A DNA stretch of 63,193 nt, counting the filler, from Hausera hauseri (Eukaryota): NCBI GenBank assembly GCA_046269625.1. It is 12 parts of 12 records of this genome, joined end to end, with 100 filler letters (N's around TTAATTAATTAA, not from the genome) between each part and the next. Parts side by side here need not be neighbours in the genome. Positions count along the whole stretch, not along the records: positions 26,822 to 32,112 come from JBJURY010288613.1; positions 32,213 to 40,231 come from JBJURY010818752.1; 10 more parts are not named here. One strand, 5' to 3'. The stretch's first letter is position 1. The number at the start of each line of letters is the position of its first letter. The position numbers were made by a program, and so were the translations under genes. Below the pieces are notes generated by a model. The model worked only from the letters and a program-made list of their open reading frames with translations. It was not told the origin of the DNA and did not search any database. Of this stretch, positions 1 to 63,193 are shown one piece after another.

Positions 1-2690
1 TGGGGACGCCAATGCCATCTTCATTGCTTCAAATGCTTCGTTGCAAGACTCGGTCCATACCAGTTTTTTGTTGTTTATTCCGCACATCTGTTCTAATGCC
101 TTAGCTTTTGTGGCATACCCTTGAATAAATCTCCTATAGTAATTACAAATCCCTAAAAAGCTTCTCAGATTTTTTACACATTTTGGTTTCTTAAACGATC
201 TGATGGCGTCCAGCTTGGAGGGATCCGTTTGTATTCCTTTGTTATTCATAATGTGTCCTAAGAATTTTACCTCCTTTTTTAAGATGTGGCATTTTTCTGG
301 GTTTATTTTCAGTCCCGCCTTTTTGATCTGATCTAGTACTTTCTCTAGTATTACATAATGTTCTTCTAATGACTTCAAAAAGATCAATATATCGTCTAAG
401 TATACTACAGTTTGTACTTTGGTGATCAGTTCTTGTAATGTATCCGGCGCTTCTGCTATATCAAAAGGCATTCTGTTGAAACTAAATTGTCACTGTTTAG
501 TTGAAAAAGCTGCTTTCAACTAGGATTCTTCTAGTTCGACCTGGTAACATGAGTTTCACAGATCGATTGACGTGAAATATCTAGCCCCATATAGTTTATC
601 CACCATTTCCATCATAGTCAGCACCGGGTACGCTTGTCTTTCTGTGAAGAGGTTCAACTGTCTAAAGTCTAGACAAATTCTGACATCGTTTTTCTTTCTT
701 CCAGACGCAGATCATCAGAGTATTCCTAGGTGAATTACATTCCTTGATGATACTGTTTTCCCATAAGTTTCGGACGGCCTCATCGATTTTAATTTCTAGA
801 TTCACTGGTTGTCTATGAAGTTTGATGTTAATTGGCGTGCCTTTTGTGTCTGTTCTATGCTTGATCAATGTTGTACATCCGATATCCCACTTGGCATAAA
901 GACTTCTTGGTTCTTCCGTACTATGTGTAATACCACTGTGTTTTCGTTTATCCGCAGAATCTCCTTCGCTCATTTGAATCGTTCTTCATTCGTCACTTTT
1001 CGACCAAATTTTGTTTCTACGTTGCATACATTATACCTTTGTTCCTCTCCATCTTTCTGTCGCCAACTTAATTCGATTCCAAGTCTTTTGTAGTTCCATT
1101 CCTCTTATTATTTCTGGTGATATATCTGTCACTACTTTGAATGTTACACGCTTCTGTACTCTTTTGAGTTTCACATTTACGGTCAGTTCATCTATGCAGT
1201 TTAGAGGGATACAATTTGAACAACGGTGCGTGATATCTGATTTATCCAGCCGGACATCTGTAAATCTTTCAAACATCTTCCTACTCATCACATTTACCCG
1301 TGCCCCTGTACCCAAGAGGCAGTCTTCCCATCTAACTTGTATCTTTATTTTTATACCTGGCCGTCCTTGTAGTTTATCGTACGTAATATGCTCCTCCGTC
1401 GATCCCTCAAGGTAACAAATTCTCTCTTCATCGAGGCTCTCGTTTTGACTTTCTGTAAATCGTATTTCTTCGTTTCTGTTCCCAAAAATTTCCTTTTTTA
1501 TGAACCTCCGTACCTTTTCCTCTGTTCTTTCCTTCATTTCTTCAATGCCTTGTCCATTTCTTTCAATATTTTGGGAGCCTTTGGAGTTGTTTAATATAAT
1601 GCCCCGACTAGCTCCACTTCTATCGAAGCTCTGCTTTTTGGAGTTGTCGACTCTAATGGATTCTTCATAATCTTCATCAATATTTGCAACAAATGCGTTC
1701 CTGCTGTTCACCCGTTCTCCATATCATTTCTCACCATACCCCGTCCTTTTGTAATTATCGGTAAACAAATTTTGTCGTCTTCTGCTCTTATACAATTTTG
1801 TATAACATGCTTCTTCCCTGTGCCCTCTATTGTAATATCTATTGCGTTTTATGTTTATGCAGTTTCGCCTTGTTTCCTTGCTGACCTCACCCATAGCATA
1901 TTATTGGTTTCCTTTCCGGGCAACTTCTGTTAATGTGCCTATCTTTCCCGCAACCAAAGCATCTTGGTACTTGTTGGAGGTTGCATGTCCGGCTTGTACG
2001 CCCGACTTTCTGGCACGACCAGCATTTCACCAACCTCTTTGCCTGTGTATTGTGCAGTTTTAAATCCCTACTTTCTTGTCTTCCTTTGACAAATTTATCC
2101 ACCATCACATCCCGATAACTCCGTCGACTATTCACTGACTGTATTTATCTGATCCGTCTTTGTTGCCACTTCGTGAACTTTCTGTATTTTCACTTTGATT
2201 TGTTCTACGCTTTTTTCGTCACTGTGGTAGATTTCTTTTCGCATCTCTGAATTGTCATAACAGTAAATCATCAGTTCCTCTGTTAAAGCTTCCATGCGTA
2301 ATTTTGTGACTAAAGATTCCCTTCACCAGTAGTTCGATTTTGTTGAAGTAGGCAGCCAGTTCTGTCCTCCTCATTCTGTAGTCCAAGGCCTCCCTCATAT
2401 CACCGCACAGCGTTGTGCGTTTTGCAAAGACTTCTCTCAACCGGTTTTGGTTCCATTTAACCTTCTGGCTCAGCAGATGGTATTTTTCTTGTGCTTCATC
2501 CACCAACAGGCACAAGACCGCGGTTTCTCAGTCAGTCTCCGACATCTTTATGAAGTCGAAGTATCTTTCGCATTTTCCAATAAAGGTTTTCACGATGTCA
2601 TCTTTATGGAATTCTGACTTTCTTCTCAAAGTCTCTTGCAGCGTTGGTCGCCATGTCAGTAGATCTCCCGACCTCAACCTCACTCGATGA
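1..2690 (-). mobile_element. Degenerate Ty3/Gypsy LTR retrotransposon (gag with two zinc knuckles, protease, RT); truncated at window start
   Basis: Minus-strand translations give knuckles CWSCQKVGRTSRTC and CFGCGKDRHINRSC (1887-2135) and protease-like CLLGTGARVNVMS (1031-1711). RT motifs include RMPFDI, VVYLDDILIF, KCHILKKEVKFLGH and LRSFLGICNYYRRFI (1-970). Many stops and frameshifts. Confidence 0.93.
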
Positions 2691-2691
2691 T

Positions 2692-2825
2692 TGTAAGATA
2701 GAATTATCCATAAAAGATTTATGAAAGTTTATATAACACTTATCTCCTTCATTCGGGAAATAAATCTTATTTTCTTTCTTTTCTAAATTTCCTGACTTTC
2801 TGTTGGTTGTCTCAATTTCTCCTCA
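2692..2825 (-). repeat. Probable partial 5' LTR of the Gypsy element
   Basis: Minus strand ends ...ATTCTATCTTACA just upstream of gag, preceded by AT-rich ATAAA motifs. No second copy is available to confirm. Confidence 0.35.
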
Positions 2826-2829
2826 TAAG

Positions 2830-4414
2830 CTGCAAACCCGTGAATGATATTTCATTCCAGGAAATAAAACTATTAGATATTTGGCCAGATTACGAACTGA
2901 CAATAGAAGAAGTTTTAAAATTCATACGTGATCCCAATAAATGGATGCAAGGATGGGACCAAAAATGGCATAACAAGCTAATAGGAATAATGGAAGATCA
3001 CAAACTAACTTCTGTGGAAACTGGGTTCGTGAAAAGACTTATTGACGAAATTGATCCAGACTCTAAAATTTTAAAGATGACTAAGGTAACATAGCTGTTA
3101 GTAGAAATATCCGAAATTGACGTCAGAAAATTGAGACAATTTCAGAATTACATACGTCACGCTCAGAAAACCCAAATTCGCCATAACCAAAGAAAAACTG
3201 AAATAGAAGAACCAGAGAATTGGATCCGTACAGAAACAAATATGTTCTGGCAAAATCAGAAATAGCTAATATAACAGAATTCACACAGAAATGGCAATGA
3301 GAAATAACGTCCGAGCTAATCAATTATCAACAAACGGATTTATTCAAGCAGATGAACTTGGCCACTTGTTTACCTTGCCATATCAGACTTCCGGTAACAG
3401 ACATTCTTCTGAACATCACGAATATCCGAGATGCAACAGAAATTACGTGAAATAAGAAAAATAGTACAAAACGCCAATCGAATCCAACCACCAGACTTCC
3501 CCATTGACTATGGACTTCCCGAAAACCAGAATGATCCGAAATGTGATGCGTATTTTGATGCAATAGTTGCCGAAAACCCGAAAACTCCAGTATGCCTATA
3601 TGAAACGGAAATCCACCCAGAGTCGGAGATTCAATGTGGAAATGCTTCTGGACTCGCCGCTAACAGAAAAGGATTTCATCGAACTAATTAACGTAAATAT
3701 TACTGAAAAGAGGCTAATTCAACTTACTCCTACTCTAACTAAATTGTCAAGTGAAAACACAATTTATAGTGCTGTGCCAAAACGTTTGATAAAAAATACA
3801 CTAAAATCTTAAGGGCTAAACCTAAAGTGATGTTAAAGGCGAAGGTGTCATCTGAGTGGATGGATAAAAAAGAATGCGAGTTTACGACTTATTCATCTTT
3901 GAGGAACGTAAAGCCATGGTTGCTAAACAATGGTGTCACGAACGAACTAAATTATAAACCGTATTTTAAAGGCAGAATCTTAGAGGATCTAGAACAATTA
4001 ATAGACATTGGTATTATACCCGACGAAACAAACCGAATATTGGCAGTAATCACAAAAGAACAAACTAAGGAAGGAGCCCCACGGAAGGCCAAAACCGAAC
4101 AATATGTAGAACAGATCATGGGAATACGAGACACTGCAATGTACTTTGAGTACTTGCAAACGGGTGAGGACAAGGAACAATATGATAAAAATTTAGTGCC
4201 ACCAACTGCTGCAAGACAGAAGCGCCCAGTTGACCGACCTTAGAAAATATGCAAAGAAAATGATTATAATGGAGACTTGATTAGAGAATTAATACAAATA
4301 TCGATACCGACTTTCAATGCGGATAATGAAGAACTAGTCGAATTGATGAAAATTTTAACACGTATTGTTAATTATTCCAGTCTCCATGGCGACGTGTTAG
4401 AAGATAAAGAGAAA
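2830..4414 (+). pseudogene. Diverged, disrupted copy of the unknown long ORF of the 26822-32112 element
   Basis: ORFs 2807-3094, 3431-3691, 3567-3812, 3827-4243 and 4277-4414 align in order to 27391-27942/27007-27345, 31875-32105 (both middle ORFs), 31336-31725 and 31129-31314. One segment is 70/104 aa identical by manual alignment. Confidence 0.9.
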
Positions 4415-4514
4415 NNNNNNNNNNNNNNNNNNNNNNNNNNNNNNNNNNNNNNNNNNNNTTAATTAATTAANNNNNNNNNNNNNNNNNNNNNNNNNNNNNN
4501 NNNNNNNNNNNNNN
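4415..4514. other. Artificial contig spacer (44N-TTAATTAATTAA-44N), first of 11
   Basis: Identical spacers occur at 13271-13370, 17849-17948, 22683-22782, 26722-26821, 32113-32212, 40232-40331, 46495-46594, 50724-50823, 54850-54949 and 58914-59013. The 12-mer puts stop codons in all six frames. Confidence 0.99.
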
Positions 4515-5830
4515 GGACGCATTGGACTAGAGTGGAGGAAGTGGAAGATATATATAAAGATTGTGACAAGTCGAAAATTTCACCGAAGAAAAAGAACCCT
4601 GGTCAAAGTTGAATAAAGAAAATTTTCAAACCTTGAAAGACAAAATAAAGAGAATAAAAGCAGGAAGGAATAAAATTTGTCTCCCTTGGAAAGATAAAAT
4701 GGAACTAATACCAGAATCTAGAAATATGGCATAGAGAAGACTTGATTGTTTATAAAAAAATTAAGTTTGGACAATTCGGTGAAAACAGCCTACGGACAGA
4801 TAATTGAAGACCATATAAAGAAAGGATGTGTAGAATCTGTCGAACAAAATAAAAATGAAATGAGTCATTGGATATTACCATACTTCCCTGTTTTAAAACC
4901 AGACAGATCTACTACTAAAGTCAAAATAGTCTTTGATGCAGCCGGAAAAACAAATAGAAGGGTTTGAACGACTTGTTATATCCAGAACCGAAACTACAAC
5001 AAGATTTATTTGATATTTTACTTCGAATGAGAAATAATGAATTTGTGATAATCTGCGACATAGCCGAGATGTTTTTGCAAATCAGTACCTCACCATGCAA
5101 CAAGAATTTTGTTCAGTTTTTATGGAGAAAATAAGAAAAATCGAAACCTATCAGGTTACGAGACTTGCATTTGAATTAAATGTTTCACCATTTTTAGCCA
5201 AACTCGTGAGCCAAATTAATGCTGACATATTTAAAAGTCAGTATCCGCGAGCGGTTGAAACCATTAGAAAGTCAACATACATGGATGATTGCATCGATTT
5301 CTTTGAAACAGAAAGCGAAGCCATCGAATTATATCACCAGTTGAGATTTAGGGCACTGCAAGTATGAAAACACGTAAATGGTTATTAAATTCAAACCGAT
5401 TATATAATGAAATAACAGAAAATGAAAAAGCGAAAGAATATACCTTTAAAAGTGAAAGTAACTGTACATCAAAACATTGGGACTTAGATGGGAAGTAAAA
5501 GAATAGTTTGATATTCGACGGCGGAGGAACCTTTAAAATGAATTAACCAAGAGAAATATTTTAAACATTCTGGCAATGATATTTGATCCCATAGGCTTAG
5601 TAGGTAGTATCATGATAGTAGGCAAATGTTTGTTACAAGAGATGTGGCTAAACGGAATTTACTGAGATCAAGCTATTTCGGGTGAACTGAAGAAACATGT
5701 AATGATATGGTTACTCCAATTGGTTGACATAAAGAAAATAAAAGTTAAAAAATGGCTGAGAATGAATAGTATAAGTAACCAAGAAGTTCATATGTTTCAT
5801 GATGGAATTCGTGTGGAGTACGGAGCTGTA
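4515..5830 (+). mobile_element. BEL/Pao LTR retrotransposon RT-RNase H fragment, degenerate
   Basis: Diagnostic BEL motifs: ILPYFPVLKPDRSTTKVKIVFDAA, LNDLLYPEPKLQQDLFDILLRMR, CDIAEMFLQI, RLAFELNVSPFLA, TYMDDCI, TKRNIL...FDPIGL and EVHMFHDG. Confidence 0.93.
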
Positions 5831-7705
5831 CATACATTGCTTCATACTTTTCATACAACTCATACAGTTCTGATCAACAACCACAAAACTAGTAAAACGG
5901 AAACAACTAGAACGACTATTATTGGTACCTTCATATATATTTACATGCTTCAACGTCTTTATTTGTTTCGTTAGACTTTTTGTCTTTCGAAATTCCTTTT
6001 CTTTTTCCATATCGCCACAACCACCTCTCGACGTTAATAATGGATTTTCAACGATTACATTAACCTGTCTTTTATATTCTGAAAACATGGTAATTTCATC
6101 TCGTAACTTTAAATTTTCCTTTTCATCCTCAGTGATTTCATTTTCTGATTTAATTGTTTTCATTTGTTTTTTCTCAAAATAAACCTTGAAATTGTTGTTC
6201 ACGATAATCTCGATTTGTCCAAATTTCTGACATTTCCCCAACAACATTGTAAACTTATTAAAATATTCAATACATCGTGGGAAAATTTTGCGAAATCGTA
6301 ATTATGCAGTCCGATATATATGATGTTAACTTTGATCTTTATTTTCAGTATACTTTGATAACAATTATCTTTGACATTACAGAAACCAACTCAATTTCAT
6401 TAACGATGAGGAATTTTCAAATAGTCTTTTAGAAAATTTGTTATAAGTTTTATTCACGATAAATATGTAACCAAATTCATTATACCTGAAGATGTTCAAT
6501 CGAAATTGTGAAAAATTCATTTGGGACGATATTTTATGTAACAGTTTATTTTGCTTTTTCCGGATTGAATCCTTATCTTTTCTTGATGAGAAATGAAACC
6601 CATAATCTTTAAACATATTTTCTTTTTTGGTTTTTTCAATATTTATATTAAAATTTTGCATTTTCAATTTTGTCTGTATCAAAACTTCTTGATCAGACAT
6701 TTCGAAATTTATATTATTAAATTATTGATTTCAATATTAATATATTTTTAATTTCTTTACTATAGTTATTCACTATAGTTAATCTCTATATCACCTTGTT
6801 AATAAGCCGACGTCCGGTCCCAAGTCCGGTTGGAGGTATTCACATGGACAAGGAATTATAAAAGGATGTTTTTGGACCATATAGATATTTTCATAAATAC
6901 AGGCACCAATACTATAAGAAATCTACTACTGTATAATTATTTTTCAAACTGAATTATTACTTTGCTGAGTGGGTAATAACAAATATTTCTTGGATGTAAA
7001 TCCGTTTGTGGAAATATATTTTGTCAGTATTTTGTTTCAAATCCAATGACAGAGGCGAATAGAGTGGGCGTATCGGGTTCAGCAACATAAACGGTACCGT
7101 TGCAATTGATATCAAATCTGTAAATGGATAATTCTTCACAGTTGTGTTTCAAAACGCATTGAATCCAAATAAACAATCATTATCAGAATTCGACACTACA
7201 CGATTTTGGATCAAAATTAGAATCAGATTTTTTCTGTGACAATCGTATTCGATATTGTCCTATTCAAGTTGTAATTAAGATGGAAGGATATCCAATAATT
7301 ATTAAATGACTATGATTAGGAAACTTCGTTTGTGTGGCAATCATTCATCTTTGAAAATCTTCTATGTAGTTATTCATCAGCCTTTGAACGATTCTTCCTA
7401 ATATTTAATGCACTGGTTCTGCAACACGGACGACTTGAATGTTCACGTTTATTTATATCTTTGCTAGAATAAACACAAATCTATATTAAATATAGAATGG
7501 TACTGCTGTCGAAACTATCGGTCCGTTTAGGTGAGAAAGAAATGCCCAACCGTGCTTGGCCAAAATGGGTTATCGGCCATGGTCCATGTCTGGTACAACA
7601 ATCCGATTATCCCATCGTCAGATAGATTAAATGTTTTACTTTAAAACAAACATCTGCCTTAGGCTCAACCTTTATTTCTTTTATTTCAGAAATTACAAAG
7701 TAAGT

Positions 7706-8625
7706 ATGACCAGAATAGCGAAAGTCACTACATTAGATAAGCAACCGATAAAATATATCGATTACTTATTTAAGCAACACATAACCGTATTAACACCACC
7801 CTCAAACAAGTTTAACATACAGAAATTTGAGGCGATAAAGAATAAACCTATATGGAAATCAACAAAGAATGTCAAATTCACAATGGATTGAAGTGGGCAA
7901 CCGACGGCAACCGGATAGTTAGGTTATTTGCTATAAGGAAATCCTCAGATGTTCGTGTATGCGCATTAAAGACCTTGATCCCATATGAAATTGGATTCCA
8001 CCAACAAATATACCTCCACTTGGTTGAAGGAAAAGTACAATATCGGGTAGCCGGTCAGCCGTGCAGTATAAATAAAAGCCAACCATGGAGTTGTAGCACG
8101 TACAGATTATGTAGCTTTAGAATTTTTGACTGTGCACTGAAATTCCGGATCGCCAACCTTCCGACGAAAATAATGATCGAAATGATCTATCGTATCACTC
8201 CAGTGGACATCTTGCCACCTATAGAATGCAGTCAACGGCCATCAGAAGAAGGCGTCTATCGATGTAAGAATTTCTATAGATTAGTACCACATGGACGGAG
8301 CACTCGAATCGTTTCGGTGAGTTATGGAGATGAAAACGGCTGGAGTGCGCCCATCGAGAACTCAATAAGGAAATCCAATGGAAAGGAGGTAATTAAAAAG
8401 TTGATATCCACTCAAATCAAAGTATAGGACACCGTCCCAAATTTAACTGGGATCCGAAGAGAACACTTGGTAAAGGAGAAGGATTTTCGAGAAATAAGAG
8501 AAGAATTAAACCACTGTCTATATTGATACACAGTGGCTGGTTATGAAGTTGAAGATACCTTAGTCAAAATAGGCATGGAACCAGAGAATATAGGTGGGAT
8601 CCGTGAAATAATCAGAATCCTGTAG
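7706..8625 (+). pseudogene. Unknown N-terminal region plus DEDDh (REX4/ISG20-like) exonuclease-like domain, disrupted
   Basis: Reading past the stop at 8427 gives KV*DTVPNLTGIRREHLVKEKDFREIREELNHCLY*YTVAGY. This resembles the VxDYRTxxSGIxxxxL...FxxVxxEV...LVGH block. It is also similar to ORF 51097-52032. Confidence 0.5.
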
Positions 8626-9609
8626 TAACCTACCAAGTGAATAAATAAACATAACATATGAATACACAGTAAATAACTTATTGTAATTTACACAAAATAT
8701 TGGTCAGTTGTAACATTACATAATTAAATGTTTCATATGTCAATAAGAATTTAATTACGAATTCAAATGTTTCGGATTTTTAATAAATTTCGTCAAGGAG
8801 GCATAAGAATTAAAGTTGACATTATAAAACACAAAGAAAACAAAGCAGATAAGATGCACTGATGTTTATTTTTAGATATTGATGTCAAAGTTATTTTTAG
8901 ACGGAATTCATCATAATGTTGCACAAGTGAAAAGCCCACAGTAAAAAGCGCATCGTGTTATTATCTACTTGGCAGCCAAATATGGATAGGCAAAAAGTAT
9001 AGACTTAACAGTTATTAAATCGGTGAGAGAAAGAGGTACTAAAATTTGTTTTTCCCATTTAAATGAAATTTTTGCACAATTTATTAAAATCAAAGCATAT
9101 GTATGTACAAGTACTTGACGTAATTATTAGAAATATTACAAACAGAATATAAATGTAGATAAGAGGTAATAAAATGACATGAAAAACACGAATTTTAACA
9201 CAAATATTTAACAGGTAATTCAATGAAATTAAACGTTATTGTAAATTTGTTAATGCTCGCAAATAATGCACCTTATCGTCTACTTTGGCGTAACTTTTAC
9301 GTGATTCGCTACTGCAGAATGTAGATATTCGTATTTGCTTTTCTTCACTTCTAAGCGACCTGCCTGAACTTTCACAAAAGTCAGTTTAAGACAAGATAAA
9401 TCTCTGCAACCTTTTAAAAAGTACCCAAACACTTGGATGATTACAGTGAAATAGCGAATTTAGAGCATTATAAAAGCCTTCACAACAATTTGTAGATTTT
9501 GATGACTTCTGTAAAATGACGATACAAAGTTAAGTTTATTTAAATCATCTGATTTACAAGAAAACCGAAGGCGGTGTGCTTAAAATTAAAAATGCAAATT
9601 GGAAATATT

Positions 9610-9750
9610 TTTACCACTGGAATGACTAGCAAAACCAGCAAACCTAAACGTAATTGAAAATCTTTGGAAGAGACTTAGCAACGAAGCCTATGGAGAAACG
9701 CAATCGTTGAATTTAGAAGACCTTGAAGAAAGAATAATTAAAGTATCTAT
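9610..9750 (+). mobile_element. Tc1-like transposase C-terminal relic
   Basis: E*LAKPANLNVIENLWKRL...LEDLEERII resembles the WPxxSPDLNPIENLW motif. Confidence 0.6.
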
Positions 9751-10742
9751 TGTTTAATCAATAATTATGGTAATAAGTGTTTTATCATTTATATGTCTGT
9801 GTAATAAAGCGTGTATATTTTATTTTCTATTGTATTTCTCTATGTACACTTTATTCCTGTAGACGTTATTTTTATAATAGTGGTAAAAGGTTTACTCAAA
9901 TCTATATTACAAAATATGTATGCCACTTATAATACACCATGCATGTCATGTATGTTTGAAAAGGTAAACACTGATCTTGAAGTAATTGAGTTTAAAATTC
10001 TAGTCTAAACATATTTGTATATTTCCCTTATGCTTTTACAGATCGCAAAATAATGGAATTATAAAACATTCGTTTATATTGTTGTAGAATGACAGAATGA
10101 CGCATGAGCAAAAGTCAAGAATTGATTATTAATAATTATCGACCAGTATATTTGAATATTGTCGATTATTAACTGGCATACAGCATTTGTAAATAATATG
10201 TAAACAATATGTTATTCAGTTGATATTGAATATAATCAATTTATTTATTTGATATTTCTGGATAATTAGTTGTAAATTGTAAATAATTGATTGAAAGTAG
10301 AAAATATGGGGGTAGAGCATTCGAAGTGAGTAGTATAAATACTGAACCAAAACGAAGAGGAATGAACAACTAGTAAACTATTGAACTGTTGAGATCTCAT
10401 TAAGCCGCTGAAATGCTACTATAGAACTACTTGTTGATCGGAATCAGTACGACGATTTCCGAGAATTACTGCGAGACGTATATTTATTGAAGATTTATAT
10501 AGGTAAGAGGAGAATTTGTTAGCCTTTGCACAGGATTTGTAAACATCTACAAGCATTCTAAAAGAGACACGTTTGTTTAACGAGAACGTTAAACCAAACT
10601 TGCATAAGTTAAACTTCAATTTCAAGTGTAACTACTGTTATAGTTGGGAGTTGCGTAGGGCCCATCCGTAACTATAACAATATTTTCACACAATTACTTA
10701 AAATAATTAACAGCCAATAAAATTAAAAATTAATAAATTTTA

Positions 10743-12086
10743 ATGAAAAGTTTATTCCATTTCACTAAATTGTTCCAACATATCATACAATCAATAATGT
10801 TTGCAGGTGAATTCACAGAACTCCTTGATAAACTGAAATTTGCAGATTTTCGAGGTTTCGCAGATATATTCGACAAATTAAATTTCATTCTAACGGTTAC
10901 GATTTTGATAATGAGTTCTGGAATTAGCATTCTCAAAAACTATGTTGCTTCTCCAATGCATTGTTTCATGCTAGAAGGACCAGCCGGTTTAATGTATACT
11001 CAGTATATCGAAAACTATTGCTGGGCTAAAGGAACTATACCAATCAGTTCATTGAATCCTGTTCCACAGACTAAGGCAGAATGGGATGCAGTTGATAAAT
11101 ACCGAATTGTGTATTATCATTGGATTCCATTGATTCTTATTTTACAGTGCTTTACAACTTACTTACCAAGAATGATTTCAAAAATTCTCTGTTCCGAAAA
11201 ACTTGGAATAAATTTGGAATTACTAATGGAAAATGTCAGTAAAATCAAAGGTATGCCTGAAAATCAGGAAAAATCAAAATCCATTGCGAAAAAAATCGAA
11301 AACTTTGTATACTGTCATCGGGACTACAGAAACGGAACGGTGGCCTCAATTAGAAGGAAAATTGTTCATTTCTTTGCACCATTGTTTCCCAGTAAAAGAC
11401 AAGGCACAGTATTGACCTTTACGTACATAGTGATGAAATTTTTGTACATTGGAAATTCAATTGGTCAGTTAGTCTTCATAGCAATGTTCTTTCCTTATGA
11501 AGACACGAATAAACTTCAGTTTATATTGCATTTGGTTCAAACATTTTTTGGAAGAGAAAAATGGGCTACAGCAAACGAAATATTTGCAGTACAAACAATA
11601 TGTCATGTTGATAATATAAAAGTGTTGGGTGGCAGTGTTGATCATGCAGCAACATGCAATCTTCCGCAGAATATATACAACGAAAAACTATTTGCTTTCC
11701 TCTTTATATGGTTCTTTATTCTTGGACTGTTGAATGTATATAGTATGTTAATTTGGATTGTACGTTTGTTTTCATGCAAAAGATTTCAATTCTTGAAGAA
11801 ATGCTTAAAGAATGAAGACAAATATGTAAAGGAAGACAAAGAAAAAATAAAGAAGTTTCAATCGGATTTTCTCCTATTTGACGGATATGTAATTCTGCGG
11901 ATGATTTATCTGAACAGTGGAGATCTTGTCACATCCGCAATTGTTGGTCAACTTTATGATATTTACGTAGACAAATACACTGAGATGAATGTTCGAAACA
12001 CAAATAAGCCGTCGAGCATCATTCTTTCATCGGAAAAATTAATTTTGACAGAAGTTTACAATGAAGCCATTGAGGAATTTCAGTAA
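10743..12086 (+). CDS. inx: Innexin (gap-junction protein), single exon; true start may be Met19 at 10797
   Basis: 447-aa ORF with four hydrophobic segments, SPMHCF, YIENYCW, YYHWIP (YYQW motif), TYIVMKFLYIGNSIGQL, F..QTIC and CNLPQNIYNEKLFAFLFIWF. Confidence 0.96.
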   Translation: MKSLFHFTKLFQHIIQSIMFAGEFTELLDKLKFADFRGFADIFDKLNFILTVTILIMSSGISILKNYVASPMHCFMLEGPAGLMYTQYIENYCWAKGTIPISSLNPVPQTKAEWDAVDKYRIVYYHWIPLILILQCFTTYLPRMISKILCSEKLGINLELLMENVSKIKGMPENQEKSKSIAKKIENFVYCHRDYRNGTVASIRRKIVHFFAPLFPSKRQGTVLTFTYIVMKFLYIGNSIGQLVFIAMFFPYEDTNKLQFILHLVQTFFGREKWATANEIFAVQTICHVDNIKVLGGSVDHAATCNLPQNIYNEKLFAFLFIWFFILGLLNVYSMLIWIVRLFSCKRFQFLKKCLKNEDKYVKEDKEKIKKFQSDFLLFDGYVILRMIYLNSGDLVTSAIVGQLYDIYVDKYTEMNVRNTNKPSSIILSSEKLILTEVYNEAIEEFQ

Positions 12087-13607
12087 AGCAATTTATTTTC
12101 TTTTGATTTTTTGTTTATGTTGTACTGTGCATATAAGCTGCTTGTTTTTTTTTTTTTTACATGTAATATTACCCTTTGTCCCTCCTGAAGTGTCTTCATA
12201 TTTAATGTGTGTCTTATTTCTTCATTTTACTGCCTCCTTTCACCTTTATATTGTGTAAGACAATCATCTCCCAATTTTAGTATCTCTTCACATGAACAAA
12301 TGTTATTGCAGCTTCATATCTTCTTATTTCAATTGTTTTGTACCTCAATTCAGATACTGCTGGCCTTTATCATTTCTGTATTTCATTGACACAACTTCTG
12401 AAACCTCAGACAATCAAATACAAGTGTCACAGAATTAACCAACAACAGTAAAAAAACCAACAACTTCTAATACAAGACTCCATGAAAACAAAACAGAAAG
12501 CCAAATATAAGAAATTAGAAATCTTTATTTTGTTTGCAATGATAGGTCTCAAGCAAATATTACATGAAAGACTGTGCGCAAAATATTGGAGATGGAACAT
12601 GTAAAGAACACAAATGTAGTCATTTCCCAAAAATACAAAAAGAAAAAATATGTCCTATGAAGTAAGTTTGTCATAAGGTCCTTATAAACTATGTTAATAA
12701 CTGTTTTGTTTTTATTTTAAGAAAGATTGCTTAATAATGATAGAAACTTTCTTGTTGGAACATACTCAGGCTATTTGTAGGATTCCTGGATACATAAAAT
12801 CAGACAATAAGATATGTAACAATTACAAATAAAAAGGCTAAATAGTTACATAGTTGCTTATATATGAAAGATAAGAATAGAAAACAAATAAATAAATTAT
12901 AAATAAGATATGTAGGAAATGAACTGAACAACTTGTCAGGAGTTTCAAGATCCTTTAGCTCCACAGTGTACTTGAAGATGTAATGGTTATTTTTTTGGCG
13001 TTGGGTACTGGGAAATCAACATTATTTGCCAGACAAAGTCAGTAGGTGTTTCAATCTCTTTATTGATAACAATGTGCTAGTGGAACTGGTATCACCACAT
13101 TCAGGGCATTCCCATATCTGCTCCACTCCATGTTCCAGCAACCACTGAAGAGTGTTCATACTAATATTTCCAGCAACTCACTGAGTGTAATTCCGTTTGC
13201 CTGTCCTAAGAGTATGCACTTTCATCCCTCATTGTTTATCACACTAGATTCCACTATCTTCCTTAAATAANNNNNNNNNNNNNNNNNNNNNNNNNNNNNN
13301 NNNNNNNNNNNNNNTTAATTAATTAANNNNNNNNNNNNNNNNNNNNNNNNNNNNNNNNNNNNNNNNNNNNATAAAGATCATATATTCTGCATTGATTGCC
13401 TCAAAACGTGCCTGCGATACAACAATACTTATTCCATTTTCAGGACAGAATGTAATTATGTCCATGTCCAAGATGACAATAGAGAGGTGATGTATATTGC
13501 ATTGGTGCTGCCAGCGATAATTCATTCGGACGGTGGTGAAGACAGTGGTGATAATACTGTCATTGAAGATGTTACACAAGTGTTGTGATTGTTATGTTAA
13601 TACACAG

Positions 13608-13859
13608 TTATTTTGAAAAATTGTTTTGTTCTTCATCACATAATGTGGAATAAGTAAGGGTTAATGTTACCAATAATTGATAAATTACTGCGTCAATAAT
13701 AACATTTATTTTATAACAACATAACAACGCTAAACACTTTCTATAAGCACAAATACATGTAATGTTCTTTGGTACCAATTTGCCAGTCATATGCACATAT
13801 TCGTAATTCTGGTTCACAGTCTCTGTAACCATGGTACTATTAGCCTCAATGTCACCCAA
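13608..13859 (-). CDS. Small ORF with hydrophobic C-terminus, packed against the upstream ORF; putative Polinton accessory gene
   Basis: Overlaps the stop of ORF 13852-14250 on the same strand in a PolB-containing contig. No recognisable motif. Confidence 0.25.
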   Translation of the reverse strand: MGDIEANSTMVTETVNQNYEYVHMTGKLVPKNITCICAYRKCLALLCCYKINVIIDAVIYQLLVTLTLTYSTLCDEEQNNFSK

Positions 13860-14250
13860 ATAAATTTATTTCCATCGTAATGATTTTTCTCGTGTGCTTC
13901 TCCAGAAGTCGGAAAATGTTTGAGTAAAACATATTTTTTTGTCTTGATTTAGCATGTGTCATTTCTGTCAGTACACCTTTGAACTTTTTGATTTTGTCGA
14001 CATTAACACTTATGTTACCATTCATGATGCTATCCATGATTTGAATATAATCATCAATTACATGAGATGGCAGCATATGAAGGAGTTTCCATCTGAGTCG
14101 TTTCGGTGCTTGGAGGATAGTTTTGAAATATTCAATATTTGTTATAATTTGTTCTGGATGTATGCGTTTAACTTGATTATGCATATTTTTAAACATGATA
14201 ATGCGATGTTTTGTAATTTTGTTTATGTATAACACTTTCAAGTGATACAC
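13852..14250 (-). CDS. Small basic protein resembling a conserved Polinton/Maverick/adintovirus ORF
   Basis: ILQAPKRLRWKLL...IDDYIQIMDSIMNGNISVNVDKIKKFKGVLTEM resembles, from memory, the RxxLL...IxExxxNxLxGNV...LKKYK pattern of Maverick small proteins. Lies in the same contig as PolB. Confidence 0.5.
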   Translation of the reverse strand: MYHLKVLYINKITKHRIIMFKNMHNQVKRIHPEQIITNIEYFKTILQAPKRLRWKLLHMLPSHVIDDYIQIMDSIMNGNISVNVDKIKKFKGVLTEMTHAKSRQKNMFYSNIFRLLEKHTRKIITMEINLFG

Positions 14251-14495
14251 TCTATGGAATATTTATGAAAAGTAAAATAGGGTTAATTATATGTGTATGC
14301 AGTGGACTAAATACAAGTACAGGATTAACTATATAGGCGTAAAGAGTTAGCTAAATAGGTATATAGACTTAAATGTGTAGGTGCAGAGTTAATTAAATAG
14401 GGACAAAGTATATATAATGTGTTTATAAGTGTATTGATGCACTGTGTTGATGAGCGTATTCATTAATGTGTTGATTTATGTATCGATTTATTGAT

Positions 14496-14528
14496 ATGAA
14501 ACTAAACTAATACATAGTTTAGTTTCAT
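14496..14528. repeat. Perfect 14-bp inverted repeat (hairpin, 5-nt loop)
   Basis: ATGAAACTAAACTA-ataca-TAGTTTAGTTTCAT. Confidence 0.9.
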
Positions 14529-15169
14529 GTGCATTACCTTGATAGGACATATGTTACATATAATTCACCTTAACTAGCTATATTACCAGCATAGTATATA
14601 TAGTACCGGTAGATTACCCATGTCTGCTGCCTATATTTCATACCCAACACATCCTATTTATATAATTCCTATATCACATACATACTCCCCGCATATTACC
14701 TATATATTACTAATATTAGTTAAATAGTACTTGCATTTTACAGAGACATATCTGAGCTATACCTTTCCTCAGGCTAGTTGCATTTTACATGCAGAGACAT
14801 GCACATGCACACCATATATCTTAATCGTTCATGTTTAAAGTTACTCGCATTTTGCCACACACACAAACATGCACACGTGACATATATTTGAGTCATTTCT
14901 TTCTCAAATTACTTCATTTTACCCATTCTTACACACACGCATACACTATAAAAGTGTTTAGCATTATGCCAGTTACATTGTTATGAAATAAATGTGTTAT
15001 GAAATTAGTTGGCCTTATCCTAAATAGTTGTTACTTAGTTTTACTTGGCCTTACCCTATATCCCACATTACTTGATCAAGAAGAAAACACGATATTTCTA
15101 TACAAGGTTTATTAAACAAAGAATAACAATATGTGCATATTTACAATGCCACATGTTCGTGAGCTAGTA

Positions 15170-17848
15170 ACTTTTTTAATCCCCATTTAGTGGTCTTTTG
15201 ATCTCAGGAAGGAAAAGTATCTGCTCATGCCTTGTTTCGATAGAAACCGGATATTCCATAACTACCTCTAGTATGTAGCCTGTATCTCCACTGGGATCCA
15301 NNNNNNNNNNGATCCATGTCTAGTATAAGGATGCCTTCGGGATGCTCAATCCACTTGAATTTATGATATGGCATTGGGGCGCTGCTTGCCCATCCATACA
15401 AATTGTTGGCATCCAGGTATGATATATATGAGGTTTCTTTGCATGGATCATACTGGGCTATATACTTCTTGTTAGCCTTACTATACCGAGGGATGGCATG
15501 GCATATTCTGCTTCTAATGCCTCTCTCAATCATGAGGAACATATTGTAATCCTTTATGATCTTCAGCCTAACACCTGTATATCTCAGCATAGCTGCCCAA
15601 CCCATCTCTGGAGCCGTAAAGAAATGAGCCGGATCCAATGCATCCCTGAAACTCTCAAAGATATCCGTCAGAAGGAGCACTTCCGTCTTTAGGTATATGC
15701 CGCTCTATTCTCCTAATTTTTGGCATTGGAATGCATGCCAGACATTTTAACAATGCTGGTAATCCATATCATTGATATTGCAATCAGAGAGGATATTGTA
15801 AAAATCCTTCTTGGCTGGCAATGAGGTCTCATCCAGTGTTTCCATGATGTTATATAGTCATAGGAAACACGCCTTTCCTTTTGACTAGGTCAAATGCAGT
15901 GGAAATAAACCGCTTCGCCTCCTTGAGTTTTTCTGCAGGGCGGTTCTTCACTAAACTGTCAAGTGAAGACGCATGAAACGGAAACTGTCTATGATGCAAA
16001 GCCTGCTTTTCCCAACATGCTTGGTAAATGTAATGTATTTTTCCTCACTATTAGGCATCACATCTATGTTTCCTTCAATGCTGCCCAGTTCCCGAACAAT
16101 GAAATGGATATCATAGCCACTGAGATTAGGGAACACTAGAGGCACATATGTACATGCTTTGCAATGTAGATTGCAGTTGTTGCATGCCGAGACCTGATAT
16201 GTGTTTGTAAAATGGCAATGATCCCCGACTTTATGATTATCCTTAGTGAATGATTTGTAGCACAAGTAACATACTGTTGCCTTGCGCCATTCTTTATCTT
16301 TCTGCTTCGACATGTTTATTGTATCCTTATGCAGCTGCTGCATATCTTCAATCCTATGAGCCATATCTTCAAGTCGCTTCATGAAATGAGCTGCTGCACT
16401 TGGACCCCTGAATAGATATGGTTCACTGTCCAGTCCTTTGGCATACATGCTATATGATGAGAGCTCATGATATTGGTATGCCGTTGTGCGGCTGTGTTGG
16501 AGGTTAAGACAGCAACTCTGAACTATGCGCAGGATCGCTTCAAAGTCGCAACAGATAACTATTGGGACCTTGATCTTCTTCTCCAACTCCTTGAATTCAA
16601 TGTAATCCTCCTTGGGGAAATCTGGACTGATACAATAATCGTTGTTGCAGTACATCTTGTGCTCCTTCAGCTTCTCCACAGCTAACTTGCCACTGAAATT
16701 GGACAAGCATCGTTTACATATTTCTATTTGTCCATGATGTTTTGTATTATGTAATCCGACTAGTCTCTCAAAGTCTTTGTTCCAAGAATAATGTTTCTTT
16801 TCTCCATCGTCTAGTAGGAAAAGGTCCCTATGATCTTCCAATTCAGCATCGTATATATGCCGGGGATAGAATTTATCATCCTCGTCCAATCCCAAGATAT
16901 TGATAGACAAGTTGTTAACTTTTCCAAATTTTTAACTTCATCAATGGATGGAGGGAACTTGATACATTAGAAGTCATAGTTGTGCTGCACGTCCTTATAT
17001 AGCCAGACTCGTGAAGCATGATTTTTATCTGTTACAAATTTTGATAGAATGGCATACATGAAACACATGTTATCATTATTATAGACATTGACACATACTT
17101 TTTATTAGCGGTCCAATCGGGGAGCTGAATATATGAACTGCCCCACATGGATGAGTTTTTGTGAATATACACAATCAATCTCTTGATGGTTGCCAGAGTC
17201 CATGGCTCTTTTTATCCGGGCTCTCCCCGGCTTCACGGATCAGCTTCTCGTGCGCCTCTTGCATTCATACTGCTATACTGGTGTTTTCCAATATGGGTCT
17301 ATTTTTGGTCTTGAAGGGCATATTGGGTTCTTCGCCATCAACATTGATGCATGTGAGCGCCAGTTTCATATTCACCATAAAAGCTTTGAGCTCAGCCATG
17401 ATGTCCTGAAGAATTTCTTCTGTCTCGTCCTTTGTGTATAAGAGGAAATCTTGGAAGATTGTTTGACCAGTCGCCTCAATAACATATCTGCAACATTTTC
17501 TCTTTAATGCTGCCGCATCAACTAGCCGCTGTCTTTGGTTTTTGATGGAGCCGGTGCGTCTGATGTGGCCGTGCCTGATGTGGCTGCGCCTGATAATGCT
17601 GCGCCTGATGCGGCTGCGCGTTTCAATTCTGTAATATACTTCCAAACTGCTGCACCAGATCCAGCAGCTTAATGCGAGGCAGAACACTGCGAAGCAGATG
17701 CATCAAAATTATGTTGCTCATTAAAGATGGCATTCTTTGACTTTGATGCAAAGTTACTCAAATGATGTTTGTGATCATAATAAAACTTTATGTAATCTGC
17801 GCCGCATACATCCTCACATCCTGGACATATATAATAGCGGATCCGATT
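15170..17848 (-). mobile_element. Polinton/adintovirus-type family B DNA polymerase (DNA_pol_B_2) pseudogene, copy A, with endonuclease VII-like Zn insert; 3' truncated
   Basis: Motifs GSSYIQLP, CDFEAIL (ExoI), CYLC...DHCHFT...CNNCN, NLSGYDIHF (ExoII), IDSFRF, VLLLTDIFESFR (ExoIII) and YLDANNLYGWA (motif A). Frameshifts and stops present. Confidence 0.9.
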
Positions 17849-17948
17849 NNNNNNNNNNNNNNNNNNNNNNNNNNNNNNNNNNNNNNNNNNNNTTAATTAA
17901 TTAANNNNNNNNNNNNNNNNNNNNNNNNNNNNNNNNNNNNNNNNNNNN

Positions 17949-20573
17949 AGGGTTCCTTTGATGGATCATAATCTGCCATGTATTTGTTGATGGCCTCACT
18001 GTACCTGTGAATGGCCTGGCATATTCCACCCCTGATGCCTCTATCAACCTTGAGGACCATATTGTAATCCTTTAATATCTGGAGCCTTATGCCGGTATAG
18101 CGCAGCATCGCCACCCAGCTCATTCCTGGAGCTGTAAAGAAATGGGCTGAATCTAACTTGTGGCTCTTAAGCGTCACATACCGGAAGCATTCGAAGACAT
18201 CAGTAAGCAGCAGCACATCTGTGCGGAGATATATATCACTGTATTCCCTTATTGTCCTTCACCTCAAGGTTTGCCATACTCTTTGGGCATGTTCATTGTC
18301 AGCATCGCTAATATGACTGGATGATAACTGACTATAAAAGTCCTCCTTGACCGGTAATGCTTCTTTATCCAGTGTTTTCCATGAAGTTATATAGTCTTGG
18401 GGGACACGCCTTTCCTCTTGACAAGGTCAAATGCAATGAGAAAGAACCGCTTCGTCTCCTTGAGTTTTTCTGCAGGGAGGTTCTTTACTAAACTATCCAG
18501 TAACGAGCTCATGAAGCGGAATCTGTCTATGAATCGAAGTCTAATGCGGCCCACATGCTTAGGGAAAGTGATATATTTTTCCTCACTGTTTGAAATAACA
18601 TCAATGTTTTCCTCAATATTACCCAGTTTCCACACAATGAAGTAGGAATAATAATCACTGAGATTGTGGAACACTACAGGCACATATGTACATGTTTTGC
18701 AACGTAGAGTGCAGTTTTTGAATGCTGAACCTCGATATTTGCCTGTAAAATGGCAATGATCCCTGACTTTATAATTATCCTTGGTGAAGGACTTGTCGCA
18801 CAAGTAACATGTTGCCTTGCGACATTCATCTTGCTGCTTCGACATGCTCATTGTATCCTTATGCTGCTGAAGCATGTTTTCAAGCCTATGAGCCATGTCT
18901 TATAATCTCTTCATAAAATGTGCTGCTGAGTCTGGCTCTCTGAATAGAAATGGTTCACTGTCCAGTCCTTTGTCATACATACAATATGATGAGAGTTCAT
19001 GATATTGGTATGCTGTTGTGCTGCTATGTTGGGGATTAGGGCTACTGCAGTGAACTGGGCTGAGGATGGCCTCAAAATCACAATAGACGACAATTGGAAC
19101 CTTATGCATCTTCTCGAACTCCTTGAATTCCAGGTAATCCTCTTTGGGGATTCTGCTCGGATGCAATAGTTTGTATTACAGTAAGTCTTTTGCTCCACCA
19201 GCTTTTCTGCGGATGTCTCCCCATTAAAATGGTTAAAGCATCTCTTCCAGCCTTGATTTGTTCTGGGATATTTGGGATCCTATGGGACGCTCACAATTCT
19301 TGATCCAGATGAAATCCTTGTTTCTCCATCTAGCAGAAGTAGATACCTATGATCCTCCAATTCCTCCTTGCACACATGTAATGGATAAAATTTGTCCTCC
19401 TCCAATCGAAAATTGTTGATTGAGATGTTTACGCATTAAAATTTCACGACTTCATCTAGACTTGGCGAGAATGAAATACATCTGAAGTCGTATGTGTGCT
19501 GCACTTTGTCATATATCCAAACTCGGGAAGCATTATGTTTATCCTGGAGTAGTTTTGATAAAATGGCATACATGAAGCACATGTTGTCATTATTGTGGAC
19601 ATTGACACTTGCCTTTTAACTATGGATTCAGGAAGCGGTATGTAGGAGCTGCCTCTCATTAGCGAATACTTGTGTACATGTACAGTAACCCCTTTATTGT
19701 TGCTAAAGTCCAACCGCTCTTGTACTGGCTTTCTTCGGCTTCACGGATGAGCCTTGCATAGTCCTCTATAATGAAATCCTTAATATTAAAGGATTTCAAT
19801 AGTGGCCTGTTCTTTGTCTTGAAGGCTCTATTAGACAACTCTCCATTGACATTGGTGAAGGCGGCTTCCAATTTGAAGTTCAACTTAAGGGCCTTCAGCT
19901 CCAACAAGTTGTCCTGGAGAATTCCTGTTGCCTCCTCCCTTGAATATTCTAGGAAATCATGGAGGGATGTCTGCCCAACGGCTGCTATGAAGTATCGCCG
20001 CACTTTTCTCTTCAGTGCAGCTGCATCAAATGGCCGCTGTATTTGGCTTTTTGATGGAGCATTTGCTGCTACTTCTGGCAGGCGTTTTGGTCCTGCATCA
20101 TGCCTTGTTGTTAAAGCAGGCCTTGCTGCTAAAGCAGGCTGTGCTGTAAAGCAGGGTGCTGCTCATTATATATGACCTTTGGCTTTGTATTGAAGTCTCC
20201 TTCACATACAGCCTCACATCCAGGGCAAATGTAATAGAGGACTCTTGAATTTGTATCCATAATAGCTCCTCATGGCGTTTTGGCAATTCTGAAGGTTGTG
20301 CATTGCACATGTGCAATAAACATATGAACTGCATCTTTTATTTTTGGCACAAAAGTCGTTATTGGCATATTTGGTAAAGGAAATCAATTGCTGTTTATGG
20401 ACATTGTAAAAGTCTTCATAACTAGTTTGGCACACTACTTCACATATAGGGCATATATAATACTTAACCATGTTGTACATATGTCCAAAGTACTTCATAA
20501 CACTGGTAATTTTCCGGCTCGTGGATTTGAGCCAAACATTCGCTGTAAAGTCTGCACATCTAAAATCAATCAA
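17949..20573 (-). mobile_element. Polinton-type PolB pseudogene, copy B (close relative of copy A)
   Basis: Motifs YYICPICEVVC, FKTKNRPLL, RGSSYIPLP, VYCDFEAIL, RDHCHFTGKYRG, FHNLSDYY, KRKGV, LLLTDVFECFR and GIRGGICQA. Confidence 0.9.
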
Positions 20574-21189
20574 TTATTTGAGGAGCACAATTAAGAAACT
20601 CACCATTCGTTGAAGTGATTTTGAAAATAATGAACAATATTGTCATATCACCATGTACTGCCTCGCTTATTGATTGGTTTTAATGCGCTTTTGTTTTAAT
20701 GCATCAATTAAAATGTATAGAAGTCGGTGCCAAATTTAAGGTCTTCGACCATGGGAATCGAATGACGTCAATAAATTCTTCGAATAATGCATGTTTGACC
20801 GAATATTTGAATAGCTTAGTATTCGACTTGTAAGCTCGAATTCGAATACCTGATGCCATATTCCGATTCGGCATACATGAACTCCTATCCAGTCTCGCTT
20901 ATATATTTATTGATTTCTGCTTCACTAGGCTTTAAATGCATATTTTCCTTAATTCGAAATATTGATTTTGTGCCTATATAATATATTTCCATGGAATAAT
21001 TTTTATGTATAAGGGGCTTTTCATATGAGGTATCGATTCCCGCTGTTAGATTTTACGAATAGTTCGACATTCGATATTCGAGACAAAAATATTCGAATTT
21101 CAAATATCTGACTCGAGAATCGAGATGGCCATACTCGCTTTCCTATTTGTCCCCGCTAATTACAATATCGGTTTTTGCTTCCTTAGGGC

Positions 21190-21950
21190 CTCAAAAACCT
21201 ATGCGTGTTCTGTCTCAGTTGCACTTTGGATTGATATTATTCAAAATCGGATCGATAAATTTAAATTCTAACTGCACATTCATATACTGCATCGTGTTTC
21301 CAATCAATTTCCTAATCATCAATATTGGAAATATCGGAAATTCGATATTGATTTTTGCACACTTGCGCACGTGTTTTTGCACTGCACAATATATATGAAG
21401 GTGCAACTTAATGTGCTCTATCTACCTGCATATGACCCCGATCGATTCCATCAATCCTACGCTGCACAATAATCAAAATGTGAAAAGTGAAAAAGTGCCT
21501 TGGCAACCGTATCCAAGAGCATACTTCACTCGAGTATTGCACTAAACGATAGATCATCAAGTACTGCACCCGCCAGTATGTGCCATATTGATATTGATTT
21601 TCAATTTATAGCTGAAAGGCCTATGCGGGTTCTCCCTCACTTGGCAATTATTCGAAAATATATCAGTATATTTAAATTCTAACTGCACATACACGTCCAT
21701 TATGTGTGCTTCCGATCGCACACGGTGCCGTGCCCCAATAATCAATATTGGGAATATCGGAAATCCGATATTATTGATTTTTGCACACTTGCACATGTGC
21801 TGCACACCTACACAGTGCACCAATCGATGCGCACTGATGTGCATTATGATTATCACATTGTCCCGATCGATTCGATCAATACTGCATTGTGCAGCGATCG
21901 ATTTGCGAAATGTGCAAAAGTGCCCTTAGCAACGGTGCCTAGCAGCACCG
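21190..21950. repeat. Diverged ~420-bp direct duplication with internal palindromes, upstream of PolB copy B
   Basis: Blocks TTTAAATTCTAACTGCACAT, ATCAATATTGG(A/G)AATATCGGAAAT..GATATT, TTTTTGCACACTTGC, CCGATCGATTC and AAAAGTGCC each occur twice, in the same order. Confidence 0.8.
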
Positions 21951-22782
21951 TCGCCTAGCACAATACAGATTGATAGTGCACAGTGTGTTATCCATTGGCA
22001 CATGTGCAAAATTGATTTATCTATTATCCCCCTCCCGGGGTGAGGGAGAACCCGCATTTTTTGCCTACTCACATCTATGCCAACTGCATTGTAAAAGGAG
22101 TTATACATAAATTATGATAAAAAGGTAGATAAGGACATCAACTTATCATATAATAAGTAAAATAGTTGAAGTATCATTTCAAGCAATTGACTTGTCAGAA
22201 GAACGGAAGAAATATATTAATGATGAATATGGTTACAACTATATTACGGTTTACAAGGGGAAACTCGGTATAAGGAATTCAAAGGCATTATATATTCAAA
22301 TTGATTTTTTGACCCCAGAAGTTGCTGAAATATTTGGTTTTACAGCACGAAAAGTTAAAGGCCATGGTATTTTTGGTGCAATTGGTACTAAAAATATAAA
22401 GCGGAAAGTGTAGCACAAATAATTAATGTTCAAGTAGTACAGTAAACAGGTATACAATAACATTAAAAGACCATATTATTGTTGAAACAGATGAAAAATT
22501 ACTAGTTGATTTTCTTATGGTATTTCAACTAATATTTAAAGAATTGGTGCTTTTGAATAATAAAATCGGTTTTAAATTAAAAGATGATATTACAATAACT
22601 GAATTTCATCCAGTATTTGCCAAAGTACTGGTATTTGAAAAGACGTTTACGAGAGGTGCAAAAAACAGTATAATGCAGTGAANNNNNNNNNNNNNNNNNN
22701 NNNNNNNNNNNNNNNNNNNNNNNNNNTTAATTAATTAANNNNNNNNNNNNNNNNNNNNNNNNNNNNNNNNNNNNNNNNNNNN

Positions 22783-24742
22783 ATGTCAGAAGGAAAAGCC
22801 GACTCAGTAAATGGGTAACTATCTAAGTTGGAAGCCAAAGTCTTAAGTGAAGCCGGTAGGAACTGCAACGAGTCGACAAATCAAATAGATACCTACTTTT
22901 TAGCTGAACAGCGTATCATTGCCTGCACGGTTAAAAATTTCTCTGTTATTTGCGGAATAACACTCAAATTCCAAGTAGCAAATTTACTTAGTGCGTGTTT
23001 CAAAATATGATGGAGATCATATCCACGCAAATTATGAAAAATAACAGGCAAATTATACCTAATCTTACGAGCTAAGTTACACTGATTACAAGCTGGGCCT
23101 AAGTATTTACCTGTAATATGGCAGTGATATCGAACAAATGTAGTGCCCTGTTCATGGCAAAGATAACATGCTGTGGCGTTTTTAAACTGAAACCATTCAG
23201 CTGGTGATAACGGGATCATCGGCTTTTTCGCATTTCCATATCAGGGGAAACTAATGTTTTAACAATTTGCTCTAAACAAGCCAAAAACTCAACTATGGAA
23301 TTTTCACCAACAAATTGTCTATATTCAATACCTATTGTTGAAATTAACAAGAAATTGGCTGCAGCATGCAAATGAATATGCTTGACTATATCGTCCGGAC
23401 ACAGAACAGATTCAAAATCGGTTTATACGACGAAAGGCGGATTTATTGATTTACCCAGCCCTTAAACTCGCAAAATTTACTTTCGGGCATTTTGTACAAA
23501 GTTATACACTTTGGAGAAGATTTGCACATTGGTAAATGCTTAGCATAATCAGTATCAAGTCTAAAGCCATGCAAACATTTTTTACACCAATGTTTACAGT
23601 GAATTCTAAGTTTATTACTGTTCATATTTAATAACCGTTTAATATTAGGGACAGCAACATAGTGAAACTTGTCATAATTTTCCAAAATCAAAGTTAACTA
23701 CAGTACCATTCGGATTTTTGCTGTGATGCAAAATGTCAACGAATGGATTTTGTACTACGTCCTCATCAAAATCCACATCATACTCATCGTGAAACAGAAA
23801 ACACTACTTGATAAGCGCGGATTCTGCCTCTCACATTTGCCTGTTACATATTTTCATAGGCATATCTTCCGATGAATATTTCAGCTCGCATAAATAAGGA
23901 ATATAATTGTTGACACTATATCTATGACTGTCAAAAGAAGAATACTTGGTCACTGCCGGAATAGAGTACAGGAAGCACAAAGTGTCCTCATTTTGTACGT
24001 TAATAATGGCCGATGCGTTTTTTAAAGCGTCAGGTTTTGGAATATGACTTACCAGACAAGTATGGTAGTGGGCTTGTTTAGACTATATGAAAACAGTATT
24101 TCAATATCTTAGCCACTTTGCATCCACTATCCATTTCAGAAAAATTCTATTTTATTCCGTAAACTATCAGCTACAAAGTCAGGATAACACTGCTCATAAG
24201 GGACAGCTCTATATGAAATATAAGCCTCCTTAAAGTCACCCTCAGCATTATAAAACAATCTCAAGACCTTATTGAATTTTACTAGATGGATATCGAGAAG
24301 CATACAACTGTAAAAGAGAGACAATTTCTTCGGGCGGTGTAGGAGAAATTAGTTGGTCAGGCGCAACATCAAAACAAAGCTTTACATAATTATTGCCAAC
24401 AACAGATTGTACATCGAGTCTTATTTTCTGTACAGGCTTTGCAGATTGCCTAAATTTCTTATTTGCAATCTCATCTGTATTTTTTTGCATTTTCCTTTTA
24501 ACTGGTTGTCGTTGTTCATCGGTGGAAGATGTTTGAATTTTTTGATCACTGACAAATTGTTTAGCCATATTAATCCTTTCTGTATGTTGTTGGAGTATTG
24601 CTGTTTTGGGTTTGGTCAACATAGTTAGGTGATGTCCGTGCCGGTTTCGAAATTCAGAGAAATTTTGACCTGATAATATTTCACATGAGGAACATATGAA
24701 AAATTGGGATCCACTGTACCGCACTGCATAATATCTGGACAT
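22783..24742 (-). mobile_element. Polinton-type PolB pseudogene, copy C (second subfamily)
   Basis: Motifs FFICSSCEIL, FHYVAVPNIKRLL, HWCKKCLHGF, DFESVL, CYLC...RYHCHITGKYLGPACNQCN and FHNLRGYDLHHI. Confidence 0.85.
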
Positions 24743-25229
24743 TGTTGCTTCACACTGTTTTGGTGCATGTATTTTGTTAGTACAATAACTGAAGTTGCAA
24801 ATCTATAATGGGACATAAGACTAAAAAGAATGAAAAATAATAATATACCATTTTGTCATGTAGATTAATATTTCAAAAACAATAACATCAACACTTTATT
24901 TATAGCAGATTTCAGCCAATCAAATTGCAGGAAAAATATATAACTTAGCAATATATTACAATAAGTCATTATTAAAAAATGTACCCCTTATCATAGTGTT
25001 ACTTCTGCGCCATTTGCCAAGACAATATACGCTATACACATGTTAGACCAGTCAGATGTATCCACAGGTATTGCCTACCGTGCATAAGCCGGTGGATACC
25101 AGAACACACAAAGTATCCGCAATGTACCAGAACCAGTTTATATTTCTTTATTTACAGCGGAGATGGACAATTGCTAGCCGTGGAGCATGTAAAAGCTATG
25201 CGAATGTATAAAATATATACTTTGTAATA

Positions 25230-26330
25230 ATTCAGAGTATGTGTCCACTGTACCTAAGGATACTCCTGCATATGTCCCAACATCAAAGTTGACACAGAAG
25301 TTGGTGGAAATCACTAATGAACTTGGTAAGGTTTATTTTTATTTTACCTTCAAATTAATGTTTCATTTTCAGACAAACCTCCAGTGGATTTGGATGAGTC
25401 AATTGTTGAATCGGATATAAGGTCAATTGATCTTAGTCAACTGCTCAAGGATATGGCATTGACTCAGAGCGATGATGACGATTTCCTGACAGTTGCAAAA
25501 CCAGCTCCGTCAGTTACGGAAAAGAAAAAGTCAGTGCCAATAAAAACAACAATCATGTAGCCGGCAGTGTGGTGAACCAGTAGTAAAGAAAGCGGCTCCG
25601 CCTATCAAAATGATTATCGAACCAGGTAGTGAACAAGTCAGAATGATGAAATACCGTCAGGCTCAGTTAGCACAGGCGCAATAGGAATGTGACAATACAC
25701 AGGAGCGTATTGTCGTTAAGAATCAGTTGGTTGGAAAGTGGAGGGAACAGTGTGAACGGGGTCGCAAAATCGCCTGAGATTGAAACTTGGGCCAACAGAA
25801 GCCATACAAATTATATAGTTGGAGCTGGCAAATGAACCGAGGCTGCATACAAACATGGATAAGCGGTTTGAGATCCGGTCGAAAGGGAGAAATATAGATG
25901 AAAGGAACAGGCAACTGGCGCAGGAAATGAGGAGTTGAGAAAGCATATCAAGGCAAAGAGAGAAAATGAGCAGTTACTCCAACAGGTGGCTAATTTCCAG
26001 AAAGTGATTGAACGCCAGGCCCAAACGATTTGTGACTTTAAGGAGAAAGCCTCGGTCTCTACTCAGACTCGTTTAGTGACCAGTCCACTGTCGACATTTA
26101 AGATCGATAGGTGTACTACTGCTACCCAAACAGTAGGGATACAGATGGAAAAGGAGGATAAAAGGGTGATGTTTCATGAAGAGGTGCAGGTGGACAGTTC
26201 CGATGGTATTGGTGCAGTACAGACGATCGTGGAAGTTGAAGCCAATGTAATGGTGGATGTTGAAACCATGACTGATGAGAATAAGATGGAAAGTGTACAA
26301 AAGTTGTACATTTATAAATTGTACATTTAA
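25230..26330 (+). pseudogene. Spliced accessory gene (47-nt intron 25326-25372) encoding an acidic then coiled-coil protein, divergent from PolB copy C
   Basis: Removing the GTAAG...TTTTCAG intron joins PAYVPTSKLTQKLVEITNEL/DKPPVDLDESIVE in frame. A coiled-coil ORF follows at 25935-26330, then AATAAA near 26431. Internal stops present. Confidence 0.5.
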
Positions 26331-26821
26331 TTGAGAATGTACAAGCGGTCCTCTTCAGGGCCACAATTTATGATTAATTTGTTTCGTGATTAGTGTTTTT
26401 TACTTCGTTTTATTGATATTTTATCAACCTAATAAATATGTTTATAATTTGTGACTAAATGTGTTTTGTTGATGTTTTGTGGACCTAATAAATATCCATC
26501 TAATATTTTCATTTAAAATTAACAAAAAATTTTATTAAACAAGAAAGTGTAAAAACTGATATATTCTTAAACATCCGACTGTGGAATAGATTTCCGTATC
26601 TATCTTATCGCATTTCTGTACATCATTGGTTTCTAACGTAAGAAACTGGTTTTTAATTTCTGCACACACACTTGCGTGTCTTAATTTCTATTGGTTTATT
26701 ATTAGTATGTAAAATATTATANNNNNNNNNNNNNNNNNNNNNNNNNNNNNNNNNNNNNNNNNNNNTTAATTAATTAANNNNNNNNNNNNNNNNNNNNNNN
26801 NNNNNNNNNNNNNNNNNNNNN

Positions 26822-26898
26822 CCAGTATTGCGTCGAAATACGCGTCCCATTCCGGTTCATTTCCGACATCTGGAAGTCCAGCACCTACCAAAGCTACG
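26822..26898. repeat. 77-bp terminal direct repeat (identical to 32036-32112)
   Basis: CCAGTATTGCGTCG...CCAAAGCTACG is the first and last 77 nt of the contig. This is the typical k-mer overlap of a circular assembly path. Confidence 0.97.
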
Positions 26899-29399
26899 CT
26901 CGTTTTTGCACATTTTCTCGAATTTCTTTCAACCTGGGCTGTATTTCCTTCATCTGCGTAGTCCGGAAACCTACTCCATTTCCACAAGCATATTGAATCA
27001 TTTTCACTAAGTCGCCGAATTCATTGGAATCAATGAGTCTTTTTGGTGATAATCCGTTAATTCGATAATTACATCCTTTTGCCATATTCGTACAAATTCT
27101 CGCTTATTTTTGATTTCTGATTCGGTAAAAGCATATTTGTTTCGGTAGACTTCGAATTCTTTTGTTAGTTCATCTAGCCTCGTTGCTCTTTGCTCTGTTT
27201 TGATGCACGTTTCTTCGACTTGCTGTAATTTTGGCATCAGCTGTCTCATCCACTCGTCATTAATCTCCGCCATTTCTACCAAAAAGTAGGCTAACCCGTA
27301 CATTTCATTTATAATTTTTGAGTTGGGATCTATGGCATCTGACAATTTCTTTACAAACTTAGATTTCTGAAAACTAATATGCTGATCATTTCATATTTTT
27401 ATCAATTTGGTATGGAAATTCTGATTTGATCCGGCCATCCATTCTTGTGGTTTATGCAAAAATCTTATTACATCTATTAACGTAGTTCCGTGTTCCGGAC
27501 AAATGTCTAGGGTCTCAATATCTTGAATTGAGATCTCTTCGATAGGTTTTTCTGTCAGACGTTGAACTCCTTCTAGTCGGACGTTTCTTAATTTTGGATA
27601 GAAATTGCATTTCATATTCCGTTTTTCCGTAAAGTTCGTTTCTTCAATCATTTTATAAATTTTTTCTAATAGCGTTGCTTTTTGCTTCTTTTTCATAAAA
27701 TTAAGTCGCCTTAATGCTTCAAATCTCGTTCGGATGTATATTTCGGCTAGTATCGCCTCTAAATTTTGTGCGCTTTCTTCTAATTGTCTCTTTACAGATG
27801 GCTGGCTTCCTGGAAATTTTTTCTTTCGGTCTTCTACTATTTTGCTCAATCTCATTACTAGTTCGGACCATTTCGATAACTGATTGACAATTATTGGTTT
27901 AGCCATTATAGCCTTATCTAGCATTTTGTATGCGTCCTTCAATTCGTCATCATAATCCCGCTGATATATCTAAATTCGTCTTTATATTCATCGAATTCTA
28001 AGATGCATGCTGTTACTACGTATTTAGTTTCTTCATTATTTTGAGACATAATTCGATTTCTCAGACTATAAATCTGTACTCGCTTTTCATTTTCTATTTT
28101 GATCCGATTTTCCAAGCTCGTGTATTGTTTAGGTACAGCAAATGCGATTTTTATCATTTCCATTAAAGGAAAAATATCTATTGGGTCTATATCCAATATT
28201 TCTAAATCGATATTACTTCGGTTGTTGACTGATTTTTTCTAAGTTGGTTAATTATCGTGTAGCGAATGTCATCCACCATATGCTCTAAATTGTGGACTAC
28301 TCTCTTCCGTTTTGGATTCGCTTCCAACGCTGATAACAACGTTTGCGCTTTAGTGACTTTTACGTCGACACTGTCTTCATTCTTATTCCATTCTTCCAAA
28401 AACTCGACTCCACTTTTAATCCATGAATCTAGTTCATGTTTCCATTTTAACAATGTTTCTGCTGATACCCCTTCAGGTTGTCTTGCGTCGATTGCTTCAG
28501 CAAACTTTCCTTCGCTACGTAGTTTCAAACTTTTATATAACTTCTCGGCGAATTGTTGTTCTTTCCCGGATATGTCTACTTGTTCGCTGATCTCCTTGAG
28601 CCTTTCTAAATTTTGTTGTAATATTTCGGGCTCTAGACACTTAATTCGCATTTTCTTTAGCTCATCGGCGTTCTTCCATGAACGTCGAATTTTCCATTTT
28701 TTTGGATCAAAATCGTCAGTATTTTCCATTTCTTCCTCACTAATAGGAAGTAGACAGATCTCGTTAATCTCATTAGCTGATCCTATGGACTCGGCGGTTC
28801 CGACAGGCGTGATTGATCCGATTTCTGGTTTATTCACATTATGTCCTATGTCATCTATAACGATGTTCGGACTACTTGTTCCTTTAATTTTCTCTTTAGT
28901 TATTTGTGAACGTGAGCAACTTCTACGTTTCGTCTTAAATGAAGGGCTACGGCCTCTATTTTTCGTAATTATAAGTATTAATGGTTCCATAAATTCCCGT
29001 TCTGCAGTATCGTCCTCAACATACTTATCTACTTTTTCAACCGTGAACTCAGGCGCTACGTCTAAGTCGACTTCCGTCGATGGGCCTGGTTTATCCGATG
29101 GTTTATTATTCGTGGGAACATTCTTTTTCCGTGTCATGTCGCTTCGTTTTGGTGCTATTGCCTGCTCAGAGTCAGTTTATGGTTCTACAAAACCATGATA
29201 TACTTCTAGTAGTATTAGTTTATCTCTGTACTCTTTTCTAGCTGTCAATATTTGTGGATTACAAAATTCAGGCTGAGCGTCTAGAAACTTCCGTAAATCT
29301 TGTATATCGATAATAGTGCCTGTATCTCCACTAACACCATACTTCTCATCTAAATTTTCATTAGTTCTGATCATACTAGTATCTATTGGCTCAGTAAAT

Positions 29400-30449
29400 G
29401 AAACTCTACGTGGGTTTGGACATGATCTTGAAATGTGTCCTTCTTTCCGCAAGTGAAACAAAATGAGTTCCCGTTTCTACCGACTCTCTGTCGACCGTCT
29501 TCGTTTACCGGCGATTTAGATCTATTTGTACTCTTATTATACTAGGTTGCCGCACTGTCAGCGTTTCGTCGATTATCACTATTTCGGCTATCGCCGTTTT
29601 GATTCGAGTAGTTTGAGCCTCTATAATTTCCTATATTCCCATCGCAGTTAAAATCTGGTCGGTTCGTACTAGTAAAATTATTGCCTCGGCTATACCTATA
29701 ACTGTCGTTATTATTTCGGTTCCCATAATTTTTGTTATTCGTATATCGTCTATCATCTCTTCCATGATTATCATTCCGATTTATGTCCGTGCGATCACTT
29801 CGATCATTATTTCTGTCGATTCTATCATTATGTTTGGCATATCTGTGAAGTGCCATTTCTAAGTCTTGAGCTAACCGTAGAGTCCCTTCAAAGTTTTCCG
29901 GCCTAGCCAAAATTAATTGCTTAAGCAAATCTCGTGACCAAATACCATGGATTAATTAAGTCGTCATCATGACATCTAGATCTGGCGGTGTTGCCTTTTC
30001 TGCGGCATCGCGTTCCGCATCTGTTTTCGCTCTAGCTACGTTGGCTATACGCAGTGTGTTTATATAACTATTGGCAAGTTTCTTCAACGCAAATGCGAAT
30101 TGCGTTACTGATTCACCTTTTGTTGTACTCTATTCTGAAATGCCATAAGCTTTTGTTGCGGCGTTACTGTCGGTAATAATTTACGGTTTAATGCTCCTAC
30201 CAGAGAGGACCAAGATTTCTTCTCGTCATTAGTAAGTTTGCTATATGCGTCAGCAGCTAGATTTTTCAAATATAACGACAAGGGTTTAATCATTACTTCA
30301 GGAGTAAGGCTAGCACCTTCTGCGTGCAATTTGCAAGTTCTCAAGAATTCATTAAGCCCGTCTGGGTCTCCATCATATGCCGGCAAGTTTAAAGAATCGA
30401 AGGTGAAGATGTCTAGTTTCTGCGCTACTGGTTGGTTGTCTGCTGCCAT
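29400..30449 (-). pseudogene. Retrotransposon Gag (capsid-like region, N/D/R-rich linker, CCHC zinc knuckle)
   Basis: LPAYDGDPDGLNEFLRTC...YLKNLAADAYSKL...WSSLVGALNRKL...FQNRVQ. The knuckle CFTCG(K)EGHISRSC is split by a 1-nt frameshift near 29445. Confidence 0.85.
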
Positions 30450-30788
30450 GTTAATTACGTTATTTGTTGCTAAATCTACTTAATTTATTTTATGTACCTC
30501 AAGTGGAATTTTAAACTGTTTATTTTGCGCGACAACGTCTAGTTTGATTCTATTCTCGGAATTTGAAAGTTTATCTACTTTTTGTGTATCTCTATAAATA
30601 TTTCGACGTGTCTCACGTATAGGTGAATTGTCTTTTAATATATGGTTTACTTTTGACTTACCAATGCTTGTTCTCTATTAGAGTATGCGTTACTTATCCC
30701 CCTATTTGATTTTATTTTTGAAATATATCAATTTAATTGGTGTGTAATTATTTAGCTCTTAAAAGTAAAGTCTAGCGAGGTACATACT

Positions 30789-30805
30789 TCCTGCTAGGGT
30801 CGCCA
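30789..30805 (-). promoter_or_regulatory. tRNA primer-binding site (tRNA-Arg-like)
   Basis: TGGCGACCCTAGCAGGA starts 2 nt after ...TATATAACA. Its complement ...TCCTGCTAGGGTCG-CCA looks like a tRNA acceptor/T-stem end. Confidence 0.8.
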
Positions 30806-30807
30806 AA

Positions 30808-30852
30808 TGTTATATATTGGGGTGGCCCTTATTCAACGCCCACTATATAACA
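30808..30852 (-). repeat. 45-bp mini-LTR candidate with 14-bp imperfect terminal inverted repeats
   Basis: Minus strand TGTTATATAGTGGGCGTTGAATAAGGGCCACCCCAATATATAACA. The ends match at 13/14 positions as inverted repeats. Confidence 0.7.
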
Positions 30853-32399
30853 GAATTACACTCAAGATTATTTCAATTCTTATGCAGTTCGGTCTATCGT
30901 AATCGAATAGACTGAATGTACCTTACCGATTTTAATTATTATGCAGGTAATGCGTGCGGTCCTGTGCTGATAATTGAAATGTGCTAAGCTTATAGCTCTA
31001 TTGATTTCGTTCTCTCGATTAGGGTTTATTTTGACAGCTAAGTATAGTAATACTTTCCTTAGTTCTTCATTTGTGTTTTCTACCATGATTTTATCGATTA
31101 CTGCTTCGTCAGTTAAGCTGCTTTTTGATCATTTAAAACGTGAACTTCTTATCAATCTAGCTGCTTCGAAAATTATCTTTTCTTTCTCATCCAGTATATC
31201 ACCTCGAAGGCTTGAATAATTTACAATTCGTACCAAGTTCTTCAATAACTCGTTTAACTCTTCATTATCTGTGCTAAAGATCGGAATTGACATTTGTTTC
31301 AATTCTCTAATCAATTCTACGTTATAATCTACTTCTCACGTTTTCCTAGGCCGACCAACTGGACGTTTCGGCCTTGGCCCTTTTGTTGCTATTTCGCTCA
31401 ACGGTACTAAATTGATGTCATATTTTTCCTTATCCTCGTCTGTTTGCAAATACGCAAAATACAAGGCAGCATTTCGGACTCCCATAATTTGTCCTACGCA
31501 TTGTTCTGCTTTAACTTTGCGTGTGGCTTCTTCTTTCGTCTGTTCATTTGCTATCGTTACTACTACTGGGTTTGTTTCGCCTGGAATAATCCCGACGTCT
31601 ATCAATTGCTCTAAGTCGTTGAGTATTCTACCTCTAAAATAGAATCTGTAATTTAACTCGTTTTTCCCGCCGTTGTTTATCAGCCATTCTCTTACATTTC
31701 TTACGTAAGAATATTTAGTTAACACTCATTCTTTTTCGTCCATCCATTCGGATGATACCATCATTTTTATCGTCATTTCAGGTTTAGCCCTCAAGATTTT
31801 AGCATACTTTCTTATTAAAAGTTTCGGCACCGTGCTATAAATCGTATTCTCACTAGACAATATAGTCAAAGTTGTTATAAGTTGTCGTAACTTATTTCAG
31901 TAATATTTACGTTAATTAGTTCAATTAAATCTTTTTCAGTTAGTGCTGAATTCAGGAGCATCGCCACATCGAATCTCCTGTTCTGTGGGCACATTTCTAT
32001 CTCATTTATTTGTACTGGAGTCATGGGCTTTTCGGCCAGTATTGCGTCGAAATACGCGTCCCATTCCGGTTCATTTCCGACATCTGGAAGTCCAGCACCT
32101 ACCAAAGCTACGNNNNNNNNNNNNNNNNNNNNNNNNNNNNNNNNNNNNNNNNNNNNTTAATTAATTAANNNNNNNNNNNNNNNNNNNNNNNNNNNNNNNN
32201 NNNNNNNNNNNNATAACAAATCGAGAAAAAACCTTTTCATATATTCCTCAGAGTTGTAAATTTTTTAAAAAATTATCAAAGATTAAACCCAAAGGAAAAT
32301 TAAAATGTTGGTTTAAAACTAAGAAAAATCAATTTAAATCTCTTACTATTCGATTGAGTATCAAAACTTTCACAGAAGGACAAAGTTGTGATTCTGTAT

Positions 32400-35050
32400 T
32401 TGAATCCCGAATTTTGGAAAGTATTAATGGTTTGAAAAAAAAGGCCTTTGGTCTCGAGATGCATTATCGAAAGTAATGGAACAACGTCGAATGAAAGTCA
32501 TTGGGATTATCTCGTCGAAGAAGTGGTTTGGTTGTCATCCGATATGAGAACAAACCTTCATTGGAAAATCAACGCAGCACATGTCCTGGCAGAACATGCA
32601 AAAACGTTTCTGATAGCCAAAAAGGAATTGGCAAATTTGGAAAATGTTTTTCAACAAGAACCAGCTCGATTACATTGTTCAAAAATTGCTAAAATCATAT
32701 CGGATTGTTGGAACAATAAAGATACGGGTGTTTCATATGATGAGAGAAATCCCCAAATGAATACAGATATTGAAATGAAAGTTGTTGATAATTTTAATTT
32801 GTGGTTCATTAATAAATTGATGAACGCTGATTCCTGTAGAGAATTTTCAAACTTCGACAGATCGGATAGCGATAGTTTGTGTTCATTTGACTCATTGTCA
32901 AATTCGAGTAACAGGGAATTGTTGGATAATGAATTGTTTAACGAACAGAATGATGGAATACTGAATATTCTCGACGAACTGGATTTTGTGAAGGAGGAAA
33001 TGAAAATAAATCACGTTGAGGAACAACTGAATAAAGTCAATTTCAACAGTAACAACGATTCCACCGATACAGCCAGTTGTGGAACGTTTCGAAATATCAT
33101 GAATACGATCGGTGTCCAACGAGACAATTTACGAATTATCCGCGAAAATAACCTCAGGGAATTTTTTAATTTTTTCGATTATTTCCGTGAAGTACCGAAT
33201 GGTCCATTTCTTCAATCAACCATCCGACATTTGGTGGAATTGGTTGAGAAGAAATTGTCGTTTTGTTTAATGGACGAATGTGATTACTGATTTGATAAGA
33301 TGACTTTAATTGTACTGTTCAGCTATTTTTCTCGCGTAAATAAAACAAAAACCGATTTTAATCATCATAACAATGTTTTCAATTGTCGATTGGAAATATT
33401 TTTTATCGAAAATATACCTGAATGTTAACTTACTCGTTGTTGATTTTTGTTCCGTCAACAACAATCATCCATTACACAATATTGATTGGCATCAAAATCT
33501 CGTTTGTTTAACGGCACACATTTCGTTTACTACGAACGTGTTGCCTATCGATATTGAATGGTCAACTGTTATTCTTGATAAGATCAAAAAAATAAACGAT
33601 ATCTATATAGCATTTGAAGTCAATATATTTGTAATATTCGATGTAATCAAAATCGAATAGCTAATTCGACAACTGTAGACGTTTATAACAGTTTTGAATA
33701 CTTTTAAAATGATTTTTTTGCCCCAGGAATATAATGCAATAGGAAACCATTATTTCTTGGTGGATAAGTTCGATAATTTGAAAGATTTGAAAAATATCCT
33801 CGTTGACCTTAGTGTTGATTTGACCGAGAGCAATTTATTGGACTATGATAGTCAAATAATAATGTGCGAACTTAGTGCCCCTCAAAACAGTTTACACCAG
33901 TACATAATGGGCAAACTGAAAATTTCGCTTGAATCCAGAAATCTGGTAGATTTACTTGAATCGATTTCCCAGGATTTACAAATCATTCAACACCCTTATT
34001 TGTTTGATTTTCAATGTGCCGATCGGATCGAGATTTTTTATTTCAGTTATTAACGATTCGGAATCTGAACTTCATATTGGATTGAGTTATCCGCTTCGAA
34101 TTAATGTATTTTGCCATTGGCACAGTGTCAAATTTTGTCATTTTTCCTATGGATGTGTCAACATATGGATCGTTTTATTTCGGTGTTTGACGTTGAGCGG
34201 TCTATAAATGACAAATATTGCCTTCATCATCTGAAGGAATTGTTGGTCTCCTTTTGGAATATCGAACGAACAGTTGAGTGTTTCAGTGGTACAAGTAGTT
34301 TAGAAGGGTGTTGTTTCGATAGTCCGTTTCTATCGAGTATGGATATCGAACAAATCAATTTGAACAAGGCCCTTTCCGTTCCACCGATGGATAATGTTGG
34401 TTCGAAAAATAACTTTAACTGCAAAGTCCATACTCATGGTGATATGTACAGTAATACTTTTAGTTTTTTGTCCAATATTTCTCTTAAAAAACTTTCGGAT
34501 AAACAAGCATTACATTACTGCTGTTTGCAAAGAAAACGCCATTTTTCTTAGTTGAATAGCAGTTTATTTTCAACTGTTTCTTTCGAAAGATGTATTATTG
34601 ACTTTAATATCCGCAGTGAAGATCTGAGTCCATTGGATCAACTGACGAAAATTCCTAGAAATGGCAATGTTTTAAGAATTTGGACAAATATCAACAGATG
34701 TAAACCACCGAAAATTTATGATTATTACGGACGTCGATTTGTTTCATCCAAACGGTTTTCGGTTTTAGAATCGCATCTTACATATTGTTTAGGAAACAAT
34801 ACCTTTACCTTCTTTGATGGTAGATCTTCGCCTCCAGAACCAAGCAACCGTACATTTCCGTTGCGTTTTACAGAGGAACTAAAATCATGCAATTGGTTCC
34901 TGACACATAAAGCAATTCTTTTTGAAGCAAGCTCCATTGTGCCGACTTCGCGATGGCGATATGGATATGCTTGTTATTGGATTCATAATATATTGCAGTT
35001 GTTTATCTATGGAGGTAGAATAATGAAAGGATTCCAACGAAATATTTCGG
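32400..35050 (+). pseudogene. Domino/SRCAP/EP400 (SWR1-family) remodeller pseudogene: HSA domain plus highly eroded SNF2 ATPase
   Basis: GLWSRDALSKVMEQRRMK/SHWDYLVEEVVWLSSDMRTNLHWK is the HSA signature, split by frameshifts. Later LVELVEKKLSFCLMDE, PILIIIT..IVDWKYF, VCLTAH and WSTVILD follow SNF2 motif order. Multiple stops. The 3' limit is approximate. Confidence 0.75.
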
Positions 35051-35479
35051 GATCCGTTTCAGATAGAATGTCAAACCACAATTATCAGCCAGAGCCTTTA
35101 AAAGAAACAGCGACCCTCTTGATTTCTAATTACCACGTGGAGATACAACATTACCCGATTTATCGTCTATCACCACCATTTTCCTTCTACATTTCTCAAT
35201 TATACCTTAATACAGACCGTACACGTCACACAACGTACCGAGACATTACAATTATATGCCCTCATTCATAATATCACCGCCCTTTGCGATTTCTATTTGA
35301 CTCAATGGTTTCATTTTAACTGACCTTCCGCACATCATGTCCTCACATTACTACCTATGTATTCATATCCACCCTAGTATCCGCGGTGGTATGATTTCTT
35401 CACCAACCAGTGACATCACGGGTAAAGTGACCACAAAATCCAAATCCATTCTCTACTATTTCAAATCAAACCATCCACC

Positions 35480-38400
35480 TACTCCAACCGATACTAACTC
35501 TTCACAAAAATCTTACAACTACACCCCCACATTGCTATGAATACTTTATAGACAATGAAAATTTTAGCAAAACGTGGCTCCACTTCCATCAACTCTGGTT
35601 ACAATCCAACGGTATTACAGACCCGTTATCCAAACCCCGTAATCTACTCTACCTTCTACCAAACTCCATAAAGGCCTCAATCCATAACTTATTACACATC
35701 TTTCAACAGCCTGACCCTTATACGCAATTGTTCAATGCTGTGTTAAAACTGACAGAACCACCAATTGATTTGATAATATAACGCTTCTTTAAAGGAAATA
35801 AAATGGGGACACAAAAACCTGGTGATTTCCTACGTACCTCGTTGGCTCACTTACGTACTTTAGGTGTCACCAAGGAACACAACCCGGAACTACTTCGCCG
35901 ATATTTCCTTAATGCTTTACCCATTCAAATTACGGCTTTACTTACTATTGTTGAAGATTCTATAGCTTTATATAAACTAGCTGAGTTGGCCGATAAAGCA
36001 CACGAAGTCTTACAAATACCATCACAACCCATTATATCGGCTGCAATTACAACAGATGACAATCAACGACATACATCTATCGAGCACCAATTGAACCAAT
36101 TACGCGCCGAATATGCGGCACTACAACATACAATCAACACCATCAATGATAAGCTGAATGACCTTTCCTTATATCGACGGAATGCTTCCTCGCCTCATCG
36201 AACGCGTTCTCTTTCCAGAAATCGAACACCGTCAACAACGCGATCATTTATATGTTATTACTATAACAAATTTAATAACAAAGCAAATAAATGCTGTTTA
36301 GAGTGTAGATATTATTCACCGAATCTACACTCAGATAATATAGTTTGCATCTACCATGCAAAATTTGCATCTAATGCTCGGAATTGTATTTCAGGTTGTA
36401 ACTATAAAACTAACAATAACTACACCACTGCTAGACATTCCAGTTTCTCTAAGAGTAACCGTCCTAACTCACCAATCCAAAAAATTGATTTTTCCGCCAA
36501 TATTCTCGGCAGATTCTGGCAAAGGCAACTTACCTAATTTCTCTTGCCGACACACTTCATTCGCAGTCTTTACACTAAAAGCCGCTATCTCTAATCCTAA
36601 CATTCAATCCATAGACTTTCTCATCGATACTGACACAGCGATCTCACTACTACCCCTTTCTTTTCCGGTCCAGCATTCTTCACCTAAAACAAAACCTCTA
36701 TACACCGCCTCCGGTCAACCTCTCCATATTGCCGGAACCTGCAAATTATTTTTCACTCTGCCAAAATTTTACCCTCCATTTCATTGGACTTTACAGTTGC
36801 TAACGTCCAAACGACAATACTTGGTTTTGATTTCCTTTCGCATTATAACTTCCTAATAGATTGTAACCGACGCTGCATGAAATCGAATACATTTTTAGAC
36901 TGTAGCACAGGAATAGATAGCACCCCAACGACAACACAGTCAACAGTAAGTAGGCAATCTATTTTTAAACAGTCAGTACCTCATTATAATTCCAATAACT
37001 ATCCCGTTTTATATCTTAAGCTTCCAAAGGACAATGTCGACAGTCAATCACAGCTCAATGTCGACACCTACGATCTGGTATTTTCAGTAAAATCATTGAC
37101 CAACAATACCTATTCAAATACGGTTACGGACCCGACCATCCTACTCCAAACTTCATCCGATTCCTCATCAACAACCAACCACCATATACCAAGTACTGCT
37201 AGCAACCTTGGTTCATCGTCACTCACAAAATTCCAGCAACTACCCGTAAGTTTACAACAATTCATCCATACTTCTTGTTCTCGTATACTTCAGAAAGATC
37301 GGAACTTCACCCCTGTAAATGACATTAACCACCATATAATTACAAGACATCAAAGACCAATTCCACATAAAGTCCGTCCATTGTCACTGCGTCGCAGGCA
37401 GGCAGCAGAGGCGGAATTTATGGAACTCAAACAATTAGGTATCTTCCGCGGATCTAAATCCCCATGGTCTTCGCCTCTCCACGTTGTCCAAAAAAGATGG
37501 ATCCTTCCGACCATGCGGCGATTACCGCCAGATTAATACTTTAACCATAATAGATGCATATTCACTTCCATTAATCATAGACATATTACATCGGCTAAAT
37601 ACTACTTCAGTTTATTCAACAATTGATTTAGCAAAAGCTTACCACCAAATTCCTGTCGCACCGGAAGACATCGAGAAAACTGCAGTTACCACACCTTTTG
37701 GTCTTTATGAGTACTTGTATATGCCTTTCGGTCTCCGGAATGCTGCGCAGACCTTTCAGCGACACATCGATTCAATCCTTTCAGACTTTACTTTTGCGCA
37801 TCCATATATTGACGATATCTTGGTTGCCTCTTTTTCTGTTAAACAACACGAGGTACACCTACGATCTATCTTAAAACGAATTAATCAGTTTAATATGTAG
37901 GTCAATTTTGCGAAATGTAACTTCTTTCAGAAACTTGTTAATTTCCTCGGACATATTGTCTCTTCAAACGACCATTCACCTCAGCCTGATTGAGTTGAGA
38001 CTCTTAAAAGTGTCCAACTACCTAAGACAACAACAGAAATGCGCAGTTTTCTTGGTACCCTGCATTTCGTCCACAAATATATTCCATATTGTTCGAAACT
38101 CACTGCACTTTTTGCACATTTAAGAGCAGAAAAAAAACACCATAAGGACTAAAGACTGTTGAAATACTAGCATTTCCTATGCCTGACACCGAGTTAATTT
38201 TGACCACAGATGCATCAAACATCGCAGTAGGTGCTGTACTACGCCAATTGTATAAAGGCGAAAATCAGCCTTTAGAATTCTTTTCCCAAAAACTAACGTT
38301 ATCAGAAACTAGATATTCAACTTTCGATCGGGAACTGCTAGAAATAGTTCTTGCTCTAAGACACTTTTCTCACTTACTTACAGCTCATAATTTTGTTATA

Positions 38401-40231
38401 CAGACTGACCACAAACCGTTGATTGATATAATGGCAATGAAGCATCCTTCAACTCGACAATTGTAGCAAATTTCATATTTGTCCACATTTAACTTTGACA
38501 TTAAACACATCGACGGCGTTGACAATCTAGTTGCCGATTTCCTATCTAGATCAGTCGGTTCAATCAATTTTTCGCCAATCTTTACTCAGACAAAACTCCA
38601 AGAAAATCAATGATGTCAAGGTATTCTCAAACCATTCAAGTCGCGCCGCATCGTCGACGGCGTGGCTTTAGACACGTCCAAACCAGGACATTCTAAAATA
38701 TTTCTTGCCCCATCTGTACACAAACAAGCATTTTATAGTATACATTCATTACATCATTTTGGTGCCAAGGCAACTTTTCGCTTGCTTTAACGCCAAGTAG
38801 TGTGGCCGTCGATGCGCTTCAATGTACAAGCATGGGTTAAAGAGTACATGGCTTGTCAGAAGTATAAAACCATAAAACATTTAAAACCGCCATTATACCA
38901 TTTCACTTGTACTTCACGTTTTGAAACAGTACATAATGATATCGTTGGTCCTCTTCCAATAGACAACGGCCACCAATTTATTCTGACCATGATGGACCGT
39001 TCCTCACGATGGCCAGAAGCCATTCCACTGCGTAGTACAAACACTGATACAATAGCCGATACTTTCATCCGTACGTGGATTAGTAGGTTCGGATCCCCTC
39101 GATATATCATCTCGGATCAAAGTTCTCAATTTGAATCAAATCTGTTCAAATCCTTAGTCGGCCGATTGAGAATAAGTCACATTCATACAACACCTTATCA
39201 TCCCCAATCAAATTGTCTTCTCGAACGTTTCCACCGAACCTTGAAAACCATTTAGAATCCTTGCACAGTCCAACACCAATTGGACTACACTTCTACCGTT
39301 CGTCCTGCTTGGCTGGCGGAACACTGCGTCCACTTCCACAGGATGTCCACCAACGGAAGCTTTACTCGGAACATCTGTACGGCCACTGTTTGAACTAACC
39401 GCTCTAGAGGCGACTCCTACAGACGAGAGGATACGAGCAGCACAGGATCATTTCGTTACAATCAGCAAAGATTCGTTTTTCAAGCACTTAAACAATGAAA
39501 AATCTTACATACCCAAAGACTTATACTCGGCAAAGTTTGTATGGCTAAAAAACCAGACACCGTGCGGTTTACAGACACAGTACATAGGACCATATAAATT
39601 GGTGCAGCTGCATTCGCACAACACTGTTATCCTCAAAGACGGAAAGGAAGTTGCAGTGAATATTACTAATTTAAAACCCGCCTTTTACGTCGACGATACA
39701 TCAACAACCGAAACATCAACCTCATTCCTCACCCCTGTAAGCATCTCTACCCCGACTTCGATTCCGCAATCTACCACACATCATTCCGCTACTCCCGTGT
39801 CTGTGCCTACATTGTCACCTACCAATTCCATTCCTGCCCCCCCCCCTCGGCATTTCCATCTACTCCTACTTTTATCATTATTTCTGCTCCACACCCTATT
39901 TCTATTCATTCGCCTATCTCTGCTTCATCGCTGAACTTATCACCTTCCAAAACCATCGCAAAAAATTGGAATACCTTACCTGCAACCACTTCTCCACCTT
40001 TTGTATTGCCTTCCCCAGACGCAACACCAAATCATACTAAAGCTAATGTCTCTTGCCAAAGACTACCAGCGGTCAGGCACCACGGCGAAGGTACGTCACA
40101 AATCCGTTACTTTCAGTACCTATAGCAGACAACTAAACATTGAAGGAGTACAATGTCTTGTACGCACAAAAACTTATTAGACAAATTATCTGTTTGTTCT
40201 CGGGATTTTCTTTCAATCTTTTCTTTACAGT
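35480..40231 (+). mobile_element. Near full-length degenerate Ty3/Gypsy, CsRn1-like clade (gag, PR, RT, RH, IN)
   Basis: Gag GTQKPGDFL...FLNALP...LAELADK with CHCC-type motifs. PR FLIDTDTAISLLP. RT SPWSSPLHVV, IDLAKAYHQIP, MPFGLRNAAQTFQR, YIDDILV. RH LTTDASNIAVGAVL, TDHKPL. IN VHNDIVGPLP, IISDQSSQF, ERFHRTLK, GPY. Confidence 0.95.
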
Positions 40232-40331
40232 NNNNNNNNNNNNNNNNNNNNNNNNNNNNNNNNNNNNNNNNNNNNTTAATTAATTAANNNNNNNNNNNNN
40301 NNNNNNNNNNNNNNNNNNNNNNNNNNNNNNN

Positions 40332-40924
40332 CTTTAGACCTCAATATCTTGGCCCGTACAAACTGCTGAATCTTTCATCTCACACAGCCACCGTTTTACG
40401 CCAAAATAAACCTTACAACGTCCACATTTCGAATCTAAGGCCTGATTTCTTTATTGATGACAATCTGAATGCCAATGCTACCACAAATTCAAACTCAACT
40501 CTTTCTCCTACCGATTTTCTAAACGACTTTGCGCCGTTTCAGCGATCACTCTTCGACCACACTCCATCATCATTTCCTCCATCCTTCTCGTCTCTCTCTC
40601 TCCATCATCATGCTCACTACTTTTTTTGCATTCTTTGCTTATCCCCCTGTTTCATTGCCTTCAATTGTATCGCTTCATTTGCTTCACATATTCTCCTCGT
40701 CACCTCCATCACATAATATCGAACTACAACCAAGCAAAAACCAATCATGTAAGATGCGTAGAGTGACCATTAGCACTTACAGCAAATAAAAATTCTGTGA
40801 TGGCGCACAACGCCTAACTCATACCAAAACCGAATAGACGACAAACATCGTTCCTTTCATCCTTATTATCGTTATCATTCCTTTTCACCTTAGCACAGTT
40901 TCTCTTCTGCCAGGAGGGGGGGGG
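40332..40924 (+). mobile_element. 3' end of a related Gypsy (integrase GPY tail, 3' UTR, polypurine tract)
   Basis: QYLGPYKLLNLSSHTATVLRQNKPYNVHISNLRPDF parallels 39580-39690. PPT AGGAGGGGGGGGG at 40912-40924 is followed by TG. Confidence 0.8.
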
Positions 40925-41201
40925 TGACGCATTGCTTAGAGTGTTGTAGCATTGGAGGGGTCAGCGTGTCGATGGGAGGATTTTCTCCACCATGTGACTA
41001 CTCGACACAAAACGTTTCTTTTATTTGGTATGAAATGATAATGACAATATACGTGCTGTAAATATATACTGAACAGAAATTGATTACGTTTTTTGAATTT
41101 TAAATAAAACGTTAGTTCAGCAGCCTTTTTTGGATTATACTTCATTCTGGATTTATTTCTTGCAAACCGGATTTATTTACTATACAAAATTGGTGTCAGA
41201 A
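40925..41201 (+). repeat. LTR (possibly nested, TGTA..TACA 40945-41186) followed by a tRNA-Leu-type PBS TGGTGTCAGAA (41191-41201)
   Basis: Follows the PPT, contains AATAAA (~41103) and ends CTATACA, then AAAT-TGGTGTCAGAA. Confidence 0.65.
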
Positions 41202-41274
41202 AATTGGAAATCAAATTAAAACGAATGAGGCACTTGAAACACTTCGTACGAATGATCAACAGACTAGTGATAAT

Positions 41275-44097
41275 ATGACAGATTCAGAAGTGGAAGAACA
41301 ATTCGAAAAACGAATTCCATTGATCAGTCGAAGCATTGATGAAAAACGAAAATTTTTATCTACAAAGGTGAACAATAACAGTCCATCCGCGTGTATTGAG
41401 GATTTAAAACACATTATATTTCGTAATGTTCAACCGGAGAAATTCTTGATGAAATTGGAATTTCTACGAATTTGTCTGTCGAGTTCACCGATTTCTTGGC
41501 TGAAAGAATTTAATAATGAGAAAAACAAAGGTTTAGAATCGTTGATATCTGTCTTGGGACTCTATATCGATTGTCCGGAAAATTCCCTTTTGTGTTTGAA
41601 GTGTTTGCGTGCATTCGGTAATGTCGGTTACGGTCTGTTGACTCTGATTAAAAGTAAAGAAACATTACTTCATGTCGCACATTGTTTAGCGTCGAAAAAT
41701 CAAAATCTTATGCTTTTAGCATTGGAATTATTGACTTTGTTCAGTTTTTACAGTTATGAAAGCCATTTTAACGTTCTCGAAGCGTTGTACATGAGTTCTC
41801 GACTGCGTAATTACAGTGAACGTTTCGGTCCTATTCTCGAGGGTTTAGCATTTGGAATTACGGATAATCACATGAATTTGGTGACGTCCTGCTTGCAATT
41901 TATTAACGTTATTGTCAATCCGAATTTTCGTGACAATGCAACGTGCTCCAGTCTCGATCCGAGTTACCGATTGCATTTGCGACTGGAATTCGTTCGGTGT
42001 GGAATTAATGATTTCCTTTGCCAATTGGTGAAATCCGATGATCCAGTTATTTGCGAACATGTCAGAATTTTCCAGTCGGACAGTGAACTCGAAGACGAAT
42101 ACATTCAAAAGTACGAAGTGATCAAAGCGTCGTTTCTGGAGCGTAACTGTGTTTATCAATTGTTGAATCGCACCATATTGCACACGAATTGCGATTCGTA
42201 CTTGACATCGATGTTACAACATCTTATGATTATAAACGACAGTCCGATTCGTTATCATCTCTATCAGCTGATCGACAGTGTCGTTGCTGAATTGATTATT
42301 CGCAGTGAAAGTCTCTGTACGGACCCATCGTTGAACCAATTGGATTCATTCAATTTGGGTGAACTATTTGAAAAGTTTCACGATCCGTCGTTTCAGCGCA
42401 ACGCTCAAGAGTTACAGAACAAGTTGGATAAAGTATTGGAAGAAAAATACCAAGCCGAAAGCAAATTGACGTCTCTCACAAACCGTATCGATCAGAAACC
42501 AGGTGAAATACCGGCCCCACCACCGGTGCCACAGCCGCCACCCGGTTTAGTTCCGCCTCCACCACCACCAGCACCGACTGGGAATGGGCTGATGCCACCT
42601 CCACCACCACCACCGCCTGGCGGTGCTCCGGTTTTGAGCGAACAGTTGCCGTTTGGTATAACAATAAAGAACGTGATAAAGCCAAAAAATCCACTAAAGA
42701 AAGCCAATTGGACGAAAATCGATACTCATTTATTGGATCAGAATTGCGTGTGGAAGAAAATCAGCGACAGCAACATGAAAGTTAACGAATTGCTGCACGA
42801 TCTTGATGAGAAATTCAGTACTCGCCCAGTCCGACCCAAGGAGTCAAACGAAGATTCCATATCGATGAATTCATATTCGAGTTTGCAAAGAAAGACAAAA
42901 GACTTCAAAGTTCTCGATCCGAAATCTGGTCAGAATTTGGGAATTTTATTTTGTTCGCTCAAGGCGCCGCCCAATGAAATTAAACGGCGAATACTGGAGC
43001 TCGATGAAGGTCTACTGACACAGACAAATGTCGAGAGTATTTTAAAAAACCTCCCAACTGCCGATGATCTGTCTCGTCTTGTTCAGATGACCGATGACTA
43101 CGAGAATCTCAACGAAGCCGAACAATTCGGCTGCACGTTGGGTTCAATCAAACGACTCCATTCCCGTCTCACGTGTCTGCTATTCAAAATGAAATTCGAC
43201 GAACGAATTTCCGAAATAAAACCGACAATATTGAGTGCGACCGAATCGCTCTGTGAAATTCGTAAAAGTGCAACGTTTCCCAAAATTCTCGAACTCATTC
43301 TGTATTTGGGCAATTTTATGAACAGCAGTTCGAAGTCATCTCAAACCGCCGGATTTAGCCTAACATTTCTGACAAAATTGGCCGAATTGAAGGATGCCGA
43401 CAACGAAATGACGCTGATGGATTTCCTTGTCCGACAAATACGTACTCGCTATCCACAGTTGATTAACGTTGTCAATGAATTCACGTTTCTCGACAAAGCG
43501 TCACGTGTCAGCACCGATAGCATAAACAACGTCATTCGGGAGTTAAAGAACACCAAAGACACGTTAGATCGCGAATTGACATCGTATCGGAAACAATCGG
43601 AAAATGACTGTTTCGTCGAAGTTATGAAGGAATTTATCGGACGGGTAACGGAACAATTGACAATTCTGACAGACATGAACAACAAATTGCAGGTGATGTA
43701 CGTCGATATGGCCAGGTATCTGACGTTTGATTTGAAAAAATACCCGTTGGAGTCGTTCTTTGACGATGTCAAGAAGTTTAAAGACGATTTCCTTAAATCG
43801 TTGAAAGCTATCGAATTGGAAAGTTATATGGAATCAAAACGACAGAAAGCAAAGGAGGATCAAGTTCGACGAGAGAAAGAAAAATCAGAGCGAACGCTGG
43901 GACAGAACAAACGGGCTAACGATGACGATAAGTTGGTGTTAGATCAGTTAATGGAAACGCTGAAGAGCGGTGAAGCATTCGGTAATTCCGATTTGCGGAA
44001 AAAGCGACTGAAGAAAGTCGATAAGTCTCATTTTGTTAACAGATCTCGTTCTCGCAATAATTTTGACTGCAATCTTATGGAATTTGCTCCAGTATGA
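41275..44097 (+). CDS. dia: Diaphanous-family formin (GBD/FH3, FH1, FH2, DAD), uninterrupted 940-aa ORF
   Basis: FH3 LEFLRICLSSSPISWLKEF, CLQFINVIV, RLHLRLEF. FH1 polyproline. FH2 LKKANWTKI, VLDPKSGQNLGI, LELILYLGNFMN, GFSLTFLTKL. DAD VLDQLMETLKSGEAF..RKKR. Confidence 0.96.
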   Translation: MTDSEVEEQFEKRIPLISRSIDEKRKFLSTKVNNNSPSACIEDLKHIIFRNVQPEKFLMKLEFLRICLSSSPISWLKEFNNEKNKGLESLISVLGLYIDCPENSLLCLKCLRAFGNVGYGLLTLIKSKETLLHVAHCLASKNQNLMLLALELLTLFSFYSYESHFNVLEALYMSSRLRNYSERFGPILEGLAFGITDNHMNLVTSCLQFINVIVNPNFRDNATCSSLDPSYRLHLRLEFVRCGINDFLCQLVKSDDPVICEHVRIFQSDSELEDEYIQKYEVIKASFLERNCVYQLLNRTILHTNCDSYLTSMLQHLMIINDSPIRYHLYQLIDSVVAELIIRSESLCTDPSLNQLDSFNLGELFEKFHDPSFQRNAQELQNKLDKVLEEKYQAESKLTSLTNRIDQKPGEIPAPPPVPQPPPGLVPPPPPPAPTGNGLMPPPPPPPPGGAPVLSEQLPFGITIKNVIKPKNPLKKANWTKIDTHLLDQNCVWKKISDSNMKVNELLHDLDEKFSTRPVRPKESNEDSISMNSYSSLQRKTKDFKVLDPKSGQNLGILFCSLKAPPNEIKRRILELDEGLLTQTNVESILKNLPTADDLSRLVQMTDDYENLNEAEQFGCTLGSIKRLHSRLTCLLFKMKFDERISEIKPTILSATESLCEIRKSATFPKILELILYLGNFMNSSSKSSQTAGFSLTFLTKLAELKDADNEMTLMDFLVRQIRTRYPQLINVVNEFTFLDKASRVSTDSINNVIRELKNTKDTLDRELTSYRKQSENDCFVEVMKEFIGRVTEQLTILTDMNNKLQVMYVDMARYLTFDLKKYPLESFFDDVKKFKDDFLKSLKAIELESYMESKRQKAKEDQVRREKEKSERTLGQNKRANDDDKLVLDQLMETLKSGEAFGNSDLRKKRLKKVDKSHFVNRSRSRNNFDCNLMEFAPV

Positions 44098-44799
44098 AAA
44101 TGTTATTTTTGCCTTCCAAGAGTTTTAATGTATATTTGACGATATATTTTTATATTACCAATGAGATGTATATACAAGACTTCATTTTATGATTAATTTA
44201 TTTTGTTCAATTTAATGAGATTTATTTGGCTATTTTCTTGTATGTTACACACACACACACATAACGATTACTGGTGCCTATTGATTTGTAACAAAGACTT
44301 CATTATCTAACTGACACCGTACGACACATTGAATTTGAATACAATTGTACATTATCGTACTGATTGGTTTGTTGCCGGCCATTCATGCAATGTGTACTAA
44401 TTACATGGCAAGAATTGAGAAATCCGCGAAATACAGACTTGCAAATTTCTGTCTTTTAACGAGTGTGATTGCGATTTAATGTGTAAATTTTGTAATGGAC
44501 ATTTCACTTAACATCATTGATAAAGTCACTTGATAATTTTATTTTAGCAATGGTTAATTAAAGTCTTATTGTTTCCGTAATCGTTTTATAATTATTCATT
44601 TTAACAGGAATTTGGATTATGTACATAGTGTACTGTGCACTGGAATTATCGCTTTTTTAAGTGAGGAGAGGGGGCATAAACAATTTTTGAAACTTCTATT
44701 CCATAATCGTACATATTTCTTGTCTGATGAACTGGTTGCTTACCATTACANNNNNNNNNNTAATAAATTGTACTTTGACTTTAAATTCAACTTCTGACA

Positions 44800-46494
44800 A
44801 AATGTGCGATAAGATGTCAAGTGATTACCCGGATTTTGATCCGCCGAGCAAACCGATCGTAACCGGCAATCAAGCCAGGACCATAGGAACGGATAATTCC
44901 AATACTTCGGACTATAACGAACATTTCCGGGAATACTATGATGACTCATTCCGGCTATTTGATCGTTCATTTACGGATGAAGCAAAACGATGGCTGGAAG
45001 ATATGATACGCGCTAACAAATTTTTTCGACGGCCATTTGGGAAGCTATGTGAATTATTGTTAATGGAACAAGACAGAATTCTGTGGACGGATTTTGAACA
45101 AAAGTGGGGAACCAACCGTCTGACGAAGAGGCCATAATATGGTTTAAAACTACGTTTGTGTGGAATGTGAACCCTCTCGATGAGGTGGTCGAATTGATCA
45201 ACATGTATCAAAAATAAGGAGAGAAAATTTTGACCTTCGAGATCAGGGTACGTCAAGCAACCGATAAAATTTTCGACTTGAACAAAGAAGAATTCGTTCA
45301 AGAAGTTCTTAGAAAACGAATTAGCTCAAAAGTGTTAAGACAGCGGTTTGTTTTCAAACCAAAAATGATGGTAGAAGAGATGAGAGAGGAGGCTAAAATT
45401 TTGGAGGGTAGCCAAACCTTAGAGGACTACATAGAAGTAGCTTCAGTAAAGAAATCTTTCCGGGATGCGGTACGGACTCCAAACAGAAATTTTGGAAAGA
45501 CACCGTACGTGAAACTCATGGAATATGACAGAAGATCGGTCATACACAACAGTGGGACAGAATATCCGAGAAAAGAAAAGTTTGAAAATAGGCCGATGAA
45601 CAGTAATATTGTTCAGGTCAAGAAATCACCTTTCAGTTTGATCAAAGATGGGAGAAGACAGGCTCCAACGCACTCTGCGTATCATGAAACCAGTATCAAA
45701 GCTACGTATTGTCATGTGAAACAGTTACCAGCGCAGAAAGAGGAAGTGCTATCCAAGGGTGATTCTTTTTGCTGTGGAAAATATTGGCACATTAGAAGAA
45801 ACTGCCCTTTAAACAAGTTATATTTGATATGTGGAAAAAGTGGACACGGGCTTAGAAACTGTTTCAAATTACGACAGGTAAATATGATGTGTGTGGAAGA
45901 GATGTGTGACAACCATAGGGATGAAACAGTGCCATATGAGGACGACGTGCAGGAAACTTTAAACACCAGAAGCTCTGATGTGAATATTTCGTCAGTGGAG
46001 TTGGCGTAGAAAGTTTACAAAATCGAGATGCAGCAATGGCAGTGAGGAAAGACGGACGGTGGTGGAGTAAAGTGAAGTCGAACAAGTGTGGAATAGAAAT
46101 GTTGTTGGATAGTTGAGCCACGGTGTCAGTAATCAGAGAAAAGATTTGGAAAGCGATAGGACAACCTAGGCTAACTAAGTGCGCTTTAATATTAAATGAA
46201 GCCTTTTCGAAAAGTGATGGTTGCTTGGAGAAGGTAAAAGTCAACGTGGAGTTGGATAAGGAAGTACATGAGATTGAATTGATAGTGGTAAAAACAATTA
46301 GGCCCGAAGTTATTGGGGGAATGGATATTTTAAAGGCATTTGGTATGAAATTAATGAAAATTGGCGTTAGTGAATCTCGAACGAGAGAGATGGCAACAGT
46401 GGCAGCAGTGGGAAAACCAGAGATCACAGACGGTCAATTAGTTGACGTTGTAAAACTCTATGATTATGTGTTTATAAAACAAGGTTACGATTTA
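44800..46494 (+). mobile_element. Degenerate Gypsy gag-protease fragment
   Basis: Two knuckles, FCCGKYWHIRRNC and LICGKSGHGLRNC. Protease MLLDS*ATVSVI...VIGGMDILKAFG. Confidence 0.85.
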
Positions 46495-47689
46495 NNNNNN
46501 NNNNNNNNNNNNNNNNNNNNNNNNNNNNNNNNNNNNNNTTAATTAATTAANNNNNNNNNNNNNNNNNNNNNNNNNNNNNNNNNNNNNNNNNNNNCGATCT
46601 AATTTGCGGAGAATATTTCAAAAAATTTTTTATAAATATCCGAACATATTTTAACGAATTTTGTTTGTCTTTTGCACAAGTATATTTGAAGAAACCTTTA
46701 ATTAAGGTCTCTTAGTCTGTGTATCTTCACTTATGTGCAGAATGAGTCATTAAATTTATTTCCGACAATAAAAATCATCCATTCCAGACTTCATAATTCC
46801 ACAAAATCTTCCTTTAAAAAGAAACTACATTATTTACCCTAAGTGTATTAATTTTTAATTAATTAAGAAATAGTTTATAAGTTCCACATGCACATATAGT
46901 TATTTGTTTAACACTGTACGTCACATTAAAATACTCGAAACACTGTGGCTTAAATTATTCGAATGTATTTTAAAATTACCTGAAGTTCCATCCTTTGGAT
47001 ATATTAGCATTTTCTTTATCCAAACGTGAAAATGAGTATGTAGGAAAACAGTTAGCTGGATTATAATCAAAATTACAATCCCATTCGATGGAGAATGAAA
47101 TGATTCCACCCTGAACAAAACATAACATAACTTAAAAATTATTTACAATTCCTAAACGTTGCGGGGAAGATATGAACAAATGTGAAATTTTGTTACATTT
47201 AAAAGCTCCAATTGCATCATTTTTACTTTTTTGGCAAAAAGATTTTTTAGTATAAATCATCATTACATTTCGCCCGTCTTTCTGACTATTTGTTATAAAA
47301 ATGACCCATATTTACAGTAAATTCGTTTTCTTGTAAGAATTTTCATGGAAATAAAAATTTATTAAATCGCATTTTGTGAAGATAATGGGAACAAGAATAA
47401 TCGCAGTATGTAAAACAAGATTTTAAAAATAAAAAGGTCGAAGTTGTGCATGTTGTAGAATTTTCGAAATTCTTCAAGTCAGATTTTCAGGATTTAGGAG
47501 CAAGCTCCTGGACACTTAGTGGTGACTGCATAGGGCACAAATTAGTATCATTAAACTTAACAAAGTGGTTCTGGGGAACACAATATCAAGTAGAAACTTT
47601 TTTGAAATGTCCATGGGGTTCTCTGATCGAATGCACCTGATCCAGGTTATACTGTTACAAGATAAACGTGCAAAACGTCATTTATTATA

Positions 47690-47945
47690 ACTTGACTAAC
47701 AGCCACAATAGAACATTTAAATAGACCATAGGTCACAGTTACAAACATCAGTATTCTCTCTGCCACAACCGAAAATAGGCAATAGGCGGGAACAAAAACA
47801 ATAATCCGGTGGCGTAAAGAAAGAACTCTGTAACCCTCAGAACTGACTCAAGAGTAAGAGCAGTATTTAGAAAAATCTCATCAAATTTTCAGGAAAACTA
47901 CACACTGTCTAATTCTGACAATGGACACTAGTTTACTTCTAATAA
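47690..47945 (+). mobile_element. LTR-retrotransposon integrase relic
   Basis: NSDNGH*FTS at ~47911-47940 resembles SDNGxQFTS. Upstream RP*VTV resembles PWxxV. Confidence 0.45.
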
Positions 47946-48093
47946 CCGATTTGATTGAAAATTTGCATGATGATGTTATTTGTTATGCTAATTTCAAATG
48001 TTAATTATTTTTGTTCCTATCCAGCATTTATTAGCAATTTACAATAAACTTGTATTACTAATACAATGTGTCCATAAACTATTGTTACTTTAA

Positions 48094-50525
48094 CCCTTGA
48101 ACACCAAGCAAAAAAGTTACGTTAGTGATTGCGTGGGCCATTTTGACCAATCTGTTGAAATTTCATGATGAATATTATTTTATGAGCTGTGTTTGTTGTC
48201 TTGTGTTATTATCTGAAGTAGCAAAATGAAATTAACTCATATGATTAACTTTTAGTTCACCGGAAGTAGTAATTAATAAGTGTAAACAAATAGAAAGTTA
48301 TATTCTTTAATTTCAGATACCTTGATGAAGATCGATATTTTCTCTCGAAGCATTTAGTCTTTAGTTTATACTTGTTATTTGATTTATTATTGATTTTGCT
48401 ATTTATTTTTAGTGCTATATTTTTTAATTAAAATATTGGACATTGCAATAAAACATTCTATTATTATTGACATTGTTTACGTACAAAACTGCAGATGTTT
48501 GTACAAAAATAAACTTTCTATTCATAACAGTCATATGTTATTTTTCAGTGTAATCATGTCAAGAGATATTAAACGACTACATAGTGGTGCAAATGCCCTG
48601 AATTTTGTACTGTCAGAAACCACTGAGGACGAGAATGATGAGGATATGGCTGAATCTAATGATGAGAATAATAGTGTTTCAGATGCAGAATATGAGCTGC
48701 CTGAATGTAGTGTATCTTCTGACGATGAAGGTAACAGTTCTGAAGGTAATTTGCAACAGCTTCTACCGGCAGGAAATGAAATTGATAATGATGTACAAAA
48801 TGAAGACGATGATATTGAAGAGGAATGTAGGCCTAGTGTTATGCCTTCTTGTAATGAAGTTATTCAGCATGGCATAGAGCGCATCGATGCTGTAGCGAAG
48901 AGATTCTCTAAACAGTACATCGGCAGTAATGGAACCATATGGCAAACAAATACTCTTCCAGATGGACGTAGACAGGCCGTAAATGTTATGAGAGCTGTAG
49001 GCGGGTTGAGCGCATATGGTCGCTGTAATTGCTGAGAAAGTGCTATCTCCAACTGGAATATCTGTTTGGATGAGACTATTTTGGATACAACTGTACAGTG
49101 CATTAATGACAAAGCAAAGAACATGGATTCTCATCTTGTAATCGACGCAGATGCACTACGTAAATACATTAGCCTAGCTATACTTATTGGCGTGCACAAG
49201 GGTAGAGGTGAGCAATCTAAGACGCCTGCAGTCTGCGTTTGCTCCAATGGGAGCAGCGTTTGATAAGTGGAAGCAAAAATTGTCACCACCCTATATTCCA
49301 AGTAAATATGTCACTGTTGATGAAACACTAGCCCCATTCCGTGGGTGTTGCAGTTTTAAGCAGTACATGCCATCAAAACCCGCTAAATATGTCATAAAGT
49401 TTTGGTGTCTATGCAATGCATCAAATGGATACTGCTTTCGTATGAAATACTATCTTTGAAAGAATAATGGAGAACCCAGGACGTCCGCAATGAGTTTGAG
49501 TCAGCAAGTTGTTTTCCATTTAATAATTAACCTTTACGCAGGCAGAACAGTCGTGACAGATAATTTCTTTACTTCGTTGAATTTTCTGCAAGAAATACAT
49601 GCTCGTAATTTAGGTCTTCATGGAATCATGAGAAAAAGTCGTAGAGAACTTACAAAAGAGTTCACTAACAAGTCAAGCTATGCCCTCTCTTCAATCTTTG
49701 GCTTCAATGCTGACGCGACGCTAGTTTTATTTGCTCCGAAAAAAAACAAGCGTGTCTTGCTACTGTCCTATTAACACACAAGAGCTGATATTTATGATAA
49801 GTCAAAGAAGGCCGTGATGATACTAATTTACAATCAAGTAAAAGGCGGTGTCGATCATTTGGATCAAATGTGTGAAGCCAACACATCACGCAAACGCACT
49901 TTGAGATTGTCAAAATGTGTGTTTCAGCATATGGTTGCTGTGTCAGAATTCAATGAGTTTATACTCTGGCGTGATATCAGTGGTAGTCGAAACACAAAGA
50001 GAAGGCAATTTTTGAAGATGCTTGGTGCTGAAGTAGAGGTTAAGTACACAAGTACCAAAATATTCGTCTAATTTCAAAAGCTACTGATGAAGCCAGTGCC
50101 CCAGAGAGGTCCCAAGTTATAACTAGTGCACGACTGTGTCGTCGGCAGTGCAAGAAAAATAAAACCTTTCAGAGTTGTAAGTCCTGTCAGAACCCGTTAC
50201 CTGTGGTAACCGTTGAATTCTAATCAACTGTAATTATAAGCTGTGAAACTGACAAAGTTTAGTGTAATTAAGTTGGATAAATCATCATTTTGACATTGAA
50301 AAATCATGGGCCATCTTATCCATGTGGTCGCCAACGTAGTTTGAGAATTTGTTCATGTATAATTTTTTTCTATAATACATAATGATATACATTTTACAGT
50401 ATTGGAAAGAGTACTTTAACTTAAACAAACTCATTGAATTTCATAATGATGTGAGCAAAAGTGAAAATAAGGTGTGGACTCAAAAATTTCATTAGATGAA
50501 AACGACCCATAATGGCATTTAAGGA
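48094..50525 (+). mobile_element. piggyBac DNA transposon, both ends present, transposase disrupted
   Basis: TTAA|CCCTTGAACACCA...TGGCATTTAAGGA|TTAA (TIR 9/13 match, TTAA TSD). Motifs VTVDETLAPFRG, QYMPSKPAKY, VTDNFFTS and YNQVKGGVDHLDQM. Acidic N-terminus and Cys-rich C-terminus. Confidence 0.95.
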
Positions 50526-51096
50526 TTAATTATAAATTTAAAAATATAAGTAAATTGAATAGTGACTGTAGCACATTAAATCTCCAATTGCAGTTTTTCG
50601 GTTTAATTAATTGCTATAGAAAGCTTATTGTTTTTTTACGTCAATAAGTTTTGAAGCAAAAATATCGATTGCAAATTGGATACTGCAATGCACTGTACAT
50701 TGACACAGTGAAATAGACAACTGNNNNNNNNNNNNNNNNNNNNNNNNNNNNNNNNNNNNNNNNNNNNTTAATTAATTAANNNNNNNNNNNNNNNNNNNNN
50801 NNNNNNNNNNNNNNNNNNNNNNNAAATCACTTTCTGACAGAATCACGGATACAATGGACATTACAGAACGTACAACAATTCGTCTAGACCCTCTTTTTAC
50901 ACAAACGTCGCTATAACCCTTCGGGCATATGATACACCCTGCCCAATAATATATAGAGGTGATAAAAAAGGAAAATATACCTCGACTAACTTATGAAATT
51001 GAAAAATACCTTACACCAAGGCCTAAAGAAACCGAAGTGGAAAAAGGCTTATCCTTTTTAATGTGACCAATCCTATCTAAGTCAGAAATTATAATT

Positions 51097-52032
51097 ATGG
51101 AAATCAATTCGGTATATTTAATGACCCCCATTAGGAGCAAGGAAATGGCATTAGTTGAAATAGTCCTGATAGATCTAGAGGGTAATACTATAAAGGATGA
51201 AATCCTAACCCAAAGAGAGACAATAGACAACTACAATAGCCATATTACTGGTCTAAAAGAAGCTGATATTGTGGGACAAAGAGATTCATATGAAGAAGAA
51301 CCTCATTTACGGAAAGCAATATTTGGGAAAGTAATAGTTGGCATCGATGTATACCATATGTTTGCAACCACTCTTAAATACGACTATAATTATTTTCTTG
51401 GCATCAAAGACCTGTTGCATCATAAAGAAGTTAATCTCCAACTAGAATATACCGCTAAACAGCTCCTTATGAAGAATAATGATGGTGTCTATCCTCAAAA
51501 GACAAAAGATAAAGCCCTAACTATTCTGAAGATTTATAACACAATTTCAGAATATAAAAATGAATACTTTGAAAATGATACCACGTCTATGGAAATTCAA
51601 GAACCAGAATTAACTCAACAGGCGCTTATCCAGACAGCGCCTGTACAGGCGTCATCCGCATGTTTAAAGACCCAACAGATATCATCCCAGTCGACAATTG
51701 ATCAATTAATGTTAAATCAGTTAATGCCGAATGATCAACCAACATCAGCTTCGACTTCGACGATGAAAGACTGTCATATCGATTTAAAACCGTTAACGCT
51801 AGCTAGTTCTTCGGAATCTATCTTTGTTGATTTAACAAAAAAATCAAAGAACAAAAAGAAAATCCCCAGATCAGAAACAGTTACCCTAAGAAAGACAATT
51901 AAAAAGAAAGGAAGACGTCTTCAGATCAAATCAGTCAACTACCAGGATATAAATGGAATTATTGAAGTGTATCCCTTGATGCTGAGGACAGCATCATCTG
52001 AAGAGGGAGATGTTCGAGACGAACCTAAATGA
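51097..52032 (+). CDS. DEDDh exonuclease-like (REX4/ISG20-like) domain plus low-complexity and basic tail; frame extends upstream through stops to contig start
   Basis: ALVEIVLIDLEGNTIKDEILTQRETIDNYNSHITGLKEADI...LRKAIFGKVIVGID resembles ARVSIV..G..V.D..V.P...V.DY.T..SGI...L.GKILVGH. Canonical acidic residues are not evident. Confidence 0.6.
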   Translation: MEINSVYLMTPIRSKEMALVEIVLIDLEGNTIKDEILTQRETIDNYNSHITGLKEADIVGQRDSYEEEPHLRKAIFGKVIVGIDVYHMFATTLKYDYNYFLGIKDLLHHKEVNLQLEYTAKQLLMKNNDGVYPQKTKDKALTILKIYNTISEYKNEYFENDTTSMEIQEPELTQQALIQTAPVQASSACLKTQQISSQSTIDQLMLNQLMPNDQPTSASTSTMKDCHIDLKPLTLASSSESIFVDLTKKSKNKKKIPRSETVTLRKTIKKKGRRLQIKSVNYQDINGIIEVYPLMLRTASSEEGDVRDEPK

Positions 52033-52833
52033 ACAAATAAAAGTCAATAAGTAAATACACTTACTGGCACTGGGAAAATTGAAAATAAACAATCTGCAAT
52101 AACTGATCGAGTGATTGTGTGACTTTAATTGATTTTTGTTTATTCTGGACCTTGAACAAATTGATTTTTGTTTATTATTATTTTACCTTAATGAATTTCT
52201 GTTTTCTTGTGATTTTATTGCACCAACCCTAATGGTATAAATACTGTCGTATTTCTCCATTTTTTACGAGAATAATTGTTAAGACTATATCGCATCATCG
52301 ATACTATTATGAACGGATGTAAGTGTAATTGTATTATTTTTATCTATTTCTTATATAAATTAGGAATTAATTTTGTATTGACTGTCGTCAGGATGTTTCA
52401 GCAAATGTTGCACCTTCTTAATTAAAATTTGGTGACTCTATTCTAAATGTATGATAATAAATTAAAAATTTCACATAATCATATTAGGAAAACCAGGTGG
52501 GTTTATATCTCGACTACTTGCAGCTAGTAGAAAAAAATCGTGTTACAAAATTTTCACCGAATCTTTAAGTTTTAATTTGTGTCGAGTGTATTGGAACATT
52601 TACAGCAATGACATTCAGTTGGGAAATATTTTCTGTGGGAACAAATTGGCATTTGGGAGTAATAAAAGTTGTTTAAGTTCCGTGCATTTTGCAAAGTTGA
52701 TCCTTTAAATTCTGAGATGCAACTTGAAATCTGATGACAAAGCATCATCAAAATTTGTGTGTAATATAATATGTAGACCTATATAGCTGAATCCCATAAA
52801 TATAAATTAGAGTCAGATTAACAACATGCTATA

Positions 52834-54849
52834 CAGGTGGAACCTCGTTAATTCGACTACCGAATAATTCGATTTACTACCTTAATTCGATTTTTTTCCT
52901 GTCTGTTGAAAATTCAACGTAAATCAACCCTGATAAATAGGCTTTTTTCACAGAAAAATTTAACAATATAACCCGGTTAATTTGACCTTATTTTTTGGTT
53001 TTCTTTATTTTTCAATGTTTAATACTAAGAGAGTAAATCGAATTATCGGGAAGTCGAATTAACGGATATAAACTATATTAATATCTATATTGTATATGCA
53101 AATAAGATGGAACACACAAATTCTATTTTCATTTTATTTTTAAAATGTATTGATACGTTTCTTTCAAATTAACTTGTTTTTCTTTATTATTATTTTTTGT
53201 CATAAGTCTGTTTCAAAGGTTTTTAGTTATTTAATGGTTGAATTTGGAAGTTTAATATTGACCTGCGATTAATATTTTTCATTATGGTCAAAATGTTGAA
53301 TGTGATAGAATGTTGATTAAATATTTCGATTTTAGAACCTAACCAAGCGTTCCGGAACACAAATAGGGAAGTATAAGAAGTACAAAGAGTGTGTCAATAA
53401 TCAGAAGAGAAGAACATTAATAAAAGTCAATGGACAAATCAGCTGATATTACTATCAAGGAAATGGATTCAATGGGGAAAAGAACTAATTATAAAAGTCT
53501 TACTATAAAGGCGAAGCTACAGGCGATCAGTGAGATAGAAGCCGGAAGCCCGATTAAAACCGTTTCCGGAAAATATGTAGTGCCGGCCAATACAGTGTCA
53601 AGAGAATTAAAAAATAAAGAAACAATCCGGATTAAAATTAATAAAAATCCTGTTCTGCTTTCTCGAAAGAGAATGAAATCCGGAAAATTTGAAGATGTTG
53701 ATAAGGCTGCCGTTCAATTCATCACCGAAGTTAGGAGCAACCATTTACCAGTAAGCGGAAAAATAATACAAGTTAAGGCAAAACTTTACGGGATAAAATT
53801 GAACAAGACCTTTAATGCAAGCAACGGATGGTTCAACCGATTCAAAAAGCGTACGGGTTTAAAATTGAAATGTCTTACTGGTGGTACGGCGGAGGCCGAC
53901 AAAATGATTGCCGCAAAATACATTGAAATGACGATGAACCTTCTCGTTAGAATTTATGACAAAAGAGTAATTTTCAATGTGGATGCGACAAATCTTTTTA
54001 GATGTTTTTCAGGGAAATCCTTTGCTCTAAAGGGGGACTCGTGCCAAAAGGGCAAATTTAATAAGGAAAGAGTCACCTTGTTATTATGTGCAAATATGTC
54101 AGGCACCGAAAAAATTACGCCGTTAATAATTGGTAAGACAAAACGACCTCACTGTTTTAGAAACATTCGCACTCTTCCAACTGATTATGACTTCAACAAA
54201 AAAGTGTAGATGAATAGACCCATTTTTGAAAAACGGTTGATGAAGTTAAATGCTGAGTTCAAGAAACAGAATCGAAAAGCATTGTTTTTCTTTGACAATT
54301 GTTCCTCTCACAAAAAAGAACTTCAATCAAAATTAAAACATGCGATTGGAATTTTTTCCACCAAATTTAACAACATTACTGCAAACGATGGATATGGCAA
54401 TTATTCGATGCCTGAAAGTTCATTACAAGAATGAGATAGTTAAAGAAATGTTAGACTGTGTTGAGAAAAAGATGCCACTTACAAAAATTACTTTGTTAGA
54501 TTGTATTAAACAAATTTCAAAGATATGGAACACCATAGTTTTTTCGTCAATTATTCAGAATTGCTTTAAGAAGGCAGGATTTCGTAATGAAGGCTTCAAA
54601 GGCAATGATGGTAACATCTCATTAAATGAACTTTACGAATATGCTGAGCAGAACTTTGAATCGCTGCGGCTGACTTATGACATCGATGAAGACTTTCACG
54701 AATATTTAAATTGTGACGAGAATGTTCTGTGTTATAGAATGATGACTGATGAAGACATACTCGAAAATGTTAAAAATAACCATGATTCATTTTTATTAGT
54801 GACCGAGAGCGACGCTATCGAAATACAAACGGAACAATGCGATAAATCA
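52834..54849 (+). mobile_element. pogo/Tigger DNA transposon (CENP-B HTH + DDE_1), disrupted, right end missing
   Basis: TA|CAGGTGGAACCTCGTTAATTCG TIR with subterminal TAATTCGA repeats. Motifs FNASNGWFNRFKKR, IFNVDATNLF, KERVTLLLCANMSG, FFDNCSSH and FFPPNLTTLLQTMD. Confidence 0.95.
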
Positions 54850-54949
54850 NNNNNNNNNNNNNNNNNNNNNNNNNNNNNNNNNNNNNNNNNNNNTTAATTA
54901 ATTAANNNNNNNNNNNNNNNNNNNNNNNNNNNNNNNNNNNNNNNNNNNN

Positions 54950-56320
54950 GGTGCCAGATTTGTTTGCATGGTTTCAGATATCAAAAGGCATATGACAATC
55001 ATGTTAAATTATGTAGAGACAATCGCAACCATACAACGCTGTATGTAATGCCAACATTGAAAAGCTGTCCGTTTACTTACTGGTCAAAGCTTGCATCTCC
55101 GGCTTTTGTCGTGTATTCGGATTTTGACTCTGTCTTACCACCTTGTGATGGATTTGAACAGAAACATATTCCGGTAACTGCTGGCTTATTGCTTGTTGCG
55201 TTAAAGGATATGGAATCAACGATACAATACTACCATTTCGTAGAGGATAATTGTATTATAGAATATTTGTCATGTTTCGATACTCTGGCAAAGACTGTTG
55301 TGATCCCATGGTATGATAGGAATGCTCATTGCCTTATGTTTCCATTATCAGTTGAGGATGAGTATGCGTTTCTTCATGCATAACAGTGTTACTTATGTAA
55401 AAAGAAATAAGGAATAAACTTCGCGATCATGACCATTTCACAGGTCAATACATTGGTGCGGCATGTCAAACATGTAATGTCCAGAGGAAGGTTTGTATGG
55501 TACTTCCAGTTGTTTTTCACAATTTCAGGGGTTATGATTCATATCACATCATGAAATATGCTATTAAACATTTTCCGAATTGGAAACCAACTGTTATAGC
55601 TCAGAGCAGAGAAAAGTATTTAGCCATGTTTGCTCATATTTTTGGACTGTCCATTAAATTTTTCGTTTCTTATCAATTTATGCTTGAATCATTGAACACA
55701 TTGTCTTCTAAGTTGGTGAGTGACCTTTGACGTCTACTGTTTTTCCAGGGCAAACCGGATATAGAAAGGGAATTTTTCCTTATAATTTTGTAGCGTCATT
55801 GACGGTATTAAAAAATACAGTTAACTTACCACCAATTTGGGATGATGTTGATGATGATGAATATCAGTATGCTAGGCAAAAATGGATCGAATTAAATTGT
55901 CAAACTTTACTTGATTACATGTTATATTATTTAAAACTAGATGTATATTTATTAGCCGATGTATTTAATAACTTTTGTCTAAGGGCTCTAAATGATGATG
56001 GTTTTGACCCCGTAAATTTTACAATTCTTCACGGTATGTCATGGAATAGTGCATTACAAACATTAGACGTGAATTTGGAATTGCTGTATGATCCGGAAAT
56101 GTACAGACTTTTCGAATATGGAATTAGAGGTGGCATAACGTTTGTAAATACACATTACACAGATGCTAAGGATGACTCGTCACTGTTGTACTTGGATGTG
56201 AACAATTTATATGGATGGCCACTATCACAGCCGTTGCCGCATGAAGGTTTTGTGTGGATATTTCATGAATATTGTTTGCAATCAATTTTAAACAGTCTAG
56301 TAGAAGCTGTGAGGATATAA
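54950..56320 (+). mobile_element. Polinton-type PolB pseudogene, copy D (same subfamily as copy C)
   Basis: Motifs VYSDFDSVL, RDHDHFTGQYIGAACQTCN, FHNFRGYDSY, RKGIFPY, YLKLDVYLLADVF, GIRGG and YLDVNNLYGWPLS. Confidence 0.9.
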
Positions 56321-57450
56321 TTGAGAACAGAAGTTCTAAATTTAAATCAGAAACATTTTAAAATTTAAATTAAGATTTTAATTTGGATTATAATAAAAAT
56401 TTTCTACTGGTGTTTACTTTTCAATGCGTAATCTCAATCAATCCAACTCTGATTCAGCAGACATACCAGAGGGCAGATATTTTCAAACCCTACCCCGGCT
56501 GGGCGATGACGTATACGGCGTGGATGCGCCCGCTGCCAACAACGACAACATATTTAAAAAAAACATACATTTGTCACACTATTTATTAAAACAACGTCAT
56601 TCTATTTGCACACCTATATTTATACCCAACCACCAAAATTTAAACAAAAATGTTTCCGCAAAATTTAAACAAAAAATTTTTACGTGCCAAATTCAAATAT
56701 TAAACCACTTCGAATCCGTACAATACACGCGTTTGTGTGTATCACTCTTATAACTGTGTGCATCCCATCTCCACCTTATTACCGTGCTTGTGTGTATCGC
56801 TTTTTTCTACCCCATGGCTAATCCCGAACCACTTTCTTTCCTTCCTTCCATGGAAGGGTGTTGAGGCCATGTGCTCCATTCTACCTACTCATTTCAAATT
56901 CAAAACTGGTTGTTGTCTCCGAAAATCATGTTGAAAAATAAATCTACCTAGGTTTACACAACTTTTAATGGTTCTAAATCCTAATTTTCAATTGTGATAC
57001 CATTCTGAAAATTTTCAATTTAATTTAACTGAAATGATAAAGAAATATGCATCGATGCTTTTGATTATAACGAAATCTAGATTTGTGTTTAGCTCGAACT
57101 AACAGAGAAGATGAAATGTTTGTAGGAACGAGAATTTCATCACAATAAATAACTTTCATTATTATTCCAAATCGACAGATATTTGATCTAAGTTGATGTT
57201 AAAAAAATCCCAAAACCGAACCAACTTTACTTCATTTCACACATTCATGAAGGCTTATGACATTTCGGCATTGAAAATAACAAGAAATTTTTTGAAAATG
57301 GAATAATATGGGTTGAAAATGAATCCGGATGTCATACAATCTACCAATTGTTGCATTTTTTACGCTAAGATTAAATAATACGGCCACTGAAACACGCTAC
57401 ATCAAAAATAGTTCCATATGTTTGTCTTGACATAATTATACAGACATATA

Positions 57451-58285
57451 CGTGGTACGCACAATAAGTAGTGAGTCTAATGCAGAAGGAGAATGACTAT
57501 AGAAACAAAATTTATTATTAATAAAGAATATGTCTACCTTGTTTTATTTTTCAACAAAATTTCCGCGAATGTCAACGCACTTTGTCCAGAAATTTGGAGG
57601 TTTTTCTGCCAAAAAAAAGCACAACCGTATCCTTCAAATCCTCATTTGAGTCAAATTTCTGAACTCTCAAACTACGTTTGAGATAGTTGAAAATATAGAA
57701 GTCTGACGGACCAGATAGGGGCTGTACGCAAGATGAGGGAACAGAGTGAGTCTACAACCTTGAATTGCAGCTGCAGACACCACACTGGTATGAATTGGAG
57801 CATTATCGTGCAAATAATACAGTTCGCAAACTCTGCTCTTCCTTCTCAACTTTCGAGCTTATTGCACAAGATTTGAGTAGTATTCGATCTTAATTCGAAC
57901 GTCTGTATCTTCAAAATTGGCCAGTATCAAACCTTTAGCATTCCAAAAAACGGTAAGCATCATTGCTTTTTTGTGGTAGGTTGATAATCGCATTTTCTTT
58001 GAACTTGATTCTCCAGACAGTTTCAATTCAAGAGGCTCACACTTTGATTCTGGCACAAATAATGCTAGTGATGTTTCATCCATAGTTATTCTATTTTCCA
58101 AAAAGTGAGTCCCAACACGCTCCAAAATTTCCAAATCCTCCAGGCAACATTGCAGTCGATGAACCTGCATTTCATTATTTAATAATCGTGGTAGGAAACG
58201 AGAACATAAAGTTCGAATGCCACAACCATCAAGCAGAGTCTGCAGTGGTGTCTCTTTGCATTGGTTTGTCACAAAATCGACTACA
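57451..58285 (-). mobile_element. mariner transposon, 3' half with TIR
   Basis: Motifs ITMDETSL, KAMMLTVFWNAKGLIL, LHDNAPIHTS and HLAYSPYL. TIR TA|CGTGGTACGCACAATAAGT at 57451. Confidence 0.92.
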
Positions 58286-58289
58286 ATTT

Positions 58290-58680
58290 TTAGCTTATTC
58301 CTTCATCTAGGTAGCAAAAAGTAGGCTAGAAAACAGTATATAGCACGGGAGTTCCATCGTGGTGAGTGGAGGGAAGGTAATTTTGTCCAATTTATCATGG
58401 GAAACTTATTTTGTGACTCTTAATACCCGTAAGCTTTGCACAAATCAAACAAAAACTTGAAATCATCTCTCCATCAGGAATTTCCAGTTTTCAGGAGTTT
58501 AACTTTTCCTGCATAGAGGAGTTGAAGTCCTGCAAATCTCTTCTTCACTTTATTGACGAATTCGTAATTTAACGTGGGTTTTGTAGGACGTCCTTCAACG
58601 AAGAAATCTAAACTGATAAATCTTTTCGAGNNNNNNNNNNCTTTGCTCAAAATACGGAAATTCTTTTGGAGCAACATTTA
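58290..58680 (-). mobile_element. Unclassified DNA-transposase-like relic
   Basis: Reading through stops gives RDDFKFLFDLC...KLPSLHSPRWNSRAIYCFLAYF. This resembles the RDDY...HxARWxxKAIY block of some cut-and-paste transposases. Confidence 0.4.
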
Positions 58681-59249
58681 ATGATATAATATAAGGTGAT
58701 AAATCTTTTTGAGGACAATAATGTTGCAAATTTTTCGAAGCTGATATTTCAATCTTATTAAGATCGTCGTCAGAGCACTATGGGCTTTTTCATATTAATG
58801 TGTACAAATGATCTTAATTTTATCCTGGTTTTATATTTAATTAAATTTATATAGGATATCTTTAGTTATTAATTTGGATTGATTTTATTTTAAAATTTAA
58901 ATTTTAGAATATTNNNNNNNNNNNNNNNNNNNNNNNNNNNNNNNNNNNNNNNNNNNNTTAATTAATTAANNNNNNNNNNNNNNNNNNNNNNNNNNNNNNN
59001 NNNNNNNNNNNNNTTGCTACTAGGAGATCTTAGAAGGTAGTCACATTGCCGCAATGAGTTGGGTCGGTGAAAATTATAGGCTGACCTAGTTTCGACCATT
59101 TGCAAATTTGGACTCACCTGAATGAGTTGAGTCGACTTTAAACATGATCACTTTTGTGTTGTTGTTGATGTTGTTAATTAAATTAACCAAATGACTACAT
59201 CTTTATTCTGTTGTTTGAATTACAGAAGGACAATCAAGTCCATTGCAAA

Positions 59250-59747
59250 CTAAATCCACGTCTTTAATAATGATAAATTCGGATTACCACCACCATCATA
59301 CAAACCACACACATTAACCAATTCAGGTGGCGTATAAATGAGTCCATCAGAATTAGTTACATTGCAATGTTGCTTGTAACAAATTTGGTCCGCTATCTGC
59401 CACGTTGGAATGTTGGAATGACCAATCCGATGATGATGATGATCACAATCTTTGTCAAAATCTTTCACAAATAGCATTTGACGTGGATTATCATTCAACG
59501 CATAGTAATTTACCAATTTCCAATAGGTGCCAAAAATCTGGACAAATATCGTGTCCCTGTCGCGAATAACCTTCTTCATATGTCGTAGATGGGGTTCTCG
59601 TACTCTCCAATTCTCCTCAGCACGCCAGAGTATCTCTTCGGGAGAACATTATCGTGCATCATGTAAAGGTCGATCAAGATTGTAAAAGTGACTCTGGAGA
59701 CCGTCGAATGAGTGATATAAACGAATGAGTTCTATTAAATTGGACAT
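59250..59747 (-). pseudogene. Unknown ~165-codon gene with one internal stop, TATA box ~32 nt upstream
   Basis: ATG at 59747 is in frame with ORF 59250-59579 across one TAA (59649-59651). TATAAATA on the minus strand at 59779-59786. Confidence 0.35.
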
Positions 59748-60403
59748 GTCTTAATGTCATACCGTAAAGAAGCACATGTATTTATACTGAAATATAACAA
59801 CAAAGAAACGTGAAATAAATTATATTGATTCATGAAAATAAACATAGCAAAATAATATATATTTGTAATTAAATACGGTCAATCAACTTTTTCAATACTA
59901 TAGAAAGCGAAGCAGAAAATACCATTCCAATGAGGAAATTAATACGTTGCCGCTTTCGTTTCAAATCATCCTCGATACGTATTGTGAAGAGATCGAATTA
60001 TTAATTCAATATACTCTCGTCTGCTCATTATCCTGGTTTCTGTCAGCTCACATCGATACTGAACGTCAAACACGTGTCCAATCATTATTTCATCTGTCAG
60101 TTTCTGAATTTCACTCTCAATGTACTCTTCCATTTAAGTTATAATATGTAATATATCTGATATGTTTATACCTGCGTATGTTGGGATTGATTAATGAAAT
60201 ATTCGACAGACAGACATTCTGAACAAACATTATTGAACATTCTTAACTTTTAACCGTGATATTCGACAGACATTATAATAAGTACATTTATACTAATTGT
60301 GACATCGTGACATTGTGACATTGAACAACATTTATTTCTTGTATTTTGCTGTTAAGCCCCACTGATGGGCGTACTTTTACACTCTGTTTTTGTAAATATG
60401 TTG

Positions 60404-60600
60404 TTAACCAACTGGTGATCGAATTAACCAACTGGTGATCGAAAAATTTAATTAAATTTAATATTTGAAAACTAAATTTCAAAAATAGACACAACGAAAT
60501 ATCGTCGAAAAATCTAATTTTGGAAAGTGACGATATAGTGGTACTCGAATTTAAAAAATCTAATTTTGGAAAGTGACGATATAGTGGTACTTGAATTTTA
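60404..60600. repeat. Short tandem duplications (20 bp x2 at 60404-60443; 46 bp x2 at 60508-60600)
   Basis: TTAACCAACTGGTGATCGAA twice. AAAAATCTAATTTTGGAAAGTGACGATATAGTGGTACT(C/T)GAATTT twice. Confidence 0.9.
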
Positions 60601-61393
60601 AAAATGGAAAACAACGAACTGTTGCCGAAATATCTAATTTCGGAAATTCGGAACAGGGTATAAATACTTCATTGAATGGTCAAAAAACACACTTACATTC
60701 TACATTCTATAAACTGCATTTTGCAACATATAAAAGAAAAGATCCTTGCCAATATATTCTTTGGTGAGTGAATATTATATGATATATTTATAATGAAAGT
60801 AGATTGATACAGCTGCTAATGGACCATAATTCAAATATCGTCGAAAGTGTTGATGCTCATGTACAGGATGGACCGTTGAGTTCAGTATCAGGCGCAAGCA
60901 ATGACGCTCATGCGAATACGAATTTATTACCGAATGACGATACGATGCCAGGAGGTAGGGGATTAAATGGTAAAGATTTCTTCCGTTAATAAATTGCTTC
61001 TTAATTTATAACGTTGTTGATCGATCACCTGGTGTTAATATTGTAATTTACATTTGTTATACAATAAAAAATTTTTAAATATAAATCGATAGTTTGATTT
61101 GTTAACGAGTGGGAAGTGGACATACATGTTTGTTTTGGGTGGAACATCAGTGCCCGGATGATGATATGGAAACGATGGCGTTATGTCTTCATTGTTCTAA
61201 GGACAGTTTGTTAGGTCGGTGTTGACTACTGCGATGGATTCTTCGATAACCGAAGATACTTCAAGTTTGAGTGGAGTCCTCGATGATGGTTTGATCATAA
61301 AGGTCGCACTTCATTATGAGACGGAGAATTTTGTTAATCATAATAAAATAATTGTCGAACAAGTCAATTACAATTTAGCATTTGTATTAATGT

Positions 61394-62450
61394 TTACATG
61401 AAGTTTAAGAGATGGGGAATTATACTTATCATATACTTGTAAATTGGATAATCGTATAAATATATTACCGTATTTCGGATAATTTTATCGTATATGTGAG
61501 TATGATCGAGATCTTTATAATCTTTGTACTGAGTAGAAATATGAGTATGCGTACGTTTTCTGAAGATAGAATAAACGATGACTTGGAACGAGAAAGTGAT
61601 CAACAGTACAGTCCTGGAGTATATCGGATCAACAGATCGACATAACTGATTCGGCACATAAAAGACGGGTAATGAAACCTACAAATTACATAATCCAGTG
61701 ATAAATCCAAAGAATATAAGACGTAGACTGGACATGATAAGAGTAATAGCAAAGTTTTATTTCCTTCCCAAGTAGAATTGCGGCGACACCAGGGTACGCG
61801 AGCGTAAAAATGAATCGATTAGATAATCTATAAAGTGTAATGAAGGTTCACATTGAATTAGAGGGTTGATGCAAATACGAAACTAAGTAAATAATTATGA
61901 GTGTTTACGACAATATTTATAATAAGGTAAATAGTTCGTACATACACGACGTTAACGATAAATAAAATGGCGAGCGTATTTATAGAGTTTACATTAAGAA
62001 TGTATTAACAGCATATTACGGGTGAAGTATTTGCGAATATTTAACATGTAATTATATGTCGGAAATGAAATTTATTCTCTATCTGCCCACAAGTATGAAT
62101 TGAGAGCATGATTCGTATTAATTTGAGAAAATATAAGCAACCATGAATATTTGGAGTATAACCGCATTGAAAACCATTCTCCTCACGACCTGTGGGAAAA
62201 CTATAAATGTATCCATCAAGTTATAAGCATAGCACCTTCACGTAGTTTCAGGTAAGAAAGAATTTAATCATTTGAAATTCTGTAGATGCAACTTGATGCC
62301 TGAATGTATATCCTTGGTTAGAATCGAAATAGATACCATACATTATTTTGAAATTATTGCATGTTTGATTCCTTTAAAGAAAAAATCCGGAGTTGAGGGA
62401 AACAGTACAAGTAGGCATCTCTGATATGAATAATCACAAGGACCGCGTAT
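61394..62450 (-). pseudogene. Possible heavily decayed LRR-containing 7TM receptor
   Basis: LRR-like FPQLRIFSLKESNMQ*FQNNV, followed by several hydrophobic stretches (NTLAILFIVNVVYV; LRLIFFGFITGL; C..TVLLITFSFQVIVYSIFRK) across stops and frameshifts. Confidence 0.25.
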
Positions 62451-63193
62451 CGCAAGGAAACCAAAATGGAAATGTCCAAATCTTGATTTGGGAATACCAC
62501 TTGATATGTAAATACCTACTCTTGGTTGGAATAAAAATGTTTCCCATACATAGTTCGGAAATTGTCGCATATTAGATTTCTTTTAAATCTGGAATTGAAG
62601 GAAATACAATACATGTGCACGTCGAAGGAATATGTAACCAAAGTAACCAAGTAGACTCCTATCATACCTTCAACAGTCAAAGGCGCAGGTATTTTACATA
62701 CCGAACCGCCCTCGAACTCCCCTTCACGTTCAATCAAAATATTTATATGTTACTACAAATAACGAAACGTTTGAATAAGCAGGATTTTATTTTATTCTCA
62801 ACCCAACAAAACAGTAACACGTAAAAGAAATAAGTTAGTGTATATCAATTTATCATATAATTGTATTTAATGTTTTCATTTTAAAGTTAACATTTACTCT
62901 AATTCATTTAAAATTAGAAATGTTCACAATATCCCATATACTGCGTCTCTCGCATACATGAGGAGGCAGAACAGTGCCATCAACAAATGGCGAAATATTA
63001 CAACGTTGGAATGGACGCATATCTGTGTTCAACTTGTAATATTTCAGCCCAATGTCCGTACCCCGATTTTTATGAGATGCACAAGCATCATGGACCGTTT
63101 ACACAGTCGAAGAGGGTGATGCTAGTGCATTGCCCCATGTACCCACGGTACTGTACAAGTACAGTGCACGACGTTGATGGTTGCCATAGTGCA

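Follow-up and report, generated by a model that had tools for sequence, protein, structure and literature searches.

The DNA that ends the first contig of the window is very probably a decayed copy of an accessory region, here called X, situated between Gag and a class III Env in a single-frame Ty3/gypsy retrotransposon; X carries a predicted, nonconjugatable ubiquitin-like domain (UBL), an AT-hook-like motif, and a likely, worn Bcl-2-like domain. The window is the whole stretch of DNA analyzed (63,193 nt, filler included), in which 12 contigs are packed, the first of them at 1-4414. Across the element family we observe the order PBS-gag-X-env-PR-RT-IN, joints that keep the frame, subfamilies that diverged under purifying selection, and a neutral-looking decay of the copies once inserted. 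The window copy is a dead element fragment that was later struck by another Gypsy: Its 5′ end is truncated by that element, and its 3′ end is the end of the contig (Table 1).

Table 1. Features of the window discussed in the text (positions along the whole stretch)
Feature	Position	Strand	Remark
PBS (2653-2646) and decayed gag-pol of unrelated Gypsy	1..2653	-	Pfam RVT_1
LTR-like head of unrelated high-copy Gypsy, inserted into X in opposite orientation	2654..2827	-	Matches end at its edge
Decayed X fragment (Gag-to-Env accessory region, gag-X-env-pol Ty3/gypsy)	2835..4414	+	82% DNA identity to G000:C277062
Family-specific X part, including IDPDSKI	2835..3345	+	Stop at 3092 and frame shift near 3200 break the frame
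DAYFDAI linker and predicted helices upstream of ubiquitin-like domain	3506..3824	+	Spans the site where contig 26822-32112 is split
Predicted ubiquitin-like domain (NELNY block), without C-terminal Gly-Gly	3827..4058	+	L021 model, Pfam, fold match
AT-hook-like motif site (RPVGRPRK in relatives)	4223..4246	+	Altered and stopped in window copy
First two helices of likely Bcl-2-like domain (IRELIQ)	4265..4414	+	Remainder beyond contig; weak sequence-level support in window copy's lineage
Last 175 nt of LTR, PBS, gag, X (contig of the other copy)	26822..32112	-	X jumps to LTR piece at ~30981; without env, without pol

Family homology begins at 2835 in the window copy. Its nearest relative, C277062, matches it across the whole fragment and extends to X1 upstream and to env downstream, and seven further loci (71%-81% identical to the window copy) agree with the family order. 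All four motifs named in the initial annotation are present on the + strand (IDPDSKI at 3050, DAYFDAI at 3545, NELNY at 3941, and IRELIQ at 4280), and its description of this copy as a second, diverged member of the family seen in contig 26822-32112 is borne out by a DNA identity of 71% between the two at 3511-4383 (blastn E 2e-129, far beyond chance). For the NELNY block, 70 identical residues out of 104 had been claimed; the best ungapped 104-aa window has 69, and the whole block 89 out of 136. The copy had also been said to run continuously: It is collinear, but the frame is not open, being broken by stop codons at 3092 and at 4241 and by frame shifts near 3200, 3350-3400, 3620, and 3790. 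The stops do fall at different positions in the two copies, at reference codon 659 in the window copy and 663 in the other, four codons apart. The family-specific part upstream (2835-3345) gave no usable family or fold match in the word-index search, the Atlas, or the family-only profile.

One claim that the window copy does not sustain is that it confirms the gene order. It is uninformative on the position of gag because an unrelated Gypsy on the opposite strand, probably a nested insertion into X, occupies 1-2830. This element has a Pfam RVT_1 match at 1-489 (E 1e-16), with 34% identity to the X-family RT probe, and the best 40 scored of 2843 candidates for its head match 2560-2829 only. Among 11 examined copies of the unrelated Gypsy, homology stops at 2825-2829 with dissimilar flanks in five and ends at 2809-2823 in the remaining six; the boundary reads CA then TGGCGAC in eight of the 11.

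Contig 26822-32112, whose ends overlap by 77 nt, had been read as circular, with the window copy as validation of the join. The window copy does match both ends and reads through the join without a change of frame (3407-3617), but as a model of the element the circular contig fails. Its X ends short of the env signal and is joined at ~30981 to the last 175 nt of the LTR; this joint is spanned by none of 156 loci and is found in one of 40 scored matches, the contig itself. That X is an independent cargo gene of unknown family on a gag-only element, as the initial annotation had it, would agree with a contig that holds PBS, gag, and X without env or pol, and with the lack of matches to the X region alone in word-index, Atlas, and PDB sequence searches. 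The unique joint and the env that follows X in frame in every contig long enough to show it (see below) make this reading highly improbable, and for most copies it is already refuted. The contig is a one-off rearrangement, and its loop may have arisen by partial tandem duplication or by the nesting of one copy in another. A high-copy tandem array is disfavored by exact-piece depths of 7-15, compared with ~9 on a host gene, depth not being equal to copy number; this range covers seven of the eight listed pieces, the eighth, with five differences, having a depth of 21.

The open piece at 3770-4240 has 2624 candidates in the same assembly, and the best 149 other matches are 64%-73% identical to it. 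From 150 scored matches, the contigs of 60 relatives were taken by long frames or long flanks, a nonrandom sample. All 60 fit a single same-strand order: PBS, gag, zinc knuckle, X, env, anchor, tail, protease, RT, RNase H, and integrase. Among those long enough, gag lies upstream of X in 18 out of 18, env lies downstream in 51 out of 51, protease is present in 14 out of 19, and the PBS (TGGCGACC) in five out of six. X, at ~1250 aa, is thus linked to gag or the PBS in most copies where they could be seen, a linkage on which the initial annotation had staked its interpretation; the separate "cargo protein" proposed there is instead the middle of a Gag-X-Env-Pol polyprotein, a layout already published. 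Of the five contigs without protease, L039 is interrupted, L031 and L063 break off, and L028 (C473799) and L036 (C27227) return to X after the env anchor or tail, an internal duplication or self-nesting that may be compared with the circular contig. A host multigene family or domesticated gene with no retroelement link, for which the host-type nature of UBL and Bcl-2 folds might speak, is scarcely credible: No introns were seen, the candidates number in the thousands, stops are scattered among copies, gag and env are constant neighbors, and the linkage counts refute it.

The joints are in frame. In L021, env follows X in frame and is a PF24664 class III fusion protein (E 8.6e-41; another match reaches E 2.9e-66); in a sister copy, L127, gag, knuckle, X, and env form one stop-free frame of 2268 aa, with hydrophobic peaks at 1669 and 2229 on either side of the env domain. 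In L021 and L037, a single frame holds both the env anchor and the protease. Ty3/gypsy features (a CCHC-knuckle gag, the PBS, and a PR-RT-RH-IN pol) are present in the relatives, and the window copy consists of X only. We estimate the coding span at ~10.8 kb; 350-525 nt upstream of the PBS are common to copies, and no examined X-family contig spans both element ends. No Pfam dUTPase match was found in the X family; for a dUTPase-like domain between PR and RT, a profile of nine lineage members gave three PDB matches, all of them dUTPases and weak (E 0.64-0.97). An inverted integrase piece of the X family also lies next to the LTR of a different copy, on its upstream side (L032:1200-1607).

A PF24664 search returned 10,706 candidates, including other lineages with single frames of ~2700-4300 aa (up to 4293 aa), and the RTs of these distant lineages are 38%-50% identical to that of the X family. 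The earlier view of an old element with several subfamilies is supported. In some distant lineages, further frames of 469-837 aa accompany the polyprotein (L111:1917-3323, L112:117-1550, L114:918-2345, L126:7966-9387, and L120:2279-4789), the three scanned having no Pfam match. Long post-integrase extensions, up to ~1270 aa, occur in L118:493-9999 and L117:1-2385; they have no Pfam match at E 0.01, and those of L118 include hydrophobic peaks.

The initial annotation expected dN/dS well below 1 between the two copies. We find 0.14 (bootstrap 0.075-0.20; 440 codons; pN 0.22, pS 0.69), with synonymous sites near saturation in this comparison. Against 62 copies, five comparisons are saturated and the other 57 have a median of 0.145 (range 0.07-0.46), the nearest relative giving 0.46; family-wide medians, taken over nonindependent pairs, lie at 0.10-0.16 along X and at 0.07 for env. 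Changes private to the window copy comprise four synonymous and 25 nonsynonymous (ratio 1.7), and those private to single copies among 60 comprise 336 and 1504 (ratio 1.2), by a filter that under-counts synonymous changes. Private changes look neutral; stops are spread across 125 columns among copies. Since dN/dS between copies is low and private changes look neutral, X appears to be under constraint while the element is active and to decay after insertion. Both the protein-level constraint and the postinsertion origin of the stops had been proposed from the two copies.

Single-sequence searches with X were unproductive (Pfam on the window fragments, the word index at near length, the Atlas, and PDB by sequence), and a family-only profile gave one coiled-coil match (E 0.047). 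Domains were detected only after distant lineages had been added to the alignment, which covers the 410 aa preceding the env signal in 34 rows from six lineages and resolves into three parts. A captured nucleoprotein or matrix protein of a negative-strand virus, considered as the source of X, was dropped on the alignment and fold results.

The first part, the NELNY block, is predicted to be a ubiquitin-like (beta-grasp) domain and to be nonconjugatable. In the relative L021, this region is modeled with pLDDT 84-95 and its best fold match has Z 12.7 and rmsd 1.4 over 74 aligned residues. Foldseek returned ubiquitin, SUMO, or UBL-containing entries in all 44 rows shown, none at E 0.001. Pfam ubiquitin matches nine of the 34 aligned members, and profile matches in PDB are ubiquitins and UBLs. 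The UBL profile of lineage A, to which the window copy belongs, matches that of lineage B at 97.6%; of the lineage pairs, A-B, B-C, and D-E have strong profile links and A-C and A-E modest ones, and F (L123), a lineage tied weakly to the others, has none. A search of a 1.84-billion set yielded mostly polyubiquitins and five single-stretch relatives, all unnamed or "hypothetical." Gly-Gly is found at the C terminus of the domain in none of 63 copies. Integral ubiquitin-like domains of the ubiquilin, RAD23, OASL, and parkin type share the beta-grasp fold (12%-27% identity in the fold matches) and are likewise set in a larger protein without Gly-Gly; the X domain differs from them in being part of a retroelement polyprotein. 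At the second part, the AT-hook-like site, the GRP core is kept in 37 of the 45 copies that fully cover it, and GRP-K is present in distant lineages too; Pfam AT_hook reaches only E 0.1, in two of the 34 aligned members.

The third part is a helical domain, and modeling suggests that in the window copy's lineage it probably has a Bcl-2 fold. Pfam Bcl-2 matches 17 of the 34 rows (best E 7.8e-7), which is also the number of rows from lineages D and E; the env-bearing frame of C395256 passes the Pfam cut-off (31.5 against 31.4 bits). The top 29 fold matches of the model are all Bcl-2-fold proteins, the first other fold appearing at Z 4.8, although the model was built from an alignment containing the D/E rows, which may have imposed the fold; the best match (Z 7.6, rmsd 3.4, 111 aligned) is within the range that the fold tool calls common for helical bundles. 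Foldseek gave E 0.6 or worse. A Trp at the BH2 position is present in 52 of 57 copies, lineages D and E have a BH2-like motif, and a hydrophobic stretch follows the domain. Within the window copy's lineage, the first member has no Pfam Bcl-2 match, the D+E profile does not detect the domain, and profile-profile comparison gives E 0.009-0.1 with other lineages and 0.2 with host-type Bcl-2. Several divergent host-type Bcl-2 domains occur in the assembly (L160-L168) and are donor candidates, from mixed species.

These observations bear on the main rival interpretation, in which the element and the UBL are the same and X is a structural assembly part: The helical domain and signal anchor would tether Gag at the membrane where Env is made, like a matrix or leader peptide, and the Bcl-2 fold would be a mere scaffold or would have been lost in this lineage. 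NWGR is the BH1 motif of the Bcl-2 family; it occurs in three of eight host-type Bcl-2 matches of the assembly and is absent from all 59 copies of X, as the structural interpretation would have it. The fixed position of the helical domain, which precedes the env signal in every lineage of the alignment, also speaks for it, as does the missing sequence-level Bcl-2 match in the window copy's lineage. The fold matches further include the poxviral proteins A52, N1, A46, and B14, which are mostly nonapoptotic. Lineages D and E, however, retain a Pfam-detectable Bcl-2 domain with the BH2-like motif, and Burro, a comparable planarian element, also has BIR domains (in the accessible text of PMC6431247), which points to control of cell death. 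We regard the structural interpretation as possible, short of probable.

Under the preferred reading, that of a Gag-X-Env-Pol chain with a Bcl-2-like domain in X, the hydrophobic stretch that follows the helical domain would serve at once as its tail anchor and as the Env signal. This would leave Gag and X tethered on the cytosolic side and send Env into the ER lumen, with Pol back in the cytosol past the Env anchor; the element protease and signal peptidase would cut the chain. Such a topology would make this retrotransposon polyprotein flavivirus-like. X itself might modulate the host, most likely by dampening stress signaling or cell death in cells where the element is active, and might work by protein docking rather than through a canonical BH3 groove.

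The closest description in print is that of Burro (GYPSM1), giant gypsy-like LTR retrotransposons of planarians (Arkhipova and Yushenova 2019, PMC6431247). As far as the accessible text goes, Burro has in a single frame Gag, a CCHC knuckle, a Ubi2/SUMO-like and a BCL2-like domain, an in-frame Env with matches to mononegavirus fusion proteins, protease, a dUTPase-like spot, RT, RH, and IN; the frame has 4873-5140 aa, the element exceeds 30 kb, and there are two or three knuckles (PMC6431247). The X family, set beside this description of Burro and not beside its sequence, is alike in the UBL, the Env, and the single frame; the Bcl-2 domain is clear in sister lineages and weak, barely recognizable, in that of the window copy. 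The X family differs in a coding span of ~10.8 kb compared with >30 kb, in one knuckle compared with two or three, and in having no BIR, ankyrin, MATH, or SMC match (E 0.01) in the gag-to-env frame of L127. Because it lacks the giant size (>30 kb and a frame of ~5000 aa), we file it as Burro-like and not as Burro.

A second likeness is to the GAG-ENV-POL errantiviruses of HSV/gB type, with a class III env, in Platyhelminthes, Nematoda, and Bryozoa (Chary and Hayashi 2026, PMC13524379). The X family shares the class III env between gag and pol (51 out of 51 contigs); the env motifs of L021, judged by eye only, resemble six Schmidtea rows of group C1a, and the reported spans of 14.5-18 kb, apparently including 3-kb flanks, would suit its size. 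In the accessible portion of that survey, the gag-to-env region has no annotation, the terms "polyprotein," "fused," and "dUTPase" do not occur, and no PBS is listed for the Schmidtea rows, compared with TGGCGACC in the X family (PMC13524379). Among the studies found, as far as their accessible text goes, the domain cassette is described only for Burro (PMC6431247). Judged from sequence and published descriptions, the X family is a new, compact family built like Burro and the gag-env-pol errantiviruses.

The assembly is a mixed sample. Besides bacterial-looking fragments, its COX1 matches include at least seven distinct genes of animals, spread over three genetic codes: One COX1 gene uses the vertebrate code, five use the invertebrate code, and one 14-kb contig is read in the flatworm/echinoderm code. 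The COX1 gene of that contig has three degraded copies elsewhere in the assembly, which suggests that the nuclear genome is that of this organism. An innexin search meant to place the host had no match at E 1e-60. From this mixed assembly we infer that the element's host is likely a flatworm. The window also contains an innexin (10737-12086, 449 aa) and a diaphanous-type formin (41116-44097, 993 aa), each in a single uninterrupted frame, and a fragment of a Tc5/CENP-B type DDE transposase (53424-54209). Two of its contigs (15432-17551 and 17951-20060) are 71% identical over 2.1 kb, one frame of the pair having a weak Endonuclease_7 match (E 1.7e-4); together with a DNA_pol_B_2 match at 55724-56317, they are possibly Polinton-like elements.

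The layout of the element being already in print, what is added here is that the Burro accessory plan also appears in elements of compact size and, within one assembly, in several distant lineages; modeling supports the UBL and, to some degree, the Bcl-2 fold. The 2019 suggestion that Burro elements meddle with apoptosis and ubiquitination (PMC6431247) becomes testable on small isolated domains. More tentatively, the cassette of UBL, AT-hook, Bcl-2-like domain, and signal anchor may be an ancestral core of a flatworm gag-env-pol clade and not an oddity of Burro, standing before env in at least five lineages with RTs as distant as those given above; the tail anchor of the Bcl-2 domain would then also be the signal peptide of Env, and these elements, in their thousands of copies, would have a virus-style modulator of cell death of their own.

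What the first reader, a model, noticed from the sequence alone, without database searches (positions are those of the whole stretch)
26822..32112. Pol-less retroelement-like unit: gag fused to ~1,100 codons of unknown protein in place of pol
Seen: starting from the PBS (30805), the minus strand gives gag (30449), a CCHC knuckle (~29440), then ORF pieces from 29137 to 26822. These wrap through the 77-bp overlap to 32112 and run on to 30880, ending 28 nt before the mini-LTR. The pieces are joined by in-frame stops (29177, 31336, 31129) or single frameshifts. The ancestral unit was therefore probably one ORF of about 1,590 codons filling almost all of 5.2 kb. No RT, RNase H or integrase motif is visible. 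Established: gag-only non-autonomous elements (plant TR-GAG) and flatworm TRIM-like elements exist. I know of none with a large, novel, helical-looking cargo fused to Gag. Inference: this is a family mobilised in trans that packages its own accessory protein into particles. It is the best candidate here for an undescribed system.
Basis: partly seen in the sequence, partly recalled or inferred. Interest (0 to 1): 0.9.

Follow-up and report, generated by a model that had tools for sequence, protein, structure and literature searches.

The report
Decayed pol-less gag retroelement with orphan ORF
This 5.2-kb circularly assembled repeat is a decayed retrotransposon-like unit that keeps a capsid (gag) gene and a tRNA primer site. 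Where the reverse transcriptase and integrase genes should be, it carries about 1,170 codons of coding sequence with no detectable relative anywhere, an unusual but still unproven kind of parasitic mobile element.

Summary
The piece is a 5,214-bp unit closed by an exact 77-bp overlap. Its minus strand carries one decayed reading frame of about 1,593 codons, with 13 breaks against about 64 in shuffles. The first ~423 codons are Ty3/gypsy-type Gag. The best PDB hit is the Drosophila Arc2 capsid N-lobe, language-model neighbours are all gag families, and there is one CCHC knuckle, itself split by a frame change. An 18-nt tRNA-type primer-binding site lies 2 nt after a 45-nt TG...CA palindrome. 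The remaining ~1,170 codons show coding periodicity throughout. They have no protease, RT, RNase H or integrase signal in Pfam, and no relative among 1.84 billion representative proteins. Weak leads suggest an NLS, a ubiquitin-like fold and an AT-hook.

The 45-nt "mini-LTR" is doubtful. It is shorter than any published LTR, has no adjacent polypurine tract, and is shorter than the 77-nt assembly overlap. That implies a longer LTR overlapping the ORF end, tandem units or circles.

No other copy could be reached.

The parts
26822..26898 (.). First copy of the exact 77-nt terminal overlap; it is identical to 32036-32112 and lies inside the cargo ORF
   Evidence: D1, 100% identity, spacing 5214
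32036..32112 (.). Second copy of the 77-nt overlap, which closes the 5,214-bp unit
30808..30852 (-). It has 14-nt inverted arms and a 17-nt centre and contains TATATAG, AATAAG and TATATAA. It could be a whole minimal LTR or only the 3' end (U5) of a longer one
   Evidence: I7; 1/60 random sequences; fold not exceptional, z 0.32
30788..30805 (-). PBS-like 18-mer, 2 nt after ...ACA. Its complement reads as a tRNA 3' end: 2 nt of T-loop, a 5-nt T-stem, a 7-nt acceptor strand, discriminator G and CCA
   Evidence: sequence; the tRNA layout is my reading and the host tRNA was not available
30450..30787 (-). Untranslated leader with stops in all frames and no codon periodicity
29177..30449 (-). Gag-like region of 423 codons, from the ATG at 30449 to the TAA at 29179-29177. 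It holds a capsid N-lobe-like part (30449-30108), a GESVTQF...LKKLA motif piece, an N/R/D-rich linker and a CCHC knuckle. It is broken by 2 in-frame stops and 2 frame changes
   Evidence: dArc2 N-lobe best PDB hit, E 0.28; gag-clan neighbours, 0.87-0.93
29420..29460 (-). CX2CX4HX4C zinc knuckle, split by a frame change between Cys2 and His
   Evidence: (zf-CCHC E 0.13 on the C-terminal half alone)
26899..29176 (-). Cargo ORF, first part (pieces of 324, 99, 192 and 127 aa and the start of the 119-aa piece). It is coding by periodicity and has no family and no homologue
30880..32112 (-). Cargo ORF, second part after the wrap (rest of the 119-aa piece, then pieces of 56, 129, 68 and 82 aa), ending at the TAA at 30882-30880, 27 nt before the 45-nt unit
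   Evidence: (tail periodicity p = 1e-5)
28298..28315 (-). PKRKRV, a classical NLS-like basic cluster
   Evidence: sequence; the function is inferred
31549..31776 (-). Possible ubiquitin-like (beta-grasp) domain that spans the in-frame TGA at 31728-31726
   Evidence: Pfam ubiquitin E 0.069, profile 20-64 of 72; low-confidence model with beta-alpha-beta-beta-3/10-beta order; ubiquitin/UBL chains dominate the non-significant top hits. These signals are weak and not independent
31339..31371 (-). PKRPVGRPRKT, an AT-hook-like motif with a GRP core and basic flanks
   Evidence: sequence; Pfam did not report it

Best explanation
The piece is a decayed copy, or a collapsed assembly of copies, of a non-autonomous element derived from a Ty3/gypsy-type LTR retrotransposon. 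It keeps the cis signals and the structural gene needed to be copied by someone else's enzymes: a ...CA LTR end, an 18-nt tRNA primer-binding site, a leader, and Gag with a capsid N-lobe and one CCHC nucleocapsid knuckle.

Where protease, RT, RNase H and integrase would lie, it has about 1,170 codons of an unrelated protein. That sequence stayed open, and so was presumably selected, until recently. The protein is largely helical and probably nuclear and DNA-binding: it has a PKRKRV cluster, a possible ubiquitin-like fold and an AT-hook-like motif.

Inferred life cycle: transcription of the whole unit; translation of Gag, plus the second protein by read-through of the gag TAA or from its own ATG; packaging of the RNA by Gag; tRNA-primed reverse transcription and integration by the RT and IN of an autonomous partner.

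What is shown: the anatomy, the coding nature of the cargo, and the absence of pol and of homologues. What is inferred: mobility, the partner, the way the cargo is expressed and its role. The circular assembly means one of three things. The real LTR may be at least about 77 nt and overlap the ORF end. The units may sit head to tail. Or circular DNA forms may exist.
For: The unit is circular at 5,214 bp. One decayed frame of 1,593 codons has 13 breaks against 64 in shuffles. Coding periodicity is present in all pieces and absent from the leader. For Gag, the best PDB hit of the 124-aa N piece is the Drosophila Arc2 capsid N-lobe, colinear over 76 residues, E 0.28. ESM-Atlas recognition is 2948 and the named neighbours are DUF7041, DUF4939, Retrotrans_gag (12 hits) and Ty3_capsid, with all ten best in one clan. 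The CCHC knuckle lies downstream of a disordered linker. The TG...CA palindrome and the 18-nt TGG... PBS stand in the canonical order LTR end, 2 nt, PBS, leader, gag. No pol domain appears at Pfam E up to 10 on any piece or at E up to 0.1 on the plus-strand ORFs. There is no internal duplication. The cargo is an orphan: 0 hits in 1.84e9 representatives for the 324-aa piece; 0 hits for the 192-aa and 129-aa pieces; no usable Atlas hit; and nothing in PDB, PHROGs or NCBIfam. A-richness of the sense strand (39% A) is uniform through gag and cargo. Pol-less LTR families that keep gag are documented and can transpose (PMC8704663, PMC12067270).
Against: Only one copy is available and it is broken 13 times. 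There are no flanks, no second LTR copy, no TSD, and no partner with pol. Each single Gag signal is below significance (E 0.28; Pfam finds no gag family; zf-CCHC E 0.13). No polypurine tract abuts the 45-nt unit. The PBS could not be matched to a host tRNA. The circle could also reflect a tandem array that never moved as an element. The domain leads in the cargo are weak, and both AlphaFold models have pLDDT 40-45.
Confidence: 0.6

Rival explanations
1. The unit is a tandem repeat (a satellite-like array with a 5.2-kb monomer) or an abundant extrachromosomal circle that descends from a retroelement. The closed circle then reflects real head-to-tail junctions, and the 45-nt palindrome is simply the junction or spacer. 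The sequence is no longer, or never was, a dispersed mobile family. This overlaps in part with the best explanation, since tandem LTR-int-LTR-int arrays do arise from LTR elements.
For: The contig runs uninterrupted from the ORF tail through the 45-nt unit into the PBS and closes on itself with a 77-nt overlap. If k was 77, 77-mers spanning tail, 45 nt and PBS must exist in the reads, and dispersed insertions with a 45-nt LTR cannot supply them (inference). No PPT lies next to the 45-nt unit. The copy is decayed.
Against: A longer LTR that overlaps the ORF end explains the closure equally well. The PBS and the ...CA end stand in canonical register. The whole ORF was kept open until recently, which is easier to explain for an element that replicates through its products than for a satellite.
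Confidence: 0.2
2. The cargo is not new. It is a known retroelement or host gene (pol, env, another accessory ORF, or a captured host gene) that has diverged or decayed beyond what these searches can detect, or whose relatives exist only in the unsampled host lineage.
For: The cargo (about 1,170 codons) and the whole unit (5.2 kb) are the size of an ordinary gag-pol element. A GDTGT motif lies 29 codons after the knuckle (29329-29315). The host's own proteins are evidently not in the protein collections, so lineage-restricted relatives would be missed.
Against: RT, RNase H and integrase are among the easiest domains to detect, and pieces of 99-324 aa with few breaks give nothing even at E up to 10. 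The GDTGT motif has no protease context. There is no hydrophobic segment for an env. phmmer against 1.84e9 representatives gives zero hits.
Confidence: 0.08
3. The circle is an assembly chimera. A de Bruijn cycle joined a gag-bearing repeat to unrelated repeated coding sequence through shared k-mers, so gag and cargo are not contiguous in any molecule.
For: Repeats are the usual source of false cycles.
Against: The frame continues across the gag-cargo border, with only a TAA between two long open stretches in the same frame. Base composition, strand skew and codon periodicity are uniform round the whole circle. No internal repeat of k-mer length other than the terminal overlap exists.
Confidence: 0.06
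4. The piece is a pseudogene of a host gene that fused a domesticated Gag to a large nuclear protein. The PBS-like and TG...CA features are then chance or relics.
For: Domesticated gag genes are common (PMC10516033, title and abstract as listed). The cargo has NLS-like and AT-hook-like motifs typical of host chromatin proteins.
Against: The sequence is intronless and circularly assembled, hence multi-copy. The PBS and LTR-end signals are intact and stand 356 nt upstream of the ATG. It is decayed rather than conserved.
Confidence: 0.05

Closest known systems
TR-GAG elements of plants (terminal-repeat retrotransposons with a GAG domain)
   Same: These are LTR-type non-autonomous elements that keep gag and the cis signals and lack pol. 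One was shown to transpose using a partner's enzymes (PMC8704663).
   Different: TR-GAGs have a single ORF that encodes only GAG. Here about 73% of the coding length is a second, unrelated protein. TR-GAGs are plant Copia/Gypsy derivatives, whereas this Gag's nearest neighbours are animal and fungal Ty3/gypsy-type gag families. The two LTRs of this unit were not seen.
BHIKHARI-1/2 (zebrafish) and ENS-1/ERNI (chicken) non-autonomous endogenous retroviruses
   Same: These are animal LTR elements that encode gag but neither pol nor env, and they were recently mobile (PMC12067270).
   Different: They are vertebrate retroviral lineages and Gag is their only protein. They have no large extra ORF. 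ENS-1 has a known pol-bearing partner (ENS-3), and no partner is known here.
Orphan accessory proteins of autonomous LTR retrotransposons: Cer1 CERV (C. elegans) and the ORF3s of bdelloid rotifer elements
   Same: These are lineage-specific proteins with no or unexpected homology, carried beside gag. CERV is nuclear and acts on the element's genomic RNA (PMC10309623). The rotifer ORF3s show that LTR elements capture extra genes as modules (PMC5408684).
   Different: Those elements keep pol and add the extra gene to it. Here the extra coding sequence stands in place of pol and is several times longer.
LARD and TRIM/SMART non-autonomous LTR elements
   Same: They lack pol and depend on a partner. 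The SMART family shows that very short LTRs can work.
   Different: Their internal regions are non-coding. The shortest LTRs I found reported are 76-90 bp (PMC3281118), against 45 nt for the unit proposed here.

Membership tests
LTR retrotransposon (Ty3/gypsy-like, Metaviridae) | Two long terminal direct repeats flanking the internal region | not testable with these tools
   A circularly collapsed contig shows the repeat only once. There are no flanks, and other copies were unreachable.
LTR retrotransposon (Ty3/gypsy-like, Metaviridae) | TG...CA termini with short inverted repeats | tested here: inconclusive
   The ...ACA end 2 nt before the PBS is clear. TGTTATATAGTGGG / CCCAATATATAACA arms bound a 45-nt unit. 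The true 5' boundary is unknown, and another candidate lies at 31724.
LTR retrotransposon (Ty3/gypsy-like, Metaviridae) | Primer-binding site complementary to a host tRNA 3' end, next to the 5' LTR | tested here: inconclusive
   The 18-mer at 30805-30788 has the layout CCA, discriminator, 7-nt acceptor strand, 5-nt T-stem and 2 nt. No host tRNA was available to match it. From memory, the TGGCGACC start resembles tRNA-Arg-type sites.
LTR retrotransposon (Ty3/gypsy-like, Metaviridae) | Polypurine tract directly upstream of the 3' LTR | tested here: not met
   The 15 nt before the 45-nt unit hold 6 purines. The best PPT-like site (13/15) precedes a TGTTA at 31724, inside coding sequence.
LTR retrotransposon (Ty3/gypsy-like, Metaviridae) | Gag with a capsid fold and CCHC nucleocapsid | tested here: met
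   The dArc2 capsid N-lobe is the best PDB hit (E 0.28, colinear). Atlas neighbours all belong to the gag clan. A CX2CX4HX4C knuckle is present, broken by a frame change. No single test is significant on its own, and Pfam gag models do not fire on the fragments.
LTR retrotransposon (Ty3/gypsy-like, Metaviridae) | Pol: aspartic protease, reverse transcriptase, RNase H, integrase | tested here: not met
   No such Pfam family appears at E up to 10 on any minus-strand piece or at E up to 0.1 on the plus-strand ORFs. There is no YxDD and no HHCC. The single DTG lacks protease context.
TR-GAG / gag-only non-autonomous LTR element | Gag is the only protein encoded | tested here: not met
   About 1,170 further codons with coding periodicity follow gag.
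LARD | Long non-coding internal domain | tested here: not met
   The internal region is about 92% ORF-like with codon periodicity.
Ubiquitin-like (beta-grasp) domain, in the cargo | Significant match to a ubiquitin-family profile or fold | tested here: inconclusive
   Pfam ubiquitin E 0.069, below the cut-off. There was no PDB sequence hit. The model has pLDDT 44.6 with the right order of elements. Foldseek top hits are mostly ubiquitin/UBL but at E about 1.
AT-hook | GRP core flanked by Arg/Lys/Pro | tested here: inconclusive
   PKRPVGRPRKT is present, but Pfam reported no AT_hook match. A single motif can arise by chance.

The most novel reading that the evidence does not exclude
This would be a family of LTR retroelements that has exchanged pol for a large lineage-specific nuclear protein (NLS, helical region, ubiquitin-like fold, AT-hook). 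The protein is made as a Gag read-through fusion, so that particles built by Gag carry it. The element would borrow RT and integrase from a partner and bring its own chromatin-targeting or silencing-evasion factor. That would be a natural Gag-mediated protein delivery system.
Probability: 0.1. Interest if true: 0.8.

Novelty: new variant of a known kind. Interest (0 to 1): 0.5.

Why it matters
Pol-less LTR elements described so far keep nothing (TRIM, LARD) or only gag (TR-GAG, BHIKHARI, ENS-1). An element that discards pol yet maintains more than 1,100 codons of another protein would show that non-autonomous retroelements can invest in functions of their own beyond the capsid. It would also supply a new, sizeable orphan protein whose likely nuclear and DNA-binding character can be tested. 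If the protein is joined to Gag, it would be a natural example of capsid-linked protein cargo, which bears on Gag-based delivery tools. If instead the unit proves to be a tandem array or a one-off chimera, it is an ordinary decayed repeat.

Tried and rejected
**Searches that found nothing**
- Homologues of the cargo: phmmer of the 324-aa piece against 1.84e9 representatives gave 0 hits. Word-indexed searches of the 192-aa and 129-aa cargo pieces gave 0 hits, as did the search of the 124-aa gag N piece.
- ESM Atlas on the 324-aa piece gave no usable hit.
- An exact look-up of five ORFs found none in the collection.
- IMG/VR protein scans with three pieces and with the PBS pattern found nothing.
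- JGI metagenomes gave nothing by protein or by the LTR-end plus PBS pattern.
- GTDB genomes gave nothing by pattern.
- Rfam and tRNA scans of the piece found nothing.
- PHROGs and NCBIfam gave only noise.
- A full-text search for the PBS string returned one unrelated paper.

**Analyses that could not be used**
- AlphaFold without an alignment gave unusable models: pLDDT 40.3 for the 324-aa piece and 44.6 for the 129-aa piece. Fold searches on them are not evidence.
- All-against-all BLASTP of the pieces showed no internal duplication and no second gag-like domain.

**Readings I rejected**
- Stop-codon reassignment or programmed frameshifting as the cause of the breaks. All three stop codons occur in frame, and two frame changes fall inside conserved Gag motifs (the Q..GESV motif and the knuckle).
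- Introns. The pieces abut or overlap.
- Env. There is no hydrophobic segment.
- The 310-aa plus-strand ORF at 28266-29198 as a gene. It is opposite the longest open stretch, has no family, and the plus strand needs 35 breaks.
- The 917-bp LTR starting at 31724 as the preferred model. It has the best PPT-like site, but the stretch is coding in frame with what precedes it, and the putative ubiquitin-like fold spans the boundary.

- The search of earlier findings, the look-up of sequencing runs and the look-up of encoding contigs. Read laying could not be used because no run ids were available.
- A read-through translation with X at the breaks could not be handed to the search or fold tools, because it has no reference. 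Pieces were searched separately.

Full report
**What is there**

The piece 26822-32112 ends in two exact copies of the same 77 nt. It therefore represents a closed unit of 5,214 bp. On the minus strand nearly the whole unit is covered by long stop-free stretches that follow one another directly or overlap by a few codons.

A dynamic-programming path from the ATG at 30449 to the TAA at 30882-30880, passing through the wrap, needs 13 breaks over 1,593 codons. Seven are in-frame stops and six are frame changes. Shuffled sequence needs 64 on average and never fewer than 54. The opposite strand needs 35.

Every piece shows the same codon-position bias, with G about 0.3 at position 1 and about 0.15 at positions 2 and 3. 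This includes the last 843 nt (p = 1e-5). The 328-nt leader shows no such bias in any frame. The pieces leave no room for introns. All three stop codons occur in frame, and two frame changes fall inside conserved motifs. This is therefore decay of one long reading frame, not recoding.

**The retroelement part**

The order on the minus strand is:
- a 45-nt unit beginning TGT and ending ACA, with 14-nt inverted arms (30852-30808);
- two T;
- an 18-mer beginning TGG (30805-30788);
- a 338-nt leader;
- the ATG.

The inverted repeat is the only close one in the unit, and one of comparable quality arises in 1 of 60 random sequences. Its predicted fold is not unusually stable.

The complement of the 18-mer has the layout of a tRNA 3' end: CCA, discriminator G, a seven-base acceptor strand, a five-base T-stem and two loop bases. 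Eighteen bases is the canonical length of a retroviral PBS. This is my reading of the sequence. The host tRNA set was not available, so the match is untested.

The first 124-aa piece gives the capsid N-lobe of Drosophila Arc2, a domesticated Ty3/gypsy Gag, as its best hit in the whole PDB. The alignment is colinear over 76 residues, at E 0.28. The language-model search recognises the 114-aa ORF (recognition 2948). Among clusters that carry a Pfam family it returns only gag-type families: DUF7041, DUF4939, Retrotrans_gag and Ty3_capsid, at 0.87-0.93.

The next pieces carry the Q..GESV.QF...LKKLA motif, which I recall as typical of Retrotrans_gag. They also carry an N/R/D-rich linker and a CX2CX4HX4C knuckle at 29460-29420, split by a frame change. 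Pfam's gag models do not fire on the fragments, so each signal alone is weak. Their agreement and canonical order make a Ty3/gypsy-type Gag the clear reading.

**What replaces pol**

After an in-frame TAA (29179-29177), about 1,170 more codons follow.

No protease, RT, RNase H, integrase or env family appears in Pfam on any piece at E up to 10. The plus-strand ORFs give none at E up to 0.1. There is no YxDD or HHCC motif, and the single DTG lacks protease context.

The 324-aa piece has no hit at E 0.001 among 1.84 billion representative proteins. The 192-aa and 129-aa pieces find nothing either. PDB, PHROGs, NCBIfam and the Atlas also give nothing. The pieces are not repeats of one another or of gag. 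Composition and strand skew are the same as in gag.

By eye the cargo contains:
- an acidic and basic, probably disordered start;
- a helical region (secondary structure only, from a low-confidence model);
- PKRKRV at 28315-28298;
- a stretch at 31776-31549 that fits a ubiquitin-like beta-grasp;
- PKRPVGRPRKT at 31371-31339, which looks like an AT-hook.

The evidence for the ubiquitin-like fold is Pfam ubiquitin at E 0.069, the matching order of predicted elements, and ubiquitin and UBL chains crowding the non-significant Foldseek list. These are leads, not findings. Together they suggest a nuclear, DNA-associated protein.

**The 'mini-LTR'**

- The shortest LTRs I could find in print are 76-90 bp (PMC3281118).
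- No polypurine tract abuts the 45-nt unit. The best PPT-like site precedes a TGTTA at 31724, but the 917 nt from there on are coding in frame with what precedes.
- A 77-nt terminal overlap is what a k = 77 graph assembler leaves on a cycle. This is an inference about the assembler. Such a cycle can close only if 77-mers that run from the ORF tail through the 45 nt into the PBS exist in the reads. Dispersed insertions with a 45-nt LTR would not provide them.

So one of three things holds. The LTR may be at least about 77 nt and begin inside the ORF's last codons, with the palindrome as its U5 end next to the PBS. The units may lie head to tail. Or circular forms may be present. The data here cannot choose among these.

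**Most likely mechanism**

I read the unit as a decayed member of a non-autonomous Ty3/gypsy-derived family (confidence 0.6). It would supply its own Gag and cis signals and depend on a partner's RT and integrase, as shown for TR-GAG in Arabidopsis (PMC8704663) and inferred for BHIKHARI and ENS-1 in vertebrates (PMC12067270). The extra protein may be made by read-through of the gag stop or from its own ATG at 29137. Either way, it would be an accessory factor in the sense of Cer1's CERV (PMC10309623) or the captured ORF3s of rotifer elements (PMC5408684). Here, however, it stands in place of pol rather than beside it.

The anatomy, the coding nature of the cargo, and the absence of pol and of homologues are shown. 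Mobility, the partner, the mode of expression and the function are inferred.

**Rivals**
- A tandem array or circle that is not a mobile family (0.2; this overlaps in part with the best explanation).
- A known gene diverged beyond detection (0.08).
- An assembly chimera (0.06).
- A pseudogene of a host gag-fusion gene (0.05).

**Limits**

Public viral, metagenome and prokaryote collections hold nothing related.

Breaks are described only by position. A read-through with X at the breaks has no reference, so it was not sent to any search or fold tool.

**Verdict**

This is a new variant of a known kind: a pol-less LTR-type element that keeps gag and adds a large orphan ORF. It is of moderate interest (0.5) until genomic copies show whether an intact, dispersed family exists.

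Noticed in passing
window 28266-29198 (+): A 310-aa ATG ORF lies antisense to the longest open stretch of the cargo. It is rich in Ser/Phe/Leu, as expected opposite an A-rich coding strand, and has no Pfam family. It is most likely a shadow ORF.
   Followed up: partly
window 26899-32112 (whole unit, minus strand): The sense strand is 39% A and only 16% C. CpG is not depleted (observed/expected 1.31), which suggests a host or element without CpG methylation.
   Followed up: partly
window 29830-29545 (-): Between the capsid-like part and the knuckle lies a low-complexity linker of about 95 residues, built almost entirely of Asn, Arg, Asp, Gly, Ser and Tyr (DR/NR/RN repeats).
   Followed up: no
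window 29329-29315 (-): A GDTGT motif lies 29 codons after the knuckle, where a retropepsin active site would be expected. It lacks the hydrophobic context and the downstream protease motifs, and there is no Pfam protease hit. It may be a relic or chance.
   Followed up: partly
window, the six frame changes (30129-30108, 29476-29386, 28238-28205, 27969-27942, 27020-27010, 31896-31878): Five of the six frame changes go in the same direction (-1/+2). All four in-frame stops in the second half of the ORF are TGA, while the three in the first half are TAA or TAG. I have no explanation for this. It may be chance.
   Followed up: no
window 30852-30808 (-): The 45-nt unit contains two TATA-like boxes (TATATAG, TATATAA) and an AATAAG. 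If it were a complete LTR, the repeated R region could be only about 5-15 nt long.
   Followed up: no

What the first reader, a model, noticed from the sequence alone, without database searches (positions are those of the whole stretch)
30789..30852. 45-bp self-complementary mini-LTR directly followed by a 17-nt tRNA PBS
Seen: TGTTATATAGTGGG...CCCAATATATAACA-TT-TGGCGACCCTAGCAGGA. The TG..CA ends, terminal inverted repeats and 2-nt PBS offset are canonical LTR architecture. However, 45 bp is far shorter than typical LTRs and mostly folds into one hairpin. No clear polypurine tract precedes it, so it could instead be only the U5 end of a longer LTR overlapping the ORF end. Inference: a minimal integrase-attachment and priming cassette shared between head-to-tail units.
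Basis: partly seen in the sequence, partly recalled or inferred. Interest (0 to 1): 0.8.

Follow-up and report, generated by a model that had tools for sequence, protein, structure and literature searches.

The report
Retroelement LTR end, hairpin and tRNA primer site
The hairpin and the tRNA-matching site beside it are real and mark where a long terminal repeat (LTR) meets the primer-binding site in a decayed, very abundant retrotransposon that has no reverse transcriptase of its own. Nothing shows that the 45-bp hairpin is the whole repeat, or that units really sit head to tail.

Summary
- A 45-nt hairpin at 30852->30808, with 14-nt arms (13/14 paired) and a 17-nt loop.
- A TT spacer.
- A 17-nt site (30805->30789) exactly complementary to a natural tRNA 3' end. 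Most other copies carry an 18-nt version.
- A 339-nt leader and a gag ORF follow, with the remains of a CCHC zinc knuckle further on.

The unit is a high-copy, diverged eukaryotic repeat. Pfam finds no protease, RT, RNase H or integrase in any reading frame.

The "head-to-tail" look comes from an exact 77-nt overlap of the piece's ends. That is the mark of a circular assembler path, which a collapsed LTR-internal-LTR repeat produces.

Whether the LTR is only 45 bp could not be tested, because no copy with flanks was reachable.
- Internal evidence leans towards a somewhat longer LTR of about 80-200 bp:
  - the codon signal fades about 150 nt upstream of the hairpin, beside a purine tract;
  - an 18-nt direct repeat, out of frame, lies in between;
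  - the TG start follows automatically from the hairpin's CA end.
- In favour of 45 bp:
  - no other TGTTATA-like terminus exists in the unit;
  - the frame stays open to 27 nt before the hairpin.

Verdict: an ordinary LTR/primer-site junction of an unusual pol-less element. The mini-LTR remains possible, at about 0.2.

The parts
30808..30852 (-). 45-nt hairpin ending in CA: the 3' terminus (U5 end) of the LTR. 14-nt arms, 13/14 paired, 17-nt loop. Contains TATATA, AATAAG and TATATAA motifs.
   Evidence: (I7).
30806..30807 (-). TT spacer between the LTR's CA and the PBS.
   Evidence: read directly.
30789..30805 (-). 17-nt primer-binding site, exact complement of a tRNA 3' end including CCA. 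It is 18 nt in most other copies.
   Evidence: exact tRNA match; majority insertion after 30788; Arg-like 3' nine bases.
30450..30788 (-). 339-nt leader between the PBS and the gag ATG. One subfamily lacks 30454-30756.
   Evidence: (joint 30453->30757, depth 120).
30108..30449 (-). N-terminal part of gag, a Retrotrans_gag-type capsid region, starting at ATG 30449.
   Evidence: phmmer hits; hits P0004 and P0005 carry PF03732; 37% identity over 99 aa to P0004.
29545..29955 (-). Rest of gag plus an Asn/Arg/Asp-rich low-complexity linker.
   Evidence: The same layout is seen in P0006.
29420..29460 (-). CCHC zinc knuckle, split by a frameshift near 29440.
   Evidence: CFTCGKK in one frame, GHISRSCP in the next; weak zf-CCHC hit.
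26822..29176 (-). Broken open frame with no recognisable domain (the cargo). It continues at 32035 because the piece closes on itself.
31005..32035 (-). Last part of the broken frame with a clear codon signal. Includes a weak ubiquitin-like match and an AT-hook-like GRPRK motif.
31005..31016 (-). Purine tract GAGAGAACGAAA, 152 nt upstream of the hairpin, where the codon signal fades. It is a candidate polypurine tract, but TG does not follow it.
30853..31004 (-). Stretch with a weak codon signal, although the frame stays open to the TAA at 30883-30885. Probably the upstream part of a short LTR. It holds an 18-nt direct repeat (30870-30887 and 30929-30946, spacing 59) and a small hairpin (30892-30912).
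26822..26898 (.). Exact 77-nt copy of 32036-32112: the end overlap of a circular assembly path. The unit is 5214 bp.
   Evidence: D1.

Best explanation
The 64 bases are the inner edge of the 5' LTR of a Ty3/gypsy-like retroelement, read on the minus strand. They comprise three parts:
- the last 45 bp of the LTR, which form an inverted repeat ending in the conserved CA;
- the TT dinucleotide;
- a 17-nt primer-binding site (18 nt in most copies) for a host tRNA, probably an Arg tRNA.

Shown: the element is a high-copy, diverged, decayed repeat that keeps gag with a CCHC knuckle, has no protease, RT, RNase H or integrase, and carries about 1100 codons of unknown cargo.

Inferred:
- It must be copied by the enzymes of an autonomous partner.
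- A tRNA anneals at the PBS, and DNA synthesis runs through the hairpin region to the RNA 5' end.
- The hairpin's outer arm is the U5 attachment end for integrase. The stem may also help place the primer, as the U5 inverted repeat next to the PBS does in avian retroviruses.
- The LTR is most likely short but longer than 45 bp, starting somewhere between about 31004 and 30887.
- The head-to-tail appearance is a circular assembly path made by collapsing the two LTRs of many copies.
For: - The CA-TT-TGG layout lies upstream of a same-strand gag gene.
- The PBS is the exact complement of a real tRNA 3' end. Most copies extend the match to the canonical 18 nt.
- The 3' nine bases are shared only with Arg tRNAs in a table of metazoan tRNA ends.
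- The gag region is homologous to Retrotrans_gag-bearing proteins.
- No pol domain appears in any frame of either strand.
- More than 10,000 contig pieces at 85-100% identity in one run show a high-copy repeat.
- The exact 77-nt end overlap points to a circular assembly path.
- For an LTR longer than 45 bp:
  - The frame-0 codon signal is positive from 31725 to about 31000, then near zero.
  - A purine tract sits at that transition.
  - An 18-nt direct repeat with spacing 59, not a multiple of 3, lies between there and the hairpin. Only 6 of 2000 shuffles score as well, and no other adjacent blocks in the unit do.
  - No purine tract abuts the hairpin.
Against: - No second LTR copy, insertion junction, target-site duplication or solo LTR was seen, so the LTR's 5' edge is not mapped.
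- TG follows none of the upstream purine tracts.
- No other TGTTATATA-like terminus exists in the unit, even allowing 3 mismatches.
- Frame 0 stays open to 30883, 27 nt before the hairpin. An open run of about 39 codons from 31000 has about a 5% chance.
- The codon test uses 20-codon windows and is noisy.
- The host tRNA is unidentified. The exact tRNA match comes from a phage-like metagenome contig and is absent from 185,579 prokaryote species genomes.
- No autonomous partner was found.
Confidence: 0.5

Rival explanations
1. The 45-bp hairpin is the entire LTR, a minimal U3-R-U5: its two arms are the two integrase attachment ends, its TATATA at positions 4-9 is the promoter element, and its AATAAG in the loop is the poly(A) signal. 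That leaves an R of only a few to about ten bases.
For: - The termini are a 14-bp inverted repeat (13/14 paired) running TG...CA.
- It is the only such hairpin in the unit.
- No other TGTTATATA-like site could serve as a more distant LTR start.
- The reading frame stays open to 27 nt before it.
- TATA-like and AATAAG motifs lie inside it (read directly).
- Position 30838 in the hairpin loop is covered by 99 contigs, one of the highest counts along the unit.
Against: - The TG start follows automatically once a hairpin ends in CA.
- No polypurine tract abuts the hairpin.
- The codon signal fades and an out-of-frame direct repeat appears upstream.
- To my knowledge no LTR this short has been described. 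Short-LTR Mag-lineage elements in Culex still have 119-304 bp (PMC3286476).
- Depth along the unit varies from 22 to 34,734 for unrelated reasons, so it cannot single out the hairpin.
Confidence: 0.22
2. There is no LTR. The 5.2-kb units really lie head to tail, or exist as circles. A longer-than-unit transcript supplies the terminal redundancy, as in pararetroviruses and their endogenous tandem arrays, and the hairpin is an RNA or DNA signal next to the PBS.
For: - The piece closes on itself.
- Only about 430 nt of the unit lie outside the open frame.
- A distant gag relative (P0006) is likewise one giant ORF filling a 5.5-kb contig.
Against: - An end overlap of exactly 77 nt is the expected artefact of a de Bruijn assembler on a collapsed LTR repeat (own knowledge of assemblers).
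- CA-TT-TGG is the signature of an LTR/PBS junction.
- The unit encodes no RT.
- The run holds thousands of diverged fragments, as a dispersed old repeat would give.
Confidence: 0.08
3. Coincidence. The tRNA-like 17-mer and the hairpin have no role in priming, and the unit is not a retroelement.
For: - There is no RT and no second LTR.
- The fold z-score is only -1.8.
- The 21-base search pattern used for the tRNA match is expected about once by chance in a collection of that size (own estimate).
Against: - Both pattern hits are genuine tRNA genes, with CCA following although CCA was not in the pattern.
- The position (2 nt after CA, 339 nt before a gag ATG) is the canonical one.
- The gag homology is significant.
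- The majority variant lengthens the match to 18 nt.
Confidence: 0.05

Closest known systems
Non-autonomous LTR retrotransposons that keep gag but lack pol (for example the maize Zeon partner of Cinful; own knowledge, not checked here)
   Same: It has an LTR end, a tRNA PBS and a gag with a zinc knuckle. It has no RT or integrase, is high in copy number, and presumably depends on an autonomous partner.
   Different: It carries about 1100 codons of same-strand cargo with no detectable relatives. No partner element or second LTR was seen. The gag family is rare: 5 hits among 1.84 billion representative proteins.
U5 inverted-repeat stem beside the PBS of avian sarcoma/leukosis viruses (own knowledge)
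   Same: A stem-loop occupies the last bases of U5 directly upstream of the tRNA primer site. The predicted RNA fold also pairs 8 nt upstream of the hairpin with 8 nt downstream of the PBS, like a U5-leader stem.
   Different: No experimental or covariation support exists here. The flanking 8-bp pairing is not statistically supported (z = -1.2) and is deleted in one subfamily. Here the stem reaches the very last base of the LTR.
Short-LTR Ty3/gypsy elements of the Mag lineage
   Same: These are compact elements of about 5 kb with short LTRs and tRNA-Ser, -Leu or -Arg primer sites (PMC3286476, Table 1).
   Different: Their LTRs are 119-304 bp and they encode pol. Membership cannot be tested without an RT.
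TRIM / LARD-type non-autonomous LTR elements (own knowledge)
   Same: They also lack pol and depend on enzymes supplied in trans.
   Different: Those elements have no coding capacity and have clearly duplicated LTRs of about 100 bp or more. This unit is about 90% open frame.
Endogenous pararetrovirus tandem arrays (own knowledge)
   Same: A unit-length repeat that closes on itself, with a tRNA PBS and no visible LTR pair.
   Different: Pararetroviruses encode RT and use a tRNA-Met site. Here there is no RT, the site is Arg-like, and it is preceded by CA-TT.

Membership tests
LTR retrotransposon (Ty3/gypsy-like) | Two direct long terminal repeats flanking the internal region | tested here: inconclusive
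   The piece holds only one copy of the hairpin/PBS region. It closes on itself through a 77-nt overlap, as expected if two LTRs were collapsed.
LTR retrotransposon (Ty3/gypsy-like) | LTR termini TG...CA with short inverted repeats | tested here: inconclusive
   The 3' CA is present at 30808. The only matching TG terminus is the hairpin's own left arm. The true 5' edge is unmapped.
LTR retrotransposon (Ty3/gypsy-like) | tRNA-complementary PBS within a few bases of the 5' LTR | tested here: met
   The 17-nt site is an exact complement of a natural tRNA 3' end, 2 nt after CA. It is 18 nt in most copies. The host tRNA was not available.
LTR retrotransposon (Ty3/gypsy-like) | Polypurine tract directly upstream of the 3' LTR | tested here: inconclusive
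   None abuts the hairpin. Purine tracts lie 152 and 320 nt upstream, and TG follows neither.
LTR retrotransposon (Ty3/gypsy-like) | gag with capsid domain and CCHC knuckle | tested here: met
   Homology to PF03732-bearing proteins. A CCHC knuckle is present but frameshifted.
LTR retrotransposon (Ty3/gypsy-like) | pol: protease, RT, RNase H, integrase | tested here: not met
   There is no Pfam hit in any stop-free piece of at least 45 aa on the minus strand, nor in plus-strand ORFs. At best it is a non-autonomous derivative.
LTR retrotransposon (Ty3/gypsy-like) | Target-site duplication at insertion sites | not testable with these tools
Pararetrovirus-like tandem or circular unit | Encodes RT; tRNA-Met PBS; unit-length circle or tandem array | tested here: not met
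   There is no RT. The PBS is Arg-like, not Met. Circularity is seen only as an assembler overlap.

The most novel reading that the evidence does not exclude
The whole LTR of this family is the 45-bp palindrome. That would be the smallest LTR known, packing both integrase attachment ends, a TATA element and a poly(A) signal into one hairpin with an R of about ten bases or fewer. It would serve a pol-less gag-plus-cargo element that may also persist as LTR-sharing tandem units.
Probability: 0.2. Interest if true: 0.65.

Novelty: new member of a known kind. Interest (0 to 1): 0.3.

Why it matters
If the LTR is short but ordinary, this is one more non-autonomous LTR retroelement, and the finding is routine annotation.

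Two things keep it mildly interesting:
- The element keeps gag and a long frame of unknown function without any pol, in a gag family with almost no relatives in 1.84 billion representative proteins.
- Very little non-coding sequence is left for an LTR.

If the 45-bp hairpin proved to be the complete LTR, it would set the lower limit for what reverse transcription and integration need in cis.

Tried and rejected
- Copies with flanks:
  - Exact-pattern scans for the hairpin-end + PBS motif found nothing in metagenome, prokaryote-genome or viral contigs.
  - Protein-guided scans of viral contigs found nothing.
- Reads: the single read-laying run gave only short Logan contigs of about 200 nt, built with 31-letter words. 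These break at every branch and cannot show LTR/flank junctions. Their depth swings from 22 to 34,734 along the unit, so I rejected depth as a measure of LTR length.
- A candidate long LTR starting at TGTTAAC (31724) after a purine tract was rejected. Most copies have another base at 31724, which removes the TG, and the stretch is clearly coding.
- A tRNA gene or other known RNA at the site: none.
- Tandem repeats: none.
- Bacterial promoter and terminator scan: uninformative.
- Cargo function: Pfam, PDB sequence search, word search and two Atlas searches were all blank.
- The 310-aa plus-strand ORF at 28266-29198 is a Ser/Phe/Leu-rich mirror of the minus-strand frame, not a gene.
- Literature string searches for the PBS and the hairpin arms found nothing relevant.

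Full report
**What is in the sequence**

The piece (26822-32112) is a 5214-bp unit plus an exact 77-nt repeat of its start at its end (D1). There are no Ns and the piece is 63% A+T.

The element reads on the minus strand. In minus-strand order the features are:
- A 45-nt stretch with 14-nt arms (13/14 complementary) and a 17-nt loop, at 30852->30808 (I7).
- TT.
- The 17-mer TGGCGACCCTAGCAGGA, at 30805->30789.
- A 339-nt leader.
- An ATG at 30449 that opens a gag-like frame.

**Is it more than chance?**

- This is the only hairpin of its quality in the unit, and 3 of 100 dinucleotide shuffles have any. Its folding energy is modest: -10.5 kcal/mol, z = -1.8.
- I scanned metagenome contigs for the 17-mer's complement joined to a generic T-loop. 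The scan hit two contigs, and in both the hit is the 3' end of a tRNA called by ARAGORN. CCA follows in both, although it was not in the pattern.
- That tRNA is an Asn(GTT) tRNA on a phage-like contig that also carries glutaredoxin and a tRNA-Leu gene. It is absent from 185,579 prokaryote species genomes. So it shows that the 17-mer has the form of a tRNA 3' end, not which host tRNA is used.
- A table of metazoan tRNA 3' ends in a preprint supplement lists GGGTCGCCA only for Arg(CCG) and Arg(UCG/UCU). The best match to our 12-mer is 10/12 (10.1101/2023.10.26.564294, supplement 1).
- In the one public run that holds the repeat, most copies have an extra base after 30788, which makes the complementarity 18 nt.

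**What the element is**

- The gag N-terminal piece finds only five proteins at E <= 1e-3 among 1.84 billion representatives. Two of them carry Pfam Retrotrans_gag, one of these with zinc knuckles and the other with an integrase zinc-binding domain. Identity to the nematode protein (Ditylenchus destructor) is 37% over 99 residues.
- A CCHC knuckle is present but split by a frameshift near 29440.
- Beyond it, the frame runs round the closed unit to a TAA at 30883, through many stops and frameshifts. No Pfam domain is found in any piece on either strand, and word, PDB and Atlas searches give nothing. There is therefore no protease, RT, RNase H or integrase.
- The run holds more than 10,000 contig pieces at 85-100% identity, so this is an abundant, diverged repeat and this copy is decayed.

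**The head-to-tail claim**

An end overlap of exactly 77 nt is what a de Bruijn assembler leaves when a path closes on itself (own knowledge). A high-copy LTR-internal-LTR element gives such a path because the unique flanks are pruned. With multi-k assembly this can happen even for a repeat shorter than 77 nt. The piece therefore says nothing about the real arrangement of units in the genome.

**Is 45 bp the whole LTR?**

This could not be tested directly, because no copy with flanks was obtainable. Logan contigs are too short and break at branch points.

Indirect evidence for 45 bp:
- The arms are the only TGTTATATA-like termini in the unit.
- The frame stays open to 27 nt before the hairpin.

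Indirect evidence against:
- The TG start is implied by any hairpin that ends in CA.
- No purine tract abuts the hairpin.
- A codon-usage log-likelihood, trained on the element's own long open pieces, is positive from 31725 to about 31000 and then near zero.
- A purine tract (31016-31005) sits at that transition.
- Between there and the hairpin lie an 18-nt direct repeat with spacing 59, so out of frame (6 of 2000 shuffles), and a small hairpin.

This looks like about 80-200 nt of regulatory, non-coding LTR sequence, with the 45-bp inverted repeat as its U5 terminus. However, TG follows no upstream site, so the start is not placed.

**Mechanism (inferred)**

- A partner element's RT extends a tRNA annealed at the PBS through the hairpin region.
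- The CA end is the integrase substrate.
- The stem may assist primer placement, as the U5 inverted repeat does in avian retroviruses (own knowledge).
- An 8-bp pairing that brackets the hairpin and PBS appears in the RNA fold, but it is not significant and one subfamily lacks it.

**Verdict**

The LTR-end/PBS reading is well supported. The 45-bp 'mini-LTR' and the sharing between tandem units are unproven, and I put the mini-LTR at about 0.2.

Noticed in passing
window 26822-26898 and 32036-32112: The two ends of the piece overlap exactly over 77 nt, so the contig is a closed assembler path of 5214 bp. This is not evidence for tandem units.
   Followed up: yes
protein P0006 (1618 aa, ENA contig of 5485 nt): This distant gag relative (39% identity over 88 aa) is a single giant ORF. 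It runs gag, Asn-rich linker, CCHC, ubiquitin-like stretch, coiled coil, then a Monjiviricetes-type (rhabdovirus/bornavirus G-like) fusion glycoprotein (Pfam E = 5.5e-82). It has no pol and fills a contig about the size of ours. Its DNA could not be fetched.
   Followed up: partly
window 31560-31800 (-): Weak ubiquitin-family match (Pfam E = 0.069), interrupted by a TGA at 31726-31728 and followed by an AT-hook-like GRPRK motif near 31350. P0006 has a ubiquitin-like-looking stretch too, but at a different position in its ORF.
   Followed up: no
window 30870-30887 and 30929-30946; 30892-30912: An 18-nt direct repeat (16/18 identical, spacing 59) straddles the ORF's stop codon. A small 6-7-bp hairpin lies between the copies, about 40 nt upstream of the main hairpin.
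   Followed up: partly
window 30454-30756: One Logan contig (depth 120) joins 30453 directly to 30757, so a subfamily lacks almost the whole leader between the PBS and the gag ATG.
   Followed up: no
window 28266-29198 (+): A 310-codon open frame lies antisense to the 311-codon minus-strand ORF. Its product is Ser/Phe/Leu/Cys-rich with no Pfam hit. It is a mirror effect of the Lys/Glu-rich sense frame, not a gene.
   Followed up: yes
window 29545-29955 (-): An Asn/Arg/Asp-rich low-complexity linker sits between the gag capsid region and the zinc knuckle. P0006 has the same feature.
   Followed up: no
L001:1365-2220 and L002:87-162: These metagenome contigs carry tRNA-Asn(GTT) with encoded CCA, tRNA-Leu(TAA) and a glutaredoxin gene. 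They look phage-like, and the tRNA's 3' end is absent from GTDB species genomes.
   Followed up: partly
window 30838 and 30788: This copy differs from most copies in the run. Most have T instead of G at 30838 (plus strand, in the hairpin loop), and most have an extra G after 30788, which lengthens the PBS to 18 nt.
   Followed up: yes

Follow-up and report, generated by a model that had tools for sequence, protein, structure and literature searches.

What does a contig with two identical ends represent: a circle, a tandem array, or neither? The question is raised by positions 26822..32112 of the window, i.e. the 63,193 nucleotides (filler included) of Hausera hauseri that were analysed here as 12 joined stretches. 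This interval constitutes the whole of contig C288613 (JBJURY010288613.1), 5291 bp long with a repeat unit of 5214 bp, in the assembly GCA_046269625.1 (869 Mb, 909,086 contigs). A terminal direct repeat search determined exactly 77 identical bases between 26822-26898 and 32036-32112, as originally predicted, an end identity expected by chance at ~1e-43, and among the 12 stretches in the window C288613 was the sole one with a terminal direct repeat of at least 10 bp. The repeat was also predicted to lie inside an ORF, and it does fall within a long, broken ORF1. From these ends the original prediction had derived a tandem array or a one-LTR extrachromosomal circle, closed through a physically existing end-LTR-start junction.

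The assembly graph around the 77-base repeat

The length of 77 is one of the terminal-repeat lengths named as assembler overlaps in the CheckV paper (PMC8116208), and the predicted origin of the repeat as a k=77 overlap was borne out by querying the assembly for the same 77-mer, hereafter vertex V. Three of the best 40 scored matches contained V exactly, namely both ends of C288613 and the start of a second contig, C51819; another exact 77-mer, vertex W, was present in two of the best 40, inside C288613 and at the end of C51819. Compared with the loop, C51819 is 91% identical over 3.27 kb with its first mismatch at base 78, and C288613 is cut at V because this second contig branches there. The graph thus leads from V through either of two arms, A′ in the loop or B′ (C51819), to W, and from W through one segment (30094-32035) back to V, with the following components.

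26822..26898 (no strand): vertex V, a 77-mer; start of C288613 and also the first 77 bases of C51819
26899..30016 (− strand): arm A′, the middle of the broken ORF1 (3′ part of gag, zinc knuckle, long unknown region), with C51819 as the alternative arm B′
30017..30093 (no strand): vertex W, an exact 77-mer; the last 77 bases of C51819, where the bubble closes
32036..32112 (no strand): second occurrence of vertex V; end of C288613

Inspection of the assembly graph, which had been proposed as a check and was done here by contig overlaps, agreed with the predicted loop in that the path from V to V closes, but the loop is not isolated, C51819 forming a bubble from V to W. Further contigs ending in V or starting in W were not found among the best 40 candidates per search, and neither were exact-overlap entry or exit contigs at V, W or the junction described below, with the best 40 of 202 to 5846 candidate contig matches scored in each search. 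An overlap partner was absent at both of the two contig ends tested, so lost links are ordinary in this assembly.

Depth was taken from one public run, possibly the source run, over assembled contigs only, and such contig depth gives no copy number, alleles being dropped at bubbles. Depths of 7-12 were determined for near-exact pieces of A′ (n=3), 7.9-14.6 for pieces of the junction half (n=4) and 3-21 for contigs with B′ alleles (n=9), versus 4.5-20.4 for a gene-bearing reference contig (n=8 pieces; median of 30 bins 16.5), and the mean depths of 10, 11 and 12 displayed no doubling. Roughly, contig depth excludes a high-copy array or an amplified circle, and the comparison of A′ plus B′ (21) with the junction half (12) also excludes, in the same rough manner and more weakly than for the array, a junction segment shared by both arms. 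The predicted multi-copy tandem array therefore did not hold up, its depth of 7-15 versus 4.5-20 in the reference (rough, contig-level) being at the single-copy level and its nearest unit, among the best 40 of 5846 candidates, being 91% identical, which speaks equally against a TE-derived satellite. The further expectation of decayed, chromosomal DNA, not a fresh circle, conforms to the heavy decay and the single-copy depth. The joint from 32035 to 26822 was not among the 8 of 2282 pieces listed, which is uninformative either way. The reference contig carries an intronless innexin ORF (449 aa, window 10737-12086, +, PF00876), and the presence of an innexin in the window indicates an animal host.

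The element family, its LTR and the ORF1-to-LTR junction

To judge from its sequence, the contig covers only the front third (5.2 of ~16 kb) of an element whose Ty3/gypsy family has the order gag-env-pol and encodes a chuvirus/gB-type fusogen. In this genome the family yielded 64 matches from the best 40 of 5846 candidates, many copies being at 75-85% identity and the nearest unit to the loop at 91% (among the same best 40 of 5846). Alignment coordinates of two overlapping copies gave a full unit of ~16 kb, of which the loop lacks ~10.7 kb, and env, pol and the PPT are absent from it. The features located in the loop are listed below.

28228..28239 (− strand): one-base frameshift common to A′ and B′, near 28237; 36 of 38 other genome matches are one base longer
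29420..29458 (− strand): what we take, from the translation, to be a broken CCHC zinc knuckle, split over two frames
30105..30449 (− strand): N-terminal (capsid-like) piece of the Gag ORF; first ESM Atlas match 'Retrotransposon gag domain', 0.95
30790..30805 (− strand): primer-binding site (PBS) by sequence, beginning TGG, two bases from the LTR end
30808..30852 (− strand): imperfect hairpin of 45 bp at the LTR's U5 end; taken for the whole 'LTR' in the original prediction
30808..30982 (− strand): last 175 bp of an LTR of 0.66-0.83 kb, 96.6% identical to the LTR in C325549, which runs on into the LTR interior
30981..30982 (no strand): unique junction with 2-3 bp of microhomology, where ORF1 just before env is joined to the LTR interior
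30983..32035 (− strand): 3′ part of ORF1 with a weak ubiquitin-like region; other copies continue into the fusogen ORF

The Gag piece had all 10 of its best family matches in one clan (ESM Atlas) and no match in Pfam, in which most of ORF1 found nothing as well. The ubiquitin-like region, at ~31339-31725 in the loop (Atlas leads <0.9), recurs in two relatives (L025:3409-4050 and L023:4646-5185) at Pfam E values of 0.001-0.04, below the cut-off, and is adjoined by what is presumably an AT-hook-like motif (31342-31365). After ORF1 the relatives continue with a PF24664 fusion glycoprotein, a weak protease match (E 0.019), RT, RNase H and integrase, in this order; the PF24664 match (Monjiviricetes_fusion) lies between ORF1 and RT in L023, L025 and L139 with E down to 4e-29, and the pol domains RVT_1, RT_RNaseH, Integrase_H2C2 and rve were found, in that order, in relatives only.

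Several other observations were made on the family and on the window. About 3 kb of extra ORFs lie between integrase and PPT in L141 (C73993, 3000-5820) and L142 (C80325, 2100-5770), and these presumably include a RING-like cysteine pattern. Segment 295-589 of L089 (C640389) has 1 change of its own in 295 sites; the copy is either very young or a consensus-like contig produced by collapse, and the family may have been active recently. L037 (C733067), L089 and L035 are mosaic copies with identities to the loop that switch between 80% and 97%, as expected from template switching between subfamilies, and L032 (C208300) contains at 1-1214 a second piece of the family's internal region, in opposite orientation within the contig. 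In the window, a distant relative of the ORF1 region (by eye; 2714-4243, +) lies tail-away from an RT-bearing gypsy fragment (RVT_1; 1-1723, −), and an intronless 993-aa ORF, labelled formin-like from its translation, occupies 41116-44097 (+). We further take 15225-19279, 22893-23240 and 54950-56320 to be broken DNA-polymerase-B and endonuclease VII-like pieces of Polinton type, 35431-39934 (+) to be another broken gypsy element with gag, protease, RT and integrase pieces, and 53424-54849 (+) to be a Tigger/pogo-like transposase.

Both LTR ends could be located in 12 of 23 other contigs, yielding an LTR of 664-833 bp from the TG next to the purine-rich PPT to the CA at the position of 30808, of which the loop retains only the last 175 bp. 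The 45 bp previously taken for the LTR (30808-30852) have a single occurrence in the contig and are merely the terminal hairpin of this longer LTR, family copies extending well past them; the argument that an LTR shorter than k makes the junction physical thus fails in its premise, with 664-833 bp in 12 copies. LTRs longer than 77 bp had been named, together with long reads of dispersed single units only, as what would turn the circle into an assembly collapse; the former were found. A TRIM-like short-LTR tandem was ruled out by the LTR of 0.66-0.83 kb and the coding internal region. tRNA genes were not found in the window.

The PBS is present in the loop and 13 other contigs, and the PPT in 8 other contigs and not in the loop. 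PBS follows 4 of the 8 PPT-bearing LTRs, a proportion that may be biased to PBS-bearing contigs, as similarity to the loop or the LTR had guided the choice of contigs, and some of the four are possibly assembly hops. Of the PBS-bearing contigs, 13 reach 775 bp or more upstream, and 4 of these displayed this order, PPT - full LTR - PBS, i.e. L142 (C80325, 5750-6631), L032 (C208300), L033 (C544230) and L136 (C150115), and their LTRs (688-768 bp) are clearly different from one another. C297401 and C325549 were considered as two ends of one insertion and rejected, their flanks being without a matching target-site duplication, and both flanks of one insertion occur in no single contig among the family contigs examined.

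On the ORF1 side, 12 of 12 copies examined depart from the loop at 30981 into a shared env-side sequence, and the junction at 30981-30982 is spanned by none of the 39 other scored matches. A TATA-like motif lies ~10 bases from the junction, at an offset that, by a loose pattern, is the same in 23 of 30 LTR loci. Since the junction connects an ORF1 interior with an LTR interior, it is neither an end-LTR-start junction nor that of a one-LTR circle. Hence, of the junction predicted to exist physically, the head-to-tail character most likely stands as physical, but its composition does not, and the one-LTR circle is contradicted by the absence of env, pol and PPT, by the 175 bp of LTR and by the position of the junction inside ORF1.

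Two sister units and the routes that could have joined them

Between A′ and B′, 224 substitutions were counted in 3078 sites (7.3%; K2P 0.077), and the divergence is steady at 7% up to both vertices. Over 757 codons the differences by codon position were 47/48/56 with a dN/dS of 0.60, compared with 0.14-0.26 for 10 other copies and 0.69 (range 0.48-1.01) in neutral simulation, and in terms of sequence C51819 is a neutrally diverged sister of the loop. The loop has 40 alleles in common with B′ alone, a number that does not exceed 4 for any one of 13 other copies, and the two arms share the frameshift near 28237, where the extra base was seen directly in 12 of 12 loci and is missing from 2 of 38 other matches. 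B′ contains none of the 5 loop-private in-frame stops and 1 of the 6 loop-lineage indels, which argues against a simple late duplication. The loop branch since the A/B split is 3.4% (104/3080 sites) and that measured against a nearly unmutated relative is 3.7% (11/295 sites), which dates the split to about the time of the insertion. At such divergence ~0.4-0.8 identical 77-bp runs are expected by chance (0.40 if each gap base is counted; ~0.8, worked out by hand, if gap events are counted), and the two that exist are unremarkable because of this expectation and because the contig was picked for having one.

We put the probability of a chromosomal two-unit head-to-tail arrangement of sister copies, by any route (deletion or direct duplication), at about 0.78. 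The simplest linear molecule for the graph at 1:1:1 depth runs entry-V-arm-W-junction segment-V-arm-W-exit, i.e. two diverged units head to tail, and the contig is likely an assembly path from the 77-mer in one sister copy to the same 77-mer in the other. There is, in our estimate, an even chance that the arrangement began as a shared-LTR tandem that later lost ~11 kb across its junction. By this route, two copies of one lineage would have come to form a shared-LTR tandem at or soon after insertion, through LTR-LTR exchange or insertion of a dimeric cDNA, and the first unit would later have lost ~11 kb to a microhomology-joined deletion that took out env and pol, along with the 3′ region, the PPT and 0.5-0.65 kb from the start of the shared LTR, leaving ORF1 joined to LTR tail-PBS-gag. 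Decay of ~3.5% per unit would have spared two chance runs of at least 77 identical bases, V and W, which the assembler would have collapsed at k=77, dropping the edges that lead in and out as dead ends and printing the path from V to V. To all appearances the structure is inert.

A candidate for the missing entry piece is C162993, the contig to which 30983-31472 is most closely related (92%; codon positions 15/10/15); it continues into env and would have the properties required. The physical adjacency and linkage of A′ and B′ we infer from the graph. C162993 dead-ends ~560 bp short of V with no overlap partner at its end, and against its being the entry piece it has only 2 loop-private alleles in 490 sites. 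Because it shares so few of these alleles and C630331 is nearly as close to 30983-31472 (91%), B′ could instead descend from the same master by an insertion of its own. C733067 was rejected as the exit piece, being 92% identical to the loop in 30094-30960 and of another lineage (82%) beyond W, a mosaic unlinked to B′.

A possible, if less probable, origin of the same two-unit chromosomal structure is its direct formation as a 5.2-kb internal duplication within one element, by a DNA-level microhomology event soon after insertion or by reverse transcriptase jumping, close to the 5′ end of one RNA, into ORF1 of another RNA packaged with it. All the evidence for two sister units applies to it, as does the age of the A/B split, about that of the insertion; one event would suffice, not two, and the junction lies ~10 bases from the TATA-like motif, near the predicted transcription start. 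Canonical TATA spacing, as we assume it, counts against the duplication by placing the predicted start ~14 nt inside the retained tail and not at the junction, and the shared-LTR tandems common in the family provide a ready substrate for the deletion route. These data fit either of the two routes, both of which end in the chromosomal pair of sister units.

It is quite improbable that the loop is an assembly collapse of a dispersed element with an internal deletion (5′ LTR-gag-ORF1 joined to 3′ LTR tail-flank), whose LTR tails share at least 77 identical bases so that the assembler passes straight from the 3′ tail to the PBS, with B′ as a separate sister insertion. No scored contig has 77 exact bases of the tail, the longest run being 56 (C325549); a 77-bp identical run would be needed in an LTR pair expected to differ by ~7%, and four lost links would be required versus two for the two-unit arrangement. 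These points stand against a tail (175 bp) that exceeds k and has few private changes (1.1%), a single-copy depth, and dead ends that are common, as at the two partnerless ends tested.

It is very improbable, in turn, that one decayed element released a real 5.2-kb extrachromosomal circle through microhomology, or that the A unit forms a homogeneous array. Among scored matches the graph component is indeed closed (V to A′/B′ to W to V), without entry or exit, but depth is not above single-copy, and the exact-match entry or exit at the junction that a young array needs was not found. A decayed fragment without replication function would be unlikely to persist as a circle at about one copy per genome, and the loop is not of the one-LTR form, env, pol, PPT and most of the LTR being absent. 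Hardly credible, lastly, are two allelic or alternating versions A′ and B′ with one identical junction segment, e.g. an array homogenised over 30017-32112, which would need no lost edges and would fit the lowest B′ depths (3-6) that together with A′ (7-12) approach the junction half (8-15), but which is opposed by the steady 7% divergence up to both vertices, by mean depths without doubling, and by a junction half with as many lineage changes as A′.

Meaning and comparison with known systems

The structure is likely a decayed partial tandem of an errantivirus-type element, of a known and fairly ordinary kind, and its biological weight is small. As a worked example it makes clear that, when an animal genome is assembled from short reads, a terminal repeat of length k proves neither a circle nor an array, and looking once for the same k-mer in other contigs exposed the bubble. 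More useful are the side results: a gag-env-pol family that is large (~16 kb), present in many copies and fitted with uncharacterised accessory domains, at least one nearly unmutated segment, and the frequent shared-LTR junctions, which together offer a way to test directly how animals come to carry tandem LTR elements. An unlikely extension is that shared-LTR concatemers are the habitual form in which this env-bearing family enters or remodels the chromosome (PBS after 4 of 8 PPT-bearing LTRs), which would suggest that an invertebrate errantivirus routinely inserts cDNA that is dimeric or derived from circles, and would make the loop a fossil of one dimer formed at insertion.

A one-LTR circle of a retroelement comprises one complete LTR and the whole internal region, with a PPT-LTR-PBS junction. 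The loop resembles such circles in being a closed path with LTR sequence followed by PBS and gag, and differs in that its LTR is cut down to 175 bp of 0.7-0.8 kb, that PPT, env and pol are missing, that its junction is non-homologous and that it is heavily decayed. With the k-length direct terminal repeats described for CheckV (PMC8116208) it shares a repeat of exactly 77 bp; unlike those of circles, its template is likely linear, and where an isolated circle would be broken at random, the break here lies at a branch shared with C51819.

The GAG-ENV-POL order with a gB-type env is reported from Nematoda, Bryozoa and Platyhelminthes (PMC13524379). Like these errantiviruses with an HSV/gB-type env, copies L023, L025, L138 and L139 display gag - class III-type fusogen (PF24664) - protease-like - RT - RNase H - integrase, and the family also has TG...CA LTRs, a PBS and a PPT. 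In contrast to them, the loop itself is without env and pol, and the family has a ~5 kb ORF1 region, a weak ubiquitin-like domain and further 3′ ORFs; the words 'ubiquitin' and 'tandem' have no occurrence in the main text of PMC13524379.

Shared-LTR tandems are common in plants, with LTRs >95% identical in 80% of rice tandems (PMC11899658), and internal-to-internal LTR tandems in Drosophila have been read as deletions across head-to-tail junctions (PMC5932611). The structure described here is like both in being a low-copy head-to-tail junction of sister elements, and the undeleted PPT-LTR-PBS form also exists in four other contigs of this assembly. Compared with the tandems of PMC5932611 and PMC11899658, it is older, its units differing by 7%, it belongs to an env-bearing family, and the tandem itself is deduced from an assembly graph.
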